A stretch of 64,000 nucleotides of DNA, taken from the IMG/VR virus record IMGVR_UViG_3300028584_001242. One strand, given 5' to 3'. Both the position numbers and the translations under genes were made by a program. This DNA comes from a virus (Duplodnaviria; Heunggongvirae; Uroviricota; Caudoviricetes). The notes below the pieces were generated by a model. It worked only from the letters and a program-made list of their open reading frames with translations, was not told where the DNA came from and made no database searches. Below are positions 1 through 64,000 of the stretch, piece after piece. Position 1 is the first letter of the stretch; every line of letters begins with the position of its first letter.

Positions 1-1214
1 TTGAGTTTTCACCAACAGGTGAAATAATAACAGCCAATGAGAAGTTTTTAAATTTAATGGGATACTCCCTAAATGAAATAGTAGGGAAAAAACATTCTAT
101 ATTGTGTGACAAACTATATGCAAACAGTGCTGATTACAAAAAGTTTTGGAATAAGTTAGAAGCGGGTGAATATATATCTGATATGTTTAAAAGACTTGAT
201 TCAAAACAAAAAGAAATATGGCTAGAAGCTTCTTACAATCCTATATTTGATAATAACAACAAAGTAGTAAAAGTAATAAAATTTGCAAACGATATTACTA
301 GATATGTAGAGGAAAAAAATGAAGATAAAAGTAAATTAGATGCCCTTAATTCATCTATGGCTGTTATTGAGTTTACACCTGAAGGTATTATTTTAAATGC
401 AAACAATAACTTTTTATCAACAACTGGTTATACATTAAAAGAAATAGTGGGTAAACATCATAATATATTTTGCGAAAAAGCGTATAGTCTTCATTCAGAA
501 TATAAAAGGTTTTGGCAAGATTTAAAAAATGGGCAATTTTTTAATGGTCAATTTAAAAGATTAAATAAACAAGGTAATGATATATGGCTTGAAGCAACTT
601 ATAATCCAATAAGAGACGAAAATGGAAACGTAGTTAAAATTGTTAAATTTGCAAGTGACACCACAAAATTAGTTAACCAATTAGATGCTCAAAAGAAAAG
701 TGCAGAACTTGCATTTTCAATATCAAATAATAATAAAGAAACAGCACAAATCTCAGTAACTACAATAAATGAAACAAATAATGAAATGACAAACATTATA
801 AAATCAGTCAGTGCCACAGAGATTCATTTAAAGTCATTAGAAAAACAATCTGAAAAGATTAAAATGATATTAAATGCTATATATAAGATTGCAACACAAA
901 CTAATTTGTTAGCGTTAAATGCTGCAATTGAAGCCGCCAGAGCTGGAGATGCTGGAAGAGGTTTTGCAGTAGTGGCTAAGGAAGTAAAAGAATTATCAGG
1001 CAATACAAGTGACTTAGTTAAAAGTATTTCTGAAATAATAGAGGAAATTAATAAAGAAACAGAATGTGCGGTTAAACAAATGGAAAGTGTAACTCAGAAC
1101 ACAGAAAGAAGTGTAACATTAATGATTGAAGTCGAGCAGTTAGTGACTGAAATAAGTATCGGCTCTGATAAAATATTATCAGCTATTGCCCAATTATCAA
1201 AAGAGTTAAGTTAA
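1..1214 (+). CDS. methyl-accepting chemotaxis protein with tandem PAS domains (aerotaxis-like), 5'-partial
   Basis: The reading frame is open from nt 3, upstream of the listed ATG at 57. Repeated PAS blocks ([43 protein letters not shown]) precede a C-terminal MCP signalling motif [32 protein letters not shown] terminator follows. Confidence 0.8.
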
Positions 1215-1215
1215 T

Positions 1216-1240
1216 AAAAAACCAGCCGAAGCTGGTTTGG
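1216..1240 (+). terminator. rho-independent terminator (ccagc-cgaa-gctgg plus T-run)
   Basis: GC hairpin then TTT directly after the MCP stop codon. Confidence 0.6.
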
Positions 1241-1246
1241 GGTTGT

Positions 1247-1269
1247 CTTGCATGAATTAATCATGCAAG
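1247..1269. repeat. perfect 23-nt palindrome cttgcatga-attaa-tcatgcaag between convergent genes
   Basis: 9-bp stem with a 5-nt loop, read directly from the sequence. Confidence 0.5.
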
Positions 1270-1287
1270 TACAAACTGGTAAGTCAT

Positions 1288-1461
1288 TTATTTAGTTTTG
1301 ACACGGTACTCAAGGCTGTTACGAAATTCAACTTCATCACGGTCGAGAGTAATCCAACCGACAACAGTTTCGCTGTTGACTTGAAGTTCACCACCAGCAT
1401 TAACTGCTGCCATGAAATCAGGGGACATTACGCCATCTTCTTTGCAAATTTCTTTCAACAT
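1288..1461 (-). CDS. hypothetical 57 aa protein
   Basis: Hand-translated: MLKEICKEDGVMSPDFMAAVNAGGELQVNSETVVGWITLDRDEVEFRNSLEYRVKTK. A weak AAGGT RBS is present. It is below the cutoff of the ORF track. Confidence 0.3.
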   Translation of the reverse strand: MLKEICKEDGVMSPDFMAAVNAGGELQVNSETVVGWITLDRDEVEFRNSLEYRVKTK

Positions 1462-1565
1462 TTTAAGTTACCTTGTTCTGTTTGGGAAGGTGTCCATTAT
1501 ATCAAAAAATGAACACATTATCAATCTTTTTTAAATTTAAGTACACATTCAAAATTAAGAATTTT

Positions 1566-1598
1566 AGACAACAAAAAAAAGATCCGAAGATCTATTTT
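1566..1598 (-). terminator. terminator hairpin agatc-CGAA-gatct flanked by A and T runs
   Basis: Inverted repeat, with a T-run when read on the minus strand. Confidence 0.45.
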
Positions 1599-1739
1599 TG
1601 TTATTGCTTCCCTTTGGGTAGATACAGCGTTTCGATTCCACTGTATGCCCACTGGAATTGTTACGAAGGTCAACATCACCTACTAAAGCCCGAGAAGGAC
1701 GCTAATAATATAACAATAAGGCCGAGATGTCAACACATT

Positions 1740-1997
1740 TTAGATATTTTGAGGGACTGGCTTACGTTCAACAAAACCAATAATCAAGCCATCTTCGTTG
1801 GTCATATGGACATGAATAGAAGAATACACCCAGAAGGCTTTTACTCGGAAGGCAGTAGACCACTTGTTCGATTCTATAAAATCAAAAAGGGCACCCATTT
1901 GATCAACACATTTAACAGCATTTCGTTCAAGCAGTTTGACCAACTCTTCTTTGCTAGATACCGTTGATTCAAAAGCAGGTTGCTGAGCGTTATTCAT
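1740..1997 (-). CDS. hypothetical protein, 85 aa
   Basis: A TATACT -10 box lies about 35 nt upstream on the minus strand (plus-strand 2030s). The overlapping plus-strand ORF 1473..1967 has no such signals. Confidence 0.4.
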   Translation of the reverse strand: MNNAQQPAFESTVSSKEELVKLLERNAVKCVDQMGALFDFIESNKWSTAFRVKAFWVYSSIHVHMTNEDGLIIGFVERKPVPQNI

Positions 1998-2079
1998 GAT
2001 GTTTACTCGTTTTGGTTAAGTGACTGCAGTATAGCAAAATACTGAGCCACTTGCCAATGATTTATGTAAAAACTAGTTT

Positions 2080-2433
2080 TTATTGATGTTTCAAATAAAT
2101 TCTATACAAGTCAACAAAATTGATGTCAAAAGTGTACTCTGGATAATGGGTTTCATAAAAATCTTGAACCTCATCCAGACATGATTGTCCCTTAGCATAA
2201 ATTTCCTTTGCAAAATCAATCATATCTTTTGCAGAAGCATCAGGAAACAAGATAAAGGCGATTTCATAATGTGGAGGTTCGGCAACAACCTCATCTGAAA
2301 TACAGGAACCTGTTGAAGTTACGACAAAAGATTTTTTATCGCTGCTGGCTCGATAATTGAACAAAGCTTTAAATGCTAAAAAGTCTGCTGACTTTTCATC
2401 CACTTCAATTTCTTTTACTTTTTTCTTGGTCAT
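2080..2433 (-). CDS. hypothetical protein, about 118 aa
   Basis: Internal start MGMTKKK preceded by an AGGAGA RBS. The listed 225 aa ORF runs through the next gene and is a run-on. Confidence 0.5.
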   Translation of the reverse strand: MTKKKVKEIEVDEKSADFLAFKALFNYRASSDKKSFVVTSTGSCISDEVVAEPPHYEIAFILFPDASAKDMIDFAKEIYAKGQSCLDEVQDFYETHYPEYTFDINFVDLYRIYLKHQ

Positions 2434-2458
2434 GCCCATTTCTCCTGTTTTAATGAAA

Positions 2459-2839
2459 CTAATCTGCAATAACGGCATACAATATGATTTGTCGGCCTTC
2501 AACCTTAAACGTATGATCACAAGCACACGTTTTTTTATAAGTCCAAACCCATTCATGTTCGGATTCATCCCGAGCCATATAGCCGCGATTGCATTTAGGG
2601 CAAAATACATCAGCTTCTGACGGTGCAATAACACCAGCATGTTTTTCTTTGATATAGAGTTGAGCCTCATCAACAGAATCAAAAAAATGAAACCCATTGA
2701 TATTATCAGCAACTTTCTGCCACGAAAACCCCGTTGATGGATCAAGAAGAGAACCATAAAACTTACCTTCGGCGTTCAGTTCGTAAATTTTACGTTCTTC
2801 TTTACCAAAGCTTGGTTGAAAAACAATAACATTTTTCAT
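2459..2839 (-). CDS. Cys-rich zinc-ribbon protein, 126 aa
   Basis: CPKC and CAC motifs. RBS AAAGGTGA upstream. Confidence 0.55.
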   Translation of the reverse strand: MKNVIVFQPSFGKEERKIYELNAEGKFYGSLLDPSTGFSWQKVADNINGFHFFDSVDEAQLYIKEKHAGVIAPSEADVFCPKCNRGYMARDESEHEWVWTYKKTCACDHTFKVEGRQIILYAVIAD

Positions 2840-2915
2840 AAGTCACCTTTTCTAATTGATGTGACAGTATAACAAAAAACAGATTTTAAAGCAATCTATT
2901 TTTATAATGGAAACA

Positions 2916-2947
2916 AAAAAGGCACCCTCTCGGATGCCTTTTTTACA
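2916..2947. terminator. bidirectional terminator-like hairpin aaaaaaGGCACCCTCTCGGATGCCtttttt
   Basis: Hairpin flanked by A and T runs, downstream of small basic peptide copy 1. Confidence 0.45.
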
Positions 2948-2952
2948 GGATT

Positions 2953-3087
2953 TTACTCTGCGTCTTGATGGCGATTCCGGCGACGCTTCCGAAACTCGCT
3001 ATCTTTTTTGTGATACTTCGCTTGTTCGTTGTCTTTTTTCTTGCCACCGCGAAAACGTTCTACTGCGTCACCGAAAGAGCCTTGCAT
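2953..3087 (-). CDS. small highly basic peptide, paralog 1 (44 aa, MQGSFGDAVERFRGGKKKD...RRRNRHQDAE)
   Basis: Hand-translated. AGGAGA RBS. It lies directly behind promoter-leader module A. Two paralogs are at 9019..9153 and 49687..49818. Confidence 0.5.
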   Translation of the reverse strand: MQGSFGDAVERFRGGKKKDNEQAKYHKKDSEFRKRRRNRHQDAE

Positions 3088-3140
3088 TTTGTATCTCCTA
3101 ACATTTTAGTTTGTTTGTGTTGTTTCGTTTTGATGGGATA

Positions 3141-3169
3141 AGTATATCAAGAAGCGGTTTATCGGTCAA
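3141..3169 (-). promoter_or_regulatory. sigma70-type promoter module A: TTGACC-N17-TATACT plus conserved leader TATCCCATCAAAACGAAAC
   Basis: Minus strand: -35 box at plus 3164-3169, -10 box at plus 3141-3146, 17-nt spacer. Confidence 0.6.
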
Positions 3170-3336
3170 TCATTTTTTTTCAAAAACCTTACAAACAATT
3201 TAACCTACTGTTCGTTCATATTTAACATGATATTCAATCATCGAAGCCAACATGAAAAGAATCATGCACAAGCCGAAAGAGCCAACAAGCCATAATGGAA
3301 AAGCTTCAACTGAGAACCACTCAAAAGGTTTGCACA

Positions 3337-3525
3337 TTAGAGGTCACCATCAGTGCAAAGAGAAGGTTCATCCTTTTCCATCAACGATTCTATTTCGGCT
3401 TTACTTTCCCATTTGGCGTAACCATCTGAGTTCACCAACCGCACTTTATCATCAGTTTGGTCAATAATTCGAAACCATGCACCAAGTCCATTAACGTAAA
3501 TCTGAGCATGTGGTGTAAAAATCAT
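3337..3525 (-). CDS. hypothetical protein, 62 aa
   Basis: GGAGGG RBS. Confidence 0.45.
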   Translation of the reverse strand: MIFTPHAQIYVNGLGAWFRIIDQTDDKVRLVNSDGYAKWESKAEIESLMEKDEPSLCTDGDL

Positions 3526-3633
3526 GATTAACCCTCCGATTGTGGAAATTGATTATACCATAAAACTGAATTTAGAAGCAATAAAAACCGTCACTAGGAA
3601 GGTAATTTGTGTAACATGTTATATGATTAATGA

Positions 3634-4242
3634 TTAAATTGCATACATCTTTAAAAGTTCAATATGAGCACTGTCTGTTTTTAAAAAATGTTTAAACTGT
3701 GAAAAGTAGTTGTCTTCTGGCAAAATATCTTTTAATTGAGTATTTTTCATCAAGTAGTTAAAAACATAAAAATTGGCACTATTACTATCATTCAAATTAA
3801 ATTGATCACTAATGGCAGTAGAATATAAGATGTAATTAACCTCGCTCGAACCATCTGAGCAAACAGATTGATTAAGTGTTATTTTATCAAGATTATTATC
3901 AATAAACTGAAACCACAAGTTATTTTTATAGAGATTTTTATGATTCAACTTGATTGAACTATTGATTGTATTCAAATCAATAGAATAAGGAATTCTTTTT
4001 TTACCTTCCTTTATAGAAGTTGGAATGCGATGATGCACAATATTATGAACAGATGAATAACTATCAAAATATCGTTCTTGACCATTAGGCATGGTAATAA
4101 TACAATAACAGCCTATATCATCACTAAACATAGTCATTGGTTTAAAAACAGCACTCAAATAACCTTGGAAAAAAAATGTTTCTTTTTCCAAAAGGGTTTT
4201 TGCAGACGCCAACACATGCTCAGGAATAATGAGATCGGCCAT
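3634..4242 (-). CDS. hypothetical protein, 202 aa
   Basis: GAGGTG RBS. Confidence 0.55.
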   Translation of the reverse strand: MADLIIPEHVLASAKTLLEKETFFFQGYLSAVFKPMTMFSDDIGCYCIITMPNGQERYFDSYSSVHNIVHHRIPTSIKEGKKRIPYSIDLNTINSSIKLNHKNLYKNNLWFQFIDNNLDKITLNQSVCSDGSSEVNYILYSTAISDQFNLNDSNSANFYVFNYLMKNTQLKDILPEDNYFSQFKHFLKTDSAHIELLKMYAI

Positions 4243-4345
4243 GATAACACCTCTAAAATTATTCTTAGATTATAGCACATGTCTTCAAACTAAAGCAAAA
4301 AATCCGACAACTAGGTCGGATTATTGTTAGCTACTTTTGAATATG

Positions 4346-4816
4346 TTATTGTTCTATTTTGTAGACATTATAAGGTTCAAACGATCTGAAAGAGCCTTGC
4401 TGTTTAAAGAACTTAAAATATTTTACGGCAATTTTATTGCTTGCTTTATTACTTTCATGAACAATGTAAATAAGGTTTTTGTGAATTTTAAGAAAATGTT
4501 CAACCACCTGACTGGCATAGCCATTACCCCGTTCTTTTTTCGCAATATAAATCATGCCAAGGTTGAAATACTCATGCTCTAAATCCAATCTCTTTCTAAG
4601 CGAAAAGTGAACTTCAGTGACGTTAACCACCCCAACAATTCTATCACCGTCTTTGATGACAGTAACAGGGTGAGTGGTGATAATCGACCGAACTTCTTTA
4701 AAAGTCAATCCAGCAGGGTCTGAATCAGCCGTGTATTTGTTACGCATGCATTGAAACACCAGTTTTACAATTTCTGGGTTTTCGGCTGGATTGGGATAAA
4801 GCTCGATAGAAATCAT
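4346..4816 (-). CDS. GNAT family N-acetyltransferase, about 157 aa
   Basis: Motif RIVGVVNV...AKKERGNGYASQVV (acetyl-CoA binding Q/RxxGxG/A). Start MISIELYP chosen by RBS. Confidence 0.6.
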   Translation of the reverse strand: MISIELYPNPAENPEIVKLVFQCMRNKYTADSDPAGLTFKEVRSIITTHPVTVIKDGDRIVGVVNVTEVHFSLRKRLDLEHEYFNLGMIYIAKKERGNGYASQVVEHFLKIHKNLIYIVHESNKASNKIAVKYFKFFKQQGSFRSFEPYNVYKIEQ

Positions 4817-4917
4817 GATAAACCTGTCATTTGGTTGATGAACTATTATAGCAAAAAACAAACGAATTGGCAATAAAAAACCGCCAAAATGGCGGCTTAA
4901 TAACAACAACAAACAGA

Positions 4918-5094
4918 TTAATCATTAGCGTCTTTTGCGTCTTCAAAGGATTCGTAATAGCCATCAGCCTCAAAAAAATAACAGGCTTGAAGGAAACGAT
5001 CCTGATCGGGATAGTTGTAACTACTGATCTCAGCATAGCCCATACTACCATCAGCACGCTTACGGTAATAAGTCTTACGGATTTCTTCATGCAT
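4918..5094 (-). CDS. hypothetical acidic protein, about 58 aa
   Basis: AAGAGG RBS before MHEEIRK. Confidence 0.35.
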   Translation of the reverse strand: MHEEIRKTYYRKRADGSMGYAEISSYNYPDQDRFLQACYFFEADGYYESFEDAKDAND

Positions 5095-5126
5095 GGAAAT
5101 ATAGCCTCTTAAATGGTTGACTAGAA

Positions 5127-5456
5127 TTAGCAACAAGCAAACAAATGTTTGTCGTTTTTAAGTTCGTGCAAGATAAAAAAACGATACTGACTGTCAATAC
5201 AATTGAAGAATTCAAGCAAGTTGCGACGGCACTCAATCACAAATTTTTCAGCTAAATGCTCTCCAAGTTGTTCACCAAACAAATAAACCAACAAGTTTCC
5301 ATTCATTTTATTAGAAAGTTGAATAAGTTCAACCACTTGGTCAGAATATTGAAAAGAACCATCACCTTTCAACTTCTTCTCATAATCTGAAAAATTGCCT
5401 ACTGCACGGTCTACAAATGTTTGATACCGAGACGACAATTCAACATTATTGGTCAT
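5127..5456 (-). CDS. hypothetical protein, 109 aa
   Basis: AAGGAA RBS. Confidence 0.5.
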   Translation of the reverse strand: MTNNVELSSRYQTFVDRAVGNFSDYEKKLKGDGSFQYSDQVVELIQLSNKMNGNLLVYLFGEQLGEHLAEKFVIECRRNLLEFFNCIDSQYRFFILHELKNDKHLFACC

Positions 5457-5535
5457 AGAAATATTCCTTTTTTGAATGCTGTTATGATAACAAAAAAAGC
5501 AATTAATGTAAAGATATTATATTGTAGAAACAAAA

Positions 5536-5558
5536 AACCCCTACTATGAGGGGTTTTT
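5536..5558. terminator. bidirectional terminator aaaaaCCCCtactatgaGGGGttttt
   Basis: Hairpin with A-run and T-run. It ends the tRNA transcription unit on the minus strand. Confidence 0.6.
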
Positions 5559-5666
5559 ATATCATCTTAATTAAATTCTCTGATTTAGGTTAAGGTTATA
5601 GCTGCATCGGTAGTTCACCTCGGGCACTCGATTAAATGATCTAGTGGTTAATGTTATTTTTCAATC

Positions 5667-5743
5667 TGGTGGGACTTGCAGGACTTGAACCTGCGACCTA
5701 CCGATTATGAGTCGGTTGCTCTAACCAACTGAGCTAAAGTCCC
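5667..5743 (-). tRNA. tRNA with CAU anticodon (Ile2/LAU-type or elongator Met), 77 nt, CCA encoded
   Basis: Full cloverleaf: acceptor GGGACTT/AAGTCCC, D-stem GCTC/GAGC, anticodon stem ACCGA/TCGGT with loop CTCATAA, T-loop TTCAAGT. The anticodon loop and T-stem are close to E. coli ileX as recalled from memory. Confidence 0.85.
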
Positions 5744-6033
5744 GTGGTTGGTGGCTTAGAAACGTGTCTAAACCACCCAGTATCCTCAATTATATATTCT
5801 CTATTATATTAAGAAGTAAATACCTAGCAATCTATTTCAAGCGACTTCTAATCTCTTTATCGAAGTCCCTACTTTGGATTTATTTGTATACCAAAGGTCT
5901 TAGGTTCTGCCTGAATCCGAAGGATGCCAACCTACGGAAATTTCTGTTAATCCTCTTTCTGGTTCTAGTTAAGAAGGCTCTATTTTAAGCCATCTCATCG
6001 TATTTTGCAACTATTTTTTCGTTTCTTTCAATT

Positions 6034-6118
6034 TGGTGCCCGGTGCCAGACTCGAACTGGCACTCCTTGCGGAAAGGGATTTTAAGTCCCTCGTGTCTAC
6101 CAATTTCACCAACCGGGC
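6034..6118 (-). tRNA. tRNA-Leu(UAA), 85 nt with long variable arm, CCA encoded
   Basis: Acceptor GCCCGGT/ACCGGGC. Anticodon stem AGGGA/TCCCT with loop CTTAAAA. Variable arm TTCCGCAAGGAGTG. T-arm GCCAG-TTCGAGT-CTGGC. Confidence 0.85.
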
Positions 6119-6280
6119 TTAATATGATATGGCCTACTCTATTTATATCTGCACCGAGTAGTTTTCCATACTTACAAGCTATATTGGCAACCGAAGTTGT
6201 TGTTCCAAAACAAGCCACTTGTAAGAAGTGCTAGTTCATTGTTGCAAGATTTTGTTTCTCCGTTTCGTCTTGATGGGATA

Positions 6281-6309
6281 ATTATAGAGAAAATCGGTGT
6301 AGTGGTCAA
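6281..6309 (-). promoter_or_regulatory. consensus sigma70 promoter module B: TTGACC-N17-TATAAT plus leader TATCCCATCAAGACGAAAC, driving the tRNA-Leu/tRNA-CAU unit
   Basis: Minus strand: -35 box at plus 6304-6309, -10 box at plus 6281-6286. The roughly 140-nt leader contains a C(UUCG)G hairpin (plus 6188-6199). Confidence 0.65.
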
Positions 6310-6411
6310 GCACTTTTTTCTATTATTTTACCTTTATTTTCAATAAGTTGCGTAAAAAACAGTTGACAAATTAATGAAAAGACCTACACATGCAGGTCTT
6401 GGTAACGTTCA

Positions 6412-7332
6412 TTAATGGTAGACCAATTCACCGATAGATTTCTTGACAAATCGGGCATTTTTTGGGTTACCGTGAATATGAACACCGCCAATACCAGTAG
6501 AAGATCCGACAATGGATTCGGTAGCCGTCAATTTAATACTACCAACACCAGAGGTATTCAACGTGACATTCGCTGCTTTAAAATTAACTGCTTTGATACT
6601 ACCGACACCAGAAGTTTTTAAATCAAAGGTATCGCAAGAACCTTTGAGTGATGAACTACCAACAGCGGCATTAATCATTTTAATGAACTTTGAATGCTGA
6701 CCTGAGTAATCAAACGACCCTGTACCATCAATATTGAACGTTGCTTCATTAAAGCCACCAGTCAAAATACAATCACCTGAGCTTATTTTATTGATAGTAG
6801 CGGTATCAGCAGTCACATCGGCCTGAAAGGTTCCGGTTCCCAAGACATCTAATGACAGGGTTTCGAAAACACCCTTGAACGTGCAATCACCAGCACCTGA
6901 CTTGATGACTTTCATTGTTGACTGCTTGAACTCTTTGATATCTAACTTGCCAACACCTTTATAATCGATCAAATCCAATTGTGGGGCGGTAATAATTAAA
7001 TTCAATACAGGATTAATAAGGACATTTTTTTCAATTTTAACGTCCAACATGTTATTAACGGTACTCACCTTCAAAAAAGGAATCAATTTCTCATTGATTT
7101 CAAGGGTTACATCGTGAGTATCACCTTGCTGGATAATGGTGTTGAAGGGGCCAGAAATTTTAAGCGATGAAAATGCTTTAAAGTCAATAGGATGATTAAC
7201 CACTTGACCATAATCTTCTTTTTTCATACCTTTTGCATGGATACTGCCAGAAACATTAACACCATCAATAGTGATATTGATGTCACCATGCTCTTTTTTT
7301 GCAAAAAAGTTGTTGAGAAAGTCTTTAAGCAT
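6412..7332 (-). CDS. beta-repeat protein resembling DUF2807/DUF4097 (GIN-domain putative adhesin), 306 aa
   Basis: Reiterated SG.G/TG.G blocks (VSGSIHAKG, SGAGDCTFKG, SSGDCILTGG, TSGVGSIKAVNFKAANVTLNTSGVGSIKL, GIGGVHIHGNP). GAGGAT RBS. Confidence 0.5.
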   Translation of the reverse strand: MLKDFLNNFFAKKEHGDINITIDGVNVSGSIHAKGMKKEDYGQVVNHPIDFKAFSSLKISGPFNTIIQQGDTHDVTLEINEKLIPFLKVSTVNNMLDVKIEKNVLINPVLNLIITAPQLDLIDYKGVGKLDIKEFKQSTMKVIKSGAGDCTFKGVFETLSLDVLGTGTFQADVTADTATINKISSGDCILTGGFNEATFNIDGTGSFDYSGQHSKFIKMINAAVGSSSLKGSCDTFDLKTSGVGSIKAVNFKAANVTLNTSGVGSIKLTATESIVGSSTGIGGVHIHGNPKNARFVKKSIGELVYH

Positions 7333-7393
7333 GGAAATAATCCTCTAGTTAAGTCATGGGATTATACCAAACTATTAAATTAAATACAATAAT

Positions 7394-7618
7394 TCACACC
7401 TGCCAATTAAGGATTTTAGGGGCAAATTCATTGTAAAGATGGTCACTAACAACAATAACAGGCTCACCATACTTATCAGCGGCACTCAGTTCAACAGTAA
7501 AAGTGCGAATGTCGAGTATTTTTGAAAAACCACCAAGCACACTAATAAGATTGCCAGCAGCGTCAATCTCATCAATTTTCTCAAGAAGTTCAAAAGCAGA
7601 TGCTTTGCTAATGTCCAT
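7394..7618 (-). CDS. hypothetical protein, 74 aa
   Basis: GGAG RBS. Confidence 0.45.
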   Translation of the reverse strand: MDISKASAFELLEKIDEIDAAGNLISVLGGFSKILDIRTFTVELSAADKYGEPVIVVSDHLYNEFAPKILNWQV

Positions 7619-7647
7619 TAAAAGTCTCCAAATTTATTATCAAGATG

Positions 7648-7815
7648 TCAGATGATGTCAATTTCTTCATAATCAACATGATTAAATTTCTTACTATCTT
7701 CCAATTCTTTAACCAAAGCTTTGGCATCATCTTCATTCAAACGAATGCCTTTAACCTGCTCGCAAGCGACTGCTGGATAGTAGTCATTCCACGCATATAC
7801 CATATAACCTTTCAT
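7648..7815 (-). CDS. hypothetical protein, 55 aa (MKGYMVYAWNDYYPAVACEQVKG...)
   Basis: Hand-translated. GGAG RBS. Below the ORF-track cutoff. Confidence 0.4.
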   Translation of the reverse strand: MKGYMVYAWNDYYPAVACEQVKGIRLNEDDAKALVKELEDSKKFNHVDYEEIDII

Positions 7816-7845
7816 AATATAAACTCCAAAATTACTTTTTTATGG

Positions 7846-8127
7846 TTAAACTGCAGAAAAAGTTACTTGAAACACAGAGTAAGGAACCACAAGAGTTTCA
7901 CCGTCTTTCAAGACAACAAAGTCACCATCTTCAATACGTTGCCAACCCGCAGTGGTTTTTACACCGAAAAATGCATTTTTAGGCGTGCCCATCATGTCAC
8001 CGGGAACCTTGACAACTTTGTTTTCATAACCCATATAGCATTGATGAACATGTTCTGCAGCTTCTGGGTCAGTGCCATATTGAGCTGCTTGGCAGGTGAT
8101 GTTTTCGTTACTGATATACGTTTTCAT
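7846..8127 (-). CDS. hypothetical protein, 93 aa
   Basis: Listed ORF with a weak RBS. Confidence 0.5.
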   Translation of the reverse strand: MKTYISNENITCQAAQYGTDPEAAEHVHQCYMGYENKVVKVPGDMMGTPKNAFFGVKTTAGWQRIEDGDFVVLKDGETLVVPYSVFQVTFSAV

Positions 8128-8145
8128 AAATTTTAATTCCTATTG

Positions 8146-8535
8146 TTAACCAATGGTGAAAATACAAGCCAATTTTTTATCTGGTTCGATTTCGTTGTCC
8201 CAAATGTTTTCATTGTCAAAATGTTTGACATTTTTCTTTTTCAACAAAGCATGAAGTTCTGTAAAATTGAACTGATAAGGCTTATCGAGTTCTGGTTCAA
8301 CACAAAACTGTTCACCATCCAAATGATAGATGAAGAAATAACCGGGCAAAACAGCCACAAAGGTAATCGTCCAAACCCGCTCATCACCCATAGGTTCATC
8401 ACAATGAGGATCAACCTCAGACATGTAGGCATACTCGACGCCATTCACCGTCAGGCGTTCTGTGTAAGCAGAAGCCTTACGCTCTTTGCAACGTTCTACA
8501 ATGGCATTAACGATTTTCTGATTGTTGGTCTTCAT
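8146..8535 (-). CDS. hypothetical protein, 129 aa
   Basis: A TTTACT-N17-TATAAT promoter with extended TG lies upstream at plus 8556-8590. Confidence 0.55.
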   Translation of the reverse strand: MKTNNQKIVNAIVERCKERKASAYTERLTVNGVEYAYMSEVDPHCDEPMGDERVWTITFVAVLPGYFFIYHLDGEQFCVEPELDKPYQFNFTELHALLKKKNVKHFDNENIWDNEIEPDKKLACIFTIG

Positions 8536-8700
8536 GATGAGACACCAAGGCTAACTGATTTGTGTGCATTATATCAAGTTCGCCTTGTCGAGTAAAGTAA
8601 AAACTCATTTTTGATGACTTAAATCACCTGTCGGATCATAGACCAGAAGAATACGTGTTCCGGGTGGAATTTTAAAAATAAAATTCCTCAAATAATTGGC

Positions 8701-8949
8701 TTAATCGCTGATAAGGTCGTTAACATTATCCAACGTCTTAAACAGTTGAACAATAGCATTACAGTAGCATACGACGAAAGCCTCAACCACCACAACAACA
8801 CTCAAAGCAACGGCCATAAGGTGAGTGCCCAACCAAATTTGATAAACAACACCAGCCGAAGTGGACAGAATCAAGATGCTTGCCAAAACGGTCAAGGCAA
8901 GTTTAAGGTATTTCTGATTGCCGGGAACGCTTTCCGATTGATTTTTCAT
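8701..8949 (-). CDS. small membrane protein, 82 aa (2 TM)
   Basis: Hydrophobic segments. GAGG RBS. Confidence 0.5.
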   Translation of the reverse strand: MKNQSESVPGNQKYLKLALTVLASILILSTSAGVVYQIWLGTHLMAVALSVVVVVEAFVVCYCNAIVQLFKTLDNVNDLISD

Positions 8950-9018
8950 GATGACAAACCTCGTTAAAGAAAGACTTAAGCAAGACAGCAGTAGACTGGC
9001 TACTGCTTGGCTGGTTTA

Positions 9019-9153
9019 TTACTCGGCGTCTTGATGACGATTACGGCGTTTTTTACGAAAATCGTTATCTTTTTTGTGATATTTTGCCTGTTCAGTGTCT
9101 TTTTTCTTGCCGCCACGAAAACGTTCTACTGCGTCACCGAAAGAACCTTGCAT
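9019..9153 (-). CDS. small highly basic peptide, paralog 2 (44 aa, MQGSFGDAVERFRGGKKKDTEQAKYHKKDNDFRKKRRNRHQDAE)
   Basis: Hand-translated. AAAGGAT RBS. It sits behind the promoter-leader module at 9195..9275. Confidence 0.5.
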   Translation of the reverse strand: MQGSFGDAVERFRGGKKKDTEQAKYHKKDNDFRKKRRNRHQDAE

Positions 9154-9194
9154 GTTTTGTATCCTTTTAACTGGTTATGATAAGTAAGCATTAA

Positions 9195-9275
9195 CAAGGG
9201 TAAAGACTTACTGGGTTGCTCGCCCCTTGCCGCTTCAACATGGTTATTATATCAAAGTAAATCGTCAAAAACAAT
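9195..9275 (-). promoter_or_regulatory. repeated promoter-leader module (TGaTATAAT extended -10, leader hairpin CAAGGG...CCCTTG); copy of 39608..39690
   Basis: The -10 box is at plus 9246-9251 on the minus strand. The hairpin spans 9195-9229. The block matches 39620-39672 across about 45 nt. Confidence 0.5.
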
Positions 9276-9296
9276 CTTTTTATAGCAAAATACCAT

Positions 9297-9905
9297 TTAT
9301 ATTTCAGCCAAACCAGTTTTAAAGTAATTCGAAATAAGCAAAATGCGATACAAGTCTTTGACCTGACCAGTAGGATATTTTTGAATTTCTTCCTTGATCG
9401 GTGAATAATCAAATTCATAAAATCCCATAGGTTCTTTGGACATAATAACTTTAATCCAACGATAAGCCTTTTGAGCGTCACGATCAGAAAGAAACAACAT
9501 AAGTTCATTGTCTTTGTTAAGGATCGCGTCTTTCACTTCATATTTATAAAGCTTTGAGATATCAGCCAGCGAATTTTCAGCAGCCGCATACAAACCATCA
9601 AGACCAATCATGACGCGAAGTTCTTCAAGATGACAAGCATTTTCCAGAAAAGTCTTATCATGATCCGTAAATTCAGTGTGATGTGAAATAATCGTGGTTA
9701 ATGCCGCCACTTTATTGAGCATTCCGCCCATAATAAGGATGCTAAGTTCACCTTTTATGGATTCAATACAATTGCTGAAAAAACTATTTTTGAGTGGCCG
9801 AGTAAAGAATCCATTTTTTTCAAGGATTTTCCGTGCTTCACCAATATCCATGCCAAGTTTTATGCCGTAAGAAGAGTATTGAGTCATGATATAAAAAGTT
9901 CTCAT
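9297..9905 (-). CDS. hypothetical protein, 202 aa
   Basis: Listed ORF. A -10 box (GTTATAAT) lies only about 13 nt upstream, so the mRNA may be nearly leaderless. Confidence 0.45.
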   Translation of the reverse strand: MRTFYIMTQYSSYGIKLGMDIGEARKILEKNGFFTRPLKNSFFSNCIESIKGELSILIMGGMLNKVAALTTIISHHTEFTDHDKTFLENACHLEELRVMIGLDGLYAAAENSLADISKLYKYEVKDAILNKDNELMLFLSDRDAQKAYRWIKVIMSKEPMGFYEFDYSPIKEEIQKYPTGQVKDLYRILLISNYFKTGLAEI

Positions 9906-9966
9906 TGAAAAATATGCTTGATTATAACATTATTTTTGATAAAAGAAAAGCCCATGAATGGGCTTT

Positions 9967-10533
9967 TTAATTACGATATAAATCTGTTGGTGGCTGGTAA
10001 GTTGCCTCAATGACTACAAATAAATTATAGCTGTTCATTGGGGCTTGAACTTCGACCACCACATCACCTTTTTTGTATTTAGCCCCTGATGGTTTTGTTA
10101 AGTCTTCATACCCTGCAGCAAGAAGTTCACTTTTCGCTTTGTCATAAACTGATAGAGCATTTTTATAAAGTTCTGCTTTGTCAGCTAAATAAAGATCCTC
10201 TGAACGGACTACATCACTAAATGTATAAGTGATTTTACCACTTCTTACGATACCATTAATATACTCATATTCGACTTCTGGGTTAATACGTTCGCCTTTT
10301 TCTACGACAAGTGTTTTCGACAAGATACTGTCAGTATTTGTAGAGACATCAGTAACGGTAATTTGCTTTCCATCTTCTGATGAACGGTAGACTTTGAAAG
10401 ATGGATATTTACCCACCTGTGAAGCCATCTGTGAGCCATTGACAGGGTAGTTAACAGACGCCGGGGCTTCGGCATACACTTGCGAACAAAGTGCGAATGA
10501 CAGGCCAATGAAAGCCAATAAACGATTAATCAT
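9967..10533 (-). CDS. secreted protein with signal peptide, 188 aa
   Basis: N-terminus MINRLLAFIGLSFALCSQVYA. AGGAG RBS. Confidence 0.6.
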   Translation of the reverse strand: MINRLLAFIGLSFALCSQVYAEAPASVNYPVNGSQMASQVGKYPSFKVYRSSEDGKQITVTDVSTNTDSILSKTLVVEKGERINPEVEYEYINGIVRSGKITYTFSDVVRSEDLYLADKAELYKNALSVYDKAKSELLAAGYEDLTKPSGAKYKKGDVVVEVQAPMNSYNLFVVIEATYQPPTDLYRN

Positions 10534-10566
10534 AAAAAAACACTCCTATAAGAAAATAAAATTTAG

Positions 10567-10597
10567 AAACAAAAAAGCCCCATCGCTGGGGCTTTAT
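10567..10597 (-). terminator. terminator AGCCCCA-tcgc-TGGGGCT
   Basis: Hairpin with a T-run on the minus strand. Confidence 0.55.
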
Positions 10598-10598
10598 A

Positions 10599-10865
10599 TT
10601 ACGAACTTTTTACAGTAAAAGAGTCCGATGTCACTTCTGAACCATCAAGAGAAAGTGCGATTCGATAACCAGAGTAATCGTAATCATAGTAATCTGAGCA
10701 ACTAAGCTCAAACGACACATCTTCTTTGACAATGGACACAACAGCAGCCCTCAACTCAACATCAGCTTCCATCATACCAATAATGGAATCTTTCAACAGT
10801 TCGGTAACAGCCGAACGCACATCAACATCAGTTTGTAGCAAGTGAATCAGTTCTGTTTTGGTCAT
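10599..10865 (-). CDS. acidic hypothetical protein, 88 aa
   Basis: GAGGAT RBS. Confidence 0.5.
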   Translation of the reverse strand: MTKTELIHLLQTDVDVRSAVTELLKDSIIGMMEADVELRAAVVSIVKEDVSFELSCSDYYDYDYSGYRIALSLDGSEVTSDSFTVKSS

Positions 10866-10996
10866 AATAGTATCCTCAGTAGACTATCTAAACGAAAGCT
10901 TGAGGTATTCGACTACAGAACGTTAACGGTATTGATATTAGCAAAGAAATGAAAAAACGTCAAGCTCTTTCAGTTTCTTGCTATATCAATTTCCTA

Positions 10997-11188
10997 TCAT
11001 TCGGATTTTTGTTTGTCGAGAGCTTCTTTTGCATCCATTTCTTCCGCCATACGATCATAGACATCCGCATCCTGATCGCCACAACGGCAAATACAATAGA
11101 TCACTTCATGAGCCTCGATCTGAGTGTTACAGCCGGGGCAGATACCAAATACTTCTTCAACTGGATTAGGGTTCGGGGCGAGTGGCAT
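10997..11188 (-). CDS. zinc-ribbon protein, 63 aa (CPGC...CICRCG)
   Basis: GGAGAA RBS. Four-Cys motif. Confidence 0.5.
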   Translation of the reverse strand: MPLAPNPNPVEEVFGICPGCNTQIEAHEVIYCICRCGDQDADVYDRMAEEMDAKEALDKQKSE

Positions 11189-11340
11189 AATGTTAGTTCT
11201 CCGTTATTTGATGTTTCTATTATAGCACTTTCAGCCAAATTAGACAATAAAAACTTTCAAAAATCAGCCACTTGCAATCAAAAATAACAGGAGTATACTT
11301 ATAAATTAGATAGCAAGCTAACAATATAAAAGGTGATAAA

Positions 11341-11499
11341 ATGAAGAAAGAAAACGTGAAAAAAGAAATGACTGGATTAGTTTTAAGTGTGTTTATGGGA
11401 TTATTTGGCACTGGTGTTATGGCCGAAGATAACTCAAAAACAAGTGATATAAAAAGCGAAGCGACCACCCAGATAGATTCTAAAAAGCTTCAAAAGTAA
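11341..11499 (+). CDS. small secreted peptide, 52 aa, with signal peptide
   Basis: Hand-translated MKKENVKKEMTGLVLSVFMGLFGTGVMAEDNSK... AAGGTGA RBS. Plus-strand island. Confidence 0.4.
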   Translation: MKKENVKKEMTGLVLSVFMGLFGTGVMAEDNSKTSDIKSEATTQIDSKKLQK

Positions 11500-11509
11500 T
11501 AGAAAAATC

Positions 11510-11538
11510 TTGTTTTTGCTTTAAGTATTAGGTATAAT
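11510..11538 (+). promoter_or_regulatory. sigma70-like promoter TTGTTT-N17-TATAAT
   Basis: Upstream of the plus-strand gene 11569..11778. Confidence 0.45.
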
Positions 11539-11568
11539 AGCCACACAAACCAAAGAGGCTTTAATATC

Positions 11569-11778
11569 ATGGCAAAGAATCAACTGAACGAACATCCGGT
11601 AACAGAACAGATGTTGGAAGGTTTTGAAGTAGGCCAACCGATTGCCCGCTATTGCTTTTTCGTCAACCTGACATTTAAAGGCATTGAAGACGGTAATGTC
11701 GTCATTGCCGACTGCAATGGTGATACCAAGAAACATCCAAAATGGCTCTTTTTGAAGCACGCCCGAGTGGCTAAGTAG
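11569..11778 (+). CDS. hypothetical protein, 69 aa
   Basis: AAAGAGG RBS, followed by a plus-strand terminator. Confidence 0.5.
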   Translation: MAKNQLNEHPVTEQMLEGFEVGQPIARYCFFVNLTFKGIEDGNVVIADCNGDTKKHPKWLFLKHARVAK

Positions 11779-11800
11779 TTTTTCCAACAGTAATAAAAAA

Positions 11801-11824
11801 GGCCCGCAGAAGCGGGCTTTTTGT
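11801..11824 (+). terminator. terminator GCCCGC-agaa-GCGGGC plus T6
   Basis: Hairpin with T-run. Confidence 0.6.
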
Positions 11825-11871
11825 TATCTATAATATTAGTAGTGAAAAGTGATTATTATTCAAAATTAAGA

Positions 11872-11898
11872 AAACAAAAAACCGCCAAGAAGGCGGTT
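11872..11898 (-). terminator. terminator ACCGCC-UUCUU-GGCGGU plus U-run (minus strand)
   Basis: It ends the tRNA-like transcription unit. Confidence 0.55.
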
Positions 11899-11917
11899 CG
11901 TTTGTATCTTAAATTAG

Positions 11918-11990
11918 GAGGACCGACTGGGACTCGAACCCAGAATTCATCCGGTTAAGGACGCTTGTTCCCGTTAAACACCACCGGCCC
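11918..11990 (-). tRNA. tRNA-like gene with a contracted 6-nt anticodon loop (possible non-canonical tRNA or pseudo-tRNA)
   Basis: Acceptor GGGCCGG/TCGGTCC with two G-U pairs, D-arm TGTT-TAACGGG-AACA, canonical T-arm CTGGG-TTCGAGT-CCCAG. The anticodon arm folds only as CGTCC-TTAACC-GGATG. It has its own consensus promoter and terminator. Confidence 0.5.
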
Positions 11991-12036
11991 ATATATTACA
12001 TGTATCAAGATTTAGTTGCTTCGTCTTGATGTGATT

Positions 12037-12065
12037 ATTATATAGAAAACAGGCGTAGCTGTCAA
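12037..12065 (-). promoter_or_regulatory. consensus sigma70 promoter module C: TTGACA-N17-TATAAT plus leader AATCACATCAAGACGAAGC
   Basis: The -35 box is at plus 12060-12065 and the -10 box at plus 12037-12042. It drives the tRNA-like gene. Confidence 0.65.
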
Positions 12066-12121
12066 CAAGATCATCAATTATTTTGAAAAGAAAATAGTCT
12101 TTTTATGATGATAAAAAGGTT

Positions 12122-12150
12122 GCATTTAACTGACAAATTTGATAGTATAG
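12122..12150 (+). promoter_or_regulatory. sigma70-like promoter TTGCAT-N17-TAGTAT, divergent from module C
   Basis: Read from the sequence. Confidence 0.4.
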
Positions 12151-12156
12151 CTTTGG

Positions 12157-12331
12157 AGATGCGGGATGAGAAGAAACTCATCTTTCAGGGTTGTTGTTTA
12201 GCATCCGATGACCATTCAGAGGCTCTGCCGACATGGTAGCTCGTCATACGCTGGTGATGTATGATGGAAAACCGCACCGCATAAAAGGAGTCCAATCTTC
12301 TTTTTGGGAGAGGCTAAATGCCTCTTTTTTT
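12157..12331 (+). ncRNA. candidate small RNA N1 (about 170 nt, GC-rich island between promoter and terminator)
   Basis: No ORF longer than 26 aa. Terminator GAGAGGC-taaat-GCCTCTT plus T8. Contains GCATCCGATGACC and UUUUUGGGAGAGG motifs shared with N2 and N3. Confidence 0.4.
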
Positions 12332-12384
12332 TCGTCTATGAAAAACTAATAAGCATAAAAAAGCCACCGAAGTAGCTTTAATCA

Positions 12385-13158
12385 TTATGGTAAAGGCGTG
12401 TAATAGCGATCTGGATGAATCATATCGATCAAAAAGATGAACTCTTTCTTATTTGCAGACTCACTAGCTTTGAACTCAACCAGTAAGGCGTTATAGAAAG
12501 ATTTATAGTCAGCCAACGAAACAAAACCACCTGTATCACTCAACATCTTTTTAAAAGATCCTACTGATTGTGGAAGTGGAAGTAGATCGACAATCTCAAT
12601 GATCTTAGTCGATTTGAAATCCATTAACTTTAAGGCATCCAAGTTATTGGAGATTTCTTTCAATGTTGAATAATCATGAGTTGCGAGAGCTTTTGAGAAT
12701 TTAACGCCAATAGGTGACTGTGCAAAATTTGGGTTTGCTTTTACTGAACTATCATAAAGACGACTAATAGGAGCATACATGAACTCATCAGTGCTTTGGT
12801 ATTGGTAAGCAATCATTCCAACTGGAATAAGTGAAACCACTGTATATAAAATAGATCTTGACCAGCTTATTCTATTTATCCAAGAAAAAATCGTATATAA
12901 AATAAGAAAACAATATAAAATACCAAACATCATCATAATATAAAAGAAAGACTGATCTACACTAAATGGGGCAACTTTCGCATATTGATAATCACTAGTT
13001 AAAGCCACTTTATGATTGATTAACGCCACTACTGTACTGGTGGATGTATATAATAAAAACATTGTTACAAGAACAAAAACAGCTCCTGTCATATAAATTT
13101 GAAAATTAGAATGTTTTCGTTCAATAGTGGTTTTATCAACTTCTTTTGAATTATCCAT
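12385..13158 (-). CDS. polytopic membrane protein, 257 aa
   Basis: Multiple hydrophobic helices. AGGAG RBS. AT-rich. Confidence 0.6.
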   Translation of the reverse strand: MDNSKEVDKTTIERKHSNFQIYMTGAVFVLVTMFLLYTSTSTVVALINHKVALTSDYQYAKVAPFSVDQSFFYIMMMFGILYCFLILYTIFSWINRISWSRSILYTVVSLIPVGMIAYQYQSTDEFMYAPISRLYDSSVKANPNFAQSPIGVKFSKALATHDYSTLKEISNNLDALKLMDFKSTKIIEIVDLLPLPQSVGSFKKMLSDTGGFVSLADYKSFYNALLVEFKASESANKKEFIFLIDMIHPDRYYTPLP

Positions 13159-13263
13159 GATTATGCTCCTATTTTAGTTCTTTAAATACTCGCATGAAAT
13201 AGAAAAAAGTCAAATAATAGACAACAAAAAACCCGCCGAAGCGGGTCTATTTAAGTGTTATTA

Positions 13264-13605
13264 TTAGCAACGACGCCCATTACGATGGTCTTTGCCATAA
13301 GGCTGTGTAAACTTGTGGTAGTAGCGTGCTGCTGGGTTTGGTTTTGCCCGAAGGTCGAAAGCATGACGTTGATAAGCTTCCATTTCAAGGCATTCATGAA
13401 TAAGAATGCTGTTGATTTCATCAATTTTCATTGGTCTGCAAAGTTCAGCAAAAAAATCACCAACAGGGCATGCATGCTCATCAACCAATAAGATTTGCTT
13501 ATGAGCTTCACGCTCAGTCACAGCAACAATTTTATGATCGGGTAGGCGTTCCTGCAGAACACGAATAACATCAATATCACCACCAACAACAAGAATTTTA
13601 CGCAT
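13264..13605 (-). CDS. hypothetical protein, about 113 aa
   Basis: Start MRKILVVGG... after a GGAG RBS. TGTTATAAT -10 box upstream. Confidence 0.5.
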   Translation of the reverse strand: MRKILVVGGDIDVIRVLQERLPDHKIVAVTEREAHKQILLVDEHACPVGDFFAELCRPMKIDEINSILIHECLEMEAYQRHAFDLRAKPNPAARYYHKFTQPYGKDHRNGRRC

Positions 13606-13702
13606 TTTTAAAGCTCCGTTCGATGATTTGTTGAAGTAATTATAACACAATGAGAATCAAAAAAAAAGCCTATCAAGCGATAGGCTGTAAAAAATGTTCA
13701 TT

Positions 13703-13927
13703 TTAAACCGAAGCGGAAAGCTCAGCGATATGCAAATCAAGAGCTTTCTTGGCCTTATTGAAGTCGTCCCACAAGATCGCCAACTTTTGAGCTTCTGGTG
13801 TGTCTACCAACAGATCTTTGGTGGGATAAGCAGGATCGATATGCAGCAAACCACCGGCTTCATGAAGACGCAAAACTTTCGCAATGCTCATTTTGTCAGG
13901 AACGTTAGTGTGAACAGGCTGGCTCAT
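13703..13927 (-). CDS. hypothetical protein, 74 aa
   Basis: AGGAG RBS. Confidence 0.5.
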   Translation of the reverse strand: MSQPVHTNVPDKMSIAKVLRLHEAGGLLHIDPAYPTKDLLVDTPEAQKLAILWDDFNKAKKALDLHIAELSASV

Positions 13928-13992
13928 GGTGCAAACTCCTACAAGGTGGGAAGGTCTTCATTATACAACAAAGACCTTGATATTGAAAGCTT

Positions 13993-14595
13993 TTATTCTG
14001 CTGGCACCAAACCTTTTGCAATTGCCATCGAAACGCCGATGATGGCACTGCAAGTGCGGATTTCACCACTTTCAATCATCTTCATGGTGTCTTCACGACT
14101 GATTTTGATAATTTGAATGTCTTCATCATCAATACCATGCGAACGGGTCAGATCAAAAGAAGAAGAGTCCACATAGGCGAAGTAGGTATGGTGCATTTCG
14201 TTGGAGATACCCGCACTGGTGTAGCCTTTGCACAGGTAGCGAATATCTTCCATCTTAATCAGCATATTGGTTTCTTCTTGGCCTTCACGCTGAGCCGCTA
14301 CCATCGGATCTTCTTTTGGATCGATGTGACCAGCTACAGGCTCAATAACCCAAGCGTCAGTTTCATCAGGATGTTTGAAAGCACCCATGCGGAATTGTTT
14401 AACAAAAATAAACTCATCAGTCGCTTTATCATACAGGGTCAGGCAAATAGCCGACGCCTTGCAAACAACAAAATGATTGATATCCTTGGTGCCACCAAAA
14501 ACACTTTCATACGAACCTTTCACTTGTTCAAGCCGAAGGAAAGAACGCTCAAAGTGAGAGATGATGTCAGTAGTGTTAAAAACTGGAATGGTCAT
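13993..14595 (-). CDS. Nudix hydrolase (ADP-ribose pyrophosphatase-like)
   Basis: Nudix box GHIDPKEDPMVAAQREGQEETN. AAGGAG RBS. Confidence 0.85.
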   Translation of the reverse strand: MTIPVFNTTDIISHFERSFLRLEQVKGSYESVFGGTKDINHFVVCKASAICLTLYDKATDEFIFVKQFRMGAFKHPDETDAWVIEPVAGHIDPKEDPMVAAQREGQEETNMLIKMEDIRYLCKGYTSAGISNEMHHTYFAYVDSSSFDLTRSHGIDDEDIQIIKISREDTMKMIESGEIRTCSAIIGVSMAIAKGLVPAE

Positions 14596-14653
14596 AAAGT
14601 TGTAACTCCTTGGTCATTTTATGTCTTGCGAACAGCGTTATTATAAATGAATC

Positions 14654-14857
14654 TTACTGACAAAAGAAGACTCTTTGTTCTTCTTTAAATTCTCGTTGAA
14701 CGGGCATTAAAAATGGTTCATCATCAACATGCCCGCCAAAACCACCACGCGGAAAATCAAAATGAAGATCGCTCGAAACAGAAAACTTAACAGGAGCAAT
14801 TTTGCCATCTGGGGTGATATGGACAACACCTTCACGTTTAATTGTTTTATTGGTCAT
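14654..14857 (-). CDS. hypothetical protein, 67 aa
   Basis: AGGAG RBS. Confidence 0.45.
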   Translation of the reverse strand: MTNKTIKREGVVHITPDGKIAPVKFSVSSDLHFDFPRGGFGGHVDDEPFLMPVQREFKEEQRVFFCQ

Positions 14858-14927
14858 ACGATATAACTCCTGATTGATAATCTATTATACACCAAAAAAT
14901 CATGTTTTAGCAATAATTTTCTATGAT

Positions 14928-15734
14928 TTAGATCTCAATCATGTCTAAAAGAAGCTTGTCACGCTGAGTTGGAATGGTGGCAGGTTTCACGCCAGTCATA
15001 AAACCAATCAAATCGACAGTCAGATTTTTAAAAAGTTCATCTTTGGAAACAAACTTAAAAACATTCATAATTTTATCAACTTTCATCGGAGAGATATTAA
15101 AAATAATACCATCCTCTCTTGGTTGATAGTTGTAGTACAGATGGTTCTTATCATACCCAATAAAAACGTTAACGACCTCGTTCTCATAAATAGAAGAGAC
15201 TTTTACTCGACTGATAAATATGTCGTCATGGCCTTCTCGTTTCAGAATATAAGTGGAATGTTCAAAACGACTGTTTTTATATTGACTATTCCTTATGAAC
15301 TCATACTCATTGTGCAATGTGCCTTTTTTACCTTGAATCAAACCAATTGAAGCATTCAACATCCCCAGCTCATTTTTAGGGGCTGGGTAATAATAGGAAG
15401 CCATGTAAGCCACTTGCAAAACGTGATTGCTCAAATCCAAAAATTGTTCAGGAATATGGATGTTCAGGCTTTCAATATAGGAGCTATTGAACAACATGAT
15501 GCCTTTATTGTCGTCGGCAAGAATACCAATATCTTCGCCAGCATAACGAAGAAGATCATAATCACTATCAACGAAAAAACGATTCCACGTTTTTCGGTCA
15601 GGTGTGGCTTTCATCATATCTCGCATAAACCAAGCCAAACGATTATTCACAGGACAGAGAGCATTGATATAGAAACTATCAATCTTGTCTGAAAAGTATT
15701 TTCGCGTTGCGGTAATGGGATTGCTGATAGCCAT
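14928..15734 (-). CDS. hypothetical protein, about 268 aa
   Basis: Internal start MAISNPI with a perfect AGGAGGA RBS. The listed 382 aa ORF is a run-on. Confidence 0.55.
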   Translation of the reverse strand: MAISNPITATRKYFSDKIDSFYINALCPVNNRLAWFMRDMMKATPDRKTWNRFFVDSDYDLLRYAGEDIGILADDNKGIMLFNSSYIESLNIHIPEQFLDLSNHVLQVAYMASYYYPAPKNELGMLNASIGLIQGKKGTLHNEYEFIRNSQYKNSRFEHSTYILKREGHDDIFISRVKVSSIYENEVVNVFIGYDKNHLYYNYQPREDGIIFNISPMKVDKIMNVFKFVSKDELFKNLTVDLIGFMTGVKPATIPTQRDKLLLDMIEI

Positions 15735-15822
15735 AAATCCTCCTAATTTGGCGTAATTATAGCACAAAATTAAGTTTAATGGAACAAAAAACCGCCAAGA
15801 AGGCGGCTTTTGATAGTATTTT

Positions 15823-16317
15823 TTAAGCAGCTTCGGCAACCATTTCGCGTTTTTTCTTCCGTTCTTCTCTTTTTCTTGCAATGACAACAGGATCTCGACG
15901 TTCACGTTTTTTTTGCTTTTTGGCTTCCATCCTTGCCTCAAAATCGAGCATTTGGACAGCAAGTTCATCCAATGTGATAACCTGATGACCTTTTGTAGTA
16001 TTGCAGTGACAGCACATCGGCTGAAGGTTTTCAAGTTCATTGCTACCGCCATTTTTCTTAGCAGTAATATGGTCAATAGTCATCAAAACCATATCGTCAG
16101 TAAACAAGTCCCAATGCCCACCACCTTGGCTATCTCGGGAGAAAATCAACCGATTTCCGACATTCTGGCAGTTGGGCGTTACACATGCCAAGCCTTTATG
16201 GAAAAAGACACGAAGTCGTCGGTGATTTTCGAAAGCATGAATACCATTGGCTGAACGTTCACGAATAAACTTATAATTACAGCTCTGAATGTTATCACCT
16301 TTCTTGAAAGTCTTCAT
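15823..16317 (-). CDS. HNH endonuclease (homing-endonuclease-like), 164 aa
   Basis: Motif DHITAKKNGGSNELENLQPMCCHCN. Basic C-terminal tail. Confidence 0.8.
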   Translation of the reverse strand: MKTFKKGDNIQSCNYKFIRERSANGIHAFENHRRLRVFFHKGLACVTPNCQNVGNRLIFSRDSQGGGHWDLFTDDMVLMTIDHITAKKNGGSNELENLQPMCCHCNTTKGHQVITLDELAVQMLDFEARMEAKKQKKRERRDPVVIARKREERKKKREMVAEAA

Positions 16318-16329
16318 ATTCTGAATTCC

Positions 16330-16806
16330 TTAGACGGTTTCTGGAACTTCGGATTGCTGACGACGTTCAGCACGACGGTCTTCTTTGGCTTGTTTCTTGG
16401 CAATTCTTCTAGCTTCTTTGTTTTTTTTGTTCTCGACTACCAACAAGGCAAGTTCATCCAGTGTAATGTTCTGATTTTTTTTGAATGACTTGCAAACAAT
16501 ACACATTGGTTGCAAGTTGGAAAGTTCATCGTTGCCGCCATTGAATTTAGGAACAATATGATCAACAGCCATCAAAATAGCATCATCAGTGTAAACATCC
16601 CAATGCTTACCACCTTGGGGGTCAAGAGAAAAAATAAGTCGAGTGCCAACATGATTGCAATTAGGAGTTACACACGCAACACCTTTATTGACAAAGACTT
16701 TGAGACGACGATGATCTTCAAACATCTGCAAAGCAACCAAGTTACCTTCATAGACATAAGAAAAATTACAACCGGGGATTTTGTCGTCTTTTTGAAAGGT
16801 TTTCAT
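16330..16806 (-). CDS. HNH endonuclease paralog, 158 aa
   Basis: Motif DHIVPKFNGGNDELSNLQPMCIVCK. Paralog of 15823..16317. Confidence 0.8.
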   Translation of the reverse strand: MKTFQKDDKIPGCNFSYVYEGNLVALQMFEDHRRLKVFVNKGVACVTPNCNHVGTRLIFSLDPQGGKHWDVYTDDAILMAVDHIVPKFNGGNDELSNLQPMCIVCKSFKKNQNITLDELALLVVENKKNKEARRIAKKQAKEDRRAERRQQSEVPETV

Positions 16807-16859
16807 CGAAATTGCCTTGTTCTATTGAAGTTGAGTCTATTGTAACAGAAAAAAGAGGT

Positions 16860-17285
16860 TCAATCCACACATAAATCAGTTTTTTGAGTAAAAAGATAAG
16901 GCTCTGCTGTGATTTTAATGATGGTTGAATTCACCAAAAATTTTGCCGTCACTAATGAATGACGATGAACCACCACCCCTGAAATGATGGTGCCACGGTA
17001 ATTGAAGTCAACCTTTGAGCCTTTTTTCAATGTCGAAAACTCTTGTGCATAACAGGCTTTAAAATCATCTGGCATGTTATTCAATTGGCGTTTTTTAAAC
17101 TGCTGTTCATCAATACGAGTGGCATGAATAGATTCTGCTAATGGAGCACAATATTTTAAGTAATATTTACTATATGCTGTTGCCGGTTTAAAAAGAACAA
17201 TACGTTCATCTTTAGCGACAAAAGCAAGGTATGAATCACTAAATTGGTGATACTCGAAAATATCACCCACCTGCAAAAAAGTCAT
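16860..17285 (-). CDS. hypothetical protein, 141 aa
   Basis: ATGA start/stop overlap with the upstream gene. Confidence 0.5.
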   Translation of the reverse strand: MTFLQVGDIFEYHQFSDSYLAFVAKDERIVLFKPATAYSKYYLKYCAPLAESIHATRIDEQQFKKRQLNNMPDDFKACYAQEFSTLKKGSKVDFNYRGTIISGVVVHRHSLVTAKFLVNSTIIKITAEPYLFTQKTDLCVD

Positions 17286-17725
17286 TCGGACACCAGAACA
17301 GGCCGTTCAAATATTTTTCCAAACCAAAGAGCATTTTTCATGCCGGTATCAACCGATTTCATACGGCCACAAGGGCGATACATTTCACGGTTATTGAAAG
17401 TTGGACGTTTCTCATGCCAGCTCCAAAAACCATCAAGGCTACCCGTCAAGAAATTAGCCCATTCCGGGGCCGATTCCCAACTTGGACGTTGAGTGACCAT
17501 AAAGAACAATTCTGGATCAAGGTCGAAATACAAGTTGGGGTTGTTGAGTATTTTGGATGTAAACACCAAATCATTGTCGAGACAATCACGCTTAGAGCTA
17601 TGAATCAATTCATTGGTGATATCCTGATGAGGGTAATCTTCAGCCGAAACACGTTCACGCACCAGTTTTGCAATTTTGCTAATGTTGCATTCAATTTCGG
17701 AAGCGGAAATAGTAGGCTTGCACAT
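17282..17725 (-). CDS. hypothetical protein, about 147 aa
   Basis: Start MCKPTISASE after a GAGG RBS. Confidence 0.5.
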   Translation of the reverse strand: MCKPTISASEIECNISKIAKLVRERVSAEDYPHQDITNELIHSSKRDCLDNDLVFTSKILNNPNLYFDLDPELFFMVTQRPSWESAPEWANFLTGSLDGFWSWHEKRPTFNNREMYRPCGRMKSVDTGMKNALWFGKIFERPVLVSE

Positions 17726-17803
17726 GAGATTAACCTCTGTAAGTAATGACGTAATTATAACAGAATTACTGCATGTTTTCAACATCTACTCGTTTTTTAA
17801 AGA

Positions 17804-17832
17804 TTGTTTTTTGTGTTTAATTGTATTATAAT
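17804..17832 (+). promoter_or_regulatory. sigma70-like promoter TTGTTT-N17-TATAAT
   Basis: Upstream of plus-strand gene 17866..18123. Confidence 0.45.
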
Positions 17833-17865
17833 AGGTGTCCAAAACCACTTAATGGAATCTTAACA

Positions 17866-18123
17866 ATGAACACACCTGTACAAGAAATTCCTTGGCATGA
17901 AGCTCCTGCTGGTACCACACACTACGCTCCTGAAAGTGAAGACTTTCAATATGCGGAAAGCTGGTATCGTTTTGAAAACGGTGAGTGGTATTGTGTCAAC
18001 ACGTATAATGCTTGGCGTGTAGTGAATCGTGGAATTAAAGCATGGCATCATATTGGCAAGACACTCAAACGCCCAATGACTGATTTGGTTGATCGTGTTG
18101 CGTCTGTTGAATCGACAAGCTAA
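17866..18123 (+). CDS. hypothetical Trp-rich protein, about 85 aa
   Basis: Start MNTPVQEIPW downstream of the promoter. Plus-strand terminator follows. Confidence 0.5.
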   Translation: MNTPVQEIPWHEAPAGTTHYAPESEDFQYAESWYRFENGEWYCVNTYNAWRVVNRGIKAWHHIGKTLKRPMTDLVDRVASVESTS

Positions 18124-18140
18124 ATACATCAGAAATGAAA

Positions 18141-18166
18141 AGCCGGTTAATTCCGGTTTTTTTTAT
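18141..18166 (+). terminator. terminator AGCCGG-ttaatt-CCGGTT plus T8
   Basis: Hairpin with T-run. Confidence 0.55.
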
Positions 18167-18212
18167 GCCTGAAAATAGTTGGGTGTAGCCTGATTTATTG
18201 ATATATAAAAAA

Positions 18213-18245
18213 AGGCACTCCATCGCTGAAATGCCCTTTCATACC
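18213..18245. repeat. hairpin element aaaaaGGCACTCCATCGCTGAAATGCC, near-repeat of 18979..19013
   Basis: Two similar elements of about 33 nt bracket gene 18254..18901. Confidence 0.45.
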
Positions 18246-18253
18246 TGAGTGTC

Positions 18254-18901
18254 TTATTCTTTGCGAGCTTCCATTACCTGAAACAGCCCACGACCATGAA
18301 GCGGATTGGTATTGATCACACTGTTTTGGATGTAGTTCAACAACGTTGGGTATTTTTTCTGCAGATTCCTTGGCAGTTCTGCAAACAATAAATCCTTCAA
18401 GGTATTGAAGTGCCAATTATTTGGATTGTAATACACAGTATCATTTTGAGCTTTGATGGTGTAGTTACGGAAACCCAATTCACGGTATGCGGCAATTAGA
18501 GCTTCATAATCTTCCGGGTCAATGGTTTTCTTGTTGATGATCAAGGCCGCTCCCAAATCGATCTCAGGGACACGTACAGCGGCCAAAAACTCTTGGGTCA
18601 GCTTATCAACAGCGTCGTGAATACGAGCATTATTGTTTGATGTCGCAACCACTTTTTCATTGATGAGTTTCGTAAAGGTTTCCAGATCGGTGACAAGCTG
18701 CTGGTGCATTGCCAGTGCTTCCGGTGGCATCGCATGGGTTCGCAATTCCCGAACAATATCCGCAACGCTATGACTGCGATCATATTCATCGTCATAAAAA
18801 TCCGGGGTTTCTGGAACGTCTTGCAGGTTGGCCCGCAAGGCGTCTTTTGCAACAGTAAAGTCGGCCAACAAATTTTTGATTTGTTCGATAGTGAGTGTCA
18901 T
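18254..18901 (-). CDS. hypothetical protein, 215 aa; member of a 3-copy paralog family
   Basis: Shares the YxELGF.NY.I / YYNPN block with 41670..42302 and 42709..43341. Confidence 0.55.
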   Translation of the reverse strand: MTLTIEQIKNLLADFTVAKDALRANLQDVPETPDFYDDEYDRSHSVADIVRELRTHAMPPEALAMHQQLVTDLETFTKLINEKVVATSNNNARIHDAVDKLTQEFLAAVRVPEIDLGAALIINKKTIDPEDYEALIAAYRELGFRNYTIKAQNDTVYYNPNNWHFNTLKDLLFAELPRNLQKKYPTLLNYIQNSVINTNPLHGRGLFQVMEARKE

Positions 18902-18978
18902 TATTATACCTTTAAGTAAGATCGAATGTAGGAATGGAGTATACCATTAAAAAGTTTTAAAAACAAGATTAATGACAA

Positions 18979-19013
18979 AAAAGGCACCCCATCGCTGGAA
19001 TGCCTCTTGTCCA
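18979..19013. repeat. hairpin element aaaaaaGGCACCCCATCGCTGGAATGCC, near-repeat of 18213..18245
   Basis: See 18213..18245. Confidence 0.45.
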
Positions 19014-19023
19014 TCAATCGAAG

Positions 19024-19425
19024 TTAGCGAACCCAGCTATTTGCCTCGAATACCGCCATGTGCAGGGCTTGGATTTTGGCTTGGAACGAACGAACAACCA
19101 TGTCGGATTCGCCCATTTGGCAGAAGTAGGCCATCGACTTATCGAGTTCAGCGATTTGTTCAAGAACCGCCCGGTTAACGCTATGCATCTGCATCGGGTC
19201 AAGACGAACAGAACGCTCACCAGACAGTTGAGCCGAACGCATATCACAAACAAGGCCATCAAGACGATTTACAACGACTTTATGCTTAGCAAGAAGATTT
19301 TCGTTAGCCTCCTGATCCTGAGTTGCAAAATCAGTCACGCTGTCCAGAACGTGCATGTTTTTTTCGAGGCCATGAACTGCCGCAGTTACAGCACCGATGA
19401 GCAGAGCGAGAGTCGAAGTTTTCAT
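19024..19425 (-). CDS. secreted protein with signal peptide, 133 aa
   Basis: N-terminus MKTSTLALLIGAVTAAVHG. AAGGAA RBS. TCGTTGTTATAAT promoter upstream. Confidence 0.55.
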   Translation of the reverse strand: MKTSTLALLIGAVTAAVHGLEKNMHVLDSVTDFATQDQEANENLLAKHKVVVNRLDGLVCDMRSAQLSGERSVRLDPMQMHSVNRAVLEQIAELDKSMAYFCQMGESDMVVRSFQAKIQALHMAVFEANSWVR

Positions 19426-19602
19426 GTTTTTGTTTCCTTGATTGGGTTAAGTGGGATTATTATAACAACGAATAGCTTATGAAACAAGCATTTTTTTCGA
19501 ATAAAACTGAGATTTATTGTGTTTTTAATGCTTGACAGAGAAGGTTTATTTGAAGAAATAAAAAACCCGGAACCAAGTCCGGGTCTTTCTTGAGCCGTTT
19601 GG

Positions 19603-19962
19603 TTATGCGGCCATCTTTTTCAGTTGCTCAATAAAGGCTTCCGATTCGAAGCGGTCGATGTCAGCGAAGTTGTTCTGACCACCAGAATAGTCTTTCATGC
19701 CTTTGCAAGTGCGGAACAGAACCTGCAGACCACGGCCCGAAGAAGAGTCGGAGATTTGAACATAAAGGCTTTCGCTGTGCAAGGTAACTTCGCCCGACAC
19801 TGCAATGCCACCTTTGTTACTGCGAACTTCAAAACCACCTGCTGGAAGGTTAAGCTTCACAGCCAGTTCTTTCAGTGCTTTTTTACCGGCACGGTGAAAT
19901 TGATCTTTGTTGGTTTCGTTGTAGGACATTTCTTTGTTTTTCAACTGTTGAAGAGTAGCCAT
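19603..19962 (-). CDS. hypothetical protein, 119 aa
   Basis: AAGAGG RBS. Terminator downstream. Confidence 0.5.
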   Translation of the reverse strand: MATLQQLKNKEMSYNETNKDQFHRAGKKALKELAVKLNLPAGGFEVRSNKGGIAVSGEVTLHSESLYVQISDSSSGRGLQVLFRTCKGMKDYSGGQNNFADIDRFESEAFIEQLKKMAA

Positions 19963-20033
19963 GTTGATAACCTCTTAGGTATCTGTTTGTGTGAGGTAAT
20001 TATACCAATCAAAAAACACATTTACAAGGTATT

Positions 20034-20309
20034 TTAGGATTTAATCGCCAGTTTTTGATTAATGACACGAATTGTTTCGCGGGCACGGTCTGCATCACGA
20101 TCACCTTCATCGTTATCAGAATAGCGAAGGCGTTGCAAAAGTTCACGATGTTCTTTGGCGATAATTTCAAAAAACGCCAACTTTTCACGGATATCGAGCA
20201 CGTCACTTGCCAGCATAACAATAGTGGAAGTCGAAGGCATTGTTTTCTGATCAGTAATCAGTTCCAAAGCCTCTTTGGGCACAATGTATCGATCAGCCAT
20301 GATGGTCAC
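20034..20309 (-). CDS. hypothetical protein, 91 aa
   Basis: AGGTGA RBS. Confidence 0.5.
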   Translation of the reverse strand: MTIMADRYIVPKEALELITDQKTMPSTSTIVMLASDVLDIREKLAFFEIIAKEHRELLQRLRYSDNDEGDRDADRARETIRVINQKLAIKS

Positions 20310-20380
20310 CTATTTGATTAATGGGGCAAGTATACCCCATTTTTACAAGGATGTCATTTATTTCTTATGAAAACTATTTT

Positions 20381-20854
20381 TTAAGCGTCTTCAAAAGCCG
20401 TCTTAAACTTGCTGAAATAAGGCATAGGGAACATGTCTTCTGGAATGCCGATATACGCATACGCATCATCAACATAGAAGAAATAATCATGGCGTTTAGC
20501 CCATTCTTCAACCAGTTCAGTGGTTGAAGGATCAAAGCTGTGCGGATTTTTTTCATCATACAAATAATTGGGGAAATAAGCAAAACGGAAACCTTTTTTT
20601 GGAAGGTTGTTGTATCCCGTCTGCTCTGGAACGAATTGAAAGGATTCAATATTCCTGATTTCACGAATGACTTCTTGCACATTGAATAAATCATTACGAC
20701 TAAAAAATTCTTGCAAATTGAGTGAACCAAAATGGTCAAAAAAAGCAACTGCCATTTCTTCTGGGGTAGGCTCTTGTTTTGCAACAACAGGCATTGTCTT
20801 TTTTACCGACATGGGACGTTTTGGTGGGGCGGCGTTCGATTCTTCAAGATACAT
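20381..20854 (-). CDS. hypothetical protein, 157 aa
   Basis: GAGGAA RBS. Confidence 0.5.
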   Translation of the reverse strand: MYLEESNAAPPKRPMSVKKTMPVVAKQEPTPEEMAVAFFDHFGSLNLQEFFSRNDLFNVQEVIREIRNIESFQFVPEQTGYNNLPKKGFRFAYFPNYLYDEKNPHSFDPSTTELVEEWAKRHDYFFYVDDAYAYIGIPEDMFPMPYFSKFKTAFEDA

Positions 20855-20918
20855 GATGATTCCTCAACTGTAATGAATTAATGAGATATTGAATTATACC
20901 TCAAAAATTAGATTTTAA

Positions 20919-21701
20919 TCAAGCAGCTTTTGACCGATTCGCAAAAAAATTGTAAACCGACATTTTTTTCATAAATCGTTTGATTTTAAGAGAGCTTCGA
21001 TTAGCAGATGTCTCAAGCTGACCCTCAGTAATACCCAAAAGTTCATAGGTGGCTTCATAGCTGCTAGTCAATGGCGATTGTTCCAGAATGCTAACAAAGT
21101 GCCGGATACGTTTCACCATATCCATTGGGCCAAAATCGAAATATTTGTCCTGTGTTTCATTCAAACTCAAAGTAGACAAATTATACTCAGGAATTTCAAG
21201 CGATTTCAGCCAGTGAAGAATAGTGTATTTGAAAATACCAAAATCATACTCATAATTCAGAGAAAACAATAGATATTTGTAAACGGCTGGGTGTAGACCA
21301 AAGAAAACAGACATTGGGAAAAATTCATTATGAAAAGTTTCTGCTTCTTTTTGAGTAGTCGCGGCTGGTGCATAGGTCAGCTTATAAAAAGTTTTAAAGT
21401 GTGGATAAGGTTTGAGAACAAAATCACGATCATGTTTACTTTCTTTCGAAGTAATCCAAAGGCCAAGAGCATTGAATTCAGGAGTTTGTGCTGCCCATTC
21501 AACGACACTGCAGATTTCGAGACTTTCTTTACGATCCGTAGTATCATCAAAGGTTTTATGTGCTTTTTTAAAAGCCAAAGTGCCCAAGTTTTTTTCAATA
21601 AATTCTGCAAGCATATTCAGGCGAAGAATAGTTTCGCTCAAAGGAATATAATCAGCCTTGTAAAACATATCATAAATAGTTTTGGGGTTGATAGCAGACA
21701 T
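20919..21701 (-). CDS. hypothetical protein, 260 aa
   Basis: Listed ORF with RBS. Confidence 0.55.
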   Translation of the reverse strand: MSAINPKTIYDMFYKADYIPLSETILRLNMLAEFIEKNLGTLAFKKAHKTFDDTTDRKESLEICSVVEWAAQTPEFNALGLWITSKESKHDRDFVLKPYPHFKTFYKLTYAPAATTQKEAETFHNEFFPMSVFFGLHPAVYKYLLFSLNYEYDFGIFKYTILHWLKSLEIPEYNLSTLSLNETQDKYFDFGPMDMVKRIRHFVSILEQSPLTSSYEATYELLGITEGQLETSANRSSLKIKRFMKKMSVYNFFANRSKAA

Positions 21702-21720
21702 GTCATGGCACCTGTGTTAA

Positions 21721-22152
21721 TTAGGATTGAAAAAGTTTAGATTTGAGTTTGCTCGCAATTGCCTGTAATCGCAAGCTAAATTCACTGTATTCGTAAACAG
21801 TGATCAGTTCAGAAACACAATGAAACTCTTTCTGAAACAAATCCACTCGGAGTTTCTGAAAATTCACTGGAACAAACAAAGGTTTACTAGGGTAGCCACG
21901 TTTGAACGTAAACGGCTCACTCACAAATTGAGTAATTCCACCAACTTGTCGAATGACAGTTGGATTATGAAAAGCACCATCACGATAAATAAACTGGTCG
22001 AGTGTGTAGTAGACAACATTATCGGTTACGTCAAGAACCATGAATGACTGCCCTGTAATGTTCATGAATTTAAATTCTTCAACATAATCCCACAACTGAC
22101 CAACTGCTGGCATAGGATGGGAAGGGGCTTGGTGAGTTTTCATAAAATACAC
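21721..22152 (-). CDS. hypothetical protein, 143 aa
   Basis: Listed ORF. Confidence 0.5.
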   Translation of the reverse strand: MYFMKTHQAPSHPMPAVGQLWDYVEEFKFMNITGQSFMVLDVTDNVVYYTLDQFIYRDGAFHNPTVIRQVGGITQFVSEPFTFKRGYPSKPLFVPVNFQKLRVDLFQKEFHCVSELITVYEYSEFSLRLQAIASKLKSKLFQS

Positions 22153-22257
22153 TCTATGTAATAGGTGAGTAGTTTATCAAAAAATATAGGTTTTGTCTAT
22201 TGTTTGACAGCAAAAATATTGAAAATTTAAAATCTTCCCATATCATAATAAAACAAA

Positions 22258-22283
22258 AAAAGACCTATCTCTAAGTCTTTTTT
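22258..22283. repeat. terminator hairpin aaaAGACCTATCTCTAAGTCTtttttt; direct repeat of 22908..22933
   Basis: Near-identical 26-nt elements flank gene 22329..22826. Confidence 0.55.
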
Positions 22284-22328
22284 ATTAAATTTTAAATAAT
22301 TGTCTTTTGTAAACTTCTAAATTTTTAC

Positions 22329-22826
22329 TTAGCTTTTGGTATAGAAATCTTTCAATTCAGTTATAGAAGGCTCCACAATACGAATATCTTTATGCAAAGT
22401 CACACTTCTATGAACTTTTTTGAAAAACTCGTATTCAGACGCAGACTCTTTTTTAAGTTGTTCTAATACAATCAATTGAATGTCTATTGTAAAATTACTG
22501 CAATTATATAAATGAACGCTGTATGAATCAACAGTTTCTACATAGTTTTTTTCGTCATCGCTCAATGACAAAATCTTATTTTCTTTCAAAAAGCAATCGA
22601 GCTTTTCTGTATTATCAAATAATATGCTGTTGGTTCCAAAATACGCCATATCACCAGACGTATTATAACCTGAAATATCTGTTGAGCTATATTTAATTTT
22701 GTTATTATGCTTATCCTGAATGACAAATTGAGCAGTATATTGATCATTTTTATAAAGAACTAGTGAGGGCAAGCCACCGTCAGCACCTTGGCTTCTTGTT
22801 CTTATCCATTCATATTTATCGTTCAT
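22329..22826 (-). CDS. hypothetical protein, 165 aa (AT-rich cassette)
   Basis: AAAGGAT RBS. Bracketed by repeated hairpins. Confidence 0.55.
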   Translation of the reverse strand: MNDKYEWIRTRSQGADGGLPSLVLYKNDQYTAQFVIQDKHNNKIKYSSTDISGYNTSGDMAYFGTNSILFDNTEKLDCFLKENKILSLSDDEKNYVETVDSYSVHLYNCSNFTIDIQLIVLEQLKKESASEYEFFKKVHRSVTLHKDIRIVEPSITELKDFYTKS

Positions 22827-22907
22827 GGAAAAATCCTTTAAATTAGAAAAATAATGTGGAAAAAATGTAGTAATTATAGCAAAAAAATAACAATTTTAAT
22901 ACATTTA

Positions 22908-22933
22908 AAAGACCTATCACTAGGTCTTTTTTA
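22908..22933. repeat. terminator hairpin aaaAGACCTATCACTAGGTCTtttttt
   Basis: See 22258..22283. Confidence 0.55.
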
Positions 22934-22946
22934 ATGTGCTGACTGA

Positions 22947-23819
22947 TTAAACAGTCATAACCATCGGCATTTCAGCAACAACCTTCTTGTATTCATCCGT
23001 GCCATATTTCAAGAAGTAGGCTTTGCGAGTGCTACCTTTGATTTTACTAGTCACAGTTTCAACCAGAACAGCACCAGTCAAGCTGCCTTGCACTTTGTAA
23101 AGACCATCTTCAAAGCTATCCACGTCATGGCTGAACACATTACGGTCATCACGCTCAACACTGGCCGAGAACATGGTTTGTCCTTTGGGTGCCTTGTGTG
23201 GCTGGAAAGCAAACAGCTTGTGTTCGTTCACATTGACAACTTTGAACGCTGGCAGCTTGGCTTTCACTTCAAAGTATTCGTCACCGATACGAACAACATC
23301 CACAGTAGACAGTGCAGATTGGTCGCCTTTGACGTAATACAAGGCTTCTGTCTGGCTTTGGAAGTAATGAACGCCATCAATGTCTTCGGTCGTAAAAACA
23401 CTGAATACCGGGCCTTGGCTGATACGTTTTTCTGGAACGATGAAGTCAGGATTCATACTTGCTTCAAAGTTGGTATTTTTTTGCTTTGGCGGTTCCAACA
23501 ACATCTCTTTCGGAATGATATAGACATTCAACAGAGCTTCATTTTTGGAAGCTGTTTTGGTGATGTTGAACAACGTGTAGTTACCTTCACTTTTGTAGGT
23601 ATCTTCAACCGACTTCCATTCCACACGGTTGACAGTGTTCAATTTAGACAGTGCCTGTGCGAAAACCTTTTTGTCCAACAACATCGAAGCACGACTGTTG
23701 TTAACATCACGGAAATAGGTGTTTACGAAATAAACCACATCATTGAAGGTCTTACCATGATGAATGATCGCAATCGAAGCAACAGCATTAGGGCGACGGT
23801 TTCCGTTAGTGTGGAACAT
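22947..23819 (-). CDS. hypothetical protein, about 290 aa
   Basis: Start MFHTNGN after a GAGGAT RBS. Confidence 0.55.
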   Translation of the reverse strand: MFHTNGNRRPNAVASIAIIHHGKTFNDVVYFVNTYFRDVNNSRASMLLDKKVFAQALSKLNTVNRVEWKSVEDTYKSEGNYTLFNITKTASKNEALLNVYIIPKEMLLEPPKQKNTNFEASMNPDFIVPEKRISQGPVFSVFTTEDIDGVHYFQSQTEALYYVKGDQSALSTVDVVRIGDEYFEVKAKLPAFKVVNVNEHKLFAFQPHKAPKGQTMFSASVERDDRNVFSHDVDSFEDGLYKVQGSLTGAVLVETVTSKIKGSTRKAYFLKYGTDEYKKVVAEMPMVMTV

Positions 23820-23948
23820 TTTAAAATCCTCATTCGTTTTAAGATGCGATAAGTATATCAAAAATAGGTTTTAAAGGCAACAAAAAATTGATTTTTGAAT
23901 AAAAAAGCCCCTGAACTAGTCAAGGGCTTCTTGTGCTACTTCGAAGTG

Positions 23949-24569
23949 TTAGGCAGTCACTACCGAACCTTCCAGAGCGGTGGTCATGTCGGCTTCGAAG
24001 GCTTCCATTTCGCGTGGTGCAAAAGCGTCAGCAACCACTTTCACTTCGGCGTTGATGAAGGCACGAACTGCTTTGATGTTGTCGGCTACCAGAAATTTGT
24101 TGTCAAGGGTGGCAACATAGAGCTGAGTGTGGTTGATGTAGTTACGAACAGCGACCAGTTCCAGCGAGCTACCCAGCAAGAAGTCAACCGGAACGTTACC
24201 GCCGTTGCTCAGCGAGAAGCCTACAAACGAGTCGCCATTTTCGACAGTGCGTTCTTCAAGGTCAACCACCACAACTTTGCTGGCTTTCAGCGAAGTGATT
24301 GGGGTCGATTTGTTCAGGAAAATCGTGCTAGCCTTGGCACCCTTCGGTTTGGCGTAGCTGATGACGGCAAAACGGTTGTCGATGATGGTAACCGATTGAG
24401 TTTCACCGTTTTTCATGGTGAGAGTCATGACGTTTGGAGCGTCGGTTTTCGACAGTGTGAATTCTTGGGTCAGCATTTTCGAAACAGCCTTCATGTCTTT
24501 GTTGGCGGTGAAGATGCTACGCAGTTTAGCGGACATTGCGGAGTGGTTGAGAACAGTAGTCTTAGTCAT
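23949..24569 (-). CDS. hypothetical protein, 206 aa
   Basis: GAAGGAA RBS. Confidence 0.55.
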   Translation of the reverse strand: MTKTTVLNHSAMSAKLRSIFTANKDMKAVSKMLTQEFTLSKTDAPNVMTLTMKNGETQSVTIIDNRFAVISYAKPKGAKASTIFLNKSTPITSLKASKVVVVDLEERTVENGDSFVGFSLSNGGNVPVDFLLGSSLELVAVRNYINHTQLYVATLDNKFLVADNIKAVRAFINAEVKVVADAFAPREMEAFEADMTTALEGSVVTA

Positions 24570-24641
24570 TTTTGATTTCCTTCACTTCGTTGATTTGATG
24601 GGTGTAGTATACCGAAAAACTCTTATTTGGACAAGCTTTTT

Positions 24642-25217
24642 TTACAGTTTAATCAAAAGATTTTCATCTTTATCTACTGAGAAAAGGCTCGAATTTTCGA
24701 TAACGTCTTTCAAGTGTGCCAATTCAGCTTGAACACGCACTTCTGGATTTTCTGGAAGGCGGGTGACGACAATCGAAACAACATCAGTCAAATTCGACCA
24801 TGCGTTAAGGTGTTCTTGGCCGGGTTGTGCTGGCTTGATGATATGTTTTGCACGAAAACGAACATCACTGCCTTTAATAGTCAACACATCCGACTTCATG
24901 CCGTTCAGTCGGTCAGCCAACGAAACAGATTCCAGCTCAACCAGCAGATTGACCTTTTGGAAGTCAGCCAGTTCCAGTTTTTTAAGCTGTTGGCCCAAGT
25001 CGAAGGTGCCTTTGGAAAGTTCTTCCGTGTTAGGAACAACGGTGAAAATTTTGTGACCCATGCGGAAAGTGAACATGTATTCTTGTGGAACAACCACTGC
25101 AGTCTTTTCCAACTGACTCACGGCCATTTTGATGCCAGACTTGATTTGTTCAAGCTTACGTTTCAATACGACACTGGATTTGATTTCAGAGAGGTTACCA
25201 ACATTGATAGTAGACAT
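24642..25217 (-). CDS. hypothetical protein, about 192 aa
   Basis: Start MSTINVGN. Confidence 0.5.
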   Translation of the reverse strand: MSTINVGNLSEIKSSVVLKRKLEQIKSGIKMAVSQLEKTAVVVPQEYMFTFRMGHKIFTVVPNTEELSKGTFDLGQQLKKLELADFQKVNLLVELESVSLADRLNGMKSDVLTIKGSDVRFRAKHIIKPAQPGQEHLNAWSNLTDVVSIVVTRLPENPEVRVQAELAHLKDVIENSSLFSVDKDENLLIKL

Positions 25218-25323
25218 TTTTGATTTACCTGTTCGAGTTAAGATGCGGCTATTATAAAACAAAAAAGATATTTTAGCAATAAAAAACCTTTCGAAAACGG
25301 CATTTTAATGATTTGAACTGTTT

Positions 25324-26001
25324 TTATTTGGGATTGACAACCGAATCCCACATGGCCGATATATCGAGAACTGCTCGATTAGACACAGGTGGTGAAAGCT
25401 GTTCACGAACATTATGAAACTTTTCATACATGCTGGCCCAATAACCCATCCGCCAGTTTTCAGCTTTCAACGGGTCGTTTTTTTCACCGTTAAGACTTTT
25501 CGAAATAAATTTTTCATTCTTCAATGCCAAGATAACAGCCTCAACCACTTCCAGAGCCGCTTTTTTCCAACTGGCTTCAACATTGTCAGGGATATTGAAA
25601 ATGAGTGGATTACTGGCATTGGCAGTCAATACTTCTGCTTTCAATCCGGGTTGATGGGACAAGTTCTTTTTGGCATAGATATCAATGTTCTTTTCCATGA
25701 AGGAATATTGCATAATTTCAAGTTCACGCTCTACCAATCTAGCCTCATAGTAATCAGGCATCATTTCCTGAATTTCCTTGTCAATGACAAGTGGTTTCAC
25801 CAAATGATCCGGCATCGACATGACTGCTTTTCGAGGGTTCGTTTCTTTAATTTTATAAACATGAATCCGACCATCTTCACCCCAATGAGCATCAGGGTCA
25901 CGAAGAAAAATTTGCGAAAGCACAGACAAACGACTCTTTGACGTAAGCGGGCTAATCAACATGATGCGTTTAACAATGATTTCGGCGTGAGTCAGTTTCA
26001 T
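25324..26001 (-). CDS. hypothetical protein, 225 aa
   Basis: GAGG RBS. Confidence 0.55.
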   Translation of the reverse strand: MKLTHAEIIVKRIMLISPLTSKSRLSVLSQIFLRDPDAHWGEDGRIHVYKIKETNPRKAVMSMPDHLVKPLVIDKEIQEMMPDYYEARLVERELEIMQYSFMEKNIDIYAKKNLSHQPGLKAEVLTANASNPLIFNIPDNVEASWKKAALEVVEAVILALKNEKFISKSLNGEKNDPLKAENWRMGYWASMYEKFHNVREQLSPPVSNRAVLDISAMWDSVVNPK

Positions 26002-26097
26002 TTGCGTAGCCTCATGGATTTATCTATACGCCATTATACAGATTTATCAAGAGTTAGACAACAAAAAACCGCTCGAAAGCGGCTTTTTTTAAATAGG

Positions 26098-26394
26098 TTA
26101 TGCTTTGTGAGGTCGCCACATACATTGAGAAATAGGCAAACCAATTTTTTCGTGGGTGTCATTTTCATAAACATCAAGAACGGTGGAGTTAATCTGAATC
26201 TCTTTATAGATAACAACGTTTTTGTGTTCATAAGTCACCAACGATCCAGAATGGCAAATAATATCTTGTGGCCCGTAGTCACGGCTAGAAGATATAACAC
26301 GATTTTTAGGATCTTTCGCATTTGGTTGCTGACGATCAAAACCACAACCGGAGAGTGCCAATGAAATAGCTAATCCAACTAATATTTTTTTCAT
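26098..26394 (-). CDS. lipoprotein, 98 aa
   Basis: Lipobox LALSGC. GGAG RBS. Confidence 0.55.
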   Translation of the reverse strand: MKKILVGLAISLALSGCGFDRQQPNAKDPKNRVISSSRDYGPQDIICHSGSLVTYEHKNVVIYKEIQINSTVLDVYENDTHEKIGLPISQCMWRPHKA

Positions 26395-26407
26395 GAAGAC
26401 TCCAATA

Positions 26408-26695
26408 TTATTTAAGTTTATGAATGGGTGCTGGCAGTCTGGCGTTTTTGGGTGTAATCAAATCAAATTGAACACGACCTTTAACAAAACCAAACACATC
26501 AAGATCATATTGAGAAGCACGCGGATCATCAACCGTCAAATGTTCCAAGTGATCGACAAAATCATTAAACTCTTTTACAGTTTGAAAAGCTACTTCTGCT
26601 GTTTTTGGACCACCCATGTAGTAATGGCCGTGGCTGGATTTGCAGAAAGCATGGGCATAACCATGACGGTTGACAACACTGGCAATGAATGGCAT
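26408..26695 (-). CDS. hypothetical His-rich protein, about 95 aa
   Basis: Start MPFIASVV with a perfect AAGGAG RBS. Confidence 0.5.
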   Translation of the reverse strand: MPFIASVVNRHGYAHAFCKSSHGHYYMGGPKTAEVAFQTVKEFNDFVDHLEHLTVDDPRASQYDLDVFGFVKGRVQFDLITPKNARLPAPIHKLK

Positions 26696-26815
26696 TTGCA
26701 GCTCCTTAATAGAATGTTTCAATAGGTGAAGTATATCAAAAAACACAATCTTCGTAAAGTTATTTTAGCTAAAAAAAAGCCCTAGAAGACTAGGGCAATT
26801 TTATCAAACGGTGAA

Positions 26816-27937
26816 TTACTCGGGAATATCGACTTGTTTACGAGCAAACACCATGATAGCGGCTTGCTTGTAATCAATTTCATTGCCCGAATACTTACTG
26901 ATCAAGACATGCAGCAACAATGGAGCCACTTCTTTGGCTTTACGAGCGTAATCGCCACGTTCCAAACCTTTGTGTTCTTCATAGAAACTTTCAACGGTGC
27001 GAACAAGGTAGTGGTAGCTTTTACGGGCGTAGTCTTCTACTTCATCCAAGCGAGCCAGAATTTCAGCCAGTGGGAAGTTATCGCTGTGCGTCCGGTAATG
27101 ATACAGCGAACGAATTTCGTCCAAAATTTCGTGAAGAGTTGCTTCATAAATAACCTGACGCTCTTTCGACCGATCCTGAATATTGACCACTGCCGACATT
27201 TTCAGGTAAGGGATTGTTTTGACCTTATACATATCAGGGCCAAATTCAACTACATAACCCTCAATTTCAGGGTCATTAACGTTGAGTTCATTGATAGGGA
27301 TACGTTTCACCAAATGGGCCGCAATAACCGGGTATTTGGCAGCAAATTCAGCAGAACGAATATCGACATAAGCACCAGTGCTCATATCACGGGCTTTCAG
27401 GATATGAACAGAATAATCAGTGTATTCAATGAACACGCGGTTCTTGGGCGTGGTCAATTCCAAGTCAACCGAAACACCAGTGCGGGTCAACCGTTCAATA
27501 TCAGCATGCAACTCAGGGCTGATAGATTTTTCAACAAGGTCATAATTGGCAAAAGTTGGCTTCTTTTTGCTCTTGTAGTAAAGCGTATCGTTAACTGGCG
27601 AGATATAGCTGGTCAGCAGGGAACCATCTGGCTTCAAGTAAGCATGATCCGCTTCTTCGGGCTTGATCTTCTGAGTTTCTGGAGTTTCACCGAGCGAGAA
27701 GAATTTCTGCATTGGCAATGCCACCAGCACTGGCTCATCACCGCCCATGTAGAACATGACCCCACGGCAATCTTTAGCACCCGGAAGTTTGAATTCAGAG
27801 TGCTTTGGAATGTCATAGTTGAAGACACGGTAAGTCCCGCCGTCTACTGCTGAGGTTTCATCCCCGTATTTAAAAGACCCCGGATTAGTAACCAACAGGT
27901 TCATCAGTTGGGCATACAGTTCTTGTTGATAAGTCAT
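26816..27937 (-). CDS. RNA ligase, Rnl1 family (T4 gene 63-like), about 373 aa
   Basis: Motif I KPDGSLL. The N-terminal block YRVFNYDIP...CRGVMFYMGGDEP...QKFFSLGE is colinear with T4 Rnl1 as recalled from memory. Confidence 0.8.
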   Translation of the reverse strand: MTYQQELYAQLMNLLVTNPGSFKYGDETSAVDGGTYRVFNYDIPKHSEFKLPGAKDCRGVMFYMGGDEPVLVALPMQKFFSLGETPETQKIKPEEADHAYLKPDGSLLTSYISPVNDTLYYKSKKKPTFANYDLVEKSISPELHADIERLTRTGVSVDLELTTPKNRVFIEYTDYSVHILKARDMSTGAYVDIRSAEFAAKYPVIAAHLVKRIPINELNVNDPEIEGYVVEFGPDMYKVKTIPYLKMSAVVNIQDRSKERQVIYEATLHEILDEIRSLYHYRTHSDNFPLAEILARLDEVEDYARKSYHYLVRTVESFYEEHKGLERGDYARKAKEVAPLLLHVLISKYSGNEIDYKQAAIMVFARKQVDIPE

Positions 27938-27994
27938 GTGAATCTCCACAATTAAATTTGTCTGAATGTATTATATCAAAAACTGATTTTTAAT

Positions 27995-28312
27995 TCAAAC
28001 TTTTCTTCGTGCTTGCATGATTTTTCCAAGCATATTGCCTTGAATGTCGCCCTGTTTAGGCCAAGCCGACATTTCAAATTTGTTATCCATTGTGACATCA
28101 GAACCATCAAAAACAAAAACAACATCGTCAAAGCTGATTTTCTTTTCAGCAGCAGCCAAGCGGAATGCAGTGATAACACTGGCCGTCGCAGTGGTGTAAC
28201 TCACATCACCAAACTGACGAAGAGAAATAAGCTCGTCAACAAGAGACACACAAAAGCCATCTGGGGTTGCAACACCATTTTCTGGGTCATAAACAATTCG
28301 AAATTTAGTCAT
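27995..28312 (-). CDS. hypothetical protein, about 105 aa
   Basis: Start MTKFRIVYD. GAGG RBS. Confidence 0.5.
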   Translation of the reverse strand: MTKFRIVYDPENGVATPDGFCVSLVDELISLRQFGDVSYTTATASVITAFRLAAAEKKISFDDVVFVFDGSDVTMDNKFEMSAWPKQGDIQGNMLGKIMQARRKV

Positions 28313-28403
28313 AGAAACCTCTGTGTTAATCAGTTGATTATACATGAAATATTGTTTTCAAACAACGAAAAAGACAGTCAAAGACTGCCTTTTATTGTGT
28401 TCG

Positions 28404-28787
28404 TTACGATTTTGCGTCCATCGCTTCTTTCTGTTCAAGATAGAAGACATACAGGCGAGTGTATTCAATGGCTGCAGAAAAACGAGAATAGTTACGTTCA
28501 GGCTCAGAATATGCTTCTGGTTCTTCGGTTATCCACCAAGAGTTGAAAAGGCTACGCAGTTTTTGAGCCAGATCCATCATAACAACAGCAGAAACGTCTG
28601 GAAACATCATAGCAACCAGTTGAAAGTTCGGTGGACAAGCAATGGTTTCCTCAATGCCACAAGAACCATCTTCGACCAAAGACCAACAAACAACAGACGT
28701 ATCTCCTTTACGGAAACGTGCGATGAAGTTCAAAAAATCTTTGTTTGTAATATCTACATCGGCTGCTTTTTCACGAATAGTTTTCAT
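28404..28787 (-). CDS. hypothetical protein, 127 aa
   Basis: GAGG RBS. TGTATAAT -10 box upstream. Confidence 0.5.
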   Translation of the reverse strand: MKTIREKAADVDITNKDFLNFIARFRKGDTSVVCWSLVEDGSCGIEETIACPPNFQLVAMMFPDVSAVVMMDLAQKLRSLFNSWWITEEPEAYSEPERNYSRFSAAIEYTRLYVFYLEQKEAMDAKS

Positions 28788-28906
28788 TGAGTAAACCTCT
28801 GTTTTGAATGGATTGATTATACATCAAACACTCAACATTAACAACTAAAAAATAGATTATTATAAAAAAAGCCCCGCAAATGCAGGGCTTCTTTGTTCAT
28901 GCTGAG

Positions 28907-30028
28907 TTAAACGGGCGGGGACAAGTCGCCAAGCTCAATTTGTTCCAACGACCAATCCACCAGATGGTTTTTAGAGTAGTGATACAAGTAGTCGTTTTTG
29001 TGACCACGAATCGCCCCCATAACAAAACCAAAGTGTTTATGGCCTTTGAGCTGAATTGCAGCAGCTTTCACGTCAACACCTTTGAATTCAGCAGCAATAT
29101 TATCAACTTCTTTCGACAACGCTTCAATCGAAGCTTTGATAGCGTCATTGATTCGATAAATCTCACTCAAATCAGCCGTTGGCGAATTCAGCGACAAATA
29201 AGCGATGTAATCATCAAGTTTTTCTTCAACCACCAACCGAGCAATATCACGCTCCCGAACAAAGCTAACCGCATGATGGAGGTTCATATACCATTTGGTT
29301 TTGATTTTGATCATGTTACCGTTAACGAATTGAATAACATAGCCTTCAATCCCTTCAACAGTGTTCAGCGACTTCAACAGGGAAGCCAAATCAAATTCTT
29401 CACCAAACAGAGGCTTGTTAACAGGAATATCAAACAACAACGCCAGTTGGTCTTTTTCAGCAGGCATTAAGTAATCGCCTGTGATGTTGTGACGAACATG
29501 AAGCAATGTCATGTTGTCTTCGTCATAACGCAAAACGATACGATGTTTTGGCGAAGTAAATTCAAAAATAGGGGTCAGTTGGGCCTGAGAGCAATATTTA
29601 GTGAACTCGTAGTATTTCTGGTTGCGAGACACAAAGCCTTCTGCCGAAACAGCCACATCCGATTTGAACGACTTCTTGGATTTAGCAAAGAATTCGCCTT
29701 TGAACAGCCCTGTGGTAATCATGGAGCCATCCATTTTATCAAACCCGGCTACCATCGTGCTCCAATCCAAAACGGCTGGCTGGACTTCTGCCCGCTCTGC
29801 CAAGTTAAAGAATTTGTGCAATGGACGCGACAGGATTTTACCATTGTCGTCAAAAGTAATACCGCGAGCTTCTTTTTCAACCGGAGTGTTGAAAGAGTCA
29901 CCGTTGCTGATGTTGTAGCAAACGATATCGGCACCGTTATCCTGTTTATTAACAGAAATATAGGCACGGTCTTTGATATGAGGAATCATATCATCAAGGG
30001 TTTCAATACGCGGGAAGATGCTGGACAT
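28907..30028 (-). CDS. RNA ligase, Rnl1 family, second paralog, 373 aa
   Basis: Motif I KMDGSMI, block ARGITFDDNGKILSRPLHKFFNLAE. Same architecture as 26816..27937. Confidence 0.75.
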   Translation of the reverse strand: MSSIFPRIETLDDMIPHIKDRAYISVNKQDNGADIVCYNISNGDSFNTPVEKEARGITFDDNGKILSRPLHKFFNLAERAEVQPAVLDWSTMVAGFDKMDGSMITTGLFKGEFFAKSKKSFKSDVAVSAEGFVSRNQKYYEFTKYCSQAQLTPIFEFTSPKHRIVLRYDEDNMTLLHVRHNITGDYLMPAEKDQLALLFDIPVNKPLFGEEFDLASLLKSLNTVEGIEGYVIQFVNGNMIKIKTKWYMNLHHAVSFVRERDIARLVVEEKLDDYIAYLSLNSPTADLSEIYRINDAIKASIEALSKEVDNIAAEFKGVDVKAAAIQLKGHKHFGFVMGAIRGHKNDYLYHYSKNHLVDWSLEQIELGDLSPPV

Positions 30029-30155
30029 AGTTCAAATCTCTACTGGTTTGAGTTGGGCTATTATATCGAAATACAGCAGTGAAGACAAGTCAAAAATGAT
30101 ATTTTTCAAATAAAAAGCAGCCCAAAAGGACTGCTGATTAATAACCTTGTTGAGC

Positions 30156-30434
30156 CTACGCCGTAATCGTCAAATCCGAATATTTAACTTCGCGGCAATC
30201 TACGCTAACCGAAAGGTGGGAACCATCGAAAAGGGTTGGCAGTTTACTTTCGTCCACTGCACTGTGCAAGTAGAGTTCGGCAACACACACTTTACGCTCT
30301 TTATCAAAGCTCAGCACCTGAAACTCATAAACATTCTTGTGATAAATTTCAGCATCCAAGTGAAAAAAGTCGTAAGTGTCGTCACGAAGAACAGTATCCA
30401 ATTTGAAAGTGATGGTTACAGTAGTGATGGACAT
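30156..30434 (-). CDS. hypothetical protein, 92 aa
   Basis: TCGTTGTTATAAT promoter upstream. Confidence 0.5.
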   Translation of the reverse strand: MSITTVTITFKLDTVLRDDTYDFFHLDAEIYHKNVYEFQVLSFDKERKVCVAELYLHSAVDESKLPTLFDGSHLSVSVDCREVKYSDLTITA

Positions 30435-30560
30435 GATGGTAAACCCCTTTGGTTTTGATGAGCCATTATAACAACGATTGAAAACAAAAACAACATTTAT
30501 CTTATTTTAAGTCAAAAAAAAGCAGACTCGAAAGCCTGCTTTTCTAATCGTCACTACTGC

Positions 30561-30815
30561 TTAAATCTGGCGACGAAGGTTCTTCACTTCGTTATCACGG
30601 CTACCCAAAGTCAACTGATTGTCAATAGCATCCAGCAAAACAGCTTTGGCAACGACTTTACCAAGGGCAATGTGTGTCGAGGTATCTTCGGTGATGTTCA
30701 AGGCACCACATTCAACAGCTTTCAGCAATTTAGCCCGAGCGTCAGCCAGAACACGGTCGATCATGTCGGTAGCTTCTTCGATCACGCTTTCTTTTGGAGT
30801 TTGAACGGTAGTCAT
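30561..30815 (-). CDS. hypothetical protein, about 84 aa
   Basis: Start MTTVQTPKE. GAGGA RBS. Confidence 0.45.
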   Translation of the reverse strand: MTTVQTPKESVIEEATDMIDRVLADARAKLLKAVECGALNITEDTSTHIALGKVVAKAVLLDAIDNQLTLGSRDNEVKNLRRQI

Positions 30816-30872
30816 GATAAATCCTCTACATAAGTGTGGCTTGATTATACAACAAAATCTGTTAAATGGCAA

Positions 30873-31448
30873 TCAAGTTGGATAAAAACCAAAGAAAATG
30901 AACAAGCTTTGCTTTTGTTTAACCGTTTTGAAGGCCGGTTCCATTTTGAAAACATTCGCCAAGGTTGGATCGCTCAACTTCTTCGCAATATCCAGAGAGA
31001 CGGAAAAACCCAGCAAGGCTTTTTCTTTGGCAAAATCGTTAGCCGCTTGTTTGGTCGTGAAGTCTTTAGATTCTTGATTACCTTCAAAAATCTTTCGATA
31101 GGTTACGGTGAAAACGTTCACCCATTTTTTGGCACCTGTCTTGGTGTTTTTTACGGTTTTAACACCACCAATCACCGATACATTTTTAACAACTGCATTA
31201 GGGAGTTCAACATAGAACATATTTCCCCATTTATCACCATAAGCAGCCTGTTCCAGCAATTTATCAACATGATCAAAAGCCGCCGCTTCAGTCTTAACAC
31301 TAGCGGGGAGTGAAACACGGGTCAGCCCACCTTTATTGTGCAACGCATGTGGATGCAGCCCTTGATATACAGAGTCATCACTGGCTTCTTTGTAAGCTTT
31401 CTGAGCATTAAGACCATGCCAAGCTTTTTGGTAAACCTGAGCACCCAT
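30873..31448 (-). CDS. hypothetical protein, 191 aa
   Basis: GGGAGAA RBS. Confidence 0.5.
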   Translation of the reverse strand: MGAQVYQKAWHGLNAQKAYKEASDDSVYQGLHPHALHNKGGLTRVSLPASVKTEAAAFDHVDKLLEQAAYGDKWGNMFYVELPNAVVKNVSVIGGVKTVKNTKTGAKKWVNVFTVTYRKIFEGNQESKDFTTKQAANDFAKEKALLGFSVSLDIAKKLSDPTLANVFKMEPAFKTVKQKQSLFIFFGFYPT

Positions 31449-31568
31449 GACAATTCTCCCAATATTTTCGATAGGCCATTATACAACAATCTAACAGTTA
31501 TCGCAACAAAATTTAGTTTTTTAGAATAAAAAAAAAGGCCAACTAGTGGCCTTTTTCTTTGTGTTGCT

Positions 31569-32417
31569 TTACTGCTTTGGTTGAACTACGGGTTGCGGGA
31601 CTGTTACCCCTTGCGGGAGCGAACCACCCACTACGACCAGCATATTAACATTGTCTTTCTTTTTGACCACTTCAACAATTTCTTTCTGAATTTCGATTTC
31701 TCGACTTTTCAGATATTGTTCCGGTGACATGTTCATTTTAGTCATGTATTCATTGTCAGCGAGGGCTTTGTTGGTTTCAGCCTGCTTACGCTTTGTCTCG
31801 GCGTCTGCACGGGAATCTTCAGTCAAAGCTCGTTGAATTTGTGCTTCTGTTCGTGCCGTTTCAGCCAGCACTTCATCAGGAGGCATGATAGCACCGATAG
31901 TCACCGCAAGAATACGAACCGGAATGCCTTTTGCAACCACAATGTCAACCATTCGCTTGTAAACAGCATCTTCACCAGAGTCAGTAACTTCTTGTTTCGT
32001 GGTCAACTCTTTAACTGTATGTTGTCGAGCAAAGTCTCGCAGCATGTTTTGAAAGTCTTTTTTCAGGTTGTTTTCATACATGGAATCACCAAACTTCTCA
32101 TGATAGATATAAGCCTGTTCAGGGATGAGTTCATAACGAACAATCGCTTTAAAGTCTACCGGAGTCGAGTTAATGGTTGCCAAATCATTAAACGATTCTT
32201 CTTTTTGAGCAGGTTTAATGTCGTAGATATGCATTGTTGAAGTTGGTGCAATATAGTAACGATCACCACCTTTATACACTTCTTTATCAACACCACCTGT
32301 GGTAAAAATAGGGTGTTTTTCCAGAACGCCAACGAAACCAGCATCTACGGATTCAGAACACCCACTGAGGGCAACTGATGCCAGAAGAACAAGAGAAGCA
32401 AAAATCTTTTTAATCAT
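31569..32417 (-). CDS. SPFH/band-7 family lipoprotein, 282 aa
   Basis: Lipobox LSGC. Coiled-coil region TEAQIQRALTEDSRADAETKRKQAE typical of prohibitin/HflK-like proteins. Confidence 0.65.
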   Translation of the reverse strand: MIKKIFASLVLLASVALSGCSESVDAGFVGVLEKHPIFTTGGVDKEVYKGGDRYYIAPTSTMHIYDIKPAQKEESFNDLATINSTPVDFKAIVRYELIPEQAYIYHEKFGDSMYENNLKKDFQNMLRDFARQHTVKELTTKQEVTDSGEDAVYKRMVDIVVAKGIPVRILAVTIGAIMPPDEVLAETARTEAQIQRALTEDSRADAETKRKQAETNKALADNEYMTKMNMSPEQYLKSREIEIQKEIVEVVKKKDNVNMLVVVGGSLPQGVTVPQPVVQPKQ

Positions 32418-32495
32418 TGATGTGTATCCTTATTTAGTTTAAGTTAGTGAAAAAAGAGTGTAGCAAATATTACCTTTTAAAACAAGCTTTATTTG

Positions 32496-32729
32496 TTAAT
32501 AAAGCGGCGTTTGTTCATACTCATCAAGCGTCTGGTTAGCCAGATCGAGGTCAGCTTTCAGTTGTTCACTGATTTCTTTACCTTCGGTATCGGCAGTAAT
32601 GCTTTCGACAAGGCAACCCAACAGGGAAGTAAGACGCTCATTGCGAGCCATCAGCATAGCAACCGCTTTTGCTTCAACAGTGTTGTTCGATTGCGATTCG
32701 GCTTGGTCTTCTTGAAGTTGACTTTTCAT
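32496..32729 (-). CDS. acidic hypothetical protein, 77 aa
   Basis: AAGAGGTG RBS. Confidence 0.45.
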   Translation of the reverse strand: MKSQLQEDQAESQSNNTVEAKAVAMLMARNERLTSLLGCLVESITADTEGKEISEQLKADLDLANQTLDEYEQTPLY

Positions 32730-32793
32730 GGTGACACCTCTTAAATTGAAAATTGATTATAGCATTGTTTATGATACATAACAAACATTTCTG

Positions 32794-33366
32794 TTATTTA
32801 AAAGCTTTTTGAAGCTGGACAAAATCAGTCAAGAATTTGTCATAAAATTCTTCCAAGAAAACACTGTGTTCAGCAATGTTTTTGGCAACTTCCTTGAAAA
32901 ATTCTTTAAACTCTTTTTGATACATTTCGTTGCCTTCAGCACCAGTACCCATTTTGAAAGTTTGATCCAACTGGTGTTTAGCTGTGTTGGCGGCTTCGTA
33001 GATATTGATGACCGTTACCATTTTCGCATGGTTAAAGGCGAAAAGTTTATCATTTTCAACCTTTGTAGCAACAATCATCGCCATATCAAGAATGGTAGGA
33101 ACATTGTAATGATCCCACAAATCAAGAACACGGTCATAAATGCCACGTTGGTTGTCACCATAAGAATCATTCAGGTAATCATTCTCACTGTAACCAGCCC
33201 GATCAAGTTCGGTATAACCGGAATAGCCATACGAATCGTAACCCTGATTATCAAATTGAGATTCAGGCATAAGCCCATTACCAAAGCCACCACCGTTTTT
33301 CTCAAACCAGTCTTTGTCTTGACTGTAAGAGCGGCTAACAGTTGGGGAATATTTTCCAACGCCCAT
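32794..33366 (-). CDS. hypothetical protein, 190 aa (paralog pair with 33476..33913)
   Basis: Shared N-terminus MGVGKYSPTVS..W.EKNGGGFGNG..PES. Confidence 0.55.
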   Translation of the reverse strand: MGVGKYSPTVSRSYSQDKDWFEKNGGGFGNGLMPESQFDNQGYDSYGYSGYTELDRAGYSENDYLNDSYGDNQRGIYDRVLDLWDHYNVPTILDMAMIVATKVENDKLFAFNHAKMVTVINIYEAANTAKHQLDQTFKMGTGAEGNEMYQKEFKEFFKEVAKNIAEHSVFLEEFYDKFLTDFVQLQKAFK

Positions 33367-33475
33367 GTGTGTATCCTCTTTAATTAGAAGTCTATACTAT
33401 CAAAAAACTGAAAAATAAGCAACCATTAAAACAAAAAACCTAGCCGAAGCTAGGTCTTTAATCGTATTAACAAAA

Positions 33476-33913
33476 TCAATCAAGATGAAGGTCAGGATAA
33501 GCCTTGGTAATAGCGGCTTTCAAACCACGCTCAATCTCAGCAGACTTTCTGAGAATGTCTTGAACTTCTGCAAGTTGACGGAAGGCTTCTTGCATTTCTG
33601 GATTAGCAGCAGCTTCTTCACGGGCTTTACGCATAGCAAGAATACAACGCCCACCCCATTCAGATTGAACAGATTCATGCAGTGGATAATATTCAACCCC
33701 ATCATCCCAATGAAAACTAGCAGGGTAGTCATTCTCATGATGACCAGCTCGATCACGATCATCAGCGTTATAGCCATATGCATCGAAGCCATCATCATCG
33801 TAATCAGATTCAGGGTTTTTACCATTGCCAAAACCACCGCCATTCTTTTCATACCAATTTTGATCTTTACGGTATGAAGTGCTGACTGTTGGAGAATATT
33901 TACCAATACCCAT
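33476..33913 (-). CDS. hypothetical protein, about 145 aa (paralog of 32794..33366)
   Basis: Start MGIGKYSPTVS after a GAGG RBS. Confidence 0.55.
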   Translation of the reverse strand: MGIGKYSPTVSTSYRKDQNWYEKNGGGFGNGKNPESDYDDDGFDAYGYNADDRDRAGHHENDYPASFHWDDGVEYYPLHESVQSEWGGRCILAMRKAREEAAANPEMQEAFRQLAEVQDILRKSAEIERGLKAAITKAYPDLHLD

Positions 33914-33974
33914 GATGTGTAACCTCTGTAATGTAGAGAGACATTGTATCAAAAAACTGAAAAATACGCAACAT

Positions 33975-34005
33975 TAAAACAAAAGACCTAGCCGAAGCTA
34001 GGTCT
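33975..34005 (-). terminator. terminator CCUAGC-UUCG-GCUAGG plus U-run (minus strand)
   Basis: Identical stem to the terminator at 33425..33452. Confidence 0.55.
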
Positions 34006-34009
34006 TTTT

Positions 34010-34597
34010 TCAATCTTCGATGTAAAGACGTTTTAAGTAAGGTCGCACATTTTGGAAAATAACGTCAGCTTCTTCTACTGAAAAGCCTTTTTCACGAACA
34101 ACACTTTCGAGTTTTTCAATACCCTTGTTATAGACATAAAGCGGTGTGTGCAAATGATTGAAAGCGACTTTCCAGTCAAGTTCTGCAGCGTCTGGATGTT
34201 CTTGTGTGTAATTTCGTGCGAATTCAATTTCAAGGATTTCGTAAAAACGATGAAAATACTGTTTGGATTGCTCCATAATATCGTCAACGGTAAAAACAGC
34301 AACAGGCAACGATTCTGGTGAATTACTGACCAGTAGATTCCATTCAGTGAGTGCTGCAGCGGCTGTGATAGCTTGCAAAGAGGCATAGTTCAGTGGATTA
34401 GCCCTCAAATAGATAAATAACTTACTTGACGCCATTTCAGCCACGACACTACCATGCGTCTGCCAAGAGAACAAGAACGACTGATATTTAGTGTTTTGAT
34501 GGTCTTTGAACATACTGCGAGCCACCGCAATACCGACTTCTTGAGCCAATTGTTCATCTTTCGTCTTCAAAACTGAATGTTCGTTCATGGTAGGCAT
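34010..34597 (-). CDS. hypothetical protein, 195 aa
   Basis: AAAGGATG RBS. Confidence 0.55.
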   Translation of the reverse strand: MPTMNEHSVLKTKDEQLAQEVGIAVARSMFKDHQNTKYQSFLFSWQTHGSVVAEMASSKLFIYLRANPLNYASLQAITAAAALTEWNLLVSNSPESLPVAVFTVDDIMEQSKQYFHRFYEILEIEFARNYTQEHPDAAELDWKVAFNHLHTPLYVYNKGIEKLESVVREKGFSVEEADVIFQNVRPYLKRLYIED

Positions 34598-34701
34598 CCT
34601 TTAAATTTTCTCGATTATAACATAACAGAGCTTTTTTAGGAATTTATTTTTTGCAAAAAAAAGCAACCTATTGCTAGATTGCTGTCTTTAAAAAGATATG
34701 A

Positions 34702-35100
34702 TTAATCTTCTGAGTAGTTCCACTTTCCATGATAACGGCTCAGTTTTGAGGCCAGTTCTTTGAGAATAAAACCTTCACCTTCACCTTTGTAGTTAACGAG
34801 CCAAACATAGGTTGAAACCTTTGCCATTGCTTCTGCTTGCTCACGGCTCATGCCTTCATGGATGATTTCCAAATCAGGGCTGTCAGGTGAGTCAAAAAAC
34901 TCATCATCATCCAAAAACAATGGGTCAGCAGGTTCATGTTTGTAAACAGGTTCCATGTGGTAAGAAACCAGTTCATCAAGCATGTCTGGATATTGGGAGA
35001 GGGTGAATTCTTCTGCCTTATAGCTGGACGCATACACCTGTTCGGCGTAATCCATTGCAGCTTGTCCCATCGGGCTATTTAAAAATTCATTAGTAAACAT
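34702..35100 (-). CDS. acidic hypothetical protein, 132 aa
   Basis: Listed ORF. Confidence 0.5.
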   Translation of the reverse strand: MFTNEFLNSPMGQAAMDYAEQVYASSYKAEEFTLSQYPDMLDELVSYHMEPVYKHEPADPLFLDDDEFFDSPDSPDLEIIHEGMSREQAEAMAKVSTYVWLVNYKGEGEGFILKELASKLSRYHGKWNYSED

Positions 35101-35221
35101 TGTCGGTAATTCCTAATTGCGTTTGTTTATTTTAACAAAGAATGAGGTAAATTACAACAAAAAACTTAATTTTGAATCAAAAAACCTTAGTAATTACTCA
35201 CATCTTCTGAAAATTTTACAC

Positions 35222-35413
35222 TTAGTCAGCCGGTTCCTCGACTTTTGATCCCCATGCTTGAATGTCATAATAAGATGAGATTGGTTTTCGACTACCGACT
35301 TCAAGAACAAGCATTTCTTTGGACAGGTAAACAATATCTTTGCTGCCAGTCACAGCACGTTTAATCCAGTAATAACCGGGTTCTGATGGATATTCATCTT
35401 TCCATACACTCAT
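35222..35413 (-). CDS. hypothetical protein, 63 aa
   Basis: AGGAG RBS. Confidence 0.45.
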   Translation of the reverse strand: MSVWKDEYPSEPGYYWIKRAVTGSKDIVYLSKEMLVLEVGSRKPISSYYDIQAWGSKVEEPAD

Positions 35414-35469
35414 GGAAATACTCCTGTATGATAATCAAAAAACCATCCGAAGATGGTTTTTTTGATAGT

Positions 35470-35787
35470 TTAGTTGTTCTCAGCTTTCAGGAAGAAGTTT
35501 TTTTCTTCCCATTTGAATTTCATGATCATGTGCTGCATTGCAGGGACAAATTCAGCAGGAATTTCCCATGAAGAAGTCAAAGAACCATTAGAAGATTCTT
35601 CATCAACTCGGTCACGCCCGCCCCAGCAAGAAATGCAGTCCAACGCATAAAACTGAGAATTCAAAAGATCAGAGTTTTGCTTCTGGTGATATAGCATGTC
35701 TGGGGTGTATTTAACCCAAACACGTTTGGTGTTGGTCAGTGTGTCACCAACGAAAACCTGAGCTTTTTGTTGAAATTTAAAAGTCAT
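35470..35787 (-). CDS. hypothetical protein, 105 aa
   Basis: AAGGAT RBS. Confidence 0.5.
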   Translation of the reverse strand: MTFKFQQKAQVFVGDTLTNTKRVWVKYTPDMLYHQKQNSDLLNSQFYALDCISCWGGRDRVDEESSNGSLTSSWEIPAEFVPAMQHMIMKFKWEEKNFFLKAENN

Positions 35788-35890
35788 TTTTTAATCCTTG
35801 CTGATGAGTTTTGATGAACAGATTATAATGGAAAATATCATTTTTGACAACAACGTTTTTCATTAAAATGAAAAAACCGCCTAAGCGGTC

Positions 35891-36397
35891 TTATTCATTG
35901 GCCTTGACAACGGCGATAGCGTCAAAGAAACCATTGGTAGTCAGTTTTTGAAGAATGACTTCCCGCGAATCACGTTGTTCTTTCTGATCATCACGCACAA
36001 TTTGTGGTGTAGAATAACGATAAACCAGACTGGTAATTTCAGCCGGTGTCAGCTTCATGATGGCCTCAAAACGAGTATCGTTGTATTCCATCACAGCACC
36101 GAAAGGCATGACTTCTTCACCAGACACATAGTCTTTGATGACAAGATGTGGACGGTTGGCCTTGGAAATACCTTGAACAAAAAGACCAATGCCAATAACA
36201 GGATTAGACCAGTCATTGCCGACTGCAATAACAGGTTTACCCACCAATACTTCATACGCAACATGGTCAATAGCGTTTTCACGCTCACGTCGTTCTTGCT
36301 CAGCGGCCTTCACAGCAGCTTCTGACATCTTATACATCTCAGCAGGAAACAGTGCTTGAAAGGTCAGGAATACTTTTTCTTTGATTGTAGTCAGCAT
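35891..36397 (-). CDS. hypothetical protein, 168 aa
   Basis: GGAG RBS. Confidence 0.55.
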   Translation of the reverse strand: MLTTIKEKVFLTFQALFPAEMYKMSEAAVKAAEQERRERENAIDHVAYEVLVGKPVIAVGNDWSNPVIGIGLFVQGISKANRPHLVIKDYVSGEEVMPFGAVMEYNDTRFEAIMKLTPAEITSLVYRYSTPQIVRDDQKEQRDSREVILQKLTTNGFFDAIAVVKANE

Positions 36398-36461
36398 GGT
36401 AGAACTCCAAAATTTGAATGGATATTTTAACTAAAAATCATGTTTAAGTCAATCTAAATGG

Positions 36462-36632
36462 TTAATCAAACAGACCAAACATACCGCAAGAAGCAATTAA
36501 AAGGGCAATGACAAACAACCAAACCCCAAATTTTTCTTGAATATAAACAGCACCTTTCAGGGCGTACATGGTGTTCTCACACACAGTATTCTTGTCAGTA
36601 CCACCACATTTAACACATTTGCAACTAGCCAT
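36462..36632 (-). CDS. small Cys-rich membrane protein, about 56 aa (MASCKCVKCGG...)
   Basis: GAAGGT RBS. C-terminal TM segment. Confidence 0.4.
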   Translation of the reverse strand: MASCKCVKCGGTDKNTVCENTMYALKGAVYIQEKFGVWLFVIALLIASCGMFGLFD

Positions 36633-36744
36633 GATAACGACCTTCACTTGATGATTTCAGCTATTATAGCAAAGAACTGCCAAGATAAAAAGAAGTTTTT
36701 TTGCAAAAATAAATCAAAAAACGCTTTTCAAAGTATTAAAATAC

Positions 36745-36753
36745 TGGTATAAT
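36745..36753 (+). promoter_or_regulatory. extended -10 promoter TGgTATAAT
   Basis: Upstream of plus-strand gene 36800..36922. Confidence 0.4.
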
Positions 36754-36799
36754 AGCCTCACTTAAACAAGATAACCAAACTTATTATTGAGGTGACACC

Positions 36800-36922
36800 A
36801 TGAAAGTTCAAAACTTCGTAGCAAAACACATGAACACCGTCAATAAAGCGGCTACTCATGTTGACAAGAAACGCAAAGACAAAAACAAACGCGATAAGCG
36901 TGCTTACCTCAAGGAGATGTGA
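36800..36922 (+). CDS. small basic peptide, 40 aa (MKVQNFVAKHMNTVNKAATHVDKKRKDKNKRDKRAYLKEM)
   Basis: GAGGTGA RBS, own promoter and terminator. Plus-strand island. Confidence 0.4.
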   Translation: MKVQNFVAKHMNTVNKAATHVDKKRKDKNKRDKRAYLKEM

Positions 36923-36946
36923 TTCCTCCGGTAAGTTGAAAAAAGA

Positions 36947-36975
36947 AAAGGTGTCTTAGGACACCTTTTTTTGTG
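36947..36975 (+). terminator. terminator AAGGTGTC-ttag-GACACCTT plus T7
   Basis: Hairpin with T-run. Confidence 0.6.
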
Positions 36976-36990
36976 CTTGCCTTTTAATCA

Positions 36991-37557
36991 TTAGAACAGG
37001 CTAAAAAGACCTGCAACGGTGCCAGCAGTCCCGATAACATCCCAAAGGTCTATCGAACAAGATTTATCACCAGATTGGGTTCTGGTGTATTGTGTTCTAT
37101 TTGGAACTCGATATCCTAATTTACTTGGAGACAAAACAATCGCCATCCAAAGTTCTCTACCTTCTTGTTTAGGATCTTTCGATTTCCCCAAAATTACCAT
37201 GTCTCCAGCAGAATCCATTGCTCCATTAAGCAACTGAAAATCATCATCAACAGAAAACTTAGATTTAAAGTGTTCTGGCATAGGCTTCAATCCTAGTTTA
37301 AAAAAGAATTCAAGGTATTTGACATAGATGTCATTAATTTTTCCCGCTTCGAAGGATTCGCTATAAACAAACATAGCCGTTTGATTAAGGTTATTAGATC
37401 CTACCAGAATACGTTCATTATCTTTTTTTAGACTAAAAAAATTATAAAACAATCTATTCTGTGGAAGTTTCTCATAGGTGTAATTTTGATCTGTTTTTGC
37501 CCGATATATGGCTTGAACATCATCACCAAGACCTATTTTTCGAATAATAATACACAT
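36991..37557 (-). CDS. hypothetical protein, 188 aa (AT-rich)
   Basis: GGAG RBS. Confidence 0.55.
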   Translation of the reverse strand: MCIIIRKIGLGDDVQAIYRAKTDQNYTYEKLPQNRLFYNFFSLKKDNERILVGSNNLNQTAMFVYSESFEAGKINDIYVKYLEFFFKLGLKPMPEHFKSKFSVDDDFQLLNGAMDSAGDMVILGKSKDPKQEGRELWMAIVLSPSKLGYRVPNRTQYTRTQSGDKSCSIDLWDVIGTAGTVAGLFSLF

Positions 37558-37721
37558 ATTTTAAAGTCTCCAATTTTCCAAATTATACAATAAATACAGA
37601 AAAAAAACAACAGATTTTTTAAAATTAGCATAATTGCTTTCTAACATAAATTCTGTAATTATATTTTATTTAGGCGAAAAAAAGACCGAACTAGTCGGCC
37701 TTTATTGTTTTCTTATAATGT

Positions 37722-38279
37722 TTAGACGACAGTCAGAATACCTTCTTCGTCAATTGTGTAACCCAATTTTGCCACCGCATCAAAAGCTTCTTTCAGTTGA
37801 CGTTGACGAAACTCCTTGTGATCTTCATCAGTCAGTTCTAGTCGGGTCACGATGATTTGAACGGATTCTGGCAATGTCAACCAAGGATTGTGCGATGTGC
37901 GACTGGGTTTTACTTTGTAACGGATTTTAGAACCGTTGACGATCAGCTTGCCATCACGCATTTTTTCTTCAATGAGATAATCCAGCACACCATCAGTGAG
38001 TTCAGCATAAGAACCATCTTCAGCAAGCTCCATAACACCAGCCGCTTTGAGGCGAGAACCAATGTCCATGCCTTCGGTAGAAATATCATGACTACTCACG
38101 ACAATCGAATTGCCAACCGGGCCAACCATGTAATTGATGAGATATTTAAAATCAGGGGTTGCGTTGGTATGCTGCAGTGCAGCCACAATTTTTTCCAGTT
38201 TCAACTTAATAGACAGCACAGCATTCACTGCATACTGAGCATCAATTGCTTTTTTCAGGTCAATTTTAACTTGGGTCAT
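37722..38279 (-). CDS. hypothetical protein, 185 aa
   Basis: Listed ORF. Confidence 0.55.
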   Translation of the reverse strand: MTQVKIDLKKAIDAQYAVNAVLSIKLKLEKIVAALQHTNATPDFKYLINYMVGPVGNSIVVSSHDISTEGMDIGSRLKAAGVMELAEDGSYAELTDGVLDYLIEEKMRDGKLIVNGSKIRYKVKPSRTSHNPWLTLPESVQIIVTRLELTDEDHKEFRQRQLKEAFDAVAKLGYTIDEEGILTVV

Positions 38280-38340
38280 GACGTTATCCTATTTCGTTTA
38301 TGATGGGGTGATTTTACCAAGAAACTGCATTATAGTCTAG

Positions 38341-38751
38341 TTATTTCTTCGATTCATCCAAAACCCATTGTTCCCACTTCTGAACACGGGGAATGCATGA
38401 AGAAAGGGATTCTCGATAATCTTTATGAATCAATTCTTGATCGAGTCTAACATGAGCCAGATGATTTAACTCAATCACGTCTTTTTGAACGATGTTAAGA
38501 TCGATGATGTCACAACCACTGACAGTGAAAACATGCTCTTGATTGCCCACTAAACGGCCACCGAACAGGCTGCGAGCGAGCAAAGCAGCAAACTTGCAGC
38601 TACCCGACCGATCACCCGTATAATTAATCCCATGCTCGGCACAACGTTCTGCCCACATAAAATCCAATGCAATATTGGCACGAATCATGTTATGTTCGGT
38701 GTAGGCTATTTTGGCTGGGTAAACACTGCGAATATCTTTAACGGTAAGCAT
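38341..38751 (-). CDS. hypothetical protein, 136 aa
   Basis: GAAGG RBS. Confidence 0.5.
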   Translation of the reverse strand: MLTVKDIRSVYPAKIAYTEHNMIRANIALDFMWAERCAEHGINYTGDRSGSCKFAALLARSLFGGRLVGNQEHVFTVSGCDIIDLNIVQKDVIELNHLAHVRLDQELIHKDYRESLSSCIPRVQKWEQWVLDESKK

Positions 38752-38830
38752 TGCAAATCGCCTTCAACTCAATTAATGAATGAATTATACACGTTATCTC
38801 ATTAAAAGACAATAAAAACCTTAAAAATGA

Positions 38831-39130
38831 TTATGAATGAACATCCAAAATGGTTTCGCAATCTTTAACCATCAACGCCATGTCAGCCTTAATGCTTTCA
38901 ATTTTGGCGAGATCCTTTTCTTTCACTTTATCAATCCAGATTTCAAAGCTATTTCGATAACTTTTCTTCAAGCTTTCAAAACCATTCACCAGTTGAGCCA
39001 GAGAAAGACCTTTGCGATAAAGGAACAGGCGACCACTCCACTCATAAGCGGTATAACCATTAGCTTCAAAAACCAGTTTATAGGATTCATGAATAACGGC
39101 TTTGGTGGGTGCTGCAGTATGATAAGGCAT
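38831..39130 (-). CDS. hypothetical protein, 99 aa
   Basis: GGAGG RBS. Confidence 0.5.
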   Translation of the reverse strand: MPYHTAAPTKAVIHESYKLVFEANGYTAYEWSGRLFLYRKGLSLAQLVNGFESLKKSYRNSFEIWIDKVKEKDLAKIESIKADMALMVKDCETILDVHS

Positions 39131-39225
39131 GATAGACCTCCAAAATTTGTTAAATTATAACATAAAACTTAAAAAAGATAAACAAAAAACCCGCACGAAG
39201 CGGGCTTTTTTTAAGCTGTCTACTG

Positions 39226-39564
39226 TTAATAGTAGCTACGGTTATACAGGCGGTTAGTCGTGCGACGAAGCTGTTCTTCAAACACCCGACGCTGACCACT
39301 GGACAAGCAACGGTCTTTACTGGTTTCGATGCTAGCGATACGTTTCTGGAACATTTGATTGGCTCGCTGGGCTTCTTTTTGGGATTCAGCAAACCGAACA
39401 TCAGTTGCACGGCGAATATAGGCATTTTGAGCTTGCTTGTCAGCATTCACGATGCATTTGCGTTCAATTTGACGTTCTTTGTAGGAGCCATATTGAGCGG
39501 TTGACATGCAGCCGGTCATCATTACAAGGGCAAGAGCAGCAAAAACAATTTTCATTACTTTCAT
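39226..39564 (-). CDS. lipoprotein, 112 aa
   Basis: Lipobox MMTGC. Behind the repeated promoter-leader module. Confidence 0.55.
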   Translation of the reverse strand: MKVMKIVFAALALVMMTGCMSTAQYGSYKERQIERKCIVNADKQAQNAYIRRATDVRFAESQKEAQRANQMFQKRIASIETSKDRCLSSGQRRVFEEQLRRTTNRLYNRSYY

Positions 39565-39607
39565 GGTCGTATCCTTCTCGTTTCAATTAAGGTCGAATGA
39601 GCAATTA

Positions 39608-39690
39608 CAAGGGGAAAGGCTTATTTGATTGCTCGCCCCTTGCTGCTTCGATGGAGTAATTATATCAATATCGAACTAGATAATCAATGT
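39608..39690 (-). promoter_or_regulatory. repeated promoter-leader module (TGaTATAAT, leader hairpin CAAGGGG...CCCCTTG); copy of 9195..9275
   Basis: The -10 box is at plus 39659-39664. The hairpin spans 39608-39642. Confidence 0.5.
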
Positions 39691-40050
39691 TTTTGGTGAA
39701 TTTCTTCTGATAAGTTCGCAAAAGAAAGTGGTCATAAATTTGAGCTTCTTCCAAAAACCTTTTGGAGAAAATTGAGAACTATGATAGGTATACAAAGTAT
39801 TTCCTTTCCAATGATCAATCACCATACTACCGCGAAAAATCATCAGAGTAACGGAGTTATAATCATACTTATAGTAAGTTATTTTGCCAGAAACAGGATG
39901 AATAACTGGCTCACTGGTTGATTTGCTAAACTTAATTCTAGCTCCGACTCTGTTAAATTTGTCCTTACTAAAATATTCAACGGGCAAAGAATAACCAATA
40001 TTCATGCCAACCAGAAATCGCATCAACAAAATTTGAAAGAAGATTATCAT
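39676..40050 (-). CDS. hypothetical protein, 124 aa
   Basis: AAGGAA RBS. The listed extent overlaps the promoter module, so the true start may lie downstream. Confidence 0.4.
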   Translation of the reverse strand: MIIFFQILLMRFLVGMNIGYSLPVEYFSKDKFNRVGARIKFSKSTSEPVIHPVSGKITYYKYDYNSVTLMIFRGSMVIDHWKGNTLYTYHSSQFSPKGFWKKLKFMTTFFCELIRRNSPKTLII

Positions 40051-40053
40051 ATT

Positions 40054-40425
40054 TTATTCCTTAATGTAGCAACGTTTAACAATTTTAAGGGCTTTTTTAA
40101 CTTCTTTTTCCCATTCTTTATCACTGACCTCAATGAATGTTCTCACAAAGTCCAGAGCTTTGGTTTCGTCCAAACCTAACATAAGGGCTTCATCACTTTC
40201 ATCAAGTGCTACGATAGGCGGATAAGCTCCATCAATGTCGATTTGACAACCATCGAGAGACAGCCACGCATGTTCGATATTTCTTATCGACAAATCATCT
40301 TCTGTGCGAATTTGAATTTCACCGCCAAATGTTCGCCACAAAGCGACCGCCAGAAAAATAGATTTTGCAGACAGGTATTCTTCTGAGATTTCATTAGGCA
40401 CGCTATCTTTAATTTGCTTAATCAT
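40054..40425 (-). CDS. acidic hypothetical protein, 123 aa
   Basis: GGAG RBS. Confidence 0.5.
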   Translation of the reverse strand: MIKQIKDSVPNEISEEYLSAKSIFLAVALWRTFGGEIQIRTEDDLSIRNIEHAWLSLDGCQIDIDGAYPPIVALDESDEALMLGLDETKALDFVRTFIEVSDKEWEKEVKKALKIVKRCYIKE

Positions 40426-40473
40426 GGGAACACTCCAAGTAGGCTTTGATTATAGCAAAACATTAGAAATAAA

Positions 40474-40938
40474 TCAATCTTGAACATAGTTTTTGAAGGG
40501 TTTTAGCCTATCTTTTTGGTAATGTTTGAACTTCCCAATAGTAATATGGCCTTGGTCTGTCCCCAACACGTTATAGTATTCACGAATTTTAAAAAACTCG
40601 GCTGAATAACAGTTTATCCAAACATGGGAATCATTCCAGAACAATTCATGGGTGTAATGCAGTTCAACAGGTTGTTGGTCAAGCCAACCCCACGGCTTAG
40701 AAGTATCTGTATTGGTATACCCTTTCAACACCGAGCAATGAACATCCCAGTTAGGCTTATCCAAATCTATACCATACCGCTGATAAAACTGATGGCGATA
40801 GTAAGCCGCGATATCCGGTTCAATCGTGATAACAGCCCAATGTTCAATGTTTTTCTTCATGGTGCCACGGTCGGGATCGTAAACAATAGTCCCTTCCGTT
40901 TCAAACTGAAGACAACGGTGTCTAAGTTGTAAGTTCAT
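40474..40938 (-). CDS. putative 2H-phosphoesterase-family protein (two HxS/T motifs), 154 aa
   Basis: Motifs VHCSVLKG and GHITIGK lie about 70 aa apart. Confidence 0.45.
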   Translation of the reverse strand: MNLQLRHRCLQFETEGTIVYDPDRGTMKKNIEHWAVITIEPDIAAYYRHQFYQRYGIDLDKPNWDVHCSVLKGYTNTDTSKPWGWLDQQPVELHYTHELFWNDSHVWINCYSAEFFKIREYYNVLGTDQGHITIGKFKHYQKDRLKPFKNYVQD

Positions 40939-40949
40939 AATTTTATCTC

Positions 40950-40980
40950 AAAAAAAAGGAGATCCGAAGATCTCCCTTAT
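40950..40980 (-). terminator. terminator GGAGAUC-UUCG-GAUCUCC plus U-run (minus strand)
   Basis: Hairpin with A8 and T runs. Confidence 0.6.
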
Positions 40981-41010
40981 TATATAGATTTTTTACAAAA
41001 GCGTCAACCG

Positions 41011-41532
41011 TTAATCTGGCTGGCCGAAGAAGACAGCACTAACATCAAGGGTCAAACCTTTACGTTCTTTGTTAAGGTTGATGTCAACAAAATTTTCAAG
41101 CCATGCTTTGTTACAACGAGATTTTTGCTCTTGACTTGTATCAACCAAACGAGTAACCACCAATCGCATACCCAAGAAATGGGTGCAGATATAAACATTA
41201 TCAGCCGTTGCCAGTTCTCGACAGAAAATATCGTAGGCTTCTGCATAAACGGCTGGGTCAATCTTGTTGCCAACACTAGCCGCCAGCTTAACCAATTTAG
41301 GCAGCGATTTAGGCAGGTCGATTTCATCAACTTCAATAGCTGATGATTTTTCGTCTTTAATCGCCGTCAACAGATATTTACTGAGGTTGTTGGCCTTATA
41401 AGCTTGCTCGTTAATCAAAAAGCTCAAGCCTTTGATTTTGTTCGTAGCACCTGCAAACAGATCATTGAGTTCATCAACAGTGATGTTCTTGTCTTCAATG
41501 AGCAATGTTGCCTTGATTGTTTTATTAGACAT
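41011..41532 (-). CDS. hypothetical protein, about 173 aa
   Basis: Start MSNKTIKAT. GGAG RBS. Confidence 0.5.
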   Translation of the reverse strand: MSNKTIKATLLIEDKNITVDELNDLFAGATNKIKGLSFLINEQAYKANNLSKYLLTAIKDEKSSAIEVDEIDLPKSLPKLVKLAASVGNKIDPAVYAEAYDIFCRELATADNVYICTHFLGMRLVVTRLVDTSQEQKSRCNKAWLENFVDINLNKERKGLTLDVSAVFFGQPD

Positions 41533-41669
41533 GTAAAACTCCAAAAAATGTGTTTATAAGAAAGAAACCTGATTATACACCAACTACACAAAATTATCAA
41601 CAAAAACTATGTTATATTGCGGAAAAATGCAAAAAGGAGCCGAAGCCCCTTCTATAAATGGTGGTGAAC

Positions 41670-42302
41670 TTATTTCTTCAATCGAACCACATACATCAAA
41701 GCGTCTACTTGATCAATGCGAGAGTTATCACATTGCACATGAAGGCTGATCGATGGATACTTATTGCCAGTGAGGCGATGAAACTCTCTCAGGAACGATT
41801 GACGAATTTCACCCACATTTGGGTCAAAGTAGATATAGTCTGTGCGTGGGCTGATTTCACAATATTTGAAGCCAAGATTGTCATAGGCTTCTTGCAAAAA
41901 GTGAAGATCGGTTTCTTCAATGATCTTTTTACCCACCCGCATTTTTCGCGTCAACAAGCTTTCTGGAACATCACGGATGTTGTCTAACAGAGTGGCTGTC
42001 AAGCTACCAACTTCCAGATCAATCTTTTGATTGTGCAAGGCAACTTTTGCCTTTTCTGCCTCAACAAGCGTATTCATCTCGTTCATGGAAGCAATAATAG
42101 ACTTTTTCAGTTCTTCAACTCGTTTCGGAAGGTTCTGAGTATTGAACTGTGTAAATGCACACAGGATTTCTGCTGGCCCAATAACAAAACCATCTTCGGC
42201 GTAAATATCCAAAACTTCAACAACCGGAAGCCGACTCTCTTGAAGGTTGTCAATTTTAACTGCGGTGTCTTTGGCAAGTTGTTGAGCTTTTTGGGCATTC
42301 AT
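41670..42302 (-). CDS. hypothetical protein, 210 aa; paralog family member
   Basis: Block LQEAYDNLGFKYCEI...YIYFDPNVGEIRQSFLREF matches 42709..43341 and 18254..18901. Confidence 0.55.
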   Translation of the reverse strand: MNAQKAQQLAKDTAVKIDNLQESRLPVVEVLDIYAEDGFVIGPAEILCAFTQFNTQNLPKRVEELKKSIIASMNEMNTLVEAEKAKVALHNQKIDLEVGSLTATLLDNIRDVPESLLTRKMRVGKKIIEETDLHFLQEAYDNLGFKYCEISPRTDYIYFDPNVGEIRQSFLREFHRLTGNKYPSISLHVQCDNSRIDQVDALMYVVRLKK

Positions 42303-42376
42303 TTGGAAAATCCTGTTTATATTTAAGTGAAGCTATTATAGCACAAAAAATTGATTTTTAAAAATCTTTTTTCAAA

Positions 42377-42622
42377 TTACAAATTTGGAAGATCCAACTC
42401 AACTTTTTTAAACAAACCATAACCACCTCTGTCATCAGGAAAAAAGAACTGACCAGCAATCACATGCATGATGCCATTTGAAATTTTATGGATATGCAAA
42501 ATTGAAAGTTCTGCTTTAAAGTTTGGGTCGTCTTTTTTAAATGAAATATCGCCATAGAAGTAATATGAACCGACTTCTTGTGGAACAACTTCTGTCCAAC
42601 CATTAATTGTGTTATCTGACAT
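42377..42622 (-). CDS. hypothetical protein, 81 aa
   Basis: GGGAGA RBS. Confidence 0.45.
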   Translation of the reverse strand: MSDNTINGWTEVVPQEVGSYYFYGDISFKKDDPNFKAELSILHIHKISNGIMHVIAGQFFFPDDRGGYGLFKKVELDLPNL

Positions 42623-42708
42623 ACATATCTCCCATTAAGACGTGTAATATACCATAAATAAAAAATAAAAAAAAGGGCAGAAGCCCTTTAATTGATAAGT
42701 GTATTCTT

Positions 42709-43341
42709 TTATTTAACAGCGGCCTTCTGAATACGCTGCAGGTGGTTAATGAAGTCAACCGAAGTGACATTCATATAACCTTTTGGATTTACATAGTCAG
42801 GGAAACGCACCAAGAAGCGTTCGGCAATGAGATCTCGCAGATTAGGGCTTACTTTTGGGTCGAAGTAGACGACATCACGGAGTTCTTCCTTCAAGAAGTG
42901 AGTAACACCAAGTTCCAAATAAATTTCACGGAACGCCTTCATGTGTTCATCTGTAAATTTGAGGGTATTAATTTCCACTTTCCGGCTCAATACTTTCTCA
43001 GGTGCAGTTTCCACAATTTTTTCCATGTTCAACACTTCAAGATGTTCTTTGCCATGAATAGCGACATTATAAGTGCGATTTTCTTTAACACATTCTTCCA
43101 CTTCATCATTGTAAGCCTTCAACAAAGCGACAATCTCATCACGCATGTCAACAGCTTTGTCAGACAAACCAGAATCATCCGAACAACTCAGTGCTTCTGC
43201 AATTGCCAGCAAAGAAATAGTGGTATCTTCATCATCAAAGAACAACTTCTGAGCATCAGATACTGGCAGCAAATGAGAACGGATTTCTTGTTGAGTTTTC
43301 TGAGATACCTGAACAGCTTCAATGATTTGAGTAAGCGACAT
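42709..43341 (-). CDS. hypothetical protein, 210 aa; paralog family member
   Basis: Block FREIYLELGVTHF...VVYFDPKVSPNLRDLIAERF. Confidence 0.55.
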   Translation of the reverse strand: MSLTQIIEAVQVSQKTQQEIRSHLLPVSDAQKLFFDDEDTTISLLAIAEALSCSDDSGLSDKAVDMRDEIVALLKAYNDEVEECVKENRTYNVAIHGKEHLEVLNMEKIVETAPEKVLSRKVEINTLKFTDEHMKAFREIYLELGVTHFLKEELRDVVYFDPKVSPNLRDLIAERFLVRFPDYVNPKGYMNVTSVDFINHLQRIQKAAVK

Positions 43342-43436
43342 GAATGTTTTCCTTAATAAGTTTTGATAACGAAAGTATAGCAGTATTAGAGACGAAAAAA
43401 AAGCCCATTTCTGAGCTTTTGATTTTATTTTACAAA

Positions 43437-43664
43437 TCAGTCGTCTTCGCAGCCGTAAATCAAGTCCATGCCATCATTAGCCCACATGAGATCTTCACAC
43501 TCACGGCGTTCGATTTCAAGATATTCGTCTTCATCGAACCATTTAATATCGTGAGATTCAACCACTGCAATACTGACAGTTTCATCTTCTTCGATAACAC
43601 GATAAGCACCGACTGGCAGTTCGTTGCGTGCTTTATAGAATTCAAAGGAAGTCAATTCTTTCAT
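43437..43664 (-). CDS. acidic hypothetical protein, about 75 aa
   Basis: Start MKELTSFEF after an AAGGAT RBS. Confidence 0.45.
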   Translation of the reverse strand: MKELTSFEFYKARNELPVGAYRVIEEDETVSIAVVESHDIKWFDEDEYLEIERRECEDLMWANDGMDLIYGCEDD

Positions 43665-43692
43665 GGTCTTGTATCCTTGGTAGATTTCGTTT

Positions 43693-43712
43693 AAGTGAGA
43701 CAATTATAACAC
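43693..43712 (-). promoter_or_regulatory. promoter ACAGTGTTATAATTGTCTCAC, duplicated at 44368..44387
   Basis: An identical block of about 22 nt lies upstream of two neighbouring genes. Confidence 0.45.
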
Positions 43713-43809
43713 TGTTACACATCATAAACAAGTTTTTTTCTAAAAAAACTAATAATTTCGCCAAGCAGTTTCAACAACTTTAAACAAGCTGGTGATAGTT
43801 TTATTTCAT

Positions 43810-44325
43810 TTATTTTTCAATCAAATCGTCAAGTTTTATAACACGTTTATTGGATTCAATAATCATATTGAGCAATGTGATAACCATATCACTTCCCACA
43901 AAAGAAAATTCTTCAATTTTATTAATAACTGATTTCAAATCACCACTTTTACTTGCATAGTGAGACGATTCAATGGCACGCTCAAAAGAACTCGTCCAAC
44001 GGTCAGCACGAGTAAAAGCAGAAATAACAACGGTAGCCAGAGCGGCTTGTTTCTCATGCTCAACACAGATCATCACTTTCAAGAGATCTCGTTCAATTTT
44101 ATCAAACATTTGCATAATGTCTGGTTTTTTTTCAAATCGTTCAAGCGAAGCTTTCAATTCAATAATGTCATCATAAACTGCTTTGAATTCTTCTGCGGCA
44201 ATGAATGCACGCCATTTAGCAGTTTCCAGAAAGAAACCTTTGAGGCTAACGCCCTGAATGAGTTCAACAACATTGATGAGTGTCAGAATTTGATCGACAT
44301 GCTGTTGAGTTTCTTTATTAATCAT
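43810..44325 (-). CDS. hypothetical protein, about 171 aa
   Basis: Start MINKETQQ. GAGGTG RBS. Confidence 0.5.
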   Translation of the reverse strand: MINKETQQHVDQILTLINVVELIQGVSLKGFFLETAKWRAFIAAEEFKAVYDDIIELKASLERFEKKPDIMQMFDKIERDLLKVMICVEHEKQAALATVVISAFTRADRWTSSFERAIESSHYASKSGDLKSVINKIEEFSFVGSDMVITLLNMIIESNKRVIKLDDLIEK

Positions 44326-44367
44326 GAGAACACCTCTAAGGATTTTATTGGCGAAAGCTAAACAAGT

Positions 44368-44387
44368 GAGACAATTATAACACTGTC
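44368..44387 (-). promoter_or_regulatory. promoter ACAGTGTTATAATTGTCTCAC (second copy)
   Basis: See 43693..43712. Confidence 0.45.
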
Positions 44388-44421
44388 TCACTTTCTTAAC
44401 AAGTGTTTTTAAAAGCCTTTG

Positions 44422-44706
44422 TTACATATACTCGCTGTTATCTGCCAAGTCTTCGTCTTTTAGCATGTATTGACGCATATCAACAAAGTGCAGACGAATT
44501 TTGTTAGCGGCGGCTTCAAGATCTTCGATGACCAGTTTGTCAGCATAATCAGGAACAGTCTTGTCAACGGTATTCAATACCAACTGGCGAATATCTACCA
44601 TGATTTGTTGAGTATCCGACATTTCATGGAATTGTTCGCTGGAAACCTTGATAGATTTCAGTTTGGTTTGGTCAGCGTTTTCTTTGAACTTGATAGTGGT
44701 TTGCAT
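44422..44706 (-). CDS. hypothetical protein, 94 aa
   Basis: Listed ORF. Confidence 0.5.
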   Translation of the reverse strand: MQTTIKFKENADQTKLKSIKVSSEQFHEMSDTQQIMVDIRQLVLNTVDKTVPDYADKLVIEDLEAAANKIRLHFVDMRQYMLKDEDLADNSEYM

Positions 44707-44836
44707 AGTCTTTATTCCGTTTTAGTTAATGTATGAATTATATCGACAAACAATCGGATGAACAACACTTATTTTAAATATTTTGATGGTTTAGATGAAA
44801 AAAAACGCCTCGAAAGGCGTCTTCTAACCAATTAAA

Positions 44837-45241
44837 TTACAAACCGAAGTGTTCAGGGAACTTGGAAACCAGTTCTTCTGCCCACTGGTAGTCTTTGTTC
44901 GAAGGCCAAGGCGTTTCTGGGCGAGCGTCGATAACTGTGAAGCCTTCTGTCAAGTCGGCGTCATAACGTGTAGGAGCCTGTTCGGTTGGACGAACACCAT
45001 AAATATCGACAGCTTTCCCTTCTGGGTTGACCACGTAGCAATGAACAACATCACCATCAATCATTTTAGCCTTAATAGGCCACTGTGTTTTGTAGTGGAG
45101 TGCCAAAGCAAGCATGAAGCAATTGCCGCACGTAAATTCGGTTTTAACGAAGTCATCAACCCCGTTGCTGGAAACCCAAGACTCATAGTCATCAGAAACG
45201 TTGCCGTGATCTTTAATGAGTTGGGCGTCTACTGGATGCAT
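44837..45241 (-). CDS. hypothetical protein, 134 aa
   Basis: AAGGAG RBS. Confidence 0.55.
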   Translation of the reverse strand: MHPVDAQLIKDHGNVSDDYESWVSSNGVDDFVKTEFTCGNCFMLALALHYKTQWPIKAKMIDGDVVHCYVVNPEGKAVDIYGVRPTEQAPTRYDADLTEGFTVIDARPETPWPSNKDYQWAEELVSKFPEHFGL

Positions 45242-45307
45242 GGTTGTAACTCCTTAATTTGATGTCGCTATTTTAGCAAAAAGATGATTTATGAGCAAGT
45301 CTTTTTA

Positions 45308-45808
45308 TTAAGGATGAGTTCGAATGACTTGATAGATTTTATTGTAAAATGTTTTGACGACTGAGCCATCTTTCAATGTAATGAAAACGGCTTGTTCAGT
45401 TTTGTGGCCGATCAATTTTTCCCAAAAGTTTTTAGGAATGTATTTGACTTCAACAGAATCTACGACACCAACCTTCACAAAACTAGTATTGTTGACTTCA
45501 TCGAAACGATCATTCACTGCAGCCACAAAATCACCAGAATGACCAAAATAATTGCCAGATTTTAGATTTTGACTAAACTGATTACGAACAACAACAGTTG
45601 AAGGCATCAGCGAGGTCGAATTAAACAACCGTTGACTACCACCATATTGCTCATTCTCTGTCACCAAGCGTTCTGCAATCAAATCTTTAAGGACTTGAAT
45701 GGTAACAGGATACGCCCGAACGCTGGGCTGTGTGTAGTAACCTTTCCGGCGAAGATGGCTGAGCACATCGCTACGGATTTTCTGATATTCGACTGTGTTT
45801 TCTGTCAT
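45308..45808 (-). CDS. hypothetical protein, about 166 aa
   Basis: Start MTENTVEY. Confidence 0.5.
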   Translation of the reverse strand: MTENTVEYQKIRSDVLSHLRRKGYYTQPSVRAYPVTIQVLKDLIAERLVTENEQYGGSQRLFNSTSLMPSTVVVRNQFSQNLKSGNYFGHSGDFVAAVNDRFDEVNNTSFVKVGVVDSVEVKYIPKNFWEKLIGHKTEQAVFITLKDGSVVKTFYNKIYQVIRTHP

Positions 45809-45935
45809 GTTAATATTCCGTTTTAAAAGTATGCCTTTCGGCAATATTTATAGTGGATTTCAATAAGATGATTATACCTAAAAAGCATATTTTAAGCAAG
45901 AAAAAAGAAGCCGAAGCTTCTTTTTGTTTTTTCAA

Positions 45936-46604
45936 TTATGGTGCAACTGGTTCTCTGCAGACTTCATAATAATAATAGTATGAACGCAGAACGTCATAAT
46001 GTAAAGATTTTACTTTAAATGCACCGCGAGTATAAGTATAACCACCACTCACAAAAGTTGTTGCTTTAGGGTAAGTCTTAGTGGTGTTTGTTGTATCAAT
46101 TTTAGTAGAACCATCCCATTGTAACCCCATACCATAAGTTGTTGTGTATCCATCATAAGTAGCAATATCATACCATCTGTAAGCATGTCCACTAGTAGCT
46201 GAATACCCACATTCTTTAACTATTTTAGTACCAATAGAGCTAACATTATAAGTGGCATCACTTAACACCTGTGTTTCTTTGGAAGTAACTTGATTACGAA
46301 CAGCCCCAGAAACAGTGTGTCTTTCAGAAGTGGTTACAGTACGTTCTTGCGATTGTTGACAACCAGAGAATGTCTTTGTATACGTCAATCCAAGTGGTTG
46401 TGTGTTTTCAAGTGGCGAAGCACTTTGACAATCATGTGGAGTGCCTACATTAATCCAAGTAGAAATTACAGGATCAGCGGAAACCCACTGACCAAGATCT
46501 TTAAATGTGACAGGAACATCTGGATATTGTATTTGATATTCTGCGAAAGAATTCATTCCTAACAATGAAAGTACAGGAACTAAGAGTATTTTTTTAATGG
46601 ACAT
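45936..46604 (-). CDS. secreted protein with signal peptide, 222 aa
   Basis: N-terminus MSIKKILLVPVLSLLGMNSFA. Tyr-rich C-terminus. Its N-terminus resembles that of 52788..53816. Confidence 0.55.
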   Translation of the reverse strand: MSIKKILLVPVLSLLGMNSFAEYQIQYPDVPVTFKDLGQWVSADPVISTWINVGTPHDCQSASPLENTQPLGLTYTKTFSGCQQSQERTVTTSERHTVSGAVRNQVTSKETQVLSDATYNVSSIGTKIVKECGYSATSGHAYRWYDIATYDGYTTTYGMGLQWDGSTKIDTTNTTKTYPKATTFVSGGYTYTRGAFKVKSLHYDVLRSYYYYYEVCREPVAP

Positions 46605-46726
46605 GATTTTTATTATTATTGTTAATACTATAATACAAGTAATTTCATAAGTGTCAATTCAATGACGTAATACAATATACAAAAAAAAGAAGCTGAAGCT
46701 TCTCTTTTTTTATAATAACTGTCAAA

Positions 46727-47125
46727 TTAATAGCGATGAAGCCATGCTTTGATCCCTTTGATGGTTTTGCCCACTTTAACACCCTGATTACGAATGTCGA
46801 TGCACTTGTTCACAAACGTCAATTCATCACGGTTCATAGGGCGTCCAAAAAGCATTTTAGCATTATGAGCACTTTGAACATCAGAAGTGACTTTATCACC
46901 ATAGTTGGTGTTGAAAGAGTTCAAGCCTTGGACGGTCAGAGAAGCAATACCATCAACCATGATAGTCACCATGCCTTTGCGTTTCAAGTTGAGCAGAACA
47001 GCATTCACTTGTGCTTTTTGGATGATGTCAGAAATGGTGTGAATTTCCGAGGTTTTGACCGAACGATAACCCAGTTTGGCAATACTGGAGATAACTTCGC
47101 GTTCGAGCTGAGTAACTTGGTTCAT
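46727..47125 (-). CDS. hypothetical protein, 132 aa
   Basis: AAGGAT RBS. Confidence 0.5.
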   Translation of the reverse strand: MNQVTQLEREVISSIAKLGYRSVKTSEIHTISDIIQKAQVNAVLLNLKRKGMVTIMVDGIASLTVQGLNSFNTNYGDKVTSDVQSAHNAKMLFGRPMNRDELTFVNKCIDIRNQGVKVGKTIKGIKAWLHRY

Positions 47126-47177
47126 TGTAATCCTTAAAAGAGATGTGGGAGTTTAAAACTCCCAAAGAAGTAGTAGT

Positions 47178-47501
47178 TTACGCTGTTTCGAGATGAGCTT
47201 CAAGCTGCATTTTTTCGAGCAGTGGTGTGCTAGGTGTTGAGTAGTATTCTTGCCAAAACTTCATGTTCACAGTGCCTTTATCTTTAAAGACATGATTGTA
47301 AACTTTTTCAGTGACGTTAGAAGCTGTCGCCTCATCCAGCAGTTGACTGGTATGGCGGAAAATAAAGCCACCACGAACAAGGATAGTGCAGAAGAAGCGA
47401 ACAGCAACTTCTTGCTCACCATTTTTTCCATCAACCACGAACTTAGCTGAGTCGTAGTCAACAGTGATGACATCGGCAGTGACGATTGATTGAGGGAACA
47501 T
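47178..47501 (-). CDS. hypothetical protein, 107 aa
   Basis: AAGGAT RBS. Confidence 0.5.
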   Translation of the reverse strand: MFPQSIVTADVITVDYDSAKFVVDGKNGEQEVAVRFFCTILVRGGFIFRHTSQLLDEATASNVTEKVYNHVFKDKGTVNMKFWQEYYSTPSTPLLEKMQLEAHLETA

Positions 47502-47600
47502 AATTTATATCCTTGCTCTTGCTGATTGTGTAGATGTATTATAACAGAGTTTTATGAGTGTGGCTACCATTTTTACGTGAAAACCACACTAAAAAACAGT

Positions 47601-47834
47601 TTACACCTCGTAAATGTCGATATATTCACCGTAATGCTTTTCGAGCGTAGCAACAAGGTGCTCATAGTCGCTAGAAGTCATTTCTGCAGTGATAGCTTGA
47701 ATTTCTTCTGGCGTCTTTTTCAGTTGCTTACCAATGTTGGCAGCAATCCCCAGCAAGCAATGGGCATTACCCTGCTCACCGGCCAAATCAATCTGAATTT
47801 TTTTAGCTTTTTCACTACGAGAACGAATAGTCAT
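47601..47834 (-). CDS. hypothetical protein, 77 aa
   Basis: GAAGGT RBS. Confidence 0.45.
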   Translation of the reverse strand: MTIRSRSEKAKKIQIDLAGEQGNAHCLLGIAANIGKQLKKTPEEIQAITAEMTSSDYEHLVATLEKHYGEYIDIYEV

Positions 47835-47929
47835 AACAATTACCTTCTAGGTTTTGATGAGGCTATTCTAGCAAGAATATGCTTTTGGAGCAAGCAATAT
47901 CGTATTTTTTTTAATTAAGTGGAGAAATG

Positions 47930-48211
47930 TTACACAAGAGTTGTTAGAACTTTAAAGAAAAGAATAGGCAATATTAAAATCATATAAAAACACTGATAAA
48001 TACCTAACCCTAATGAAATAGCAGGATCTTTTTTCTTTAATTTCTCGTATAAAGTAACAAAGATTCTACCTTTCATAATTAATATCATCATGATAAGATT
48101 AACAGCAACCAAATAAAATGAAGCATAATAGTCATAATAAACGATACTTAATATAAAACTTCCTATTAAATAGAGTGTTAAAAATATAGAAAGAAACAAC
48201 GAAAGAAACAT
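47930..48211 (-). CDS. small membrane protein, 93 aa (AT-rich)
   Basis: GGAG RBS. Three hydrophobic segments. Confidence 0.45.
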   Translation of the reverse strand: MFLSLFLSIFLTLYLIGSFILSIVYYDYYASFYLVAVNLIMMILIMKGRIFVTLYEKLKKKDPAISLGLGIYQCFYMILILPILFFKVLTTLV

Positions 48212-48268
48212 AATACTCCAAAATGTTATTAAATATAGCTTAATTTAATTTGTTAAAAAGTCAATAAA

Positions 48269-48724
48269 TTAACGTTTTTCCTTAATGATAAATCCAAAAT
48301 GTTGGTTAATCCAAGAAACATCCAGTGTCCACTGATATTTTGATCGGTCATTAAACAAGTTGAAGGCTTTTTCAATGTAGCGTTCTGTTTGTCGCATAGG
48401 GACTTTATTGATAGCCGAAAAATGAGATTTAGCATGATTGTAACGACCAGTCACCATCGCCATGCCGATATGTTTAACTTGATGACAAGAAGGACAAAGG
48501 GCAATCGTTCTAACCAGACGCTGTACCTTATTGTTATCGTCATAAGCCCAAACCTCATGGCATTCAACCGGCCATTTGTCACCAACACCCTGACAGATTT
48601 CACAACGATTACCTGCAGCTTTAAACGTGCTGAGTTTGACTTCTTTCCATTGAGCGTCTGTAAGGTGGTCCCTCAAATTAGAAAACCAGCAAGATTTAGG
48701 TACAAGTTCGATAGTTAAAATCAT
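48269..48724 (-). CDS. HNH-like zinc-finger nuclease, 151 aa
   Basis: Motifs CEICQ...ECHEVWAYDDNN...LCPSCHQVKH (CxxC / H-N / CxxCH..H). No clear SD. Confidence 0.5.
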   Translation of the reverse strand: MILTIELVPKSCWFSNLRDHLTDAQWKEVKLSTFKAAGNRCEICQGVGDKWPVECHEVWAYDDNNKVQRLVRTIALCPSCHQVKHIGMAMVTGRYNHAKSHFSAINKVPMRQTERYIEKAFNLFNDRSKYQWTLDVSWINQHFGFIIKEKR

Positions 48725-48903
48725 TAGACAGCCACATGTTGATTTAAAAATATTTTAGCCCAAAAGGTTCAATAACGCAACTTCAGACAAAAAAATAAGA
48801 GATTTGGCGAAAATGCCTTATTCAAAATGGTTGAGAATTCAAGATCTCAATCATTTTGGTTGTTGTTTCAGACAACACTTTTTCAAATTTGTCAAGCTTT
48901 TTC

Positions 48904-49048
48904 TTACCACTGTGGTGTAAACTGACAACCATTACTAGACTTTGGTGGCGTGTACCATGAAGGCCATTTTGTTTTTGCGTCATACAAAATATTTGTTAAA
49001 TCGACATTATTAAAAAATGAATTAGTAAGGTCTGCTCCAATAATATTA
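48904..49048 (-). pseudogene. pentapeptide-repeat-like gene remnant (no start codon)
   Basis: Hand-translated C-terminal fragment GANIIGADLTNSFFNNVDLTNILYDAKTKWPSWYTPPK..., preceded in frame by a stop codon. It lies in a 370-nt gap. Confidence 0.25.
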
Positions 49049-49094
49049 GCACCTTGTTAAATTTGCATTAACAAAAAGTTAAGTGATTAACATT

Positions 49095-49406
49095 TTAAAA
49101 ACCTACCTGATCACCCATAGCCTCTTTTTTCTCGGCCATAATAATTTCAAATGTATCTTTTTGATCATCATTCAAGACTTCTTTAATTTCAGTCGTAAGA
49201 CCTTCATCGGTTGTTCTGATTTTTCTAACAATGGTGGTGTATTGTTCGGGAGTCAAGTTCAAACGAGACACATCAGAGTAAAATGAATCTTTAACCAATG
49301 TGGCTAATTGATCATTTCGTTCTTTAATAACATCAGTGGTATTAGCAATGACTGCAATAGATGTTAATGGGACTGCAAGTAAACATGCAAACATAATCTT
49401 TTTCAT
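49095..49406 (-). CDS. secreted protein with signal peptide, 103 aa
   Basis: N-terminus MKKIMFACLLAVPLTSIAVIA. AGGAGA RBS. Confidence 0.5.
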   Translation of the reverse strand: MKKIMFACLLAVPLTSIAVIANTTDVIKERNDQLATLVKDSFYSDVSRLNLTPEQYTTIVRKIRTTDEGLTTEIKEVLNDDQKDTFEIIMAEKKEAMGDQVGF

Positions 49407-49562
49407 TATCGTATTCTCCTAATATTTAGTTGTTAACAACACAATCTAGATTGCATTAGTTGCTTTAATTATAATGACATAAAGTATTAATAATTTACCA
49501 CAGTGATGTAAAAAGTCAATAAATAATGAGAATAGTTATCATTACACCACAAAAAATAGTAT

Positions 49563-49590
49563 AAAAAAACCACTCGAAAGTGGTCTTAGT
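49563..49590 (-). terminator. terminator ACCACU-UUCG-AGUGGU plus U7 (minus strand)
   Basis: It ends the unit formed by basic peptide 3 and the tRNA-like gene. Confidence 0.6.
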
Positions 49591-49597
49591 GTATAAA

Positions 49598-49670
49598 GGC
49601 TGTATGATGGGACTCGAACCCACGACTACCGTTTTTCGACGGAGTTCTGCCGACTGAACTACAAACAGCC
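49598..49670 (-). tRNA. tRNA-like gene with a contracted 6-nt anticodon loop, CCA not encoded
   Basis: D-arm GTTC-AGTCGGCA-GAAC (A14, G18/G19), T-arm GTGGG-TTCGAGT-CCCAT, 6/7-bp acceptor. The anticodon arm folds only as CCGT-CGAAAA-ACGG. It lies immediately downstream of basic-peptide gene 3. Confidence 0.45.
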
Positions 49671-49686
49671 AAAACTGTAAAATTCT

Positions 49687-49818
49687 TTATTCGTTAATGT
49701 GACGATCACGACGCTTCTTTCGCCAGTTCTTGTCTTGCTCATGAGTTTTTGCTTTTTCTGTGTCACGTTTTTTACCACCACGGAAACGTTCTGTTGCGTC
49801 ACCAAATGAACCTTGCAT
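49687..49818 (-). CDS. small highly basic peptide, paralog 3 (43 aa, MQGSFGDATERFRGGKKRDTEKAKTHEQDKNWRKKRRDRHINE)
   Basis: In-frame internal ATG of listed ORF 49687..49869. A TGTATAAT -10 box lies about 30 nt upstream. Confidence 0.5.
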   Translation of the reverse strand: MQGSFGDATERFRGGKKRDTEKAKTHEQDKNWRKKRRDRHINE

Positions 49819-49928
49819 AATATAAATACCTTTGTTTATTAGACTTTTATTATACATCAAAAAGCACATTAAGTAAATAGCAAAAATGATATTTTTTAAA
49901 AACTTTTTAATGGTCTAAAAATATCCCA

Positions 49929-50219
49929 CTATTTCATGTATTTTTCAAGCTCATGGCACATTGCCACACCTTTATCAGTCAAGTCAATAGACGGTGTAAA
50001 TTCGGTACCATCTGGCATCGGATCTTCAATGGTTTCATAGCACAGATCTTTCTTGATCAGCTTATTGAAAATACTACGACCGGGAATGATGGTGTTCATG
50101 CAATCAACATACGATTTGGCCTCAATCTTGTCGATAGAGATGGACTGTTTTTGACGCAGAATGCACATTGCGTTGTATTCAGATTCGGTCAACAGTGGGA
50201 ATTCGTATACTTGGCTCAT
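49929..50219 (-). CDS. hypothetical protein, 96 aa
   Basis: AGGTGA RBS. Confidence 0.5.
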   Translation of the reverse strand: MSQVYEFPLLTESEYNAMCILRQKQSISIDKIEAKSYVDCMNTIIPGRSIFNKLIKKDLCYETIEDPMPDGTEFTPSIDLTDKGVAMCHELEKYMK

Positions 50220-50329
50220 AAGTCACCTATCGGGTTGATGGACTATTATACCAAAATTAATCATTAAAAACAACATTTTTAAGAAACAAAAAAGGCCACC
50301 GAAGTGACCTTTTTAGAAAATTGACTTAA

Positions 50330-50782
50330 TTACATGAATTTTACTCGAAGTGCAGCTTCAAAAGCAGCAGTTGCAGCTTTAATAGCAGCATCATTACCCT
50401 TCATTTGATGATTAACCCGTGAAGTGCTCAGTTCAGTTTCGCGGGGATAGTCATCATCCAGAAAAGTATCTGCAGCATACTGAGCCAGTTTGTTGAGTTC
50501 AGTGGATTCAAGAGCCACTTTATCAAAAATGATTACATGGTCAATTTCCATGATGAATTCAATCAGGTTTTGCAAATGTTCTTTGCAAGGGTCAGAGATA
50601 TAGGCTTCCGATACTTCTTCAAGATCAGCCTTAATTAAGTCTTCACCCGTATCTGGCAGCAAAGAAGTCAAGCGTTCAATAAAGCCTTCGGGGCTTTCTT
50701 CCAATGCTCGTTTCAGTTTGTTGACGTTTACAATGCAAGCATAGACGTTGGTAGCAGTAATCAGATTTTGATGTTCTTTCAT
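50330..50782 (-). CDS. acidic hypothetical protein, 150 aa
   Basis: AAGAGG RBS. Confidence 0.5.
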   Translation of the reverse strand: MKEHQNLITATNVYACIVNVNKLKRALEESPEGFIERLTSLLPDTGEDLIKADLEEVSEAYISDPCKEHLQNLIEFIMEIDHVIIFDKVALESTELNKLAQYAADTFLDDDYPRETELSTSRVNHQMKGNDAAIKAATAAFEAALRVKFM

Positions 50783-50906
50783 GGGTAAAGCCTCTTTAAA
50801 TTATGAAATAAGTATAACACAAAATGTTTTCAAACAAAAAGGATTTAATTCATCTGACTAAAAAAACCTCCGAAGAGGTTTCTAAATATAGCCTATTACT
50901 GTGCTT

Positions 50907-51494
50907 CTACTTCACAAAAAAGAACTCTTCATAGATTTTGTATTCGGCAATTGACTCTTTAATATCTTCAAGTCCACGGTGTTTTTCTTGCTTCTTAACC
51001 ATCATGCCCACTTCTGGTTTCACCCGCCATACGATTTCCTTGATGGTGCTTACGTCAATAATACGGTAATGCAAGATGCTGGCAAAGGTTGGCATTTGGG
51101 CCATGATAAAGTTGCGATCCAGCGAAACACTGTTACCACAAATAGGGCTAGAGCCGGGAGCAATGTTGAATTGAGCGATATACGCCAAAATCATTTTTTC
51201 TGCTTCGGTCAACGAAAAAGGCGAAGCCTCAACACGATCCCACAACCCACTGGTGATGTGCATGTTACGAACGTAATCATTAGCCAGTGCTTTGGCTTCT
51301 TCAACGTCATGATGAATAACCACTTCAAAGCCTTCATCAATGATATTGAATTTCGAATCGGTAATGTGAATACCGATTTCAAGGATTTTGTGATACTGAG
51401 CACCCGACAACTTGTCAGCAATATCCAAGCCAGTTGTTTCAAGATCCACCCAAATAAGGAGATCTTTCCGTAGTTCAATAGCCGTCATAGTCAT
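50907..51494 (-). CDS. orn: oligoribonuclease (DEDDh 3'-5' exoribonuclease)
   Basis: Motifs LIWVDLETTGLD, PICGNSVSLDRNF, HYRIIDVSTIKE and H.GLEDIKESI are colinear with E. coli Orn as recalled from memory. AGGAGTGA RBS. Confidence 0.85.
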   Translation of the reverse strand: MTMTAIELRKDLLIWVDLETTGLDIADKLSGAQYHKILEIGIHITDSKFNIIDEGFEVVIHHDVEEAKALANDYVRNMHITSGLWDRVEASPFSLTEAEKMILAYIAQFNIAPGSSPICGNSVSLDRNFIMAQMPTFASILHYRIIDVSTIKEIVWRVKPEVGMMVKKQEKHRGLEDIKESIAEYKIYEEFFFVK

Positions 51495-51550
51495 TACCTG
51501 TCACTCCTAATTAGATTTAAGAAACCCCAATCAAGGGGTTTTTTCCGTTA

Positions 51551-52312
51551 TCACTTTACCAAACTGAGGTTGCACAATGGTTTGATATGACTGATGAACT
51601 CTGCAATACCGTTTTCAGTGCCTGCATTGAATTCAAACACAAAGTCATTCAAGCCAGCTTCTTTAGCAGCGTCAAAGTATTCATACATTTGTGGCACGTT
51701 GGTGCCAGTGGTGTATACATGAACAATCGAACCGCCATTTTCTTTGAATTCAGTAAACACCTTGATCAAATCGTCTTTACTGAACTTGTGAAGGTTCAAG
51801 ATATAAGAGTAATTCGGATCTCGTTCACCCAAATATTGGCGTGTGCGTTCTTCCAGTTCTGGATCATTTTCCAGATTGATATATTGAGTGTTTTCGTTGA
51901 CAGTATAAGTCAACTGAAAGCCTGTTTCAAAGGTTTCTTCGGACAGAATGGAAATATCTTCTGTCATGTAGCAATAGCCGCCCAATGGGTTGACCAGAAG
52001 CTTTTTGCCTTGGGAAATATTATTAGCCATGTTCAAAAACTTTTGCTGAATGATTCCATCCATTTCAATCAATGGGCTTTTGCCGTGAGCTTGGCAATAG
52101 ATGATGGAAGCTGCCAAGATACTACCTTCTGGTGTGCGAGTAATCATGTGATCCCAACGCTCAGGGCTGACCTTGCTTCTCAACAGGCGAGTGATTTGTT
52201 CAACCACACGGCCCGAAGTGAACTCCATGTATTCAGTCAACTCATTGAATGATTCCAAAAGCAGCCAAGTGCCTTCAATGTATCTGCCCTGAATGGTTAC
52301 GTTACGAAGCAT
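51551..52312 (-). CDS. hypothetical protein, 253 aa
   Basis: AGGAGA RBS. Confidence 0.55.
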   Translation of the reverse strand: MLRNVTIQGRYIEGTWLLLESFNELTEYMEFTSGRVVEQITRLLRSKVSPERWDHMITRTPEGSILAASIIYCQAHGKSPLIEMDGIIQQKFLNMANNISQGKKLLVNPLGGYCYMTEDISILSEETFETGFQLTYTVNENTQYINLENDPELEERTRQYLGERDPNYSYILNLHKFSKDDLIKVFTEFKENGGSIVHVYTTGTNVPQMYEYFDAAKEAGLNDFVFEFNAGTENGIAEFISHIKPLCNLSLVK

Positions 52313-52341
52313 GATAAGTCTCCTAATAAAATGATTACTGA

Positions 52342-52644
52342 TTAGCTCGGGTTATGATTACTCAACCAGTTGTTGATGTTGACGATGGCTGACTCGACGC
52401 TATCGAATTCTTTAACAATGTCACTGTTACCATTGCTACCGATAACCAAAACATGGTTCTGCTGAATGGGCTTATTATACCCGATAGTGGAGAACGAAAT
52501 CAAGTGTCCACGGTAAATGAAGCTAGCGTTAGCTTCAACAAAACCGGCGTTGTCACAAATGCTGTAGTGTTGACTGTTTTGAAAAGCGTCTTCTGATGTG
52601 CGGGGCATTTTGCTGTATCCTGTGTTTTTTAGTCGGTTAATCAT
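52342..52644 (-). CDS. hypothetical protein, 100 aa (start uncertain; alternative MPRTSED at 52608)
   Basis: No SD at the first ATG. A CAGGAT RBS precedes the internal ATG. Confidence 0.4.
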   Translation of the reverse strand: MINRLKNTGYSKMPRTSEDAFQNSQHYSICDNAGFVEANASFIYRGHLISFSTIGYNKPIQQNHVLVIGSNGNSDIVKEFDSVESAIVNINNWLSNHNPS

Positions 52645-52787
52645 ATCAAAAAACAGATTTTATGTAAAGTTATTTTTTTATTTTTTCCTCAATATTAAAG
52701 AAAATAAATAAATATATATACTATAATACTTGAAATGTTTCGTTAAAAATATTAAGATATGTATAAATAATAAAATAAAAGACTAAT

Positions 52788-53816
52788 ATGAATATAACAA
52801 ACAAGAAGGTAAAAATATTATCAATGGCTTCACTTGCTCTTTTCTGTGGATTATCCTATGCAAAATACGAAGTGATAATGGGTACAGTAGAAGTAAAATT
52901 CAAACAAGTTGAGTGGTTGGAAATTGATCCTAAATCATTAGGTTTAGTTGATTTGCCAAAAGACGATCCATTATATAGATATGGCTGTACAAACTGGGCA
53001 CCATTGCCAGCAGATGAGTTGATCAACACTACGTACACTCAGACAGCAACAAACTGTAAGGGTATGCAATATGAAAGTTATATTAAACAAGAGAAGAATG
53101 CTGTAACAGGTGAAGTTCGTGATAAAGGTGTTGCTTATAATGATGAAGCTTCTGGTAAAGAGATGAGTAATTTGACCAATACACAAGAAGCTGTGGGAAC
53201 ATCTACAAGTTATCTAATGATTGTTAATCCAGTCGCTGGACAAAGTGGTATTTATGATATTACTGATGGTTTAGGTAACAAAGCTAAGGCTTATGTTGAT
53301 ATGAACACTGCAGGAGGTAACTGGATATTGGTAGGTCGTTGGACACAATTACCAGCCGGTTCGGCTAAACGTAACTTCCAAGATGTGGCAATGAAAACGG
53401 GTAAAATACTCAGTTATTCAAACGACACAACAACTTATCCAGTAATACCAAGTGGTTCTGTGAATATAAGTTCTGCGATGATGGTTAAGAGTTCTAACGC
53501 AACATGGACTAGTATGTTTGGAGCATGGCAAACATTCAGCACCTTTAACAAAGGTCAAAACATTGGGGGTGGGTTCACAGTCAATACCCCTATTGGGTCT
53601 AAAAAAATCTATCCAGAAGCCGCTGGTTGGCCGGGACAAAGAGCAACAGACATGACGGATACGTTTGGATTATGGCCTGTATACGGTGCTGGTGGGCCTT
53701 GTGGTGGTGCTGGTATAGCTGGCTCAAATAGAATTTGCCCAAGCTTCTCTTATGCAACCGCTCCACACTTCGATGTGAGCAGTTTGAAAGAAATTTATGT
53801 GAAGTCAAAAAACTAA
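52788..53816 (+). CDS. secreted protein, 342 aa, signal peptide, Gly-rich C-terminus
   Basis: N-terminus MNITNKKVKILSMASLALFCGLSYA. Plus-strand gene after a very AT-rich 140-nt spacer. The motif AGGNWILVGRW faintly recalls fibrinogen-related domains, but this is unsupported. Confidence 0.55.
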   Translation: MNITNKKVKILSMASLALFCGLSYAKYEVIMGTVEVKFKQVEWLEIDPKSLGLVDLPKDDPLYRYGCTNWAPLPADELINTTYTQTATNCKGMQYESYIKQEKNAVTGEVRDKGVAYNDEASGKEMSNLTNTQEAVGTSTSYLMIVNPVAGQSGIYDITDGLGNKAKAYVDMNTAGGNWILVGRWTQLPAGSAKRNFQDVAMKTGKILSYSNDTTTYPVIPSGSVNISSAMMVKSSNATWTSMFGAWQTFSTFNKGQNIGGGFTVNTPIGSKKIYPEAAGWPGQRATDMTDTFGLWPVYGAGGPCGGAGIAGSNRICPSFSYATAPHFDVSSLKEIYVKSKN

Positions 53817-53828
53817 AAGATTAAAACA

Positions 53829-53858
53829 ACAAAACCAGCATAAGCTGGTTTTTTTACA
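53829..53858 (+). terminator. terminator ACCAGC-ataa-GCTGGT plus T7
   Basis: Hairpin with T-run. Confidence 0.6.
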
Positions 53859-53867
53859 ACTGGACTA

Positions 53868-54182
53868 TCATTCGCCATCTGTAAACATAAACTCATATTT
53901 AGGATTGATTTTGCTCAATTTAAAACGAGCCTCATTGCGTTTACTGCAAACCCGAGGCATCATTTCTTTGCCTTTGTTTCGGAGTTTGTGACTAAAATTC
54001 AGCCAACGATCTTTCTTTTCAGCCGCTGCAGTAATCATGGCAAGTTCATTAAGAAACGACTCCATTTCTTCGGCGGTAATGCTACCAGAACGATCAATAT
54101 CAATTAAGACACCGGGTTTTGACAACAATGAAGACAATGCCGACTTGTCTTCTAATTCTAAAATTTCGGTCAACTGAGTCAT
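53868..54182 (-). CDS. EF-hand-motif protein, about 104 aa
   Basis: Start MTQLTEIL after a GGAGTG RBS. Canonical 12-residue Ca-binding loop DIDRSGSITAEE. Confidence 0.5.
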   Translation of the reverse strand: MTQLTEILELEDKSALSSLLSKPGVLIDIDRSGSITAEEMESFLNELAMITAAAEKKDRWLNFSHKLRNKGKEMMPRVCSKRNEARFKLSKINPKYEFMFTDGE

Positions 54183-54230
54183 GTTTGAACACTCCACTTT
54201 TTTGAATGTAATGTAGTATAACACAAGCAC

Positions 54231-54480
54231 TGTTTAAGAACAATGATTGTTAAAAATTTTACCCATCGACCTGATTCCGCAGGTGCGTTTAACTGGCGGG
54301 ACGCCAGAGCCATTTGTCTCAACAGAGTTACACAAGGCGTATTGTCCTTGTGACATATCATTGGGATTCGATACCCAACTCCCAACTCCCTTCACAGTAG
54401 TCCTCGGCCAACGAGGTGGAATTTCGCCACCACTTCGAAAAATTACTTCTCAATAAGTTTTCGAAGAAGTGTTGAAATAC
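54231..54480 (-). ncRNA. candidate structured RNA N2 / roughly 300-nt 5' leader of the EF-hand gene (GC-rich island)
   Basis: Starts about 7 nt downstream of the consensus promoter. No credible ORF. Contains hairpin GGUGGCGAAAUUCCACC, tandem GGGAGUUGGGAGUUGGG and AUCGAAUCC. Confidence 0.35.
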
Positions 54481-54486
54481 ATGATG

Positions 54487-54515
54487 AGTATAGCTTAAAA
54501 ATAGACGTATGCAAA
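54487..54515 (-). promoter_or_regulatory. sigma70 promoter TTTGCA-N17-TATACT
   Basis: The -35 box is at plus 54510-54515 and the -10 box at plus 54487-54492. Confidence 0.5.
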
Positions 54516-54549
54516 CAAAAATATGCCCACATACGTCATGAATGAAAGC

Positions 54550-54858
54550 CTAAACGACCAGCAAAGGCTCCTGATCAACACGTTCAAGCATTAATTCATC
54601 ACGGGCACACATTTCAACAATACGGCCATTCTTAAATTTAATAGCAATAGGTTGATCACTGTCAAGACAACCTTGAAGTGATTGTGAAGTTGACAAAAAA
54701 GCCGTCATACCTTCACTGTATTTGATGAAAGCCTCATTGTCGCCATCATCTTCTTTGTTGAAACAAAGGTAGGCTTCTTCAACGATATCACCAAAAACAG
54801 ATTTTGCACGCTGAGTGAGTTCTTCATTTACAAACAAGTGACGAATAATTGCAGCCAT
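54550..54858 (-). CDS. hypothetical protein, about 102 aa
   Basis: Start MAAIIRHLF after an AAGAGGA RBS. A TTGTGG-N17-TATAAT promoter lies about 40 nt upstream. Confidence 0.5.
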   Translation of the reverse strand: MAAIIRHLFVNEELTQRAKSVFGDIVEEAYLCFNKEDDGDNEAFIKYSEGMTAFLSTSQSLQGCLDSDQPIAIKFKNGRIVEMCARDELMLERVDQEPLLVV

Positions 54859-54946
54859 TTCTGTAATCCTCTTGATTTGAGCCATGATTATACCATCAAT
54901 GAAAACCAACCACAATTAAAAACTGTGATTAGTTATTCCATTTCTG

Positions 54947-56188
54947 TCAAACAGCCATCATTTTAAAAACTTCAATCTGTCGAGCGGTTAGCTCATCAGG
55001 GGTAGTAGCAATCGTCTCTGTAATAACTGTTCTGATTTCATTTAAAACAGTATTGTAAACGAAATCAATATTGTTAGTAAAGTATTGAACCAACTTAGTG
55101 TCAACATCGTTTTTATTACCAATATAACTTTTAAATTGATATTGGTAACCATTTTCGCTTTCGCCATCAACACACTGTTCATAGAGAGAGTCAATATTAT
55201 CGTTTGGCTTTAATTGATTACCAAGAGTAAGTAGCAACGATCCACCAAATAACGCAAAATGACAATATTCTGAATTAATTCCAGATGAAGGAGCTAACTC
55301 ATGTTTTCCATAATTTTTGAAGCTGATTGAAACGTCATGTGTCGTTGAACGTAAATCAGCATAAAAAGACATAAGGTTAATAAACTGCTTAAATTTCGTT
55401 TCAGAATCTTTATCTTTCGAAAGCTGCTTGATGATTTTAGGCAAAAGTGCTGTCATGTGATGAGGTATTTTCACATGTTTATGCGGCTCTTTAACCTCTT
55501 TGTTGTGTTCCAAAAGATCATCAACGTGAATAACTAATTCAGCACATGCTTTTGCAATTAAATCGTCTTTATGAATATAGTTAAAATCAAATTTTTCAAA
55601 ATGTTCAACAAGCAAATCCTGAGTTGATTTATTCATGAACGTAATAACTTCTTCTGAATGTTCAGTGTATCCATCAAAACCAAGAATATTTAATACCTTT
55701 GGGTTTACAAGAGACAGTGCTTCATTAAGTTTTTGTTCAAAGTCATCACTCAATGAATAGTCAACACTCACAGTATTCCCGTATAGCCAAGAAACCCGAA
55801 TCTCAGTGGCTGTTAATTTAATTCGAAGAGATGGTAGACAATCACCAAAAATAGTAAAGTCAATATTTTGTTCTTTTTCATAGTTAACTTTTAAACATTT
55901 TTGCTTACGATCATCAGGAATAGCATAAACGCCATAGAGAAATGATCGAATATTCTCTATTTTCATCATGGTTTCAGCAGTTAAATCAAAATGTTTTTCA
56001 AATAAGTTAACATCATCATGTGAAACAAGATATATAAAAGAGTTCTTCAGCGTAGCAAATAAACATTGGTTTTCATCTTCCAAAGAAAGTCCGCTGTGTG
56101 TGTTTGGCGATAGGATCGTCATATTTTTAGAGTCGGCAAACGCCAAAATAGATTTCTGAAGCTCATAAAAACGGTCAGTTAAATTCAA
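54947..56188 (-). CDS. hypothetical protein, 413 aa, TTG start, very AT-rich; tandem paralog of 56215..57441
   Basis: GAGGAA RBS 5 nt before TTG. Shared C-terminal block NIDFVYNTVLNEIRTVI...FKMMAV. Confidence 0.55.
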   Translation of the reverse strand: MNLTDRFYELQKSILAFADSKNMTILSPNTHSGLSLEDENQCLFATLKNSFIYLVSHDDVNLFEKHFDLTAETMMKIENIRSFLYGVYAIPDDRKQKCLKVNYEKEQNIDFTIFGDCLPSLRIKLTATEIRVSWLYGNTVSVDYSLSDDFEQKLNEALSLVNPKVLNILGFDGYTEHSEEVITFMNKSTQDLLVEHFEKFDFNYIHKDDLIAKACAELVIHVDDLLEHNKEVKEPHKHVKIPHHMTALLPKIIKQLSKDKDSETKFKQFINLMSFYADLRSTTHDVSISFKNYGKHELAPSSGINSEYCHFALFGGSLLLTLGNQLKPNDNIDSLYEQCVDGESENGYQYQFKSYIGNKNDVDTKLVQYFTNNIDFVYNTVLNEIRTVITETIATTPDELTARQIEVFKMMAV

Positions 56189-56214
56189 AATAAATTCCTC
56201 GTTATGGTATGTGT

Positions 56215-57441
56215 TTAAAATACAGCCATGTTATAGACTTCAAGATCTTTGAAGCTAATACCATCATCATCATCTTTATGCAACACTTTCTTAACAATAT
56301 TGCAAAGGTCAGTTAAAACTTCATTATAAACGTAATCAATATCATTGGTAACATATTCTTTATACTCATAGGTATCTATATTTTTTAAATAGATAAATGA
56401 AAAAAACTTATTGTCATCATTAGGCTGGACATACACAGCATCATCCTTTGCATTTGGCATGATGTTGTGGCCTATTTTAATGATTAATGTATCACTAATA
56501 TTAAGCCGATAAAAAGATCTGTCACTTGACTGGCCCTTAAAGAAATCTCGTTTTTTCACAGGCATGAAAGATACAGAAAATTTCGTTTTTTTATGGGTGA
56601 TTAAATTATAAAGAACAATAAGACTAATCAACTGATCAATTTTTGATTTAATTCCATCTTTTTTAACAATATGTTGAGCCATTGAAGATATCATGGTTGT
56701 CAAATTGTTTGGAATGTGAAGATTCGAAAAGGTGTCATTATTTTTAGCATTCAAAGCTTTAAGCACAACATTGACATTCAACTTTAAATCAGTGCAAACC
56801 AAATGAACAAGTTCAAGGGGCTGTAAATAGTTAAAAATCGGATTAACACCTTTTTCGAAAAACATTTCATCTGCAGTCTTTTTAATAAAATCAACAACCT
56901 CTGGTGAGTTTTGGTCTGTTGATTTAAATCCATTATAATTCAAAAAAGAGGGGATAACTTGATGGGTAGCCCTATTAACAATACTATCAATATCATCATA
57001 ACAATCAATCAGGTGTGACTCACTTTTAAATTTTTGATCAGCAACAGTCACATAAAGATGGGAGTTGTTGATAACAATCCTAAAACTAGAAAGACCACTA
57101 CCAATAATAGAGAATTCAATCTCTTCTGGTTTTATTTTTACCTTATGCAATGCATGTGGGATTATCATTTCTTCTGGATCAATGTTTGAAATTAATGTCC
57201 GAGTATTTTCAATATTTTGAAGAGTCTCTGGTGAGAGTTTTAGAAAGTCATAGATCACCCTAACATCTTTATGAGCAAGTAAATAAAGACTGACTGGGCC
57301 AATATGCGAATAATTAAATTGATTGTCACTCTCCAACTTAACATTGCGGTTTAAAAATATGTCCAATGGTGCCAAGTTTAAAAGTTCAGCCGACTGTAAG
57401 ACTAGTTTTTTTAAGTCACCTGCGAGTGTATCAATGTCCAA
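56215..57441 (-). CDS. hypothetical protein, about 408 aa, probable TTG start, very AT-rich; tandem paralog
   Basis: No in-frame ATG near the 5' end. AGAGGAT plus 7 nt then TTG (LDIDTLAG...). C-terminus DIDYVYNEVLTDLCNIV...VYNMAVF. Confidence 0.5.
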   Translation of the reverse strand: MDIDTLAGDLKKLVLQSAELLNLAPLDIFLNRNVKLESDNQFNYSHIGPVSLYLLAHKDVRVIYDFLKLSPETLQNIENTRTLISNIDPEEMIIPHALHKVKIKPEEIEFSIIGSGLSSFRIVINNSHLYVTVADQKFKSESHLIDCYDDIDSIVNRATHQVIPSFLNYNGFKSTDQNSPEVVDFIKKTADEMFFEKGVNPIFNYLQPLELVHLVCTDLKLNVNVVLKALNAKNNDTFSNLHIPNNLTTMISSMAQHIVKKDGIKSKIDQLISLIVLYNLITHKKTKFSVSFMPVKKRDFFKGQSSDRSFYRLNISDTLIIKIGHNIMPNAKDDAVYVQPNDDNKFFSFIYLKNIDTYEYKEYVTNDIDYVYNEVLTDLCNIVKKVLHKDDDDGISFKDLEVYNMAVF

Positions 57442-57559
57442 AAAAAAATCCTCTAAATGTTTGGGGCATGATATCACAAATTCAAAATAAATGACAGGTC
57501 TATTTTAATACAGGAACAAAAAAAAGGGCCGAAGCCCTTTTCTATGTAGTTCGCAATTA

Positions 57560-57913
57560 TTACTGAATGCCTGTCCAGCGAATGGTCTTGCCTTCAAGTT
57601 CAAACACATTGCCGCGAGCAAAGTTTTTGGCTGGGCCAAGGCGACCAGCAGACTTCAACAAATCACCAAATGCAAACTTTTTGTTATCACGTTCAATGCA
57701 AATCCACCCGGCACAGCTCCCACTTTTGCTTTTGCCATCGGTATGAATAAGGCGAATGTATTTTTGGCGGAATTCAAACTCAACATTATAACCAAGTGTG
57801 AAACCATCACGGTTGTAATCATTCACCATCATTTGGCGAAGAGTTTCAAGAGCATTGGTCAGATCTTCGGTAGTACGTTCGGTGTTTGCAACAGCTACTT
57901 GTGAAGTGGTCAT
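57560..57913 (-). CDS. hypothetical protein, about 117 aa
   Basis: Start MTTSQVAVA. GGAG RBS. TCGTTGTTATAAT promoter. Confidence 0.5.
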   Translation of the reverse strand: MTTSQVAVANTERTTEDLTNALETLRQMMVNDYNRDGFTLGYNVEFEFRQKYIRLIHTDGKSKSGSCAGWICIERDNKKFAFGDLLKSAGRLGPAKNFARGNVFELEGKTIRWTGIQ

Positions 57914-58111
57914 CTTGTGAAGCTCCGTCTCTGTTTGTGTGGGGTAATTATAACAACGAAACACCTCAATGACAACACTTTATTCAATCATTTTTAAGTT
58001 TTTTCAAAAAACGCTACGAATAAATATTGATCCTTAATTATCTCACAAAATTCAAAGCTTGTAAATCCACCAGAATAGGGTTTTAGTTATTTTTGATGAA
58101 AAAAGAGTAAT

Positions 58112-58144
58112 AAAAAACCCTAATGGCTCTCACCAAAAGGGTTT
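58112..58144. terminator. bidirectional terminator AAACCC-N18-GGGTTT with flanking A and T runs
   Basis: It ends candidate RNA N3 on the minus strand. Confidence 0.5.
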
Positions 58145-58433
58145 ATGTTTTTTTAGAATTAATGAAATTGCATTAAAGAAAACTTCATTGAAGGATTTCT
58201 CTAATACAATCTGATCAAGTCAGATTGCAGAGCAGTCGCTACCTAACTCAAGTGCCGAAGTCTTGCGATCCTTTCTGCTAAGAAAGTTAACGGCGTTTTC
58301 CCCTTGCAGTCCCCAATGGTCGAGGCCAATCCCATCAGAATGAGTGTCCGCACAAAGACCTCCCAATGCTCCCAATGTCAAAAATATGACAACAGTTGTG
58401 CCTTACGAGAACATAAATGGATCTCGTATCGGA
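58145..58433 (-). ncRNA. candidate small RNA N3 (about 320 nt including terminator, GC-rich island)
   Basis: Between the perfect consensus promoter and the terminator. The longest ORF has no SD. Contains GCAUCCGAUAC, CAUUGGGAGCAUUGGGAGG, and hairpin CAAUCUGA-ucaag-UCAGAUUG. Confidence 0.45.
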
Positions 58434-58440
58434 TGCCACA

Positions 58441-58469
58441 ATTATACGACAAAATGAGAAAGGTGTCAA
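58441..58469 (-). promoter_or_regulatory. perfect consensus sigma70 promoter TTGACA-N17-TATAAT
   Basis: The -35 box is at plus 58464-58469 and the -10 box at plus 58441-58446. Confidence 0.65.
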
Positions 58470-58482
58470 AGCTTTTCAACAA

Positions 58483-58506
58483 AAAAGGAGCCGAAGCTCC
58501 TTGATA
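58483..58506 (-). terminator. terminator GGAGC-UUCG-GCUCC plus U6 (minus strand)
   Basis: It ends gene 58528..59016. Confidence 0.6.
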
Positions 58507-58527
58507 ACGAGTGTTTGTTGCTAGATG

Positions 58528-59016
58528 TCAGAGTTTCAATTGAGCCATAACAGCCTTCACGCATTCGTCATGGTGTTCACGAACGGTTTGTTTCGAAGTC
58601 AATGGACGCTTACCAGCATACAGGTCATTCAATTTCTGTTGAAGTGCTGCAATTTGATCTTCGAGATCATCAATGGCTTCTTTATCGTCCGCTTTGAGCT
58701 TGTGATAACCTGCGTCAAAACAGGCATTCACACGGTAAAGAATACTTTCTGGGTGTTTGGTCAGGTTATAGCGAAAAGATCCTGAGTCACCAAGGCAACG
58801 ACCATCGGCTTGACGAAAAATTCGTTGGGCGTCCATGCTTTTATCCGAAACATGGCTATCAAGAGATTGTGTCTTGTCAGTGGTAAACAGATCATCACTG
58901 GCCGAAGTAACGGTTTCTCGCATCAACGAAATAAAACGCTTGGAATGATAAGTGTTGTTCCAAAGATGAAGGTCATTCAAATTAACAACAATATCACCGA
59001 CTTCGAAATTTGGCAT
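58528..59016 (-). CDS. hypothetical protein, about 162 aa
   Basis: Start MPNFEVGD after a GAGGGA RBS. Confidence 0.5.
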   Translation of the reverse strand: MPNFEVGDIVVNLNDLHLWNNTYHSKRFISLMRETVTSASDDLFTTDKTQSLDSHVSDKSMDAQRIFRQADGRCLGDSGSFRYNLTKHPESILYRVNACFDAGYHKLKADDKEAIDDLEDQIAALQQKLNDLYAGKRPLTSKQTVREHHDECVKAVMAQLKL

Positions 59017-59087
59017 GTCTGTATCCCTCAATAATTTGAACAAGTATACCATTAAAAATGATATTTATCTATTTTTTTTACTGAAAG

Positions 59088-59537
59088 CTAGAAGTAGTTC
59101 GACAAAGATTCTTCTTTAATTTTCGTCGCAAGACTTTTATTGAACAAGATTTGTTTGCGACCAAACCGAACTTCATCGCGTGGAACTTTATAGGTAACAA
59201 GCTTAACACCTTTTGAATCAAAAGCCCGACGCCAGTAAGGATTGAACAACCAATTGCGGTATTGTTCCAAATTGGCAAATCCACAAAAAAGTTCCTGCCA
59301 GTAGTCAAGTTCAATTCCGAATTCTTGACAAGGGTTCGGATGCACTGATGAATCCTGAAAGTTATTCGTGACTTGGCACCAAAGGGATTCCTCAGTTGTC
59401 GTCATGTTCAAACAAAACGCTGATGAGTTCTTGGGGTTGCTCTTATAGATACCACACCCATCAACAGTTTCCAAACGAAGAACTTCAACGCTTGGTGGTT
59501 CTGGAAGTGTAAACTTCGGTTTAGTCTTCTTAGCCAT
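59088..59537 (-). CDS. hypothetical protein, 149 aa
   Basis: Listed ORF. Weak RBS. Confidence 0.45.
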   Translation of the reverse strand: MAKKTKPKFTLPEPPSVEVLRLETVDGCGIYKSNPKNSSAFCLNMTTTEESLWCQVTNNFQDSSVHPNPCQEFGIELDYWQELFCGFANLEQYRNWLFNPYWRRAFDSKGVKLVTYKVPRDEVRFGRKQILFNKSLATKIKEESLSNYF

Positions 59538-59559
59538 GTTTGATAATCACTACTGAGGT

Positions 59560-59814
59560 TTAGTAAGGTGCTTTGATGGCCGCATGTTTGCTATATTCAT
59601 TAGCATAATGAGCAGCCAATTTAATCATAGCGTCAGCTTCACTGGAACAAGCTACGATTTCATCTTCAATATCAATAGAAGGAGTGAGGCAAGTATCACC
59701 GAGTTCTTCGCTATCCTGCCAAGCAGTGTCAATCACCGTGAGATCATAAAATTTTGCAATCTGCAGAAACCATTTACCATCATTGTTACGATAGATTTGA
59801 GCGAAACGAATCAT
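59560..59814 (-). CDS. hypothetical protein, 84 aa
   Basis: AAGGAA RBS. Confidence 0.45.
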   Translation of the reverse strand: MIRFAQIYRNNDGKWFLQIAKFYDLTVIDTAWQDSEELGDTCLTPSIDIEDEIVACSSEADAMIKLAAHYANEYSKHAAIKAPY

Positions 59815-59962
59815 GTGTATATTCCTTTTCTTTGTTTATGGTGCCAATTATACACAAAAATAAGATTTTAGACAACTCTTTTCTAGACTGTCAAAATAAA
59901 AAAGACAATTTTTAGAAATAAAAAGCCCCACATCTGTGAGGCTCATTTTAAAGCATTTTGGA

Positions 59963-60409
59963 TCAAGTGATTACATAATCACCTTTGACCTTGAAAGCCG
60001 TCTCAATCGGCTCAAAAGCGGCCTTCTTTTCGATGACAACAGCTTCTGGCACGTTGTGGGTGTTGGCGAAATCGTTTTCCATTTCGAAAATTCGAATATC
60101 AATACCCAGTTCTTTGGCGAAAGAAACCAGCGAATCCATTTCAACCACTTTGGTAAAAGTGTTACTCACTACTACCGAATCACCATCCAGCAAAGCTTGA
60201 ACCGCTTTCTTGACACACTCGTCTTTGGCAACCTGATGGAAAGCGAAGTCGAATTTGTAAACGCCATCTTGACCAACAAAGAAACTATCGTTTTCAAAAT
60301 GCTTGTAGCCGAAAGGAACAAAAGAACCCGCGAAAGTGGATTTGCCACTGCCCGAGTGACCACGTACCAAAACCAGTTCTTGATTGGTTGCTACTTTGAT
60401 AGTTTGCAT
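59963..60409 (-). CDS. P-loop NTPase, polynucleotide 5'-kinase-like (kinase-only module), 148 aa
   Basis: Walker A motif VRGHSGSGKSTFA followed by ENDSFFVGQDG, which resembles the T4 Pnk kinase-domain N-terminus as recalled from memory. No phosphatase domain. Confidence 0.6.
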   Translation of the reverse strand: MQTIKVATNQELVLVRGHSGSGKSTFAGSFVPFGYKHFENDSFFVGQDGVYKFDFAFHQVAKDECVKKAVQALLDGDSVVVSNTFTKVVEMDSLVSFAKELGIDIRIFEMENDFANTHNVPEAVVIEKKAAFEPIETAFKVKGDYVIT

Positions 60410-60435
60410 GATTAAGAGAGCCTTTTCAAAAGTGG

Positions 60436-60918
60436 TTATAGGTCAACTGTTAAGAATTTTACCAACTTTTCGGTCGCAAGTCTAGCAAAATATGCCTGAA
60501 TTGCTGTTCTTTCTTCCAAATGGGTGCATGACATAAAGAAGCTGTGCAATTTGCGATCTTGGCGTGAGTAGATGGCGAAATAAGCATGGACCATTCCTTT
60601 CGAGTTGTCTTTATCCACATAACCCGTGGTCGCAACACCATAATCAGTATCAAAAAGCTCAACAACGCCTTTCGCCATTTCAATGGCTGTTTGTTCACTG
60701 ACGCAATCGCATGTTTCAGCGTTCGCTCGATCAACATTCAAAAACTTGACTTTCATGTCGATGTTGTAGGCAGTAATACCACCTGCGAAATACTTTGAAG
60801 ATCCTGCAACTGCGGACATATGAGCCTGCAGATAGCCACTGGTGAGGCTTTCAGCAACCGAGATGGTTTCACCTCGTTTCAACATAAATTCTTTAATTAC
60901 TGATGCCAATTCTTGCAT
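60436..60918 (-). CDS. CinA C-terminal domain protein / NMN deamidase PncC-like, 160 aa
   Basis: Motifs TISVAESLTSGYLQAHMSAVAGSSKYFAGGITAYNIDMK and AKGV..LF.TDYGVATTG. AGGAG RBS. Confidence 0.8.
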   Translation of the reverse strand: MQELASVIKEFMLKRGETISVAESLTSGYLQAHMSAVAGSSKYFAGGITAYNIDMKVKFLNVDRANAETCDCVSEQTAIEMAKGVVELFDTDYGVATTGYVDKDNSKGMVHAYFAIYSRQDRKLHSFFMSCTHLEERTAIQAYFARLATEKLVKFLTVDL

Positions 60919-60977
60919 TTTATACTCCTAATGTGTTCGACAATTATAGATCAAAATGTTGTTTTCGTCAATGGCGA

Positions 60978-61793
60978 CTACATTTTAATTGCGTCCATAA
61001 GTTGAACCGTAGACCACAAATCAATGCCATCCAGTTGAATATCATCATCATAATATCGGTCAAATTGCTTTTTGAAATTGGAATAAAAGACCCGATGCCT
61101 ATACCGTTCATGAATGAGTTTATAGATATCAGCTTGTGCCTGTTCACCTTCAAAAACAAACGTTTCATTCTCTGGGTGTTGAACTTCTTTTGATTCTTTC
61201 GGTACCGAGAGGTAGAACCTTTGATTCAGCTCGTAAAGCATAATATCAAAGGGCTTATAACGAGTAGGCACTGTAAATTTTGCTTGAACAAAAGAACCTT
61301 CACGGCATACACCCAATTCAAAATTCAAATGCATACTCAGCATTCGTTTACGTTTCTCATGCTCTTGAATGCGAAGAAGCCCATAATGCTTGACTGCAAA
61401 ATCATAGCAAGACTTCATACCTGAAAAAAATGAATCTTTCATCGTCAAATAACTTTTAAACTGATGATCACCTTCCGAAAATATGCAGCATTCAATCCCC
61501 GAGGTAATCAACACATCTAGAACATTTTGAATGTTCGAAAAATCTGTTTTTTGAATGTCTTTGAAAAGCTGAATAGCAGGCAAATAAAGTTCAGTGCGAT
61601 TCAGATAAGCCACAGGGGTGATGGCACTGAATTCATTCTCAAGACAAGGATGACTAACGCGAGTTGAGTTATAGAACATGGTGTCAGCATTAATATTACG
61701 CATACGACGAAGCTCTACCACAGCGGCAGAGCTATTCAAGTCTTCACCAAACGCACGATAGGCTTCCGTAAGTGATTTATGATTTGCAATCAT
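60978..61793 (-). CDS. hypothetical protein, 271 aa
   Basis: Listed ORF. Confidence 0.55.
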   Translation of the reverse strand: MIANHKSLTEAYRAFGEDLNSSAAVVELRRMRNINADTMFYNSTRVSHPCLENEFSAITPVAYLNRTELYLPAIQLFKDIQKTDFSNIQNVLDVLITSGIECCIFSEGDHQFKSYLTMKDSFFSGMKSCYDFAVKHYGLLRIQEHEKRKRMLSMHLNFELGVCREGSFVQAKFTVPTRYKPFDIMLYELNQRFYLSVPKESKEVQHPENETFVFEGEQAQADIYKLIHERYRHRVFYSNFKKQFDRYYDDDIQLDGIDLWSTVQLMDAIKM

Positions 61794-61794
61794 A

Positions 61795-61995
61795 TCAGCT
61801 CAAAGACTCTGGAAGATTCACTAATTCTTTCAATTCTGATGTGAAAACATGATGTTCACGACCATCAACAACAATGAGAGACAAGTGAGTATCAAGGGGT
61901 TGGCGACTTGAAATAGACATGACATTCACATCGAAATTAGCATCCTTGAAATTGTCAGGATCAACGGTTCGTAGAAAATTAGGTTTTAAACGCAT
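61795..61995 (-). CDS. hypothetical protein, 66 aa
   Basis: AGGAG RBS. Confidence 0.4.
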   Translation of the reverse strand: MRLKPNFLRTVDPDNFKDANFDVNVMSISSRQPLDTHLSLIVVDGREHHVFTSELKELVNLPESLS

Positions 61996-62010
61996 AGTAA
62001 AGATTAACTC

Positions 62011-62169
62011 CTATTTTTTAAGTTTGGAACGGAGTTCACTGACCATTGAATTAACCCGAGTCAGATACTCAGGATTTTCCGAAAGCCAAATAGCATGGGC
62101 CGGATCGTTGAGTTGTTCTTGCAAAGATTTCAACAAGGACACGGCTTCAGCATGTGTAGAAATGGGCAT
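62011..62169 (-). CDS. hypothetical protein, 52 aa
   Basis: Hand-translated MPISTHAEAVSLLKSLQEQLNDPAHAIWLSENPEYL... Weak RBS. Confidence 0.3.
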   Translation of the reverse strand: MPISTHAEAVSLLKSLQEQLNDPAHAIWLSENPEYLTRVNSMVSELRSKLKK

Positions 62170-62175
62170 CAATGA

Positions 62176-62292
62176 TTACTCGAAATAATTTTGGCTGAAT
62201 TTGTAGCTACTGTCTTGGACAGGGGTGAGAGCTTTTTTGACCGACTTACAGGTTTTAACAAGACGAACAATCGTTGCGTTAAGATTTTTCAT
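62176..62292 (-). CDS. small basic peptide, about 38 aa (MKNLNATIVRLVKTCKSVKK...); alternative longer ORF to 62394
   Basis: GAGGTG RBS before the internal ATG. Confidence 0.3.
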   Translation of the reverse strand: MKNLNATIVRLVKTCKSVKKALTPVQDSSYKFSQNYFE

Positions 62293-62408
62293 GTTACACC
62301 TCATCGTTGGTTTGTGAGGTATATTATACCAAACAATGCGGAAAGTGTAAAGAAAAAAGCCCAAAACCAAGATGGAATTAGGCTGTAAAAACATCCTTTT
62401 ATCGGATT

Positions 62409-62930
62409 TTAATAGCTTGGTGTAGGAGTCATATCAACCACACGCAATTCTTCCCGATGAACAGCGTTGTAATTGATACGGTCATGCCTCACCCAACCAT
62501 CAGCCATTGGTAGCCCTTTAAAAATAACAGGCACTGCAACAGCGATATAGTGACGTTCCATCCAGAATCCAAGACTAATACGTTCTGCTTGTGCCTTAGC
62601 CTCTTCTGCTGTGGCATACAAACCCACTTGCCCCGCCACAAAGCTATCGGGCTGAATGTGGTTAGGTCGCTCTACGTTCATAAAACGAACAATACACCCT
62701 TCTGGAACAGTGTATCCTTCTGGGATTGTATAAACCGTTTCATCATAATCCGCCGTCCACTCAACTTGAATGCAATCATGCATCAGCCGCCCTTCTTTCA
62801 TGCCATTAATAGCCATATTAATAGACTTTTCTGCTGTCTCATGCAGATGGGGCTGACTAATAGCATAAACATCGCCACCCATATAGGCTGGATGATAGAT
62901 GTGGACAAAGCGGACTGTTTTTTCGGTCAT
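62409..62930 (-). CDS. hypothetical protein, 173 aa
   Basis: GAGG RBS. Confidence 0.55.
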   Translation of the reverse strand: MTEKTVRFVHIYHPAYMGGDVYAISQPHLHETAEKSINMAINGMKEGRLMHDCIQVEWTADYDETVYTIPEGYTVPEGCIVRFMNVERPNHIQPDSFVAGQVGLYATAEEAKAQAERISLGFWMERHYIAVAVPVIFKGLPMADGWVRHDRINYNAVHREELRVVDMTPTPSY

Positions 62931-62980
62931 GGCGAAAACCTCAATTTTGATGAAGCATTATACCACAAAAGCTTCTGGAA

Positions 62981-63388
62981 TTAAAGTCCTTTGACCTTAA
63001 CGACATGACTGTCAAAATAAATTTCTGTGCCAACGAGCGATTGAAGGTTTTCGACCAACTCTGGTGACGAAGATTTCAACAGGGTGATGTGCGGGAAATG
63101 CGGCAAGTCCTCAATAGCCCCTTTGGATTTGAAATGAGCATTCAGCACCGTGCTCCAACCACAATCCGACAACTCAGCAATAACATAAACACCATAAGGG
63201 GTTAAACGTTCAGTGATTTTGGAGATAACTGCCGACTTATAAACAATATCAATGTTGTCAGAGGGCTTGATCGTGGCTGTGGTGTCGAAGCAAGTGGTCA
63301 TGTGGAGTTTACCTTTTTCCACACCAAGATCTTCGAAAAGTTTATTCGAACCGTGAGAGAGATAAGCGGCTGAGTAGGCGAATGCCAT
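62981..63388 (-). CDS. 2H-phosphoesterase superfamily protein (LigT/cyclic-phosphodiesterase or Acb1-like), about 135 aa
   Basis: Two H-x-T-x motifs (LHMTTCF and PHITLL) about 70 aa apart. GAGGAA RBS before MAFAYSAAYL. Confidence 0.55.
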   Translation of the reverse strand: MAFAYSAAYLSHGSNKLFEDLGVEKGKLHMTTCFDTTATIKPSDNIDIVYKSAVISKITERLTPYGVYVIAELSDCGWSTVLNAHFKSKGAIEDLPHFPHITLLKSSSPELVENLQSLVGTEIYFDSHVVKVKGL

Positions 63389-63622
63389 AAATAAATTCCT
63401 CAATACATGTATGGATTAGATTAAAGCTATTATACAACAAATGGAAAAAACTCACAATTGACTTCTCAAATTTTAGGCACAAAAAACCCCTTAGAGCGTC
63501 CAATAAGGGGTAAGGTGTTTGAAGCATAATGGATACACCGTCAATGATTAACATCATCATGATAGGATGTAACGCTGTTGAGACTATGTTAATGCAAACA
63601 ACAAGAATTGTCAACGCATTTT

Positions 63623-63805
63623 TTAATATTCATCACCGAATCGATCACCGCTACGCAAACCAATCCACACAGCCAAGATCAGACAGGCAATCAAAGCCGG
63701 AGCATAGCCCATCACAAAGGCAACAAACAGAGAAACTGCCTGAGCTGTCCACAATGTCCATCCAATACGACGATGTTTTTTGATGTCAGCAGTGTTAGTA
63801 ATCAT
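63623..63805 (-). CDS. small membrane protein, 60 aa
   Basis: GGAG RBS. Two hydrophobic helices. Confidence 0.45.
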   Translation of the reverse strand: MITNTADIKKHRRIGWTLWTAQAVSLFVAFVMGYAPALIACLILAVWIGLRSGDRFGDEY

Positions 63806-63830
63806 CTAAAAATCTCCAAGTTATACTGGA

Positions 63831-64000
63831 TTATGCAAAAGAAAAATATTCATCCTCGCCACGCAACAGGAATATATCGTTATCTAGAACCCGGCCAGCA
63901 ATGAGAATACGACCATCATTGATGAGTTCATAATCAACTGGTTTGACTGTATACTTGCCTGTTTCCGAGAACTTTGACGCTACAGTTTTCTGACGACGAT
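63831..64000 (-). CDS. hypothetical protein, 3'-terminal part (continues beyond the window)
   Basis: Open frame to the window edge, ending ...LLRGEDEYFSFA*. Confidence 0.4.
   Translation of the reverse strand, partial: RRQKTVASKFSETGKYTVKPVDYELINDGRILIAGRVLDNDIFLLRGEDEYFSFA

Follow-up and report, generated by a model that had tools for sequence, protein, structure and literature searches.

The stretch of DNA described here, referred to as the window, is 64 kb long and is part of a 1.85 Mb contig. It encodes a Nudix hydrolase, an oligoribonuclease (Orn) and a CinA-family amidohydrolase, all on the minus strand. The positions and domains given for these ORFs in an earlier note were confirmed by the ORF calls and by profile scores. 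The three genes are separated by 36 kb and 9 kb and are situated in three predicted transcription units, each with its own promoter and terminator signals. The features referred to in the text are:

5670-5743: tRNA, confirmed by Rfam
6037-6118: tRNA, confirmed by Rfam
11917-11990: tRNA-like call, made by ARAGORN only
13667..14913, minus strand: predicted transcription unit of the Nudix gene, from a consensus scan (promoter-like site at 14913-14884, terminator-like hairpin at 13686-13667)
13703-13927, minus strand: 74-aa ORF, third in the Nudix unit
13993..14595, minus strand: Nudix ORF, 200 aa, putative two-domain NudF/NudK-type hydrolase, second in the unit
14263..14331, minus strand: Nudix box GHIDPKEDPMVAAQREGQEETNM, residues 89-111 of the Nudix protein
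14654-14857, minus strand: 67-aa ORF, first in the unit
15823-16317, minus strand: HNH endonuclease gene (PF01844, E 8.5e-11)
16330-16806, minus strand: HNH endonuclease gene in tandem with the preceding one (PF01844, E 1.7e-5)
26816-30028: two T4 Rnl1-type ligase paralogues (phrog_562, E 6e-117)
49599-49668: tRNA, confirmed by Rfam
50907..51494, minus strand: Orn, a DEDDh 3'-5' exoribonuclease, 195 aa
59923..60971, minus strand: predicted two-gene unit of the CinA-family gene and a kinase gene, from a consensus scan (promoter-like site at 60971-60943, TTGACG-17-TATAAT; terminator-like hairpin at 59944-59923)
59963..60409, minus strand: P-loop kinase of the AAA_33, polynucleotide-kinase-like (PNK-like) type, 148 aa
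60436..60918, minus strand: stand-alone CinA-family Ser/Lys amidohydrolase of a divergent "TTGY" subfamily, 160 aa

Each of the three genes is flanked by ORFans, the PNK-like kinase being the only neighbor that could be annotated. No riboswitch or other RNA was found near the three genes in an Rfam scan. PADLOC assigned none of them to a defense system, its sole match being a generic DEDDh.

The Nudix protein matches PF00293 with an E-value of 9.6e-10 (39 bits, against a cut-off of 21.1) and scores 78.8 bits with TIGR00052 (YffH/AdpP), for which the cut-off is 79.55. Among proteins of known structure its sequence matches NudK (3o52, 3.5e-12) and NudF (1g0s, 9.2e-12). The AF2 model (pLDDT 69.5) was aligned by Foldseek over its full length with the Klebsiella and E. 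coli ADP-ribose diphosphatases (E 2.5e-11). The N-terminal beta domain followed by the Nudix fold can be superimposed onto 9drd and 1g0s over about 201 Foldseek columns, although the model is moderate and the TM score is 0.5. The window protein is equal in length to NudF (1g0s, 9b1z) and to the GDP-mannose pyrophosphatase NudK/YffH (3o52), and has the same two-domain layout and catalytic Nudix residues. Furthermore, its acidic loop, D156-D157-E158-D159-I160, aligns with ENEDI of NudF and EDEDI of NudK. However, the identity to these enzymes is 19-28%, and two non-catalytic positions of the box are changed.

The Nudix box residues G89, E95, R103, E104, E107 and E108 are present and are invariant in 12 clade members having 50-92% identity. 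The box had been described as perfect, but it departs from the consensus GX5EX7REUXEEXGU at two positions, the hydrophobic U that follows RE being Gly105 and the final G being Asn110. By sequence, the box is thus complete in its catalytic residues, yet imperfect when compared with the consensus. A proline about 15-16 residues past the box, in the motif SPGG, is said to mark ADP-ribose pyrophosphatases. The window protein has S127-A128-G129 where NudF and NudK have SPG, Ala128 taking the place of the proline, which is retained in the distant clade members P0009-P0011. The Nudix protein is probably an ADP-ribose or NDP-sugar pyrophosphatase, with these compounds as its putative substrates.

The order of a 66-67 aa ORF, the Nudix gene and a 73-74 aa ORF is the same in all close relatives. 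A conserved partnership of the Nudix gene with the two flanking ORFs was considered and rejected, as the arrangement is not retained in a distant 290 kb relative. The HNH pair lies 1.2 kb upstream of the Nudix gene, and relatives have either one or two copies, as would be expected of mobile homing genes. The Nudix gene had been placed near both tRNAs and HNH genes. This is accurate for the HNH genes but loose for the tRNAs, the nearest confirmed one being 7.9 kb away.

The same arrangement had been said to mirror that of nudE in phage T4. T4 NudE (gene e.1) is also a phage Nudix protein and is reported to be active on ADP-ribose, FAD, ApnA and NADH. Its gene is 3.7 kb from the tRNA/segB cluster, and the window Nudix gene is likewise within kilobases of tRNAs and homing-type endonucleases. 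However, T4 NudE is a single-domain protein of 151 aa, whereas the window protein has two domains and 200 aa. BLASTP aligned only 10 residues of the box (E 0.23), and none of the 11 tblastn matches of the window protein is T4-like. Moreover, segB belongs to the GIY-YIG type, whereas the window endonucleases are HNH. On these comparisons T4 NudE is not an orthologue of the window protein and the parallel is superficial.

The Orn protein scores 198.9 bits with the oligoribonuclease equivalog NF003765 (cut-off 106) over residues 10-194 and has a complete DEDDh set, in agreement with its previous description as full-length. In the alignment with E. coli Orn (1yta/7vh4; E about 3e-37) residues D17, E19, D126, H172 and D177 correspond to the catalytic residues, all of which are invariant in 18 homologues. 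The alignment with the bacterial enzymes (E. coli 1yta, V. cholerae 6n6a) extends over the full length and includes the substrate-contact motifs TGL, HYR and DVS. The window protein differs from E. coli Orn, to which it is about 41% identical, in a 7-residue insertion past the first motif and in a Tyr at the tryptophan of "DDW". It groups with metagenomic sequences in a large clade that has no name and to which jumbo viral contigs also contribute. Its relatives on IMG/VR contigs of 171-350 kb are 46-49% identical and are closer to it than any named cellular Orn.

The CinA-family protein scores 106.7 bits with PF02464 and 97.3 bits with TIGR00199 (PncC_domain, cut-off 68.9). The best fold match of its AF2 model (pLDDT 95.5) is the A. 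tumefaciens NMN deamidase 2a9s, with a TM score of 0.88. E. coli YdeJ (5kol) is an equally good match, so that the active PncC and the inactive YdeJ are not distinguished by fold matching. The sequence was compared with the nine conserved blocks of NMN deamidases (Sanchez-Carron et al. 2013, PMC3855486). The catalytic residues S24, K56 and Y51, equivalent to S31, K63 and Y58 in 2a9s, are present and are invariant in 19 homologues. The phosphate-binding block P-II (G-A/S-S) is present as G39-S40-S41, with Gly39 and Ser41 equivalent to G46 and S48, and R137 is equivalent to R145. Thr98 and Gly99 correspond to T105 and G106 of the PncC structures (2a9s; C-terminal domain of T. thermophilus CinA, 4ct8), which have the same fold.

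Four of the nine blocks, however, differ from those of proven NMN deamidases. In P-III (YxNxxK) the window protein has Y51-N-I53-D-M-K56, placing Ile at the position of N60; the inactivity of YdeJ has been linked to N60D together with Y58F (PMC3855486). P-IV (G-A/V-V-S) is replaced by D71-C72-V73-S74, of which C72, V73 and S74 do not vary within the subfamily. P-VI (S/T-G-I/V-A-G-P-x-G-G) is replaced by T98-G99-Y-V-D-K-D-N, and TTGY[AV] is found throughout the subfamily. In P-VIII, RTAIQ takes the place of RxxVR. The overall identity to PncC is 29%. The earlier assignment as a CinA-C/PncC NMN deamidase is thus correct for the family, but the signature of proven deamidases is not matched. Judged by these blocks, "PncC" is a family-level label only for this protein, and NMN deamidase activity is possible. 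Automatic "PncC" labels may be wrong across this subfamily, which occurs in phages and bacteria and has the Ser/Lys dyad without the blocks that define proven NMN deamidases. One bacterial homologue of the subfamily adjoins an NrtR-type NAD regulator.

The kinase gene begins 26 nt downstream of the CinA-family gene. Its product matches PF13671 (E 3.7e-9), phrog_2071 (E 1e-21), TIGR01663 PNK (E 6.6e-7) and, weakly, the kinase domain of mammalian PNKP. The adjacency of the two genes is kept in the close clade and is absent in more distant relatives. A route from NR through NMN to NaMN catalyzed by the pair was considered and rejected, because the adjacency is confined to the close clade and the kinase is PNK-like rather than RNK and is unrelated to the kinase of the viral contig L100 described below.

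Values of dN/dS (Nudix 0.07-0.2; Orn 0.14; CinA 0.08) lie between 0.07 and 0.2 across all four genes, at dS of 0.4-1.1, indicating purifying selection. The maximum identity of the three proteins to any named cellular protein is 37-57%. In two scans of GTDB representative genomes the Nudix protein was at most 37% identical to anything. Against cellular proteins, CinA reaches at most 47% at near-full coverage and 57% over partial alignments, and Orn at most about 45%. Because of the purifying selection and these low cellular identities, the genes are not recent host copies. This agrees with the earlier view that they are phage-adapted rather than host-derived, for which high-identity bacterial copies were sought and none was found.

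The combination of the three enzymes had been called typical of phage countermeasures to NAD+-depleting defenses, in which the Nudix protein would clear or recycle ADP-ribose, PncC would route NMN to the host Preiss-Handler pathway, and Orn would assist. Such a joint role is unlikely. The known systems NARP1, NARP2 (including NadV/NatV of KVP40) and NARP3 resemble the window in that phage enzymes touch ADP-ribose or NMN chemistry, and KVP40 NatV bears a Nudix module. However, none of the three uses PncC, a stand-alone NudF-type Nudix protein or Orn. No components of NARP1 (Adps and Namat), NARP2 (Nampt and Nmnat) or NARP3 (PnuC and NadR-like) were found among the ORFs of at least 60 aa in the 64-kb window, which leaves the window without Nampt as a source of NMN. 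A Pfam scan of these approximately 110 ORFs, from 64 kb of the roughly 1.85 Mb contig, was also negative for NAPRTase/Nampt, NMNAT, PRPP-synthetase-like, NadE, SIR2, macro and NADAR domains. Moreover, the genes are dispersed and are predicted to be transcribed separately, no role in NAD metabolism is known for Orn, and hydrolysis of ADP-ribose would take away the substrate of NARP1.

A parallel to such a role is provided by two viral contigs of jumbo size, L099 (IMGVR_UViG_3300031994_000003, 333 kb) and L100 (IMGVR_UViG_3300028591_000080, 230 kb), which carry a canonical PncC and a Nudix protein within complete NAD salvage clusters. Like the window they combine a CinA/PncC gene with a Nudix gene of the 200-aa class, and L100 also has an AAA_33 kinase. 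In these clusters, however, CinA comes immediately after NadE, in a group that also comprises NAPRTase, nicotinamidase, NMNAT, NADAR and NrtR, whereas the window genes are scattered. The CinA proteins of the clusters have the canonical SGV(S/A)GPG block, whereas that of the window, 28% identical to them, lacks the AGPxGG block and belongs to another subfamily. No specific similarity was found between the window Nudix protein and kinase and those of the clusters. Also consistent with a joint role are the NrtR-type regulator beside the bacterial CinA homologue and the ability of E. coli to convert NMN to NAD+ via PncC. For jumbo phages, the literature proposes that ADP-ribose freed by NADases is processed by a Nudix enzyme (PMC7824862).

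It is improbable that the enzymes instead degrade immune signals, with Orn destroying pApA, pGpG and opened cyclic oligoadenylates and the Nudix protein cleaving gcADPR or His-ADPR. Orn, reportedly a dedicated diribonucleotidase, has all of its catalytic residues, and Nudix enzymes do cleave NDP-X bonds. However, known defense signals are cyclic or end in a 2',3'-cyclic phosphate and would be poor Orn substrates. A review of jumbo phages names NAD+-metabolizing proteins as possible disruptors of signals, but no phage Nudix protein with demonstrated action on Thoeris signals turned up in a search of the literature, and no anti-defense neighbors were seen. An anti-defense role of the three genes is regarded as possible but unsupported, and the earlier interpretation as a whole as partly supported.

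Equally doubtful is a role in RNA repair and turnover, in which the CinA-kinase pair and the two Rnl1-type ligases would mend nuclease-cut tRNA while Orn clears the fragments, the CinA-like enzyme acting on a substrate other than NAD. The resemblance of the kinase to polynucleotide kinases, the ligase paralogues, the tRNA-gene-rich region and the departure of CinA from the NMN deamidase blocks are in its favor. On the other hand, no CinA-family member is known in RNA repair, 30 kb separates the kinase from the ligases, and the pairing of kinase and CinA is lost in more distant relatives.

Regions orthologous to the window are found on contigs of 1.84, 1.86 and 1.92 Mb. The JGI contig bearing the window has 1,851,360 bp, Ga0370506_000001 has 1,917,244 bp and k141_522346 of ERZ27281805 has 1,843,594 bp. 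Approximately 95% of the ORFs over at least 80 kb have no Pfam or PHROGs match; they are short and have individual promoters and terminators. The lineage is absent from the GTDB representatives (185,579 species genomes). Its only relative in IMG/VR is the distant 290 kb viral contig, which has the Nudix (58%) and CinA (46%) genes in common with the window, together with the kinase, HNH and further genes, similarly ordered. The IMG/VR relatives were recovered by alignment-based scans; single-protein scans of the three genes gave none. A megablast search of 12-17 kb against INPHARED phages had no match, nor did exact look-ups of the 140-aa, 202-aa and CinA proteins. The closest cultured matches are the jumbo phages RsoM2USA (41.7%) and Salicola SCTP-2 (36.7%), and relatives of the window contain the T4 families Y00F and Y07C as well as Lar. 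No virion genes were seen in the 64-kb window, and the assignment, resting on a gene context that includes the two Rnl1-type ligases, the HNH genes and the tRNAs, is to a phage-like element. The window also encodes an MCP (its gene being cut by the window edge, for which reason an exact look-up gave nothing), an SPFH protein, a DUF2807 protein, a GNAT and several lipoprotein-like genes. An origin as a superintegron or Vibrio chromosome 2, suggested by the contig sizes and the small ORFs on one strand, was rejected as there is neither an attC-like high-copy repeat nor a GTDB relative.

There is little likelihood that the contig is the chromosome of an unrecognized cell with the three genes as housekeeping copies within a large island derived from a phage: contigs of 1.84-1.92 Mb have the size usual for small bacteria, the MCP and the other genes just listed would suit a cell, and a very small contig had been assigned to a Eubacterium sp. 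bin, but the predominance of short unmatched ORFs, the absence of GTDB relatives, the occurrence of relatives on viral contigs and the low identity of Orn to its E. coli counterpart argue against it.

The reading that we favor, with moderate confidence, is that the three genes are auxiliary, unlinked and inherited vertically, that they serve nucleotide house-cleaning and recycling and are situated in an early, ORFan-rich region of a new, very large phage-like lineage, and that they do not form a dedicated counter-defense module. The substrates and physiological role of the enzymes are inferred. The Nudix protein would most probably be a dimeric NudF/NudK-type enzyme, splitting ADP-ribose or a related nucleoside-diphosphate-X into AMP and ribose-5-phosphate. 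Orn would remove RNA ends of 2-5 nucleotides that other RNases leave behind, returning them to the mononucleotide pool. The CinA-family amidohydrolase, probably co-transcribed with the PNK-like kinase, may act on a nicotinamide-type or related nucleotide. Together the three enzymes would help to supply the replication of a genome of this size and to clear by-products. Jumbo phages have previously been found to encode Nudix hydrolases, DEDDh exonucleases and CinA/PncC, and no new mechanism is shown here.

A bolder proposal, which we make only tentatively, is that the three genes have long resided in an undescribed lineage of phage-like replicons with complete genomes of about 1.85-1.92 Mb, where they would serve a largely self-sufficient nucleotide and NAD economy and where a new salvage step for nicotinamide nucleotides could be provided by the CinA-kinase operon. 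The largest phage genome on record is 735 kb, and these genomes would be about 2.5 times that size. Literature searches found no relevant report of a phage of comparable kind larger than 1 Mb. Should the repeated occurrence of phage-like replicons of about 1.9 Mb prove real, the size limit accepted for phages would have to be moved upwards, and the manner in which such genomes supply their own nucleotides would become directly testable.

The window carries three independent, conserved nucleotide-recycling genes, located in the early region of jumbo-phage-like genomes of a new lineage; the finding is real and ordinary in kind. The ORFs are found at exactly the coordinates reported for them in the earlier note, each on the minus strand. 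With their neighbours they are:

13993-14595, minus, Nudix hydrolase, 200 aa
50907-51494, minus, oligoribonuclease (Orn), 195 aa
51551-52312, minus, 253-aa ORF directly upstream of Orn, no known domain
59963-60409, minus, P-loop kinase, 148 aa, 26 nt downstream of the CinA gene
60436-60918, minus, CinA-family protein, 160 aa

The Orn protein can be aligned with E. coli Orn along its entire length (E about 3e-37); against the curated oligoribonuclease equivalog it scores 198.9 bits, above the cut-off of 106. Its DEDDh residues D17, E19, D126, H172 and D177 are all intact and are invariant in 18 homologues. Relatives with 46-49% identity are carried by viral contigs of 171-350 kb.

The Nudix protein matches Pfam NUDIX (E 9.6e-10), and its best NCBIfam match is TIGR00052, the YffH/AdpP nucleoside diphosphatase subfamily (78.8 bits, cut-off 79.55). 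The Nudix box (residues 89-111, GHIDPKEDPMVAAQREGQEETNM) is not "perfect", as had been stated: all catalytic residues are kept, yet Gly105 and Asn110, both at structural positions, deviate from GX5EX7REUXEEXGU. The alignments to E. coli NudK (GDP-mannose pyrophosphatase, 3.5e-12) and NudF (ADP-ribose pyrophosphatase, 9.2e-12) are nearly equal. The AlphaFold model is moderate (pLDDT 69.5); its match to Klebsiella and E. coli ADP-ribose diphosphatases spans the whole protein, N-terminal beta domain included, with NudK ranked lower. All 12 homologues share an unchanged acidic loop, DDEDI (156-160). Where NudF and NudK both have the proline of the SPGG motif, the window protein has Ala128; in the most distant clade members this position is still Pro. 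From the alignments and the model we read the protein as a NudF-type nucleoside-diphosphate-X pyrophosphatase, with ADP-ribose as the most likely putative substrate.

The gene had been placed near tRNAs and HNH genes, mirroring T4 nudE. Two HNH genes are indeed present, 1.2 kb upstream of it. The tRNA part is loose: the only tRNAs confirmed by Rfam in the window are at 5670-5743, 6037-6118 and 49599-49668, and a tRNA-like call at 11917-11990 comes from ARAGORN only and is unconfirmed. The T4 layout given in the earlier note is correct, nudE (67035-67490) being 3.7 kb away from the tRNA cluster of which segB is part, but the parallel is only positional. BLASTP aligns just ten box residues of T4 NudE with the window protein (E 0.23); the two are not orthologues, and the endonucleases are GIY-YIG in T4 and HNH in the window.

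The CinA protein scores 106.7 bits to the CinA family and passes the PncC_domain model (97.3, cut-off 68.9). The top fold match of its confident model (pLDDT 95.5) is 2a9s of A. tumefaciens (TM 0.88), a biochemically proven NMN deamidase, although the inactive E. coli YdeJ (5kol) fits equally well. Judged by the conserved blocks published for active NMN deamidases (PMC3855486, PMC5384747), the protein retains Ser24, Lys56, Tyr51, Gly39/Ser41, Thr98/Gly99 and Arg137. However, N60 is replaced by Ile53, and block P-IV reads DCVS instead of GAVS, block P-VI TTGYVDKDN instead of S/T-G-I/V-AGPxGG, and block P-VIII RTAIQ instead of RxxVR. Bacterial and metagenomic proteins of one subfamily share this pattern. 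Hence, for this protein, "PncC NMN deamidase" names a family and only a putative activity.

The downstream kinase is of the AAA_33, polynucleotide-kinase-like type. The two genes are adjacent in relatives with 88% identical CinA, but the adjacency is gone at 46-47% and may therefore be mere inherited synteny. The kinase and two ligases whose genes neighbour each other suggest an RNA-repair capacity:

26816-27949, minus, Rnl1-type RNA ligase, 377 aa
28907-30028, minus, Rnl1-type RNA ligase paralogue, 373 aa

A role in RNA repair for the CinA-kinase pair itself is quite improbable.

Promoter-like and terminator sites, predicted by consensus scans, place each of the three genes in a unit of its own:

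Nudix unit: promoter-like site 14913-14884, 67-aa ORF, Nudix gene, 74-aa ORF, hairpin terminator 13686-13667
CinA unit: strong promoter-like site 60971-60943, CinA gene, kinase gene, terminator 59944-59923
Orn surroundings: between the 253-aa and 150-aa ORFs, next predicted terminator 50314-50289

The Nudix, Orn, CinA and kinase genes are all under purifying selection (dN/dS 0.07-0.2 at dS 0.4-1.1). The best explanation, to which we give an even chance, is house-cleaning and salvage, in which Nudix, Orn and CinA would each act independently on nucleotides.

The earlier note regarded the trio as a typical phage countermeasure to NAD+-depleting defences; a role in such counter-defence appears unlikely. 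In its favor, Iyer et al. have put forward that ADP-ribose freed by host NADases is processed by Nudix domains of jumbo phages (PMC7824862), and an alignment-based IMG/VR scan found two jumbo viral contigs, L099 (IMGVR_UViG_3300031994_000003, 333 kb) and L100 (IMGVR_UViG_3300028591_000080, 230 kb), that group CinA and Nudix with NAD genes, a canonical CinA directly following NadE inside each cluster:

L099: NADAR, NadE, canonical CinA/PncC, Nudix, NAPRTase, nicotinamidase-type isochorismatase, NMNAT
L100: NadE, CinA, deoxyribosyltransferase-Nudix fusion, NrtR-like regulator, AAA_33 kinase

Both NAD salvage clusters are compact, and the two contigs are unrelated. At the level that such families can serve NAD metabolism in big phages, the note's reading is partly supported; that this trio is a typical countermeasure is not supported. 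However, the Nudix and kinase of these contigs are related to those of the window only at the superfamily level, and the L099 CinA is only 28% identical and of a different subfamily. The phage NAD+ pathways NARP1 (Adps and Namat), NARP2 (Nampt and Nmnat) and NARP3 (PnuC and NadR-like) contain no PncC, free NudF-type Nudix or Orn, unlike the window trio; NatV of KVP40 (NARP2) includes a Nudix module. A free ADP-ribose pyrophosphatase would use up the NARP1 substrate. Among all window ORFs of at least 60 aa (about 110, run as pseudo-concatenates), Pfam detected no NAPRTase/Nampt, NMNAT, PRPP-synthetase-like, NadE, SIR2, macro or NADAR domain. Besides the three genes, the kinase and the two HNH genes, the hits were few: a PAS-PAS-MCP gene, GNAT, a DUF2807 protein, the two T4 Rnl1-type ligases and an SPFH protein. 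PADLOC found no defence-system membership, and Rfam no regulatory RNA near the three genes. Degradation of signals by the enzymes has a still smaller likelihood.

The genes are not recent host copies, so the refuting case given in the earlier note does not hold. Within GTDB representative genomes nothing exceeds 37% identity to the Nudix protein; CinA reaches at most 47% at near-full coverage, and Orn at most about 45% to named proteins. There is little chance of a cellular origin. The window is almost devoid of Pfam or PHROGs matches, and its genes are short, nearly all on one strand, many with sigma-70-like promoters and hairpin terminators rich in GC between them. Phage marks include the Rnl1 ligases (phrog_562, E 6e-117), HNH genes and tRNAs and, in relatives, the T4 Y00F and Y07C families, Lar and, on one contig, amber-suppressor tRNAs. 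The closest cultured matches are in jumbo phages, Ralstonia phage RsoM2USA for the Rnl1 ligase (41.7%) and Salicola phage SCTP-2 for the 253-aa protein (36.7%).

The 290 kb IMG/VR contig UViG_3300024308_000302 is, by its gene content, a true distant relative. It shares, in similar order, Nudix (58%), HNH, a 271-aa protein, CinA (46%), the kinase, the 253-aa protein (57%; among the best conserved of the lineage) and a 151-aa HNH protein (58%); Orn is absent between the last two. The related contig L017 has two CUA-anticodon tRNAs (amber suppressors; 12190-12265 and 17991-18064) in a nine-tRNA-gene array, and a candidate PTH2-like (archaeal/eukaryal-type peptidyl-tRNA hydrolase) ORF (9024-9767, plus; N-terminal motif seen by eye) just left of its MCP gene. 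The window ORFs read normally in the standard code.

Other features of the window are:

1-1214, plus, soluble PAS-PAS MCP-type gene, 440 aa, cut by the left edge (9944-11266 in L017)
2953-3099, 9019-9165 and 49684-49830, conserved 147-nt intergenic repeat, 63-85% identity
9187-9281 and 39600-39694, conserved 95-nt intergenic repeat, 74%
41670-42302 and 42709-43341, minus, tandem paralogues, 210/210 aa
54947-56188 and 56215-57477, minus, tandem paralogues, 413/420 aa
6412-7332, 9967-10533, 31569-32417, 39226-39564, 45936-46604 and 52788-53816, predicted secreted or lipoprotein-like products

The methyl-accepting chemotaxis-type gene (MCPsignal E 3.6e-32, phrog_8572 E 5e-34) matches in GC content the phage-like DNA around it, and beyond it come further ORFans. 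One 147-nt copy adjoins the tRNA at 49599-49668, and the one at about 9.1 kb is close to where Logan assemblies break. Neither paralogue pair has a Pfam or PHROG match; the 210-aa pair has weak homologues, at 24-31% identity, in the 290 kb relative. The number of predicted secreted products, among them a DUF2807 adhesin-head protein and an SPFH/Band 7 lipoprotein, is unusual for a phage early region. A DUF2807 homologue, MEF9919020.1, is deposited as "MAG: Eubacterium sp.", the sole taxon label found.

By exact look-up, seven of the ten window proteins tested, and the Nudix protein, lie on a single JGI contig of 1,851,360 bp. Orthologues occur on contigs of 1,917,244, 1,859,102, 1,843,594, 1,071,457 and 834,842 bp in separate JGI, ENA and Logan records. 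In these contigs the Nudix gene is hundreds of kb from either end, and the phage-like ORFan landscape carries on past both edges of the window, for at least 10 kb on the left and about 7 kb on the right. The lineage was not found among 185,579 GTDB species representative genomes, and IMG/VR holds only the distant 290 kb relative. A June 2026 review gives 735 kb as the size of the largest phage genome known. These long contigs, seen here only around the window, may represent a giant phage, an extrachromosomal element of another kind, a cell that carries a large phage-derived island, or a chimeric assembly. The three-gene finding is itself of modest interest; the genome that carries it merits separate study.

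Follow-up and report, generated by a model that had tools for sequence, protein, structure and literature searches.

Why would a phage carry two RNA ligases of the same family side by side? This question is raised by a locus in a stretch of 64,000 nucleotides (hereafter the window) from an uncultured phage, probably of very large size. Two intact, anciently diverged genes for RNA ligases of the T4 Rnl1 type lie there about 1 kb apart. Among the counter-defences that phages deploy against anticodon nucleases, T4 Rnl1 is the textbook case, and it also serves as a standard enzyme in the laboratory. To our knowledge, the way in which its C domain selects tRNAs is still poorly defined.

Two intact ligases of the Rnl1 family

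The first-pass annotation placed the two genes, hereafter A and B, at coordinates that proved exact:

26816..27937, minus strand: ligase A, Rnl1 family, of a small subfamily restricted to phages; gene of an accessory cassette (PF09511, PDB match, fold, residues)
28907..30028, minus strand: ligase B, Rnl1 family, of a large subfamily from metagenomes and jumbo phages; position conserved in synteny (PF09511, PDB match, fold, synteny)

Each encodes 373 aa. The longest ORF of A reaches a GTG at 27949, the ATG at 27937 has a GGAG before it, and the gene callers used on public contigs likewise give a protein of 373 aa. Identical protein sequences of A and B are also found on two independent SRA assemblies. 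There is no near-identical DNA match to the locus in deposited phages, so the source phage is absent from that collection.

The assignment of both proteins to the Rnl1 family was confirmed, well beyond chance. They exceed the gathering score (28.3 bits) of Pfam PF09511 (RNA_lig_T4_1), with 34.4 bits for A (E=2.7e-8) and 95.1 bits for B (E=7.3e-27), and match PHROG 562 (2e-45 and 3e-72, respectively). Searched against the PDB with phmmer, they match T4 Rnl1 over residues 4-339 of A (2e-33) and 34-275 of B (8e-27). Structure prediction, suggested in the first-pass annotation, gave AF2 models with a pLDDT of 93.2 (A) and 90.4 (B) and the T4 Rnl1 fold, which is thus the best match of both proteins by sequence and by structure. 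In Foldseek searches of the PDB, the alignments to T4 Rnl1 cover ~377 columns for either model (5.6e-26 for A, 1e-22 for B), and Trl1 (4.7e-11, 3.7e-12), Rnl3 (3e-7, 2.3e-10), Rnl5, and Rnl2 (2e-4, 1.9e-6) rank below. This rules out that one copy belongs to Rnl2 or another clade. The resemblance to T4 Rnl1 (gp63, RnlA; PDB 2C5U, 5TT6, 9DO4) extends to length (374 aa) and to architecture, in which an adenylyltransferase domain that includes the Rnl1 N-subdomain precedes an all-helical C domain. However, identity is just 29% for A and 34% for B (NTase domain only). Both proteins score below the cutoff of TIGR02308, the NCBIfam equivalog of T4 RnlA (145.8 and 148.3 bits vs 242.25), hence function is transferred from T4 by family and not by orthology. 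A 374-aa ORF (14928-16052) considered as a third ligase was rejected, with no Pfam or NCBIfam match.

All 12 essential residues of T4 Rnl1 (R54, K75, F77, K99, D101, G102, K119, E159, E227, G228, K240, and K242) are present in A and in B. In motifs I, III, IV, and V, these are K102, D104, G105, K124, E160, E226, G227, K238, and K240 of A, and K98, D100, G101, K118, E156, E228, G229, K241, and K243 of B. The Rnl1-type residues of the N-subdomain are R58, K78, F79, and F80 in A, and R55, K72, F73, and F74 in B. In T4 Rnl1, R54 and K75 are essential and contribute, with F76/F77, to ATP binding (PMC6379707). The counterparts are invariant in family alignments of 41 and 68 sequences, except that K98 of B is nearly invariant and K124 of A is not listed as invariant. 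Motif I reads as first described, KPDGSLL in A and KMDGSMI in B. The N-terminal block, given as CRG followed by KFFNL, is present in both proteins (DCRG...LPMQKFFSL in A, EARG...RPLHKFFNL in B), but B has ARG in place of CRG and A has KFFSL in place of KFFNL. The concern that one copy might be a pseudo-enzyme, missing the catalytic lysine or the downstream motifs, applies to neither. From these intact active sites, we infer that A and B are catalytically competent ATP-dependent ligases.

What defines an RNA ligase family are the domains added to its NTase core, and the C domain of T4 Rnl1 has a role in tRNA specificity (PMC6379707). In the models of A and B, the chain is helical beyond about residue 256, and hhalign matches this region to the T4-type C domain with a probability of 99.4% for A (E 4.8e-22, 102 columns, positions 3-115 of 120) and 98.2% for B (E 5.8e-14, 80 columns, positions 7-93 of 120). 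The Rnl1-type helical C domain, a further point that the first-pass annotation had wished checked, is thus found in both. Pfam T4_Rnl1_C gives a sub-threshold match for A (E=0.0066) and none for B. For B, no homology was detectable with residues 1-31 of T4 Rnl1, nor with the ~27 residues that end its C domain. The LIG domain of fungal Trl1 (Rnl6), which ranks second among the structural neighbours of either model, has the Rnl1-like adenylyltransferase domain in common with them, but the C-terminal module of Trl1 bears no relation to the C domain of Rnl1 (PMC6379707), the type found in A and B. The residues conserved at the junction between NTase and C domain are those of each family: R258 (93%) and R260 (100%) in B, K253 (100%) in the T4 type, and D255 and K258 in A. 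The two arginines of B form a nearly invariant R-x-R just past motif V.

Separate ancestry and the A cassette

The first-pass annotation described the two genes as duplicated and diverged. A local duplication is not what we found. A and B are 26% identical, and the mean corrected distance between them (2.52) exceeds those separating A (1.84) and B (1.92) from T4 Rnl1. The quartet ((A,T4),(B,RsoM2USA)) was recovered in 100 of 100 NJ bootstraps, placing A nearer to the T4-type Rnl1 than to B. Relatives of each type also occur alone, in other large phages and in different contexts. Judging from these sequence comparisons, A and B are members of deep subfamilies that were brought together. The closest relative of B in a cultured phage is gp480 of the Ralstonia phage RsoM2USA (AVH85407.1, 41.7% identity over 97%). 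In this 344-kb jumbo phage, gp480 is a single copy with no A-type partner, and is annotated as a hypothetical protein rather than a ligase.

T4 and all 1,864 deposited phage genomes bearing Rnl1 have one copy, whereas the phage of the window has two, and no pair of Rnl1 genes occurs among ~50,000 deposited phage genomes. The count of one place per record is not an artefact of the method, which finds T4 MobE at 1,974 places in 1,191 records. Scanning IMG/VR with A as a single protein gave no match, and the alignment-based scan for A gave one true A-family locus (L014) among 51. When genomes were scanned for the A family, the matches were all generic Rnl1-like genes with at most 30% identity (Streptomyces, Kiloniellaceae, and others). 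The PAS-MCP gene of the window has no close relative among GTDB genomes. An A-type ligase (L005) lies on the 498-kb contig Ga0308164_10000028, where synteny suggests a B type just past it.

The surroundings of the two genes contain the following elements:

26727..26742, unstranded: copy of the repeat in the -10 promoter region, downstream of A (partner at 27967-27982, 1240 nt away)
26779..26796, minus strand: intrinsic-terminator-like hairpin and T8 right after the stop codon of A (GCCCTAGTCTTCTAGGGC then TTTTTTTT)
27970..27998, minus strand: sigma-70-like promoter of A, TTGAAT-17-TATAAT with extended -10 TG (consensus match only, 10/12)
27995..28312, minus strand: fast-evolving 105-aa ORF directly upstream of A (PHROG 12026, function unknown, 1.4e-9)
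28404..28787, minus strand: 127-aa ORF between B and A (conserved at 75-87% in L146, L148, and L149)
30060..30088, minus strand: sigma-70-like promoter of B, TTGTCT-17-TATAAT (consensus scan, 10/12)

The 127-aa ORF has no Pfam, PHROG, or NCBIfam match, a 29% identical paralog at 2083-2433 of the window, and a dN/dS of 0.15. The 105-aa ORF, with no Pfam or NCBIfam match, has a dN/dS of 0.39. A terminator-like hairpin (30116-30135) precedes the promoter of B. The promoter sequence of A is conserved upstream of A in L146, where the hairpin and T8 element also follows the gene. Elsewhere in the window, a 290-aa ORF (22947-23819) was considered as a HEPN RNase and rejected, as it has only a sub-threshold match to Pfam Csm6_HEPN (E=0.0037) and none in the PDB or NCBIfam.

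The syntenic position of ligase B is conserved throughout the related contigs that we examined (L065, L143, L146, L148, and L149). The order B, 127-aa ORF, 105/106-aa ORF, A is kept in four diverged lineages, namely the window, L148, L149, and L146. Across the last three, identity to the window falls in parallel, from 94% to 80% for B and from 95% to 88% for A, with pS of ~0.6-0.65. Hence, A and B have been retained together over a long span. Both are under strong purifying selection, with dN/dS of ~0.055 for A (against L146) and about 0.049-0.085 for B, values that are approximate because dS is near saturation. In L143, a fifth, closely related lineage nested among the others, A is absent as a clean indel with no replacement. 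The junction has a single promoter where the window has promoter, A, terminator, and promoter; a homolog of the 105-aa ORF is kept despite the missing A, and an unrelated 159-aa ORF stands in the place of the 127-aa ORF. Flanked by a promoter and a terminator of its own, A forms a self-contained cassette that was present in the ancestor of the clade and can be lost. Its deletion without replacement in L143 shows that A is dispensable in at least some settings. The repeats that flank the cassette (family D5, 16 nt, 88% identity between copies) are a candidate recombination substrate for its gain and loss.

Candidate partners for end healing

In T4, rnlA lies ~1.4 kb upstream of pseT, which encodes Pnkp, whereas a tblastn search with T4 Pnkp (E<=1e-3) found no Pnkp of this type in the 64-kb window. 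The same query does find Pnkp 1-6 kb from rnlA in 21 T4-like loci. The window has a kinase gene ~30 kb from A and B:

59963..60409, minus strand: 148-aa stand-alone P-loop kinase, candidate polynucleotide 5'-kinase (Pfam AAA_33, 3.7e-9, above cutoff)

Within NCBIfam, it is most similar to the kinase part of PNK-3'Pase (6.6e-7). It matches the kinase domain of mammalian PNKP in the PDB at 0.003 and, in a pairwise comparison, that of T4 Pnkp at 3e-5. Homologs with 34-38% identity are found directly downstream of Rnl1 genes in five loci on five contigs, of about three sequence types. These are the IMG/VR cassettes L122, L126, L130, L132, and L135, in which a metallophosphoesterase, a single Rnl1 (33-34% identical to B), and a kinase of the same family as that of the window are contiguous. 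In the window, by contrast, the kinase is 30 kb away, and the phosphoesterases of L122 and L130, used as queries, have no homolog. The window, which is part of a genome, yielded no enzyme for 3' healing. The weak similarity of the kinase to known ones and its gene neighbourhood make it a candidate 5'-healing partner of the ligases.

Possible roles of the two ligases

We consider it reasonably probable that A and B are two competent, non-redundant ligases that reseal different tRNAs or the breaks of different nucleases. Acting as T4 Rnl1 does, either enzyme would be adenylylated on the lysine of motif I and pass the AMP to the 5'-phosphate end of an RNA, after which attack by the 3'-OH would seal the break. 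The helical C domain would steer each ligase to broken anticodon loops, and each would be expressed from its own early-type promoter. The 5'-phosphate may be provided by the stand-alone kinase, and an enzyme healing the 3' end would also be needed, from outside the window. Both genes would then be kept because the ligases act, after end healing, on different tRNAs or on the breaks made by different host anticodon nucleases. That tRNA is the substrate and that there is a division of labour we infer from the kinship with T4 Rnl1 and from the retention of both genes.

Similar arsenals are known from jumbo phages. BcepSauron and BcepSaruman encode RtcB, Rnl1, and Rnl2, and XacN1 has three Rnl2 paralogs, which were read as non-redundant counter-measures to host defences that cleave tRNAs (Iyer 2021, PMC7824862). 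The window resembles them in coming from a large phage with several RNA ligases and tRNA genes. However, the ligases in those phages are from different families or are Rnl2 paralogs, whereas both ligases here are of the Rnl1 family, adjacent, and one of them is a cassette that is gained and lost. Specialisation of A and B for different damaged substrates, as the first-pass annotation suggested, is plausible and the most reasonable interpretation; it has already been proposed generically for jumbo-phage ligases (PMC7824862). Its other suggestion, that the pair might evade ligase inhibitors, is conceivable.

The two genes could also do one and the same tRNA-repair job, the second adding dosage or robustness. 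The common domain architecture and catalytic residues, the clean loss of A in L143, and the discussion of "robustness via functional backups" in jumbo phages (Iyer et al., PMC7824862) would fit this. Yet the proteins are just 26% identical and from different deep clades, the residues conserved where the two domains join differ between the families, and both have remained under strong purifying selection across lineages with nearly saturated synonymous sites, a span over which copies that are truly redundant usually disappear or become homogenised. Redundancy is therefore, in our view, unlikely. A split of the activities of T4 gp63, in which one paralog would be the RNA ligase and the other would serve mainly in tail-fibre attachment, appears most improbable. 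It draws on PHROG 562 and many GenBank records, which read "RNA ligase and tail fiber protein attachment catalyst", and on the fact that A is the copy nearer to gp63. This annotation has been transferred by family name only, and we know of no sequence signature for the attachment activity. However, every catalytic residue is kept under purifying selection in both proteins, which is unexpected for a purely non-catalytic fibre role (T4 mutants separate the ligase activity of gp63 from its attachment activity), the genes stand among cassettes with early-type promoters and not among tail genes, and A is dispensable in L143.

It is also conceivable, if very improbable, that one ligase acts on another class of RNA or end chemistry, such as non-tRNA breaks or ends with a 2'-phosphate like those of Trl1, which would place A and B in two separate repair pathways. 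The R-x-R of the B family lies roughly where the RxxR of Trl1 binds the 2'-PO4 (PMC6379707), the window has a kinase and no 3'-phosphatase, and neither the N-terminal 30 residues of T4 Rnl1 nor the last ~27 of its C domain have a detectable counterpart in B. But the equivalence of the two arginine motifs, judged by rough position, is putative, T4 Rnl1 fits the fold of B better than Trl1 does, and a phosphatase may simply sit outside the 64 kb. A more specific form of the division of labour that we favour would have A and B read different tRNAs or end chemistries (e.g., breaks with or without a 2'-phosphate, or the gapped loops left by RloC-type nucleases), with the gain and loss of A tracking the anticodon nucleases of local hosts. 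We regard it as decidedly unlikely in this full form. The genome of the window also has two tRNA-like genes with 6-nt anticodon loops; within such a scheme, these could be related decoys or substrates. If it were true, the locus would open a direct way to study tRNA recognition by the C domains of Rnl1 enzymes.

Since multiple, presumably specialised RNA ligases have already been described in jumbo phages (Iyer 2021), the conceptual gain is small and our results are an incremental extension of that work. They add two new divergent ligases, whose substrate properties could be useful. With A and B in one genome, and A present or absent among close relatives, the locus offers a comparative system for mapping the determinants of specificity, and could link the ligase repertoire of a phage to the tRNA-targeting defences of its hosts.

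Family membership and fold of the two ligases

The window is crowded with short genes, 91 of the 112 simple ORF calls being on the minus strand, and its GC content ranges between 32 and 43%. It encodes two ligases, A and B, separated by two small genes.

26816-27937, minus strand: A, Rnl1-family ORF, 373 aa
27995-28312: 105-aa ORF, between A and B
28404-28787: 127-aa ORF, between A and B
28907-30028, minus strand: B, Rnl1-family ORF, 373 aa

The first-pass annotation assigned both to the Rnl1 family, and did so correctly. Both exceed the gathering score of Pfam RNA_lig_T4_1 (34.4 bits for A and 95.1 for B, against 28.3) and match PHROG 562, labelled 'RNA ligase and tail fiber protein attachment catalyst' (2e-45 and 3e-72). 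The crystallised T4 Rnl1 matches A at 2e-33 (residues 4-339) and B at 8e-27 (residues 34-275). The scores with the NCBI equivalog model TIGR02308, 146 bits for A and 148 for B, are below its cutoff of 242, and judged from their sequences A and B are members of the Rnl1 family but not T4 RnlA orthologs by the criterion of this model. The motif strings quoted initially are present in the two proteins, except that B has ARG in place of CRG and A has KFFSL in place of KFFNL.

Twelve residues of T4 Rnl1 (R54, K75, F77, K99, D101, G102, K119, E159, E227, G228, K240, and K242) are reportedly essential, according to mutagenesis by the Shuman laboratory. In a three-way alignment with T4 Rnl1, both A and B keep all twelve. 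Their counterparts are invariant in 41 A-type and 68 B-type relatives with two exceptions in the family alignments: K98 of B is nearly invariant and K124 of A is not listed as invariant. The essentiality of R54 and K75 in T4 Rnl1 is supported by published work (PMC6379707). The AlphaFold2 models are confident (pLDDT of 93.2 for A and 90.4 for B) and their best PDB match is T4 Rnl1 over ~377 alignment columns (respectively, 5.6e-26 and 1e-22), with fungal Trl1-LIG, archaeal Rnl3, Naegleria Rnl5, and T4 Rnl2 well behind. Hence, with all twelve residues in place and T4 Rnl1 as the top fold match, neither copy is a pseudo-enzyme or belongs to Rnl2 or another clade, the two outcomes that the first-pass annotation had named against its own reading.

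Since the domain appended to the NTase core defines RNA ligase families (PMC6379707), we compared the C-terminal domains profile to profile. The one of A matches the T4-type C domain with 99.4% probability (positions 3-115 of 120), the one of B with 98.2% (positions 7-93 of 120), and they match each other with 98.9%. Both ligases therefore carry an Rnl1-type C domain, which in T4 Rnl1 gives specificity for anticodon-loop breaks (PMC6379707). B is the more divergent copy, and in it we detected no homology to the N-terminal ~31 residues of T4 Rnl1, nor to the ~27 residues that end the T4 C domain. It is very probable that A and B are both active Rnl1-type RNA ligases.

Ancestry and history of the pair

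The two genes were initially described as a duplication, which is the wrong word: A and B are only 26% identical and A groups with T4 Rnl1 apart from B. The quartet ((A, T4 Rnl1), (B, Ralstonia phage RsoM2USA)) was found in 100/100 neighbour-joining bootstraps from an alignment of 177 non-redundant sequences, which comprised proteins of the A, B, and T4 types along with other viral Rnl1, and mean corrected distances are 2.52 for A-B, 1.84 for A-T4, and 1.92 for B-T4. The A family is small and discrete, with 49 clusters in a word-indexed search. An exhaustive search of 1.84 billion representatives gave only seven above 230 bits, the next one being a generic Rnl1 at 164 bits, and a search of 185,579 species genomes of bacteria and archaea gave no members. 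The B family is far bigger (787 clusters), and the nearest cultured relative of B comes from the 344-kb Ralstonia phage RsoM2USA, where it is unannotated (41.7% identity). On other contigs of large phages, each type is found without the other and the surroundings differ: an A-type gene lies on a 498-kb contig, an A-type gene adjoins NUDIX, TyrRS, and GlnRS genes, and B-type genes are found on contigs of 290 and 437 kb, one of them at a distance of 7 kb from an Rnl2-like ligase. We conclude with high confidence that A and B were joined from different lineages and not duplicated in place.

Among the loci fetched from related large-phage contigs, L009 (12403-13659 and 20033-21215) and L011 have A-type ligases beside genes for NUDIX, tyrosyl-tRNA synthetase, and Glu/Gln-tRNA synthetase, so that the translation-related gene complement of these phages is extensive. 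Two adjacent A-family matches (P0042 and P0044) occur in the assembly of a fern, Adiantum nelumboides (L7F22_017973 and L7F22_017974), and may represent contamination or transfer. B-family members (P0065 and P0067) lie on contigs as long as 726 kb and 1.54 Mb, unusual lengths if viral.

Both ligase genes are preceded by promoter-like sites.

27998-27970, minus strand: predicted promoter of A, sigma-70-like with an extended -10 element
26796-26779, minus strand: terminator-like hairpin of A, followed by T8, directly after the stop codon
30088-30060, minus strand: promoter-like site of B

The -10 region is present on both sides of A, in copies 1240 nt apart. A is a self-contained cassette, resembling the mobile promoter/stem-loop cassettes contained in the hyperplastic regions of T4-type phages, and the flanking repeats are a plausible substrate for its gain or loss. 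Between 26000 and 31000, a separate sigma-70-like promoter precedes nearly every small gene, and a hairpin terminator comes after many of them (e.g., 26727-26796, 27967-27998).

Two independent assemblies share the arrangement of the window, and the ligase proteins they encode are identical; the order B, 127-aa ORF, 105/106-aa ORF, A is kept on three further diverged contigs.

Identity of the ligases on the diverged contigs to those of the window
L148: B 94%, A 95%
L149: B 89%, A 94%
L146: B 80%, A 88%

A, B, and a flanking gene show one common divergence order across contigs, which points to long vertical co-inheritance of the two ligases. In contig L143, whose B (88% identity) is nested within the L148-L146 range, the A gene alone is absent: in the DNA alignment only ~40 bp separate the homolog of the 105-aa ORF from the downstream gene, against 1.26 kb in the window. 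A is also absent from the syntenic and more distant L065 (290 kb), whose B has 74% identity. Most parsimoniously, the ancestor shared by the five close lineages already had the pair, and a single deletion removed A. Relative to the L146 orthologs, dN/dS is ~0.055 for A and 0.085 for B, and relative to L143 it is 0.049 for B, values that are approximate since synonymous sites are near saturation and still far below 1. The 127-aa ORF has a distant paralog at 2083-2433 on the minus strand (29% identity over 121 aa, E=1.5e-9).

Candidate RNA-repair genes and other genes in the window

We did not find a T4-type Pnkp in the 64-kb window. It has the following genes related to RNA metabolism.

59963-60409, minus strand: candidate polynucleotide-kinase-like P-loop kinase, stand-alone, 148 aa
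50907-51494, minus strand: DEDDh RNase T-family exonuclease (Pfam RNase_T, 5.3e-19)
5667-5743: tRNA-Met, CCA encoded
6034-6118: tRNA-Leu, CCA encoded

The kinase matches Pfam AAA_33 above the cutoff (3.7e-9). Its best NCBIfam match is the kinase part of polynucleotide kinase-3'-phosphatase (6.6e-7), its best PDB matches are mammalian PNKP kinase domains (0.003), and it aligns with the T4 Pnkp kinase domain, including the P-loop (pairwise, 3e-5). Independently of these matches, homologs (34-38% identity) lie 20-40 nt downstream of a B-related Rnl1 at five loci on five contigs (~three sequence types), in a three-gene cassette of metallophosphoesterase, Rnl1, and kinase, which makes the 148-aa protein a credible candidate for the 5'-end healing partner. 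The cassette resembles a heal-and-seal module for RNA repair whose functions are divided among separate genes. A homolog of its phosphoesterase was not found in the window, and the 3'-end healing step therefore has no candidate within these 64 kb. The cassette, whose kinase has 139 aa, is at L122 9493-11511, L130 493-2909, and also in L126, L132, and L135, directly upstream of a family-A DNA polymerase gene.

Beside the 148-aa kinase is a CinA/PncC-like gene (60436-60918, minus strand; Pfam CinA, 1.1e-30). This gene, the two tRNAs, and the RNase T-like exonuclease fit the translation and RNA-repair sets of large phages. The minus strand also holds two tRNA-like genes with a cloverleaf fold, at 49598-49668 (Rfam tRNA score of 42.9 bits) and 11917-11990 (26.4 bits, below the gathering score). 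Neither encodes CCA, and their anticodon loops are 6 nt long (CGAAAA and UAACCG). They might act as decoys or as regulatory tRNA-like elements, or be pseudo-tRNAs.

The ligase region is flanked by a Band_7/SPFH-type lipoprotein (31569-32417, minus strand; PHROG 200 at 3.4e-22 and a precomputed Pfam Band_7 match) and a 98-aa ORF with a lipoprotein signal (26098-26394, minus strand). A 290-aa ORF 3 kb downstream of A (22947-23819, minus strand), conserved in L143, L146, and L148, has a sub-threshold Pfam match to Csm6 HEPN (E=0.0037), without support in PDB or NCBIfam. Finally, a 385-aa gene on the opposite strand (57-1214, plus strand), in the lowest-GC part of the window (0.32), encodes PAS domains and a methyl-accepting chemotaxis signalling domain (MCPsignal, 3.4e-32). 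We found no close relative in GTDB genomes; the gene may be auxiliary, or it may mark a boundary with non-phage DNA.

Rarity and possible roles of two Rnl1 genes

Searches with tblastn against 50,697 deposited phage genomes matched 1,566 records for A, 1,678 for B, and 1,864 for T4 Rnl1, with one matching place each; the control, T4 MobE, matched 1,974 places in 1,191 records, so that multiple places per record are reported. Among 142 fetched loci (with flanks of at most ±10 kb, as far as the contig extended), two full-length Rnl1 genes were present only on this phage's own contigs. Given both results, a genome with two Rnl1 genes is apparently without precedent among deposited phages. That jumbo phages hold several RNA ligases, presumably with specialised roles, is a known idea (Iyer et al., PMC7824862). 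In L140 and L141, Rnl1 is apparently split into an N-terminal fragment and the remainder, ~1.2 kb apart (8524-8838 and 10001-10969), which recalls the 'split RnlA' annotated in Acinetobacter phage 133.

Why would a phage keep both? With moderate confidence, we infer that they are co-retained because they are not redundant: most plausibly, each would reseal its own range of tRNAs, or the breaks left by a distinct set of anticodon nucleases. The junction between the NTase and C domains has family-specific conserved residues (R258 and R260 in B, K253 in the T4 type, D255 and K258 in A), which hint at different RNA or end recognition and prove nothing. Plain redundancy is disfavoured, as is a division of the gp63 activities, with ligation in one copy and tail-fibre attachment in the other: both copies have kept the complete set of catalytic residues under strong purifying selection over a long common history. 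That the two ligases differ in the end chemistry they act upon seems improbable.

Specialisation of A and B is a plausible reading. Two Rnl1 subfamilies side by side, one of them a gain/loss cassette, are a novelty within a known theme, of moderate to low surprise for a specialist, and the pair is a useful natural system for studies of ligase specificity.

Follow-up and report, generated by a model that had tools for sequence, protein, structure and literature searches.

The window, by which we mean the whole stretch of 64,000 nucleotides analysed here (IMG/VR virus record IMGVR_UViG_3300028584_001242), consists of small genes in succession, most of them orphans, and each has a promoter of the sigma-70 type as well as an intrinsic terminator. 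Its recognisable genes encode an RNase T-type exonuclease, an HNH endonuclease, a NUDIX protein, an SPFH protein and a PAS-MCP protein, and two RNA_lig_T4_1 domains of the T4 Rnl1 family of RNA ligases lie at 26816-27949 and 28907-30028. The locus described below is on the minus strand and begins with a sigma-70-type promoter (TTTACT-17-TATAAT, 49877..49849; 10 of 12 positions matched, in a scan that did not score TG as an extended -10), which is kept in the orthologous cassettes of the fetched loci L015-L019, L024 and L028. A weak Shine-Dalgarno sequence, AAAGG, precedes a 43-codon ORF (49687-49818) whose product, MQGSFGDATERFRGGKKRDTEKAKTHEQDKNWRKKRRDRHINE, is a basic protein of 43 aa and belongs to a multi-copy family; we refer to this gene as copy A. 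The stop codon is followed by a 16-nt spacer (49671..49686) that evolves fast, being 31-37% divergent from L015-L018, and then by a tRNA-like block of 73 nt (49598-49670) made up of GG, a 70-nt tRNA body and C. Within this block the anticodon arm (49629..49642) is shortened to CCGU-CGAAAA-ACGG, that is, 4 bp and 6 nt rather than the usual 5 bp and 7 nt, and has no U33. The locus ends in an intrinsic terminator (49587..49566) with a 9-bp stem, a UUCG loop and a T run. This was the sole terminator-like site within 49300-50000, where shuffled sequences give 0.3, and its sequence, ACTAAGACCACTTTCGAGTGGTTTTTTT, is homologous to the terminator found directly after the stop codon in L019 and L024.

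This minus-strand order, from promoter through the 43-aa ORF, 16 nt and the 73-nt tRNA-like gene to the UUCG terminator, had been proposed in an earlier note on the same DNA, and all of its elements were recovered at the positions given there. The note had also taken the peptide gene and the tRNA-like gene to be co-transcribed. One promoter and one terminator are common to both, so co-transcription is indeed the natural reading of the locus. Folding of the whole 296-nt transcript revealed nothing beyond the local elements (z = +0.41). The anticodon loop (CGAAA) might also be imagined to kiss the loop of the terminator (UUUCG), but we rejected this idea: in L015 and L017 the latter loop reads UCAG, and the RNA is unchanged.

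A tRNA fold with a shortened anticodon arm

The earlier note had described the RNA as tRNA-like, with a good D-arm and T-arm and a 6-nt anticodon loop, and had suggested a structure-aware search with relaxed thresholds. Infernal aligned the RNA to the Rfam tRNA model (RF00005) with 42.9 bits, above the gathering score of 29 (E = 8.9e-6 across the whole window), and the homolog in L028 scored 40.1 bits against the same model. The alignment departs from the model in two places: three nt are deleted from the anticodon arm, and one acceptor pair is non-canonical. At minimum free energy the 75-nt stretch adopts a cloverleaf (z = -2.27) whose anticodon hairpin has the 4 bp and 6 nt given in the note, and ARAGORN called a tRNA-??? 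at 49598-49668 with a two-base anticodon (aa). The elements of a tRNA fold are present, namely a 7-bp acceptor, a 4-bp D stem with G18 and G19, and a 5-bp T stem with a UUCRA loop. The bases of the tertiary contacts, as read from the sequence, are all there too: U8, A14, G15-C48, G18, G19, A21, G46, U54-A58 and C56. Besides tRNA, the other Rfam families gave a single match at E <= 1 within 49400-50000, a chance hit to isrK (17.3 bits), and ARAGORN found no tmRNA.

In the register that Rfam and ARAGORN assign, the acceptor pairs CUGUUUG with CAUACAG, with a U-U mismatch at 5:68 and C73 as the discriminator. The acceptor mismatch had been pointed out before and stands; U5-U68 is found in all six variants of the block. 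The outer GG and CC, however, had been read as the ends of the acceptor, and in this register they fall at positions -2/-1 and 73/74, where they could extend the acceptor helix to 9 bp. C73 together with G-1 forms the bacterial histidine identity set, and here G-1 is able to pair with C73. The likeness to bacterial tRNA-His extends to the variable loop and T arm, where 22 of 23 nt are shared with E. coli tRNA-His; tRNA-Asp matched as well, over 21 nt of the T arm. The RNA differs from tRNA-His in its anticodon arm, which is unrelated to GUG (the loop reads CGAAAA), in the possible additional pair G-2:C74 and in the acceptor U-U.

The features that a decoding tRNA should show were not found: there is no 5-bp anticodon stem, 7-nt loop, U33 or triplet anticodon. 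CCA is likewise absent from the gene (...CAUACAG-C-C-UUU), whereas it is encoded in the window's tRNA-Met and tRNA-Leu. We therefore do not class the RNA as a tRNA gene, even though it clears the Rfam tRNA threshold. Measured against ordinary phage tRNA genes, which are transcribed together with their neighbours and excised by RNase P, such as those of the T4 and T5 clusters or the tRNA-Arg that we found in L026, the RNA is alike in its cloverleaf, its canonical D and T arms and its supra-threshold Rfam score. It is also alike in lying inside a larger transcript and ahead of a terminator, a slot that it has in common with the L026 tRNA-Arg. It differs in having an anticodon arm of 14 nt rather than 17, no triplet anticodon and no encoded CCA. 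A literature search found no description of phage tRNA genes with six-membered anticodon loops.

With U33 missing, a 6-nt loop, an anticodon stem that lacks one pair and no CCA in the gene, this RNA is very unlikely to decode. One could still imagine that it decodes despite its unusual loop, for instance as a frameshift-promoting or doublet-reading tRNA that serves recoding. The two-base anticodon called by ARAGORN would suit such a role, as would the presence of a second tRNA-like gene with a 6-nt loop in the window, and ribosomes are able to decode doublets (bioRxiv 10.1101/2024.12.14.628468). We nevertheless regard this reading as highly improbable: without U33 a U-turn is impossible, the short anticodon stem would misplace the loop relative to the acceptor end, the phage's normal tRNAs do encode CCA, and in L018 the loop has shrunk to 5 nt.

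The second tRNA-like gene (11917..11990, minus strand, loop UUAACC) has its own TTGACA-17-TATAAT promoter and its own terminator. It scored 26.4 bits against the Rfam tRNA model, below the gathering score of 29, and gave a weak mascRNA score of 21.3 bits; no homolog of it was found in the fetched loci. We dropped the idea that the two tRNA-like genes of the window are kin, given that they have no sequence similarity and that the one at 11917..11990 lies under the Rfam threshold.

The peptide family and its downstream contexts

The protein encoded by copy A has 43 aa, a pI of 10.35 and a net charge of +6. Among 5.8 billion proteins searched, 16 clusters were homologous, with 62-93% identity; their members are about 43-45 aa long without spurious N-terminal extensions. 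A profile search of 1.84 billion representatives returned only 24 clusters, all of 41-74 aa bar one spurious 802-aa repeat protein, with the consensus MQ[GS]S[FHY]...E[KR]F...R..[KR]R.NRH. The median dN/dS, from pairwise Nei-Gojobori comparison of 12 distinct nucleotide sequences, was 0.13. The peptide ORF is conserved, and on this record of homologs and substitutions it is a real gene under purifying selection. AlphaFold2 predicted a single helix over residues 5-39 (mean pLDDT 70.6), and searches of Pfam, PHROGs, NCBIfam and PDB sequences gave no match. The role of the peptide is probably nucleic-acid binding.

Three paralogs lie in the window, each with its own promoter, and related contigs hold up to five copies. 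Downstream of paralog B (9019..9153, minus strand), whose leader is long and conserved, come a hairpin and the next ORF, while paralog C (2953..3087, minus strand) has the leader TCCCATCAAAACGAAACAACAC and the terminator AAGGCATCCGAGAGGGTGCCTTTTTT, a cassette layout that recurs in L006, L007, L010 and L012. Neither of these two copies is accompanied by a tRNA-like gene. This is a new and widespread family of mini-proteins (MQGSFGDAxERF...RxKRRxRH), encoded in repeated promoter-ORF-terminator cassettes.

We counted how often peptide and RNA occur together by taking every peptide gene in the 39 fetched loci and the window, which amounted to 31 distinct contexts. The tRNA-like gene was present in six of these (window/L001, L015, L016, L017, L018 and L028), and all six represent one orthologous cassette with a common promoter and downstream gene. 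In one further context, the paralog in L026, a canonical tRNA-Arg(UCU) with encoded CCA lies 9 nt past the stop codon and is followed by a terminator. The other 24 contexts had neither a tRNA nor a tRNA-like gene, and the peptide gene ran into a terminator (often the conserved AAGGCATCCnnnAGGGTGCCTTTT) or into the next ORF. Two loci, L019 and L024, carry the orthologous cassette with the stop codon followed immediately by ACTAAGCCACC-TAGAGTGGTTTTTT, the homolog of the window terminator, so a clean indel of 95 nt, made up of the spacer, the tRNA-like gene and 7 nt, separates the window from these loci. A candidate further ortholog, P0011, was set aside as a copy-B-type cassette without the RNA. 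An obligate pairing of peptide and RNA is not supported. Since a tRNA or tRNA-like gene is found repeatedly behind the peptide gene, the counts suggest instead that a tRNA-sized RNA is simply well placed for expression in the 3' UTR of such strongly promoted cassettes.

These counts bear directly on the model raised in the earlier note, a possible joint ribonucleoprotein made up of the basic peptide and the tRNA-like RNA. Both come from a single transcription unit, and the peptide, rich in arginine and lysine, with an aromatic residue next to a basic run and a predicted helix, has the look of arginine-rich RNA-binding peptides. There is also a precedent in AcrIIIA1, a small phage protein that binds tRNA-derived RNAs and works in complex with tRNA and tmRNA fragments (PMC11662646). 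AcrIIIA1 is the nearest such case, but it uses host tRNAs, whereas the peptide and RNA of the window are not co-conserved. The tRNA-like gene is missing from 25 of the 31 peptide contexts, including the two other window paralogs and two orthologous cassettes, and copy A shows no residues specific to the tRNA-like-bearing cassettes beyond ordinary divergence. Nor were GAAAA-loop hairpins, as possible common binding sites for the peptide, clearly enriched in the window. The notion of a functional pair fails the co-conservation test that the note itself had proposed (six of 31 contexts, the indel in L019 and L024, paralogs B and C), and we consider a joint ribonucleoprotein improbable.

A system resembling lambda N and boxB was also considered, given the GAAAA in the loop and the arginine-rich peptide, and rejected: each strand has 5 hairpins with a GAAAA loop where shuffles have 2.1, none of them is consistently positioned, the CGAAAA hairpin occurs here and in one weak case only, and the peptide has no Pfam or PDB match. 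A parallel in layout is the E. coli tyrT-tyrV-tpr/rttR operon, in which a tiny arginine-rich ORF and tRNA genes likewise share a single transcription unit; its annotation confirmed a 29-aa "protamine-like" basic peptide, Tpr. In that operon, unlike in the window, the tRNAs come first and are normal, and Tpr (MRSFDQGSTRAPARERCRRQRPEGRSAQR) is not similar to the window peptide.

Conservation and selection on the RNA

Five further sequence variants of the 73-nt block turned up in other metagenomes, which puts it beyond a chance occurrence. Between the window and L015-L018 the tRNA-like block differs by 0-3 substitutions in 74 nt (0-4%), whereas in the same comparison the peptide ORF is 10-13% divergent, the downstream intergenic region 13% divergent, and the synonymous divergence of the ORF is 0.27-0.47. 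The contrast extends to the more distant L028, which lies on a 1.86-Mb contig and whose peptide is 72% identical: the RNA differs at 8 of 73 positions and the ORF at 32 of 120 nt, including 20 of its 40 third positions. Across the six variants there are nine variable single columns, all nine of them unpaired, and no stem pair is broken; with 29 of 73 columns unpaired, we calculate the chance of this at (29/73)^9, or about 2.5e-4. The sole change in a stem is a compensatory one, in which C28-G42 of the anticodon stem becomes U-A in L028 (CUGU-CGAAAA-ACAG) with the loop kept. Covariation among the six variants is not significant, as 86 of 500 shuffles reach one compensatory pair, and because this single pair is not significant alone, the case for function rests mainly on the contrast in rates.

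What stays invariant in the block is precisely what is odd about it: the CGAAAA loop (save in L018), the mismatched U-U, and the GG and CC at its borders, beyond which the adjacent bases vary. There are two exceptions to the overall constancy, a loop one A shorter (5 nt) in L018 and a C at position 14 in L028, which breaks the universal U8-A14 contact. To judge from the pattern of substitution, purifying selection acts strongly on the tRNA-like block, the changes that it has admitted preserve the structure, and the RNA is probably functional. L019 and L024 either lost the element or never had it; its absence there, together with the 5-nt loop in L018, indicates that it is dispensable in some lineages.

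Some of these observations could be accommodated if the RNA were a tRNA pseudogene in decay, a functionless passenger on the transcript of the peptide. The truncated anticodon arm, the missing U33, the acceptor U-U mismatch and the lack of an encoded CCA would all be expected of such a relic, and the shorter loop in L018, the absence from L019 and L024 and the C at position 14 in L028 could be taken as further decay. Decay does not agree, however, with an RNA that is 0-4% divergent when its flanks and the synonymous sites are 10-40% divergent, nor with changes that are structure-compatible in every instance and compensatory in one. The odd features themselves (CGAAAA, U-U, GG/CC) are invariant even in L028. 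We consider a functionless pseudogene unlikely.

The relatives of the locus came from metagenomes. In IMG/VR, three viral contigs of 64-193 kb bear the peptide gene, and family-bearing metagenome contigs, as assembled, reach 498 kb for Ga0308163_10000024, 678 kb for Ga0308157_10000028 and 1.86 Mb for Ga0308158_10000001; in an independent ENA assembly with the family, contig k141_522346 measures 1.84 Mb. We take these assembled contigs to represent very large phages, or phage-like elements, of one lineage. Among deposited phages in GenBank, megablast of 4 kb and tblastn of a 420-aa neighbour returned none, and blastn of the locus against phage GenBank records gave merely short chance or T-arm matches. 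Pattern scans of IMG/VR for the tRNA-like gene gave no match, a body-only pattern match being an unrelated high-GC phage tRNA-Met. A D-arm plus T-arm pattern had no match in metagenome and genome collections, and a scan of IMG/VR with a neighbour protein had none.

Candidate roles for the RNA

The locus, as we read it, is one strongly promoted, early promoter-leader-ORF-terminator cassette of a multi-copy family encoding a strongly basic, probably helical protein of 43-44 aa. The tRNA-derived gene sits between the stop codon and the ancestral terminator and so would be transcribed at the 3' end of the peptide mRNA. Its release would follow the style of a tRNA, by RNase P on the 5' side and trimming on the 3' side, an expectation that we draw from the real tRNA-Arg holding the same position in a paralogous cassette. 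RNase P, the 3' trimming enzymes and the CCA-adding enzyme all read the stack of acceptor and T arm, and the tRNA-like body would presumably still be recognised by all three.

A simpler role would confine the element to processing or stability in cis: RNase P, perhaps with a 3' exonuclease, would set the 3' end and half-life of the peptide mRNA, much as mascRNA does for MALAT1, and the freed RNA would have no role. The position of the element in the 3' UTR, from stop codon to terminator, is what such a signal would call for, and as only one of the three window paralogs has it, it would give that copy a different level of expression. The acceptor and T-arm helices, which RNase P needs, never vary. 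The anticodon hairpin, in contrast, is unneeded for RNase P, yet CGAAAA is invariant and the stem is kept by a compensatory change, and the D-arm stem and variable loop are conserved too. Moreover, L026 has in this slot a normal tRNA-Arg that presumably functions, which makes the slot look like a place for tRNA expression rather than for tuning an mRNA. On this balance we rate a purely cis-acting signal as rather unlikely.

The reading that we favour is instead a decoy role for the RNA alone, which the earlier note had raised as its second suggestion. In it the RNA may be a non-cleavable, non-decoding mimic of a tRNA that would act apart from the peptide, as a competitor or decoy for a host factor that binds tRNA. 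A contest over tRNA is plausible because the window carries two Rnl1-type RNA ligases, with which the phage evidently copes with damage to tRNA. It counts against a decoy that the CGAAAA loop resembles no known nuclease substrate. The G-1:C73 end and the T arm resembling that of E. coli tRNA-His lead us to propose that the RNA may descend from a tRNA-His and might be recognised by HisRS. This His-type reading would hinge on the 5' end made by RNase P, which the extra G-2:C74 pair leaves uncertain. We hold the explanation as a whole, a peptide cassette with a tRNA-derived non-decoding mimic for which a decoy function is inferred, tentatively, with a confidence that stops a little short of even.

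Several known systems resemble parts of this picture. The mascRNA of MALAT1 (RF01684) and the tRNA-like structures of plant viruses, among them the histidine-accepting one of TMV, are non-decoding 3' modules that enzymes of tRNA processing or charging recognise. These are functional analogues and not relatives, being eukaryotic or viral-genome elements with no sequence relation to the RNA described here. Phage tRNAs can also evade host anticodon nucleases through changes in the anticodon loop (PMC10264068), and such tRNAs, like the repair of tRNA by T4 Rnl1 and Pnk, resemble the present case in an investment in tRNA conflict and an altered anticodon loop. The nuclease-evading tRNAs differ in that they keep 7-nt loops and decode, which the tRNA-like RNA of the window almost certainly cannot.

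A broader possibility, which we raise as doubtful, is that the RNA represents a new class: a phage-encoded, non-decoding tRNA mimic with a His-type end, an intact elbow and a shortened anticodon hairpin with a fixed CGAAAA loop, made early by very large phages from the 3' UTR of a high-copy mini-gene. It would serve to decoy or inhibit a host defence or enzyme that binds tRNA, or else would be a cofactor charged with histidine.

It is common to dismiss odd tRNA calls in phage genomes as pseudogenes. In the present case selection keeps the odd features themselves, the short hairpin, the mismatch and the His-like end, next to an ORF that has diverged at half of its third positions. Together, these data make the RNA a concrete candidate for a phage tRNA mimic, in a group of phages whose two Rnl1-type ligases make conflict over tRNA plausible and whose peptide family is found in genomes assembled at 0.5-1.86 Mb.

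A multi-copy family of basic peptide cassettes

The basic peptide of 43-44 aa belongs to a multi-copy cassette family, with members in the window and in the loci L006 and L024-L039 fetched from metagenome contigs of relatives. Each cassette is complete in itself, with the ORF preceded by a promoter and a leader and followed by a terminator. The window carries three copies, all on the minus strand (2953-3087, 9019-9153 and 49687-49818), and related contigs carry up to five each. Both the cassette leader TCCCATCAAAACGAAACAACAC and the terminator AAGGCATCCnnnAGGGTGCCTTTT are kept among very divergent lineages.

The 5' leader of the copy at 9019-9153 is long, at about 90 nt (9154-9245, minus strand), and has a counterpart in the relative's locus L041 (2415-2500). 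Comparison of the two revealed that the core, TTGAAGCRGCAARGRGCGAGC...GTAAG, is conserved and that a hairpin seems to maintain its pairing through changes in both of its sides (CAAGGG/CCCTTG versus CAAAGA/TCTTTT). Judged from these sequences, this leader may be a regulatory RNA element.

Other tRNAs, tRNA-like genes and RNA ligases

A canonical tRNA-Arg(UCU) with an encoded CCA was observed in another relative (L026, 1644-1720). It lies 9 nt past the stop codon of one of the peptide paralogs, ahead of the same cassette's terminator. The architecture is that of the cassette studied here, but a normal tRNA takes the place of the tRNA-like gene.

The window also contains a second tRNA-like gene (11917-11990, minus strand), again with a 6-nt anticodon loop (UUAACC), which sits in its own cassette between a TTGACA-17-TATAAT promoter (about 12035-12063) and a terminator (about 11875-11900). 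It scored only 26.4 bits against Rfam tRNA, below threshold, and no homolog was found among the fetched loci. In L041, a gene of 227 aa is preceded by AGTAGCTCAATGGTTAGAGC (2935-2975), a fragment resembling a D arm; ARAGORN made no tRNA call on this fragment, which may represent a tRNA remnant.

Two T4 Rnl1-family RNA ligase genes (26816-27949 and 28907-30028, both minus strand), spaced about 1 kb apart, matched Pfam RNA_lig_T4_1 at 34 and 95 bits. The pair suggests a capacity for tRNA or RNA repair; no polynucleotide kinase was found among the ORFs scanned.

Neighboring genes and very large contigs

Two genes downstream of the cassette under study is an HNH endonuclease gene (48269-48724, minus strand; PHROG 5200, E = 2.5e-48). 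Because it is found in every syntenic relative, it is unlinked to the 95-nt tRNA-like indel. A PAS-domain, methyl-accepting-chemotaxis signaling protein, an unusual phage cargo, is encoded at 57-1214 (plus strand) of this phage-like genome and in relatives (L012-L014, as a 439-aa gene).

The phage-like peptide family is present in two assemblies that were made independently and each reach about 1.85 Mb, JGI Ga0308158_10000001 (1,859,102 bp; L028, L031, L032, L034 and L039) and ENA k141_522346 (1,843,594 bp; L006), with copies spanning at least 275 kb, and in further contigs of 677,834 bp and 497,968 bp. The size of the two largest assemblies may reflect misassembly or concatemer formation, or they may come from a cellular genome. 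If instead each is truly one replicon of a phage-like element, both would lie far above the 735-kb record size (PMC7162821).
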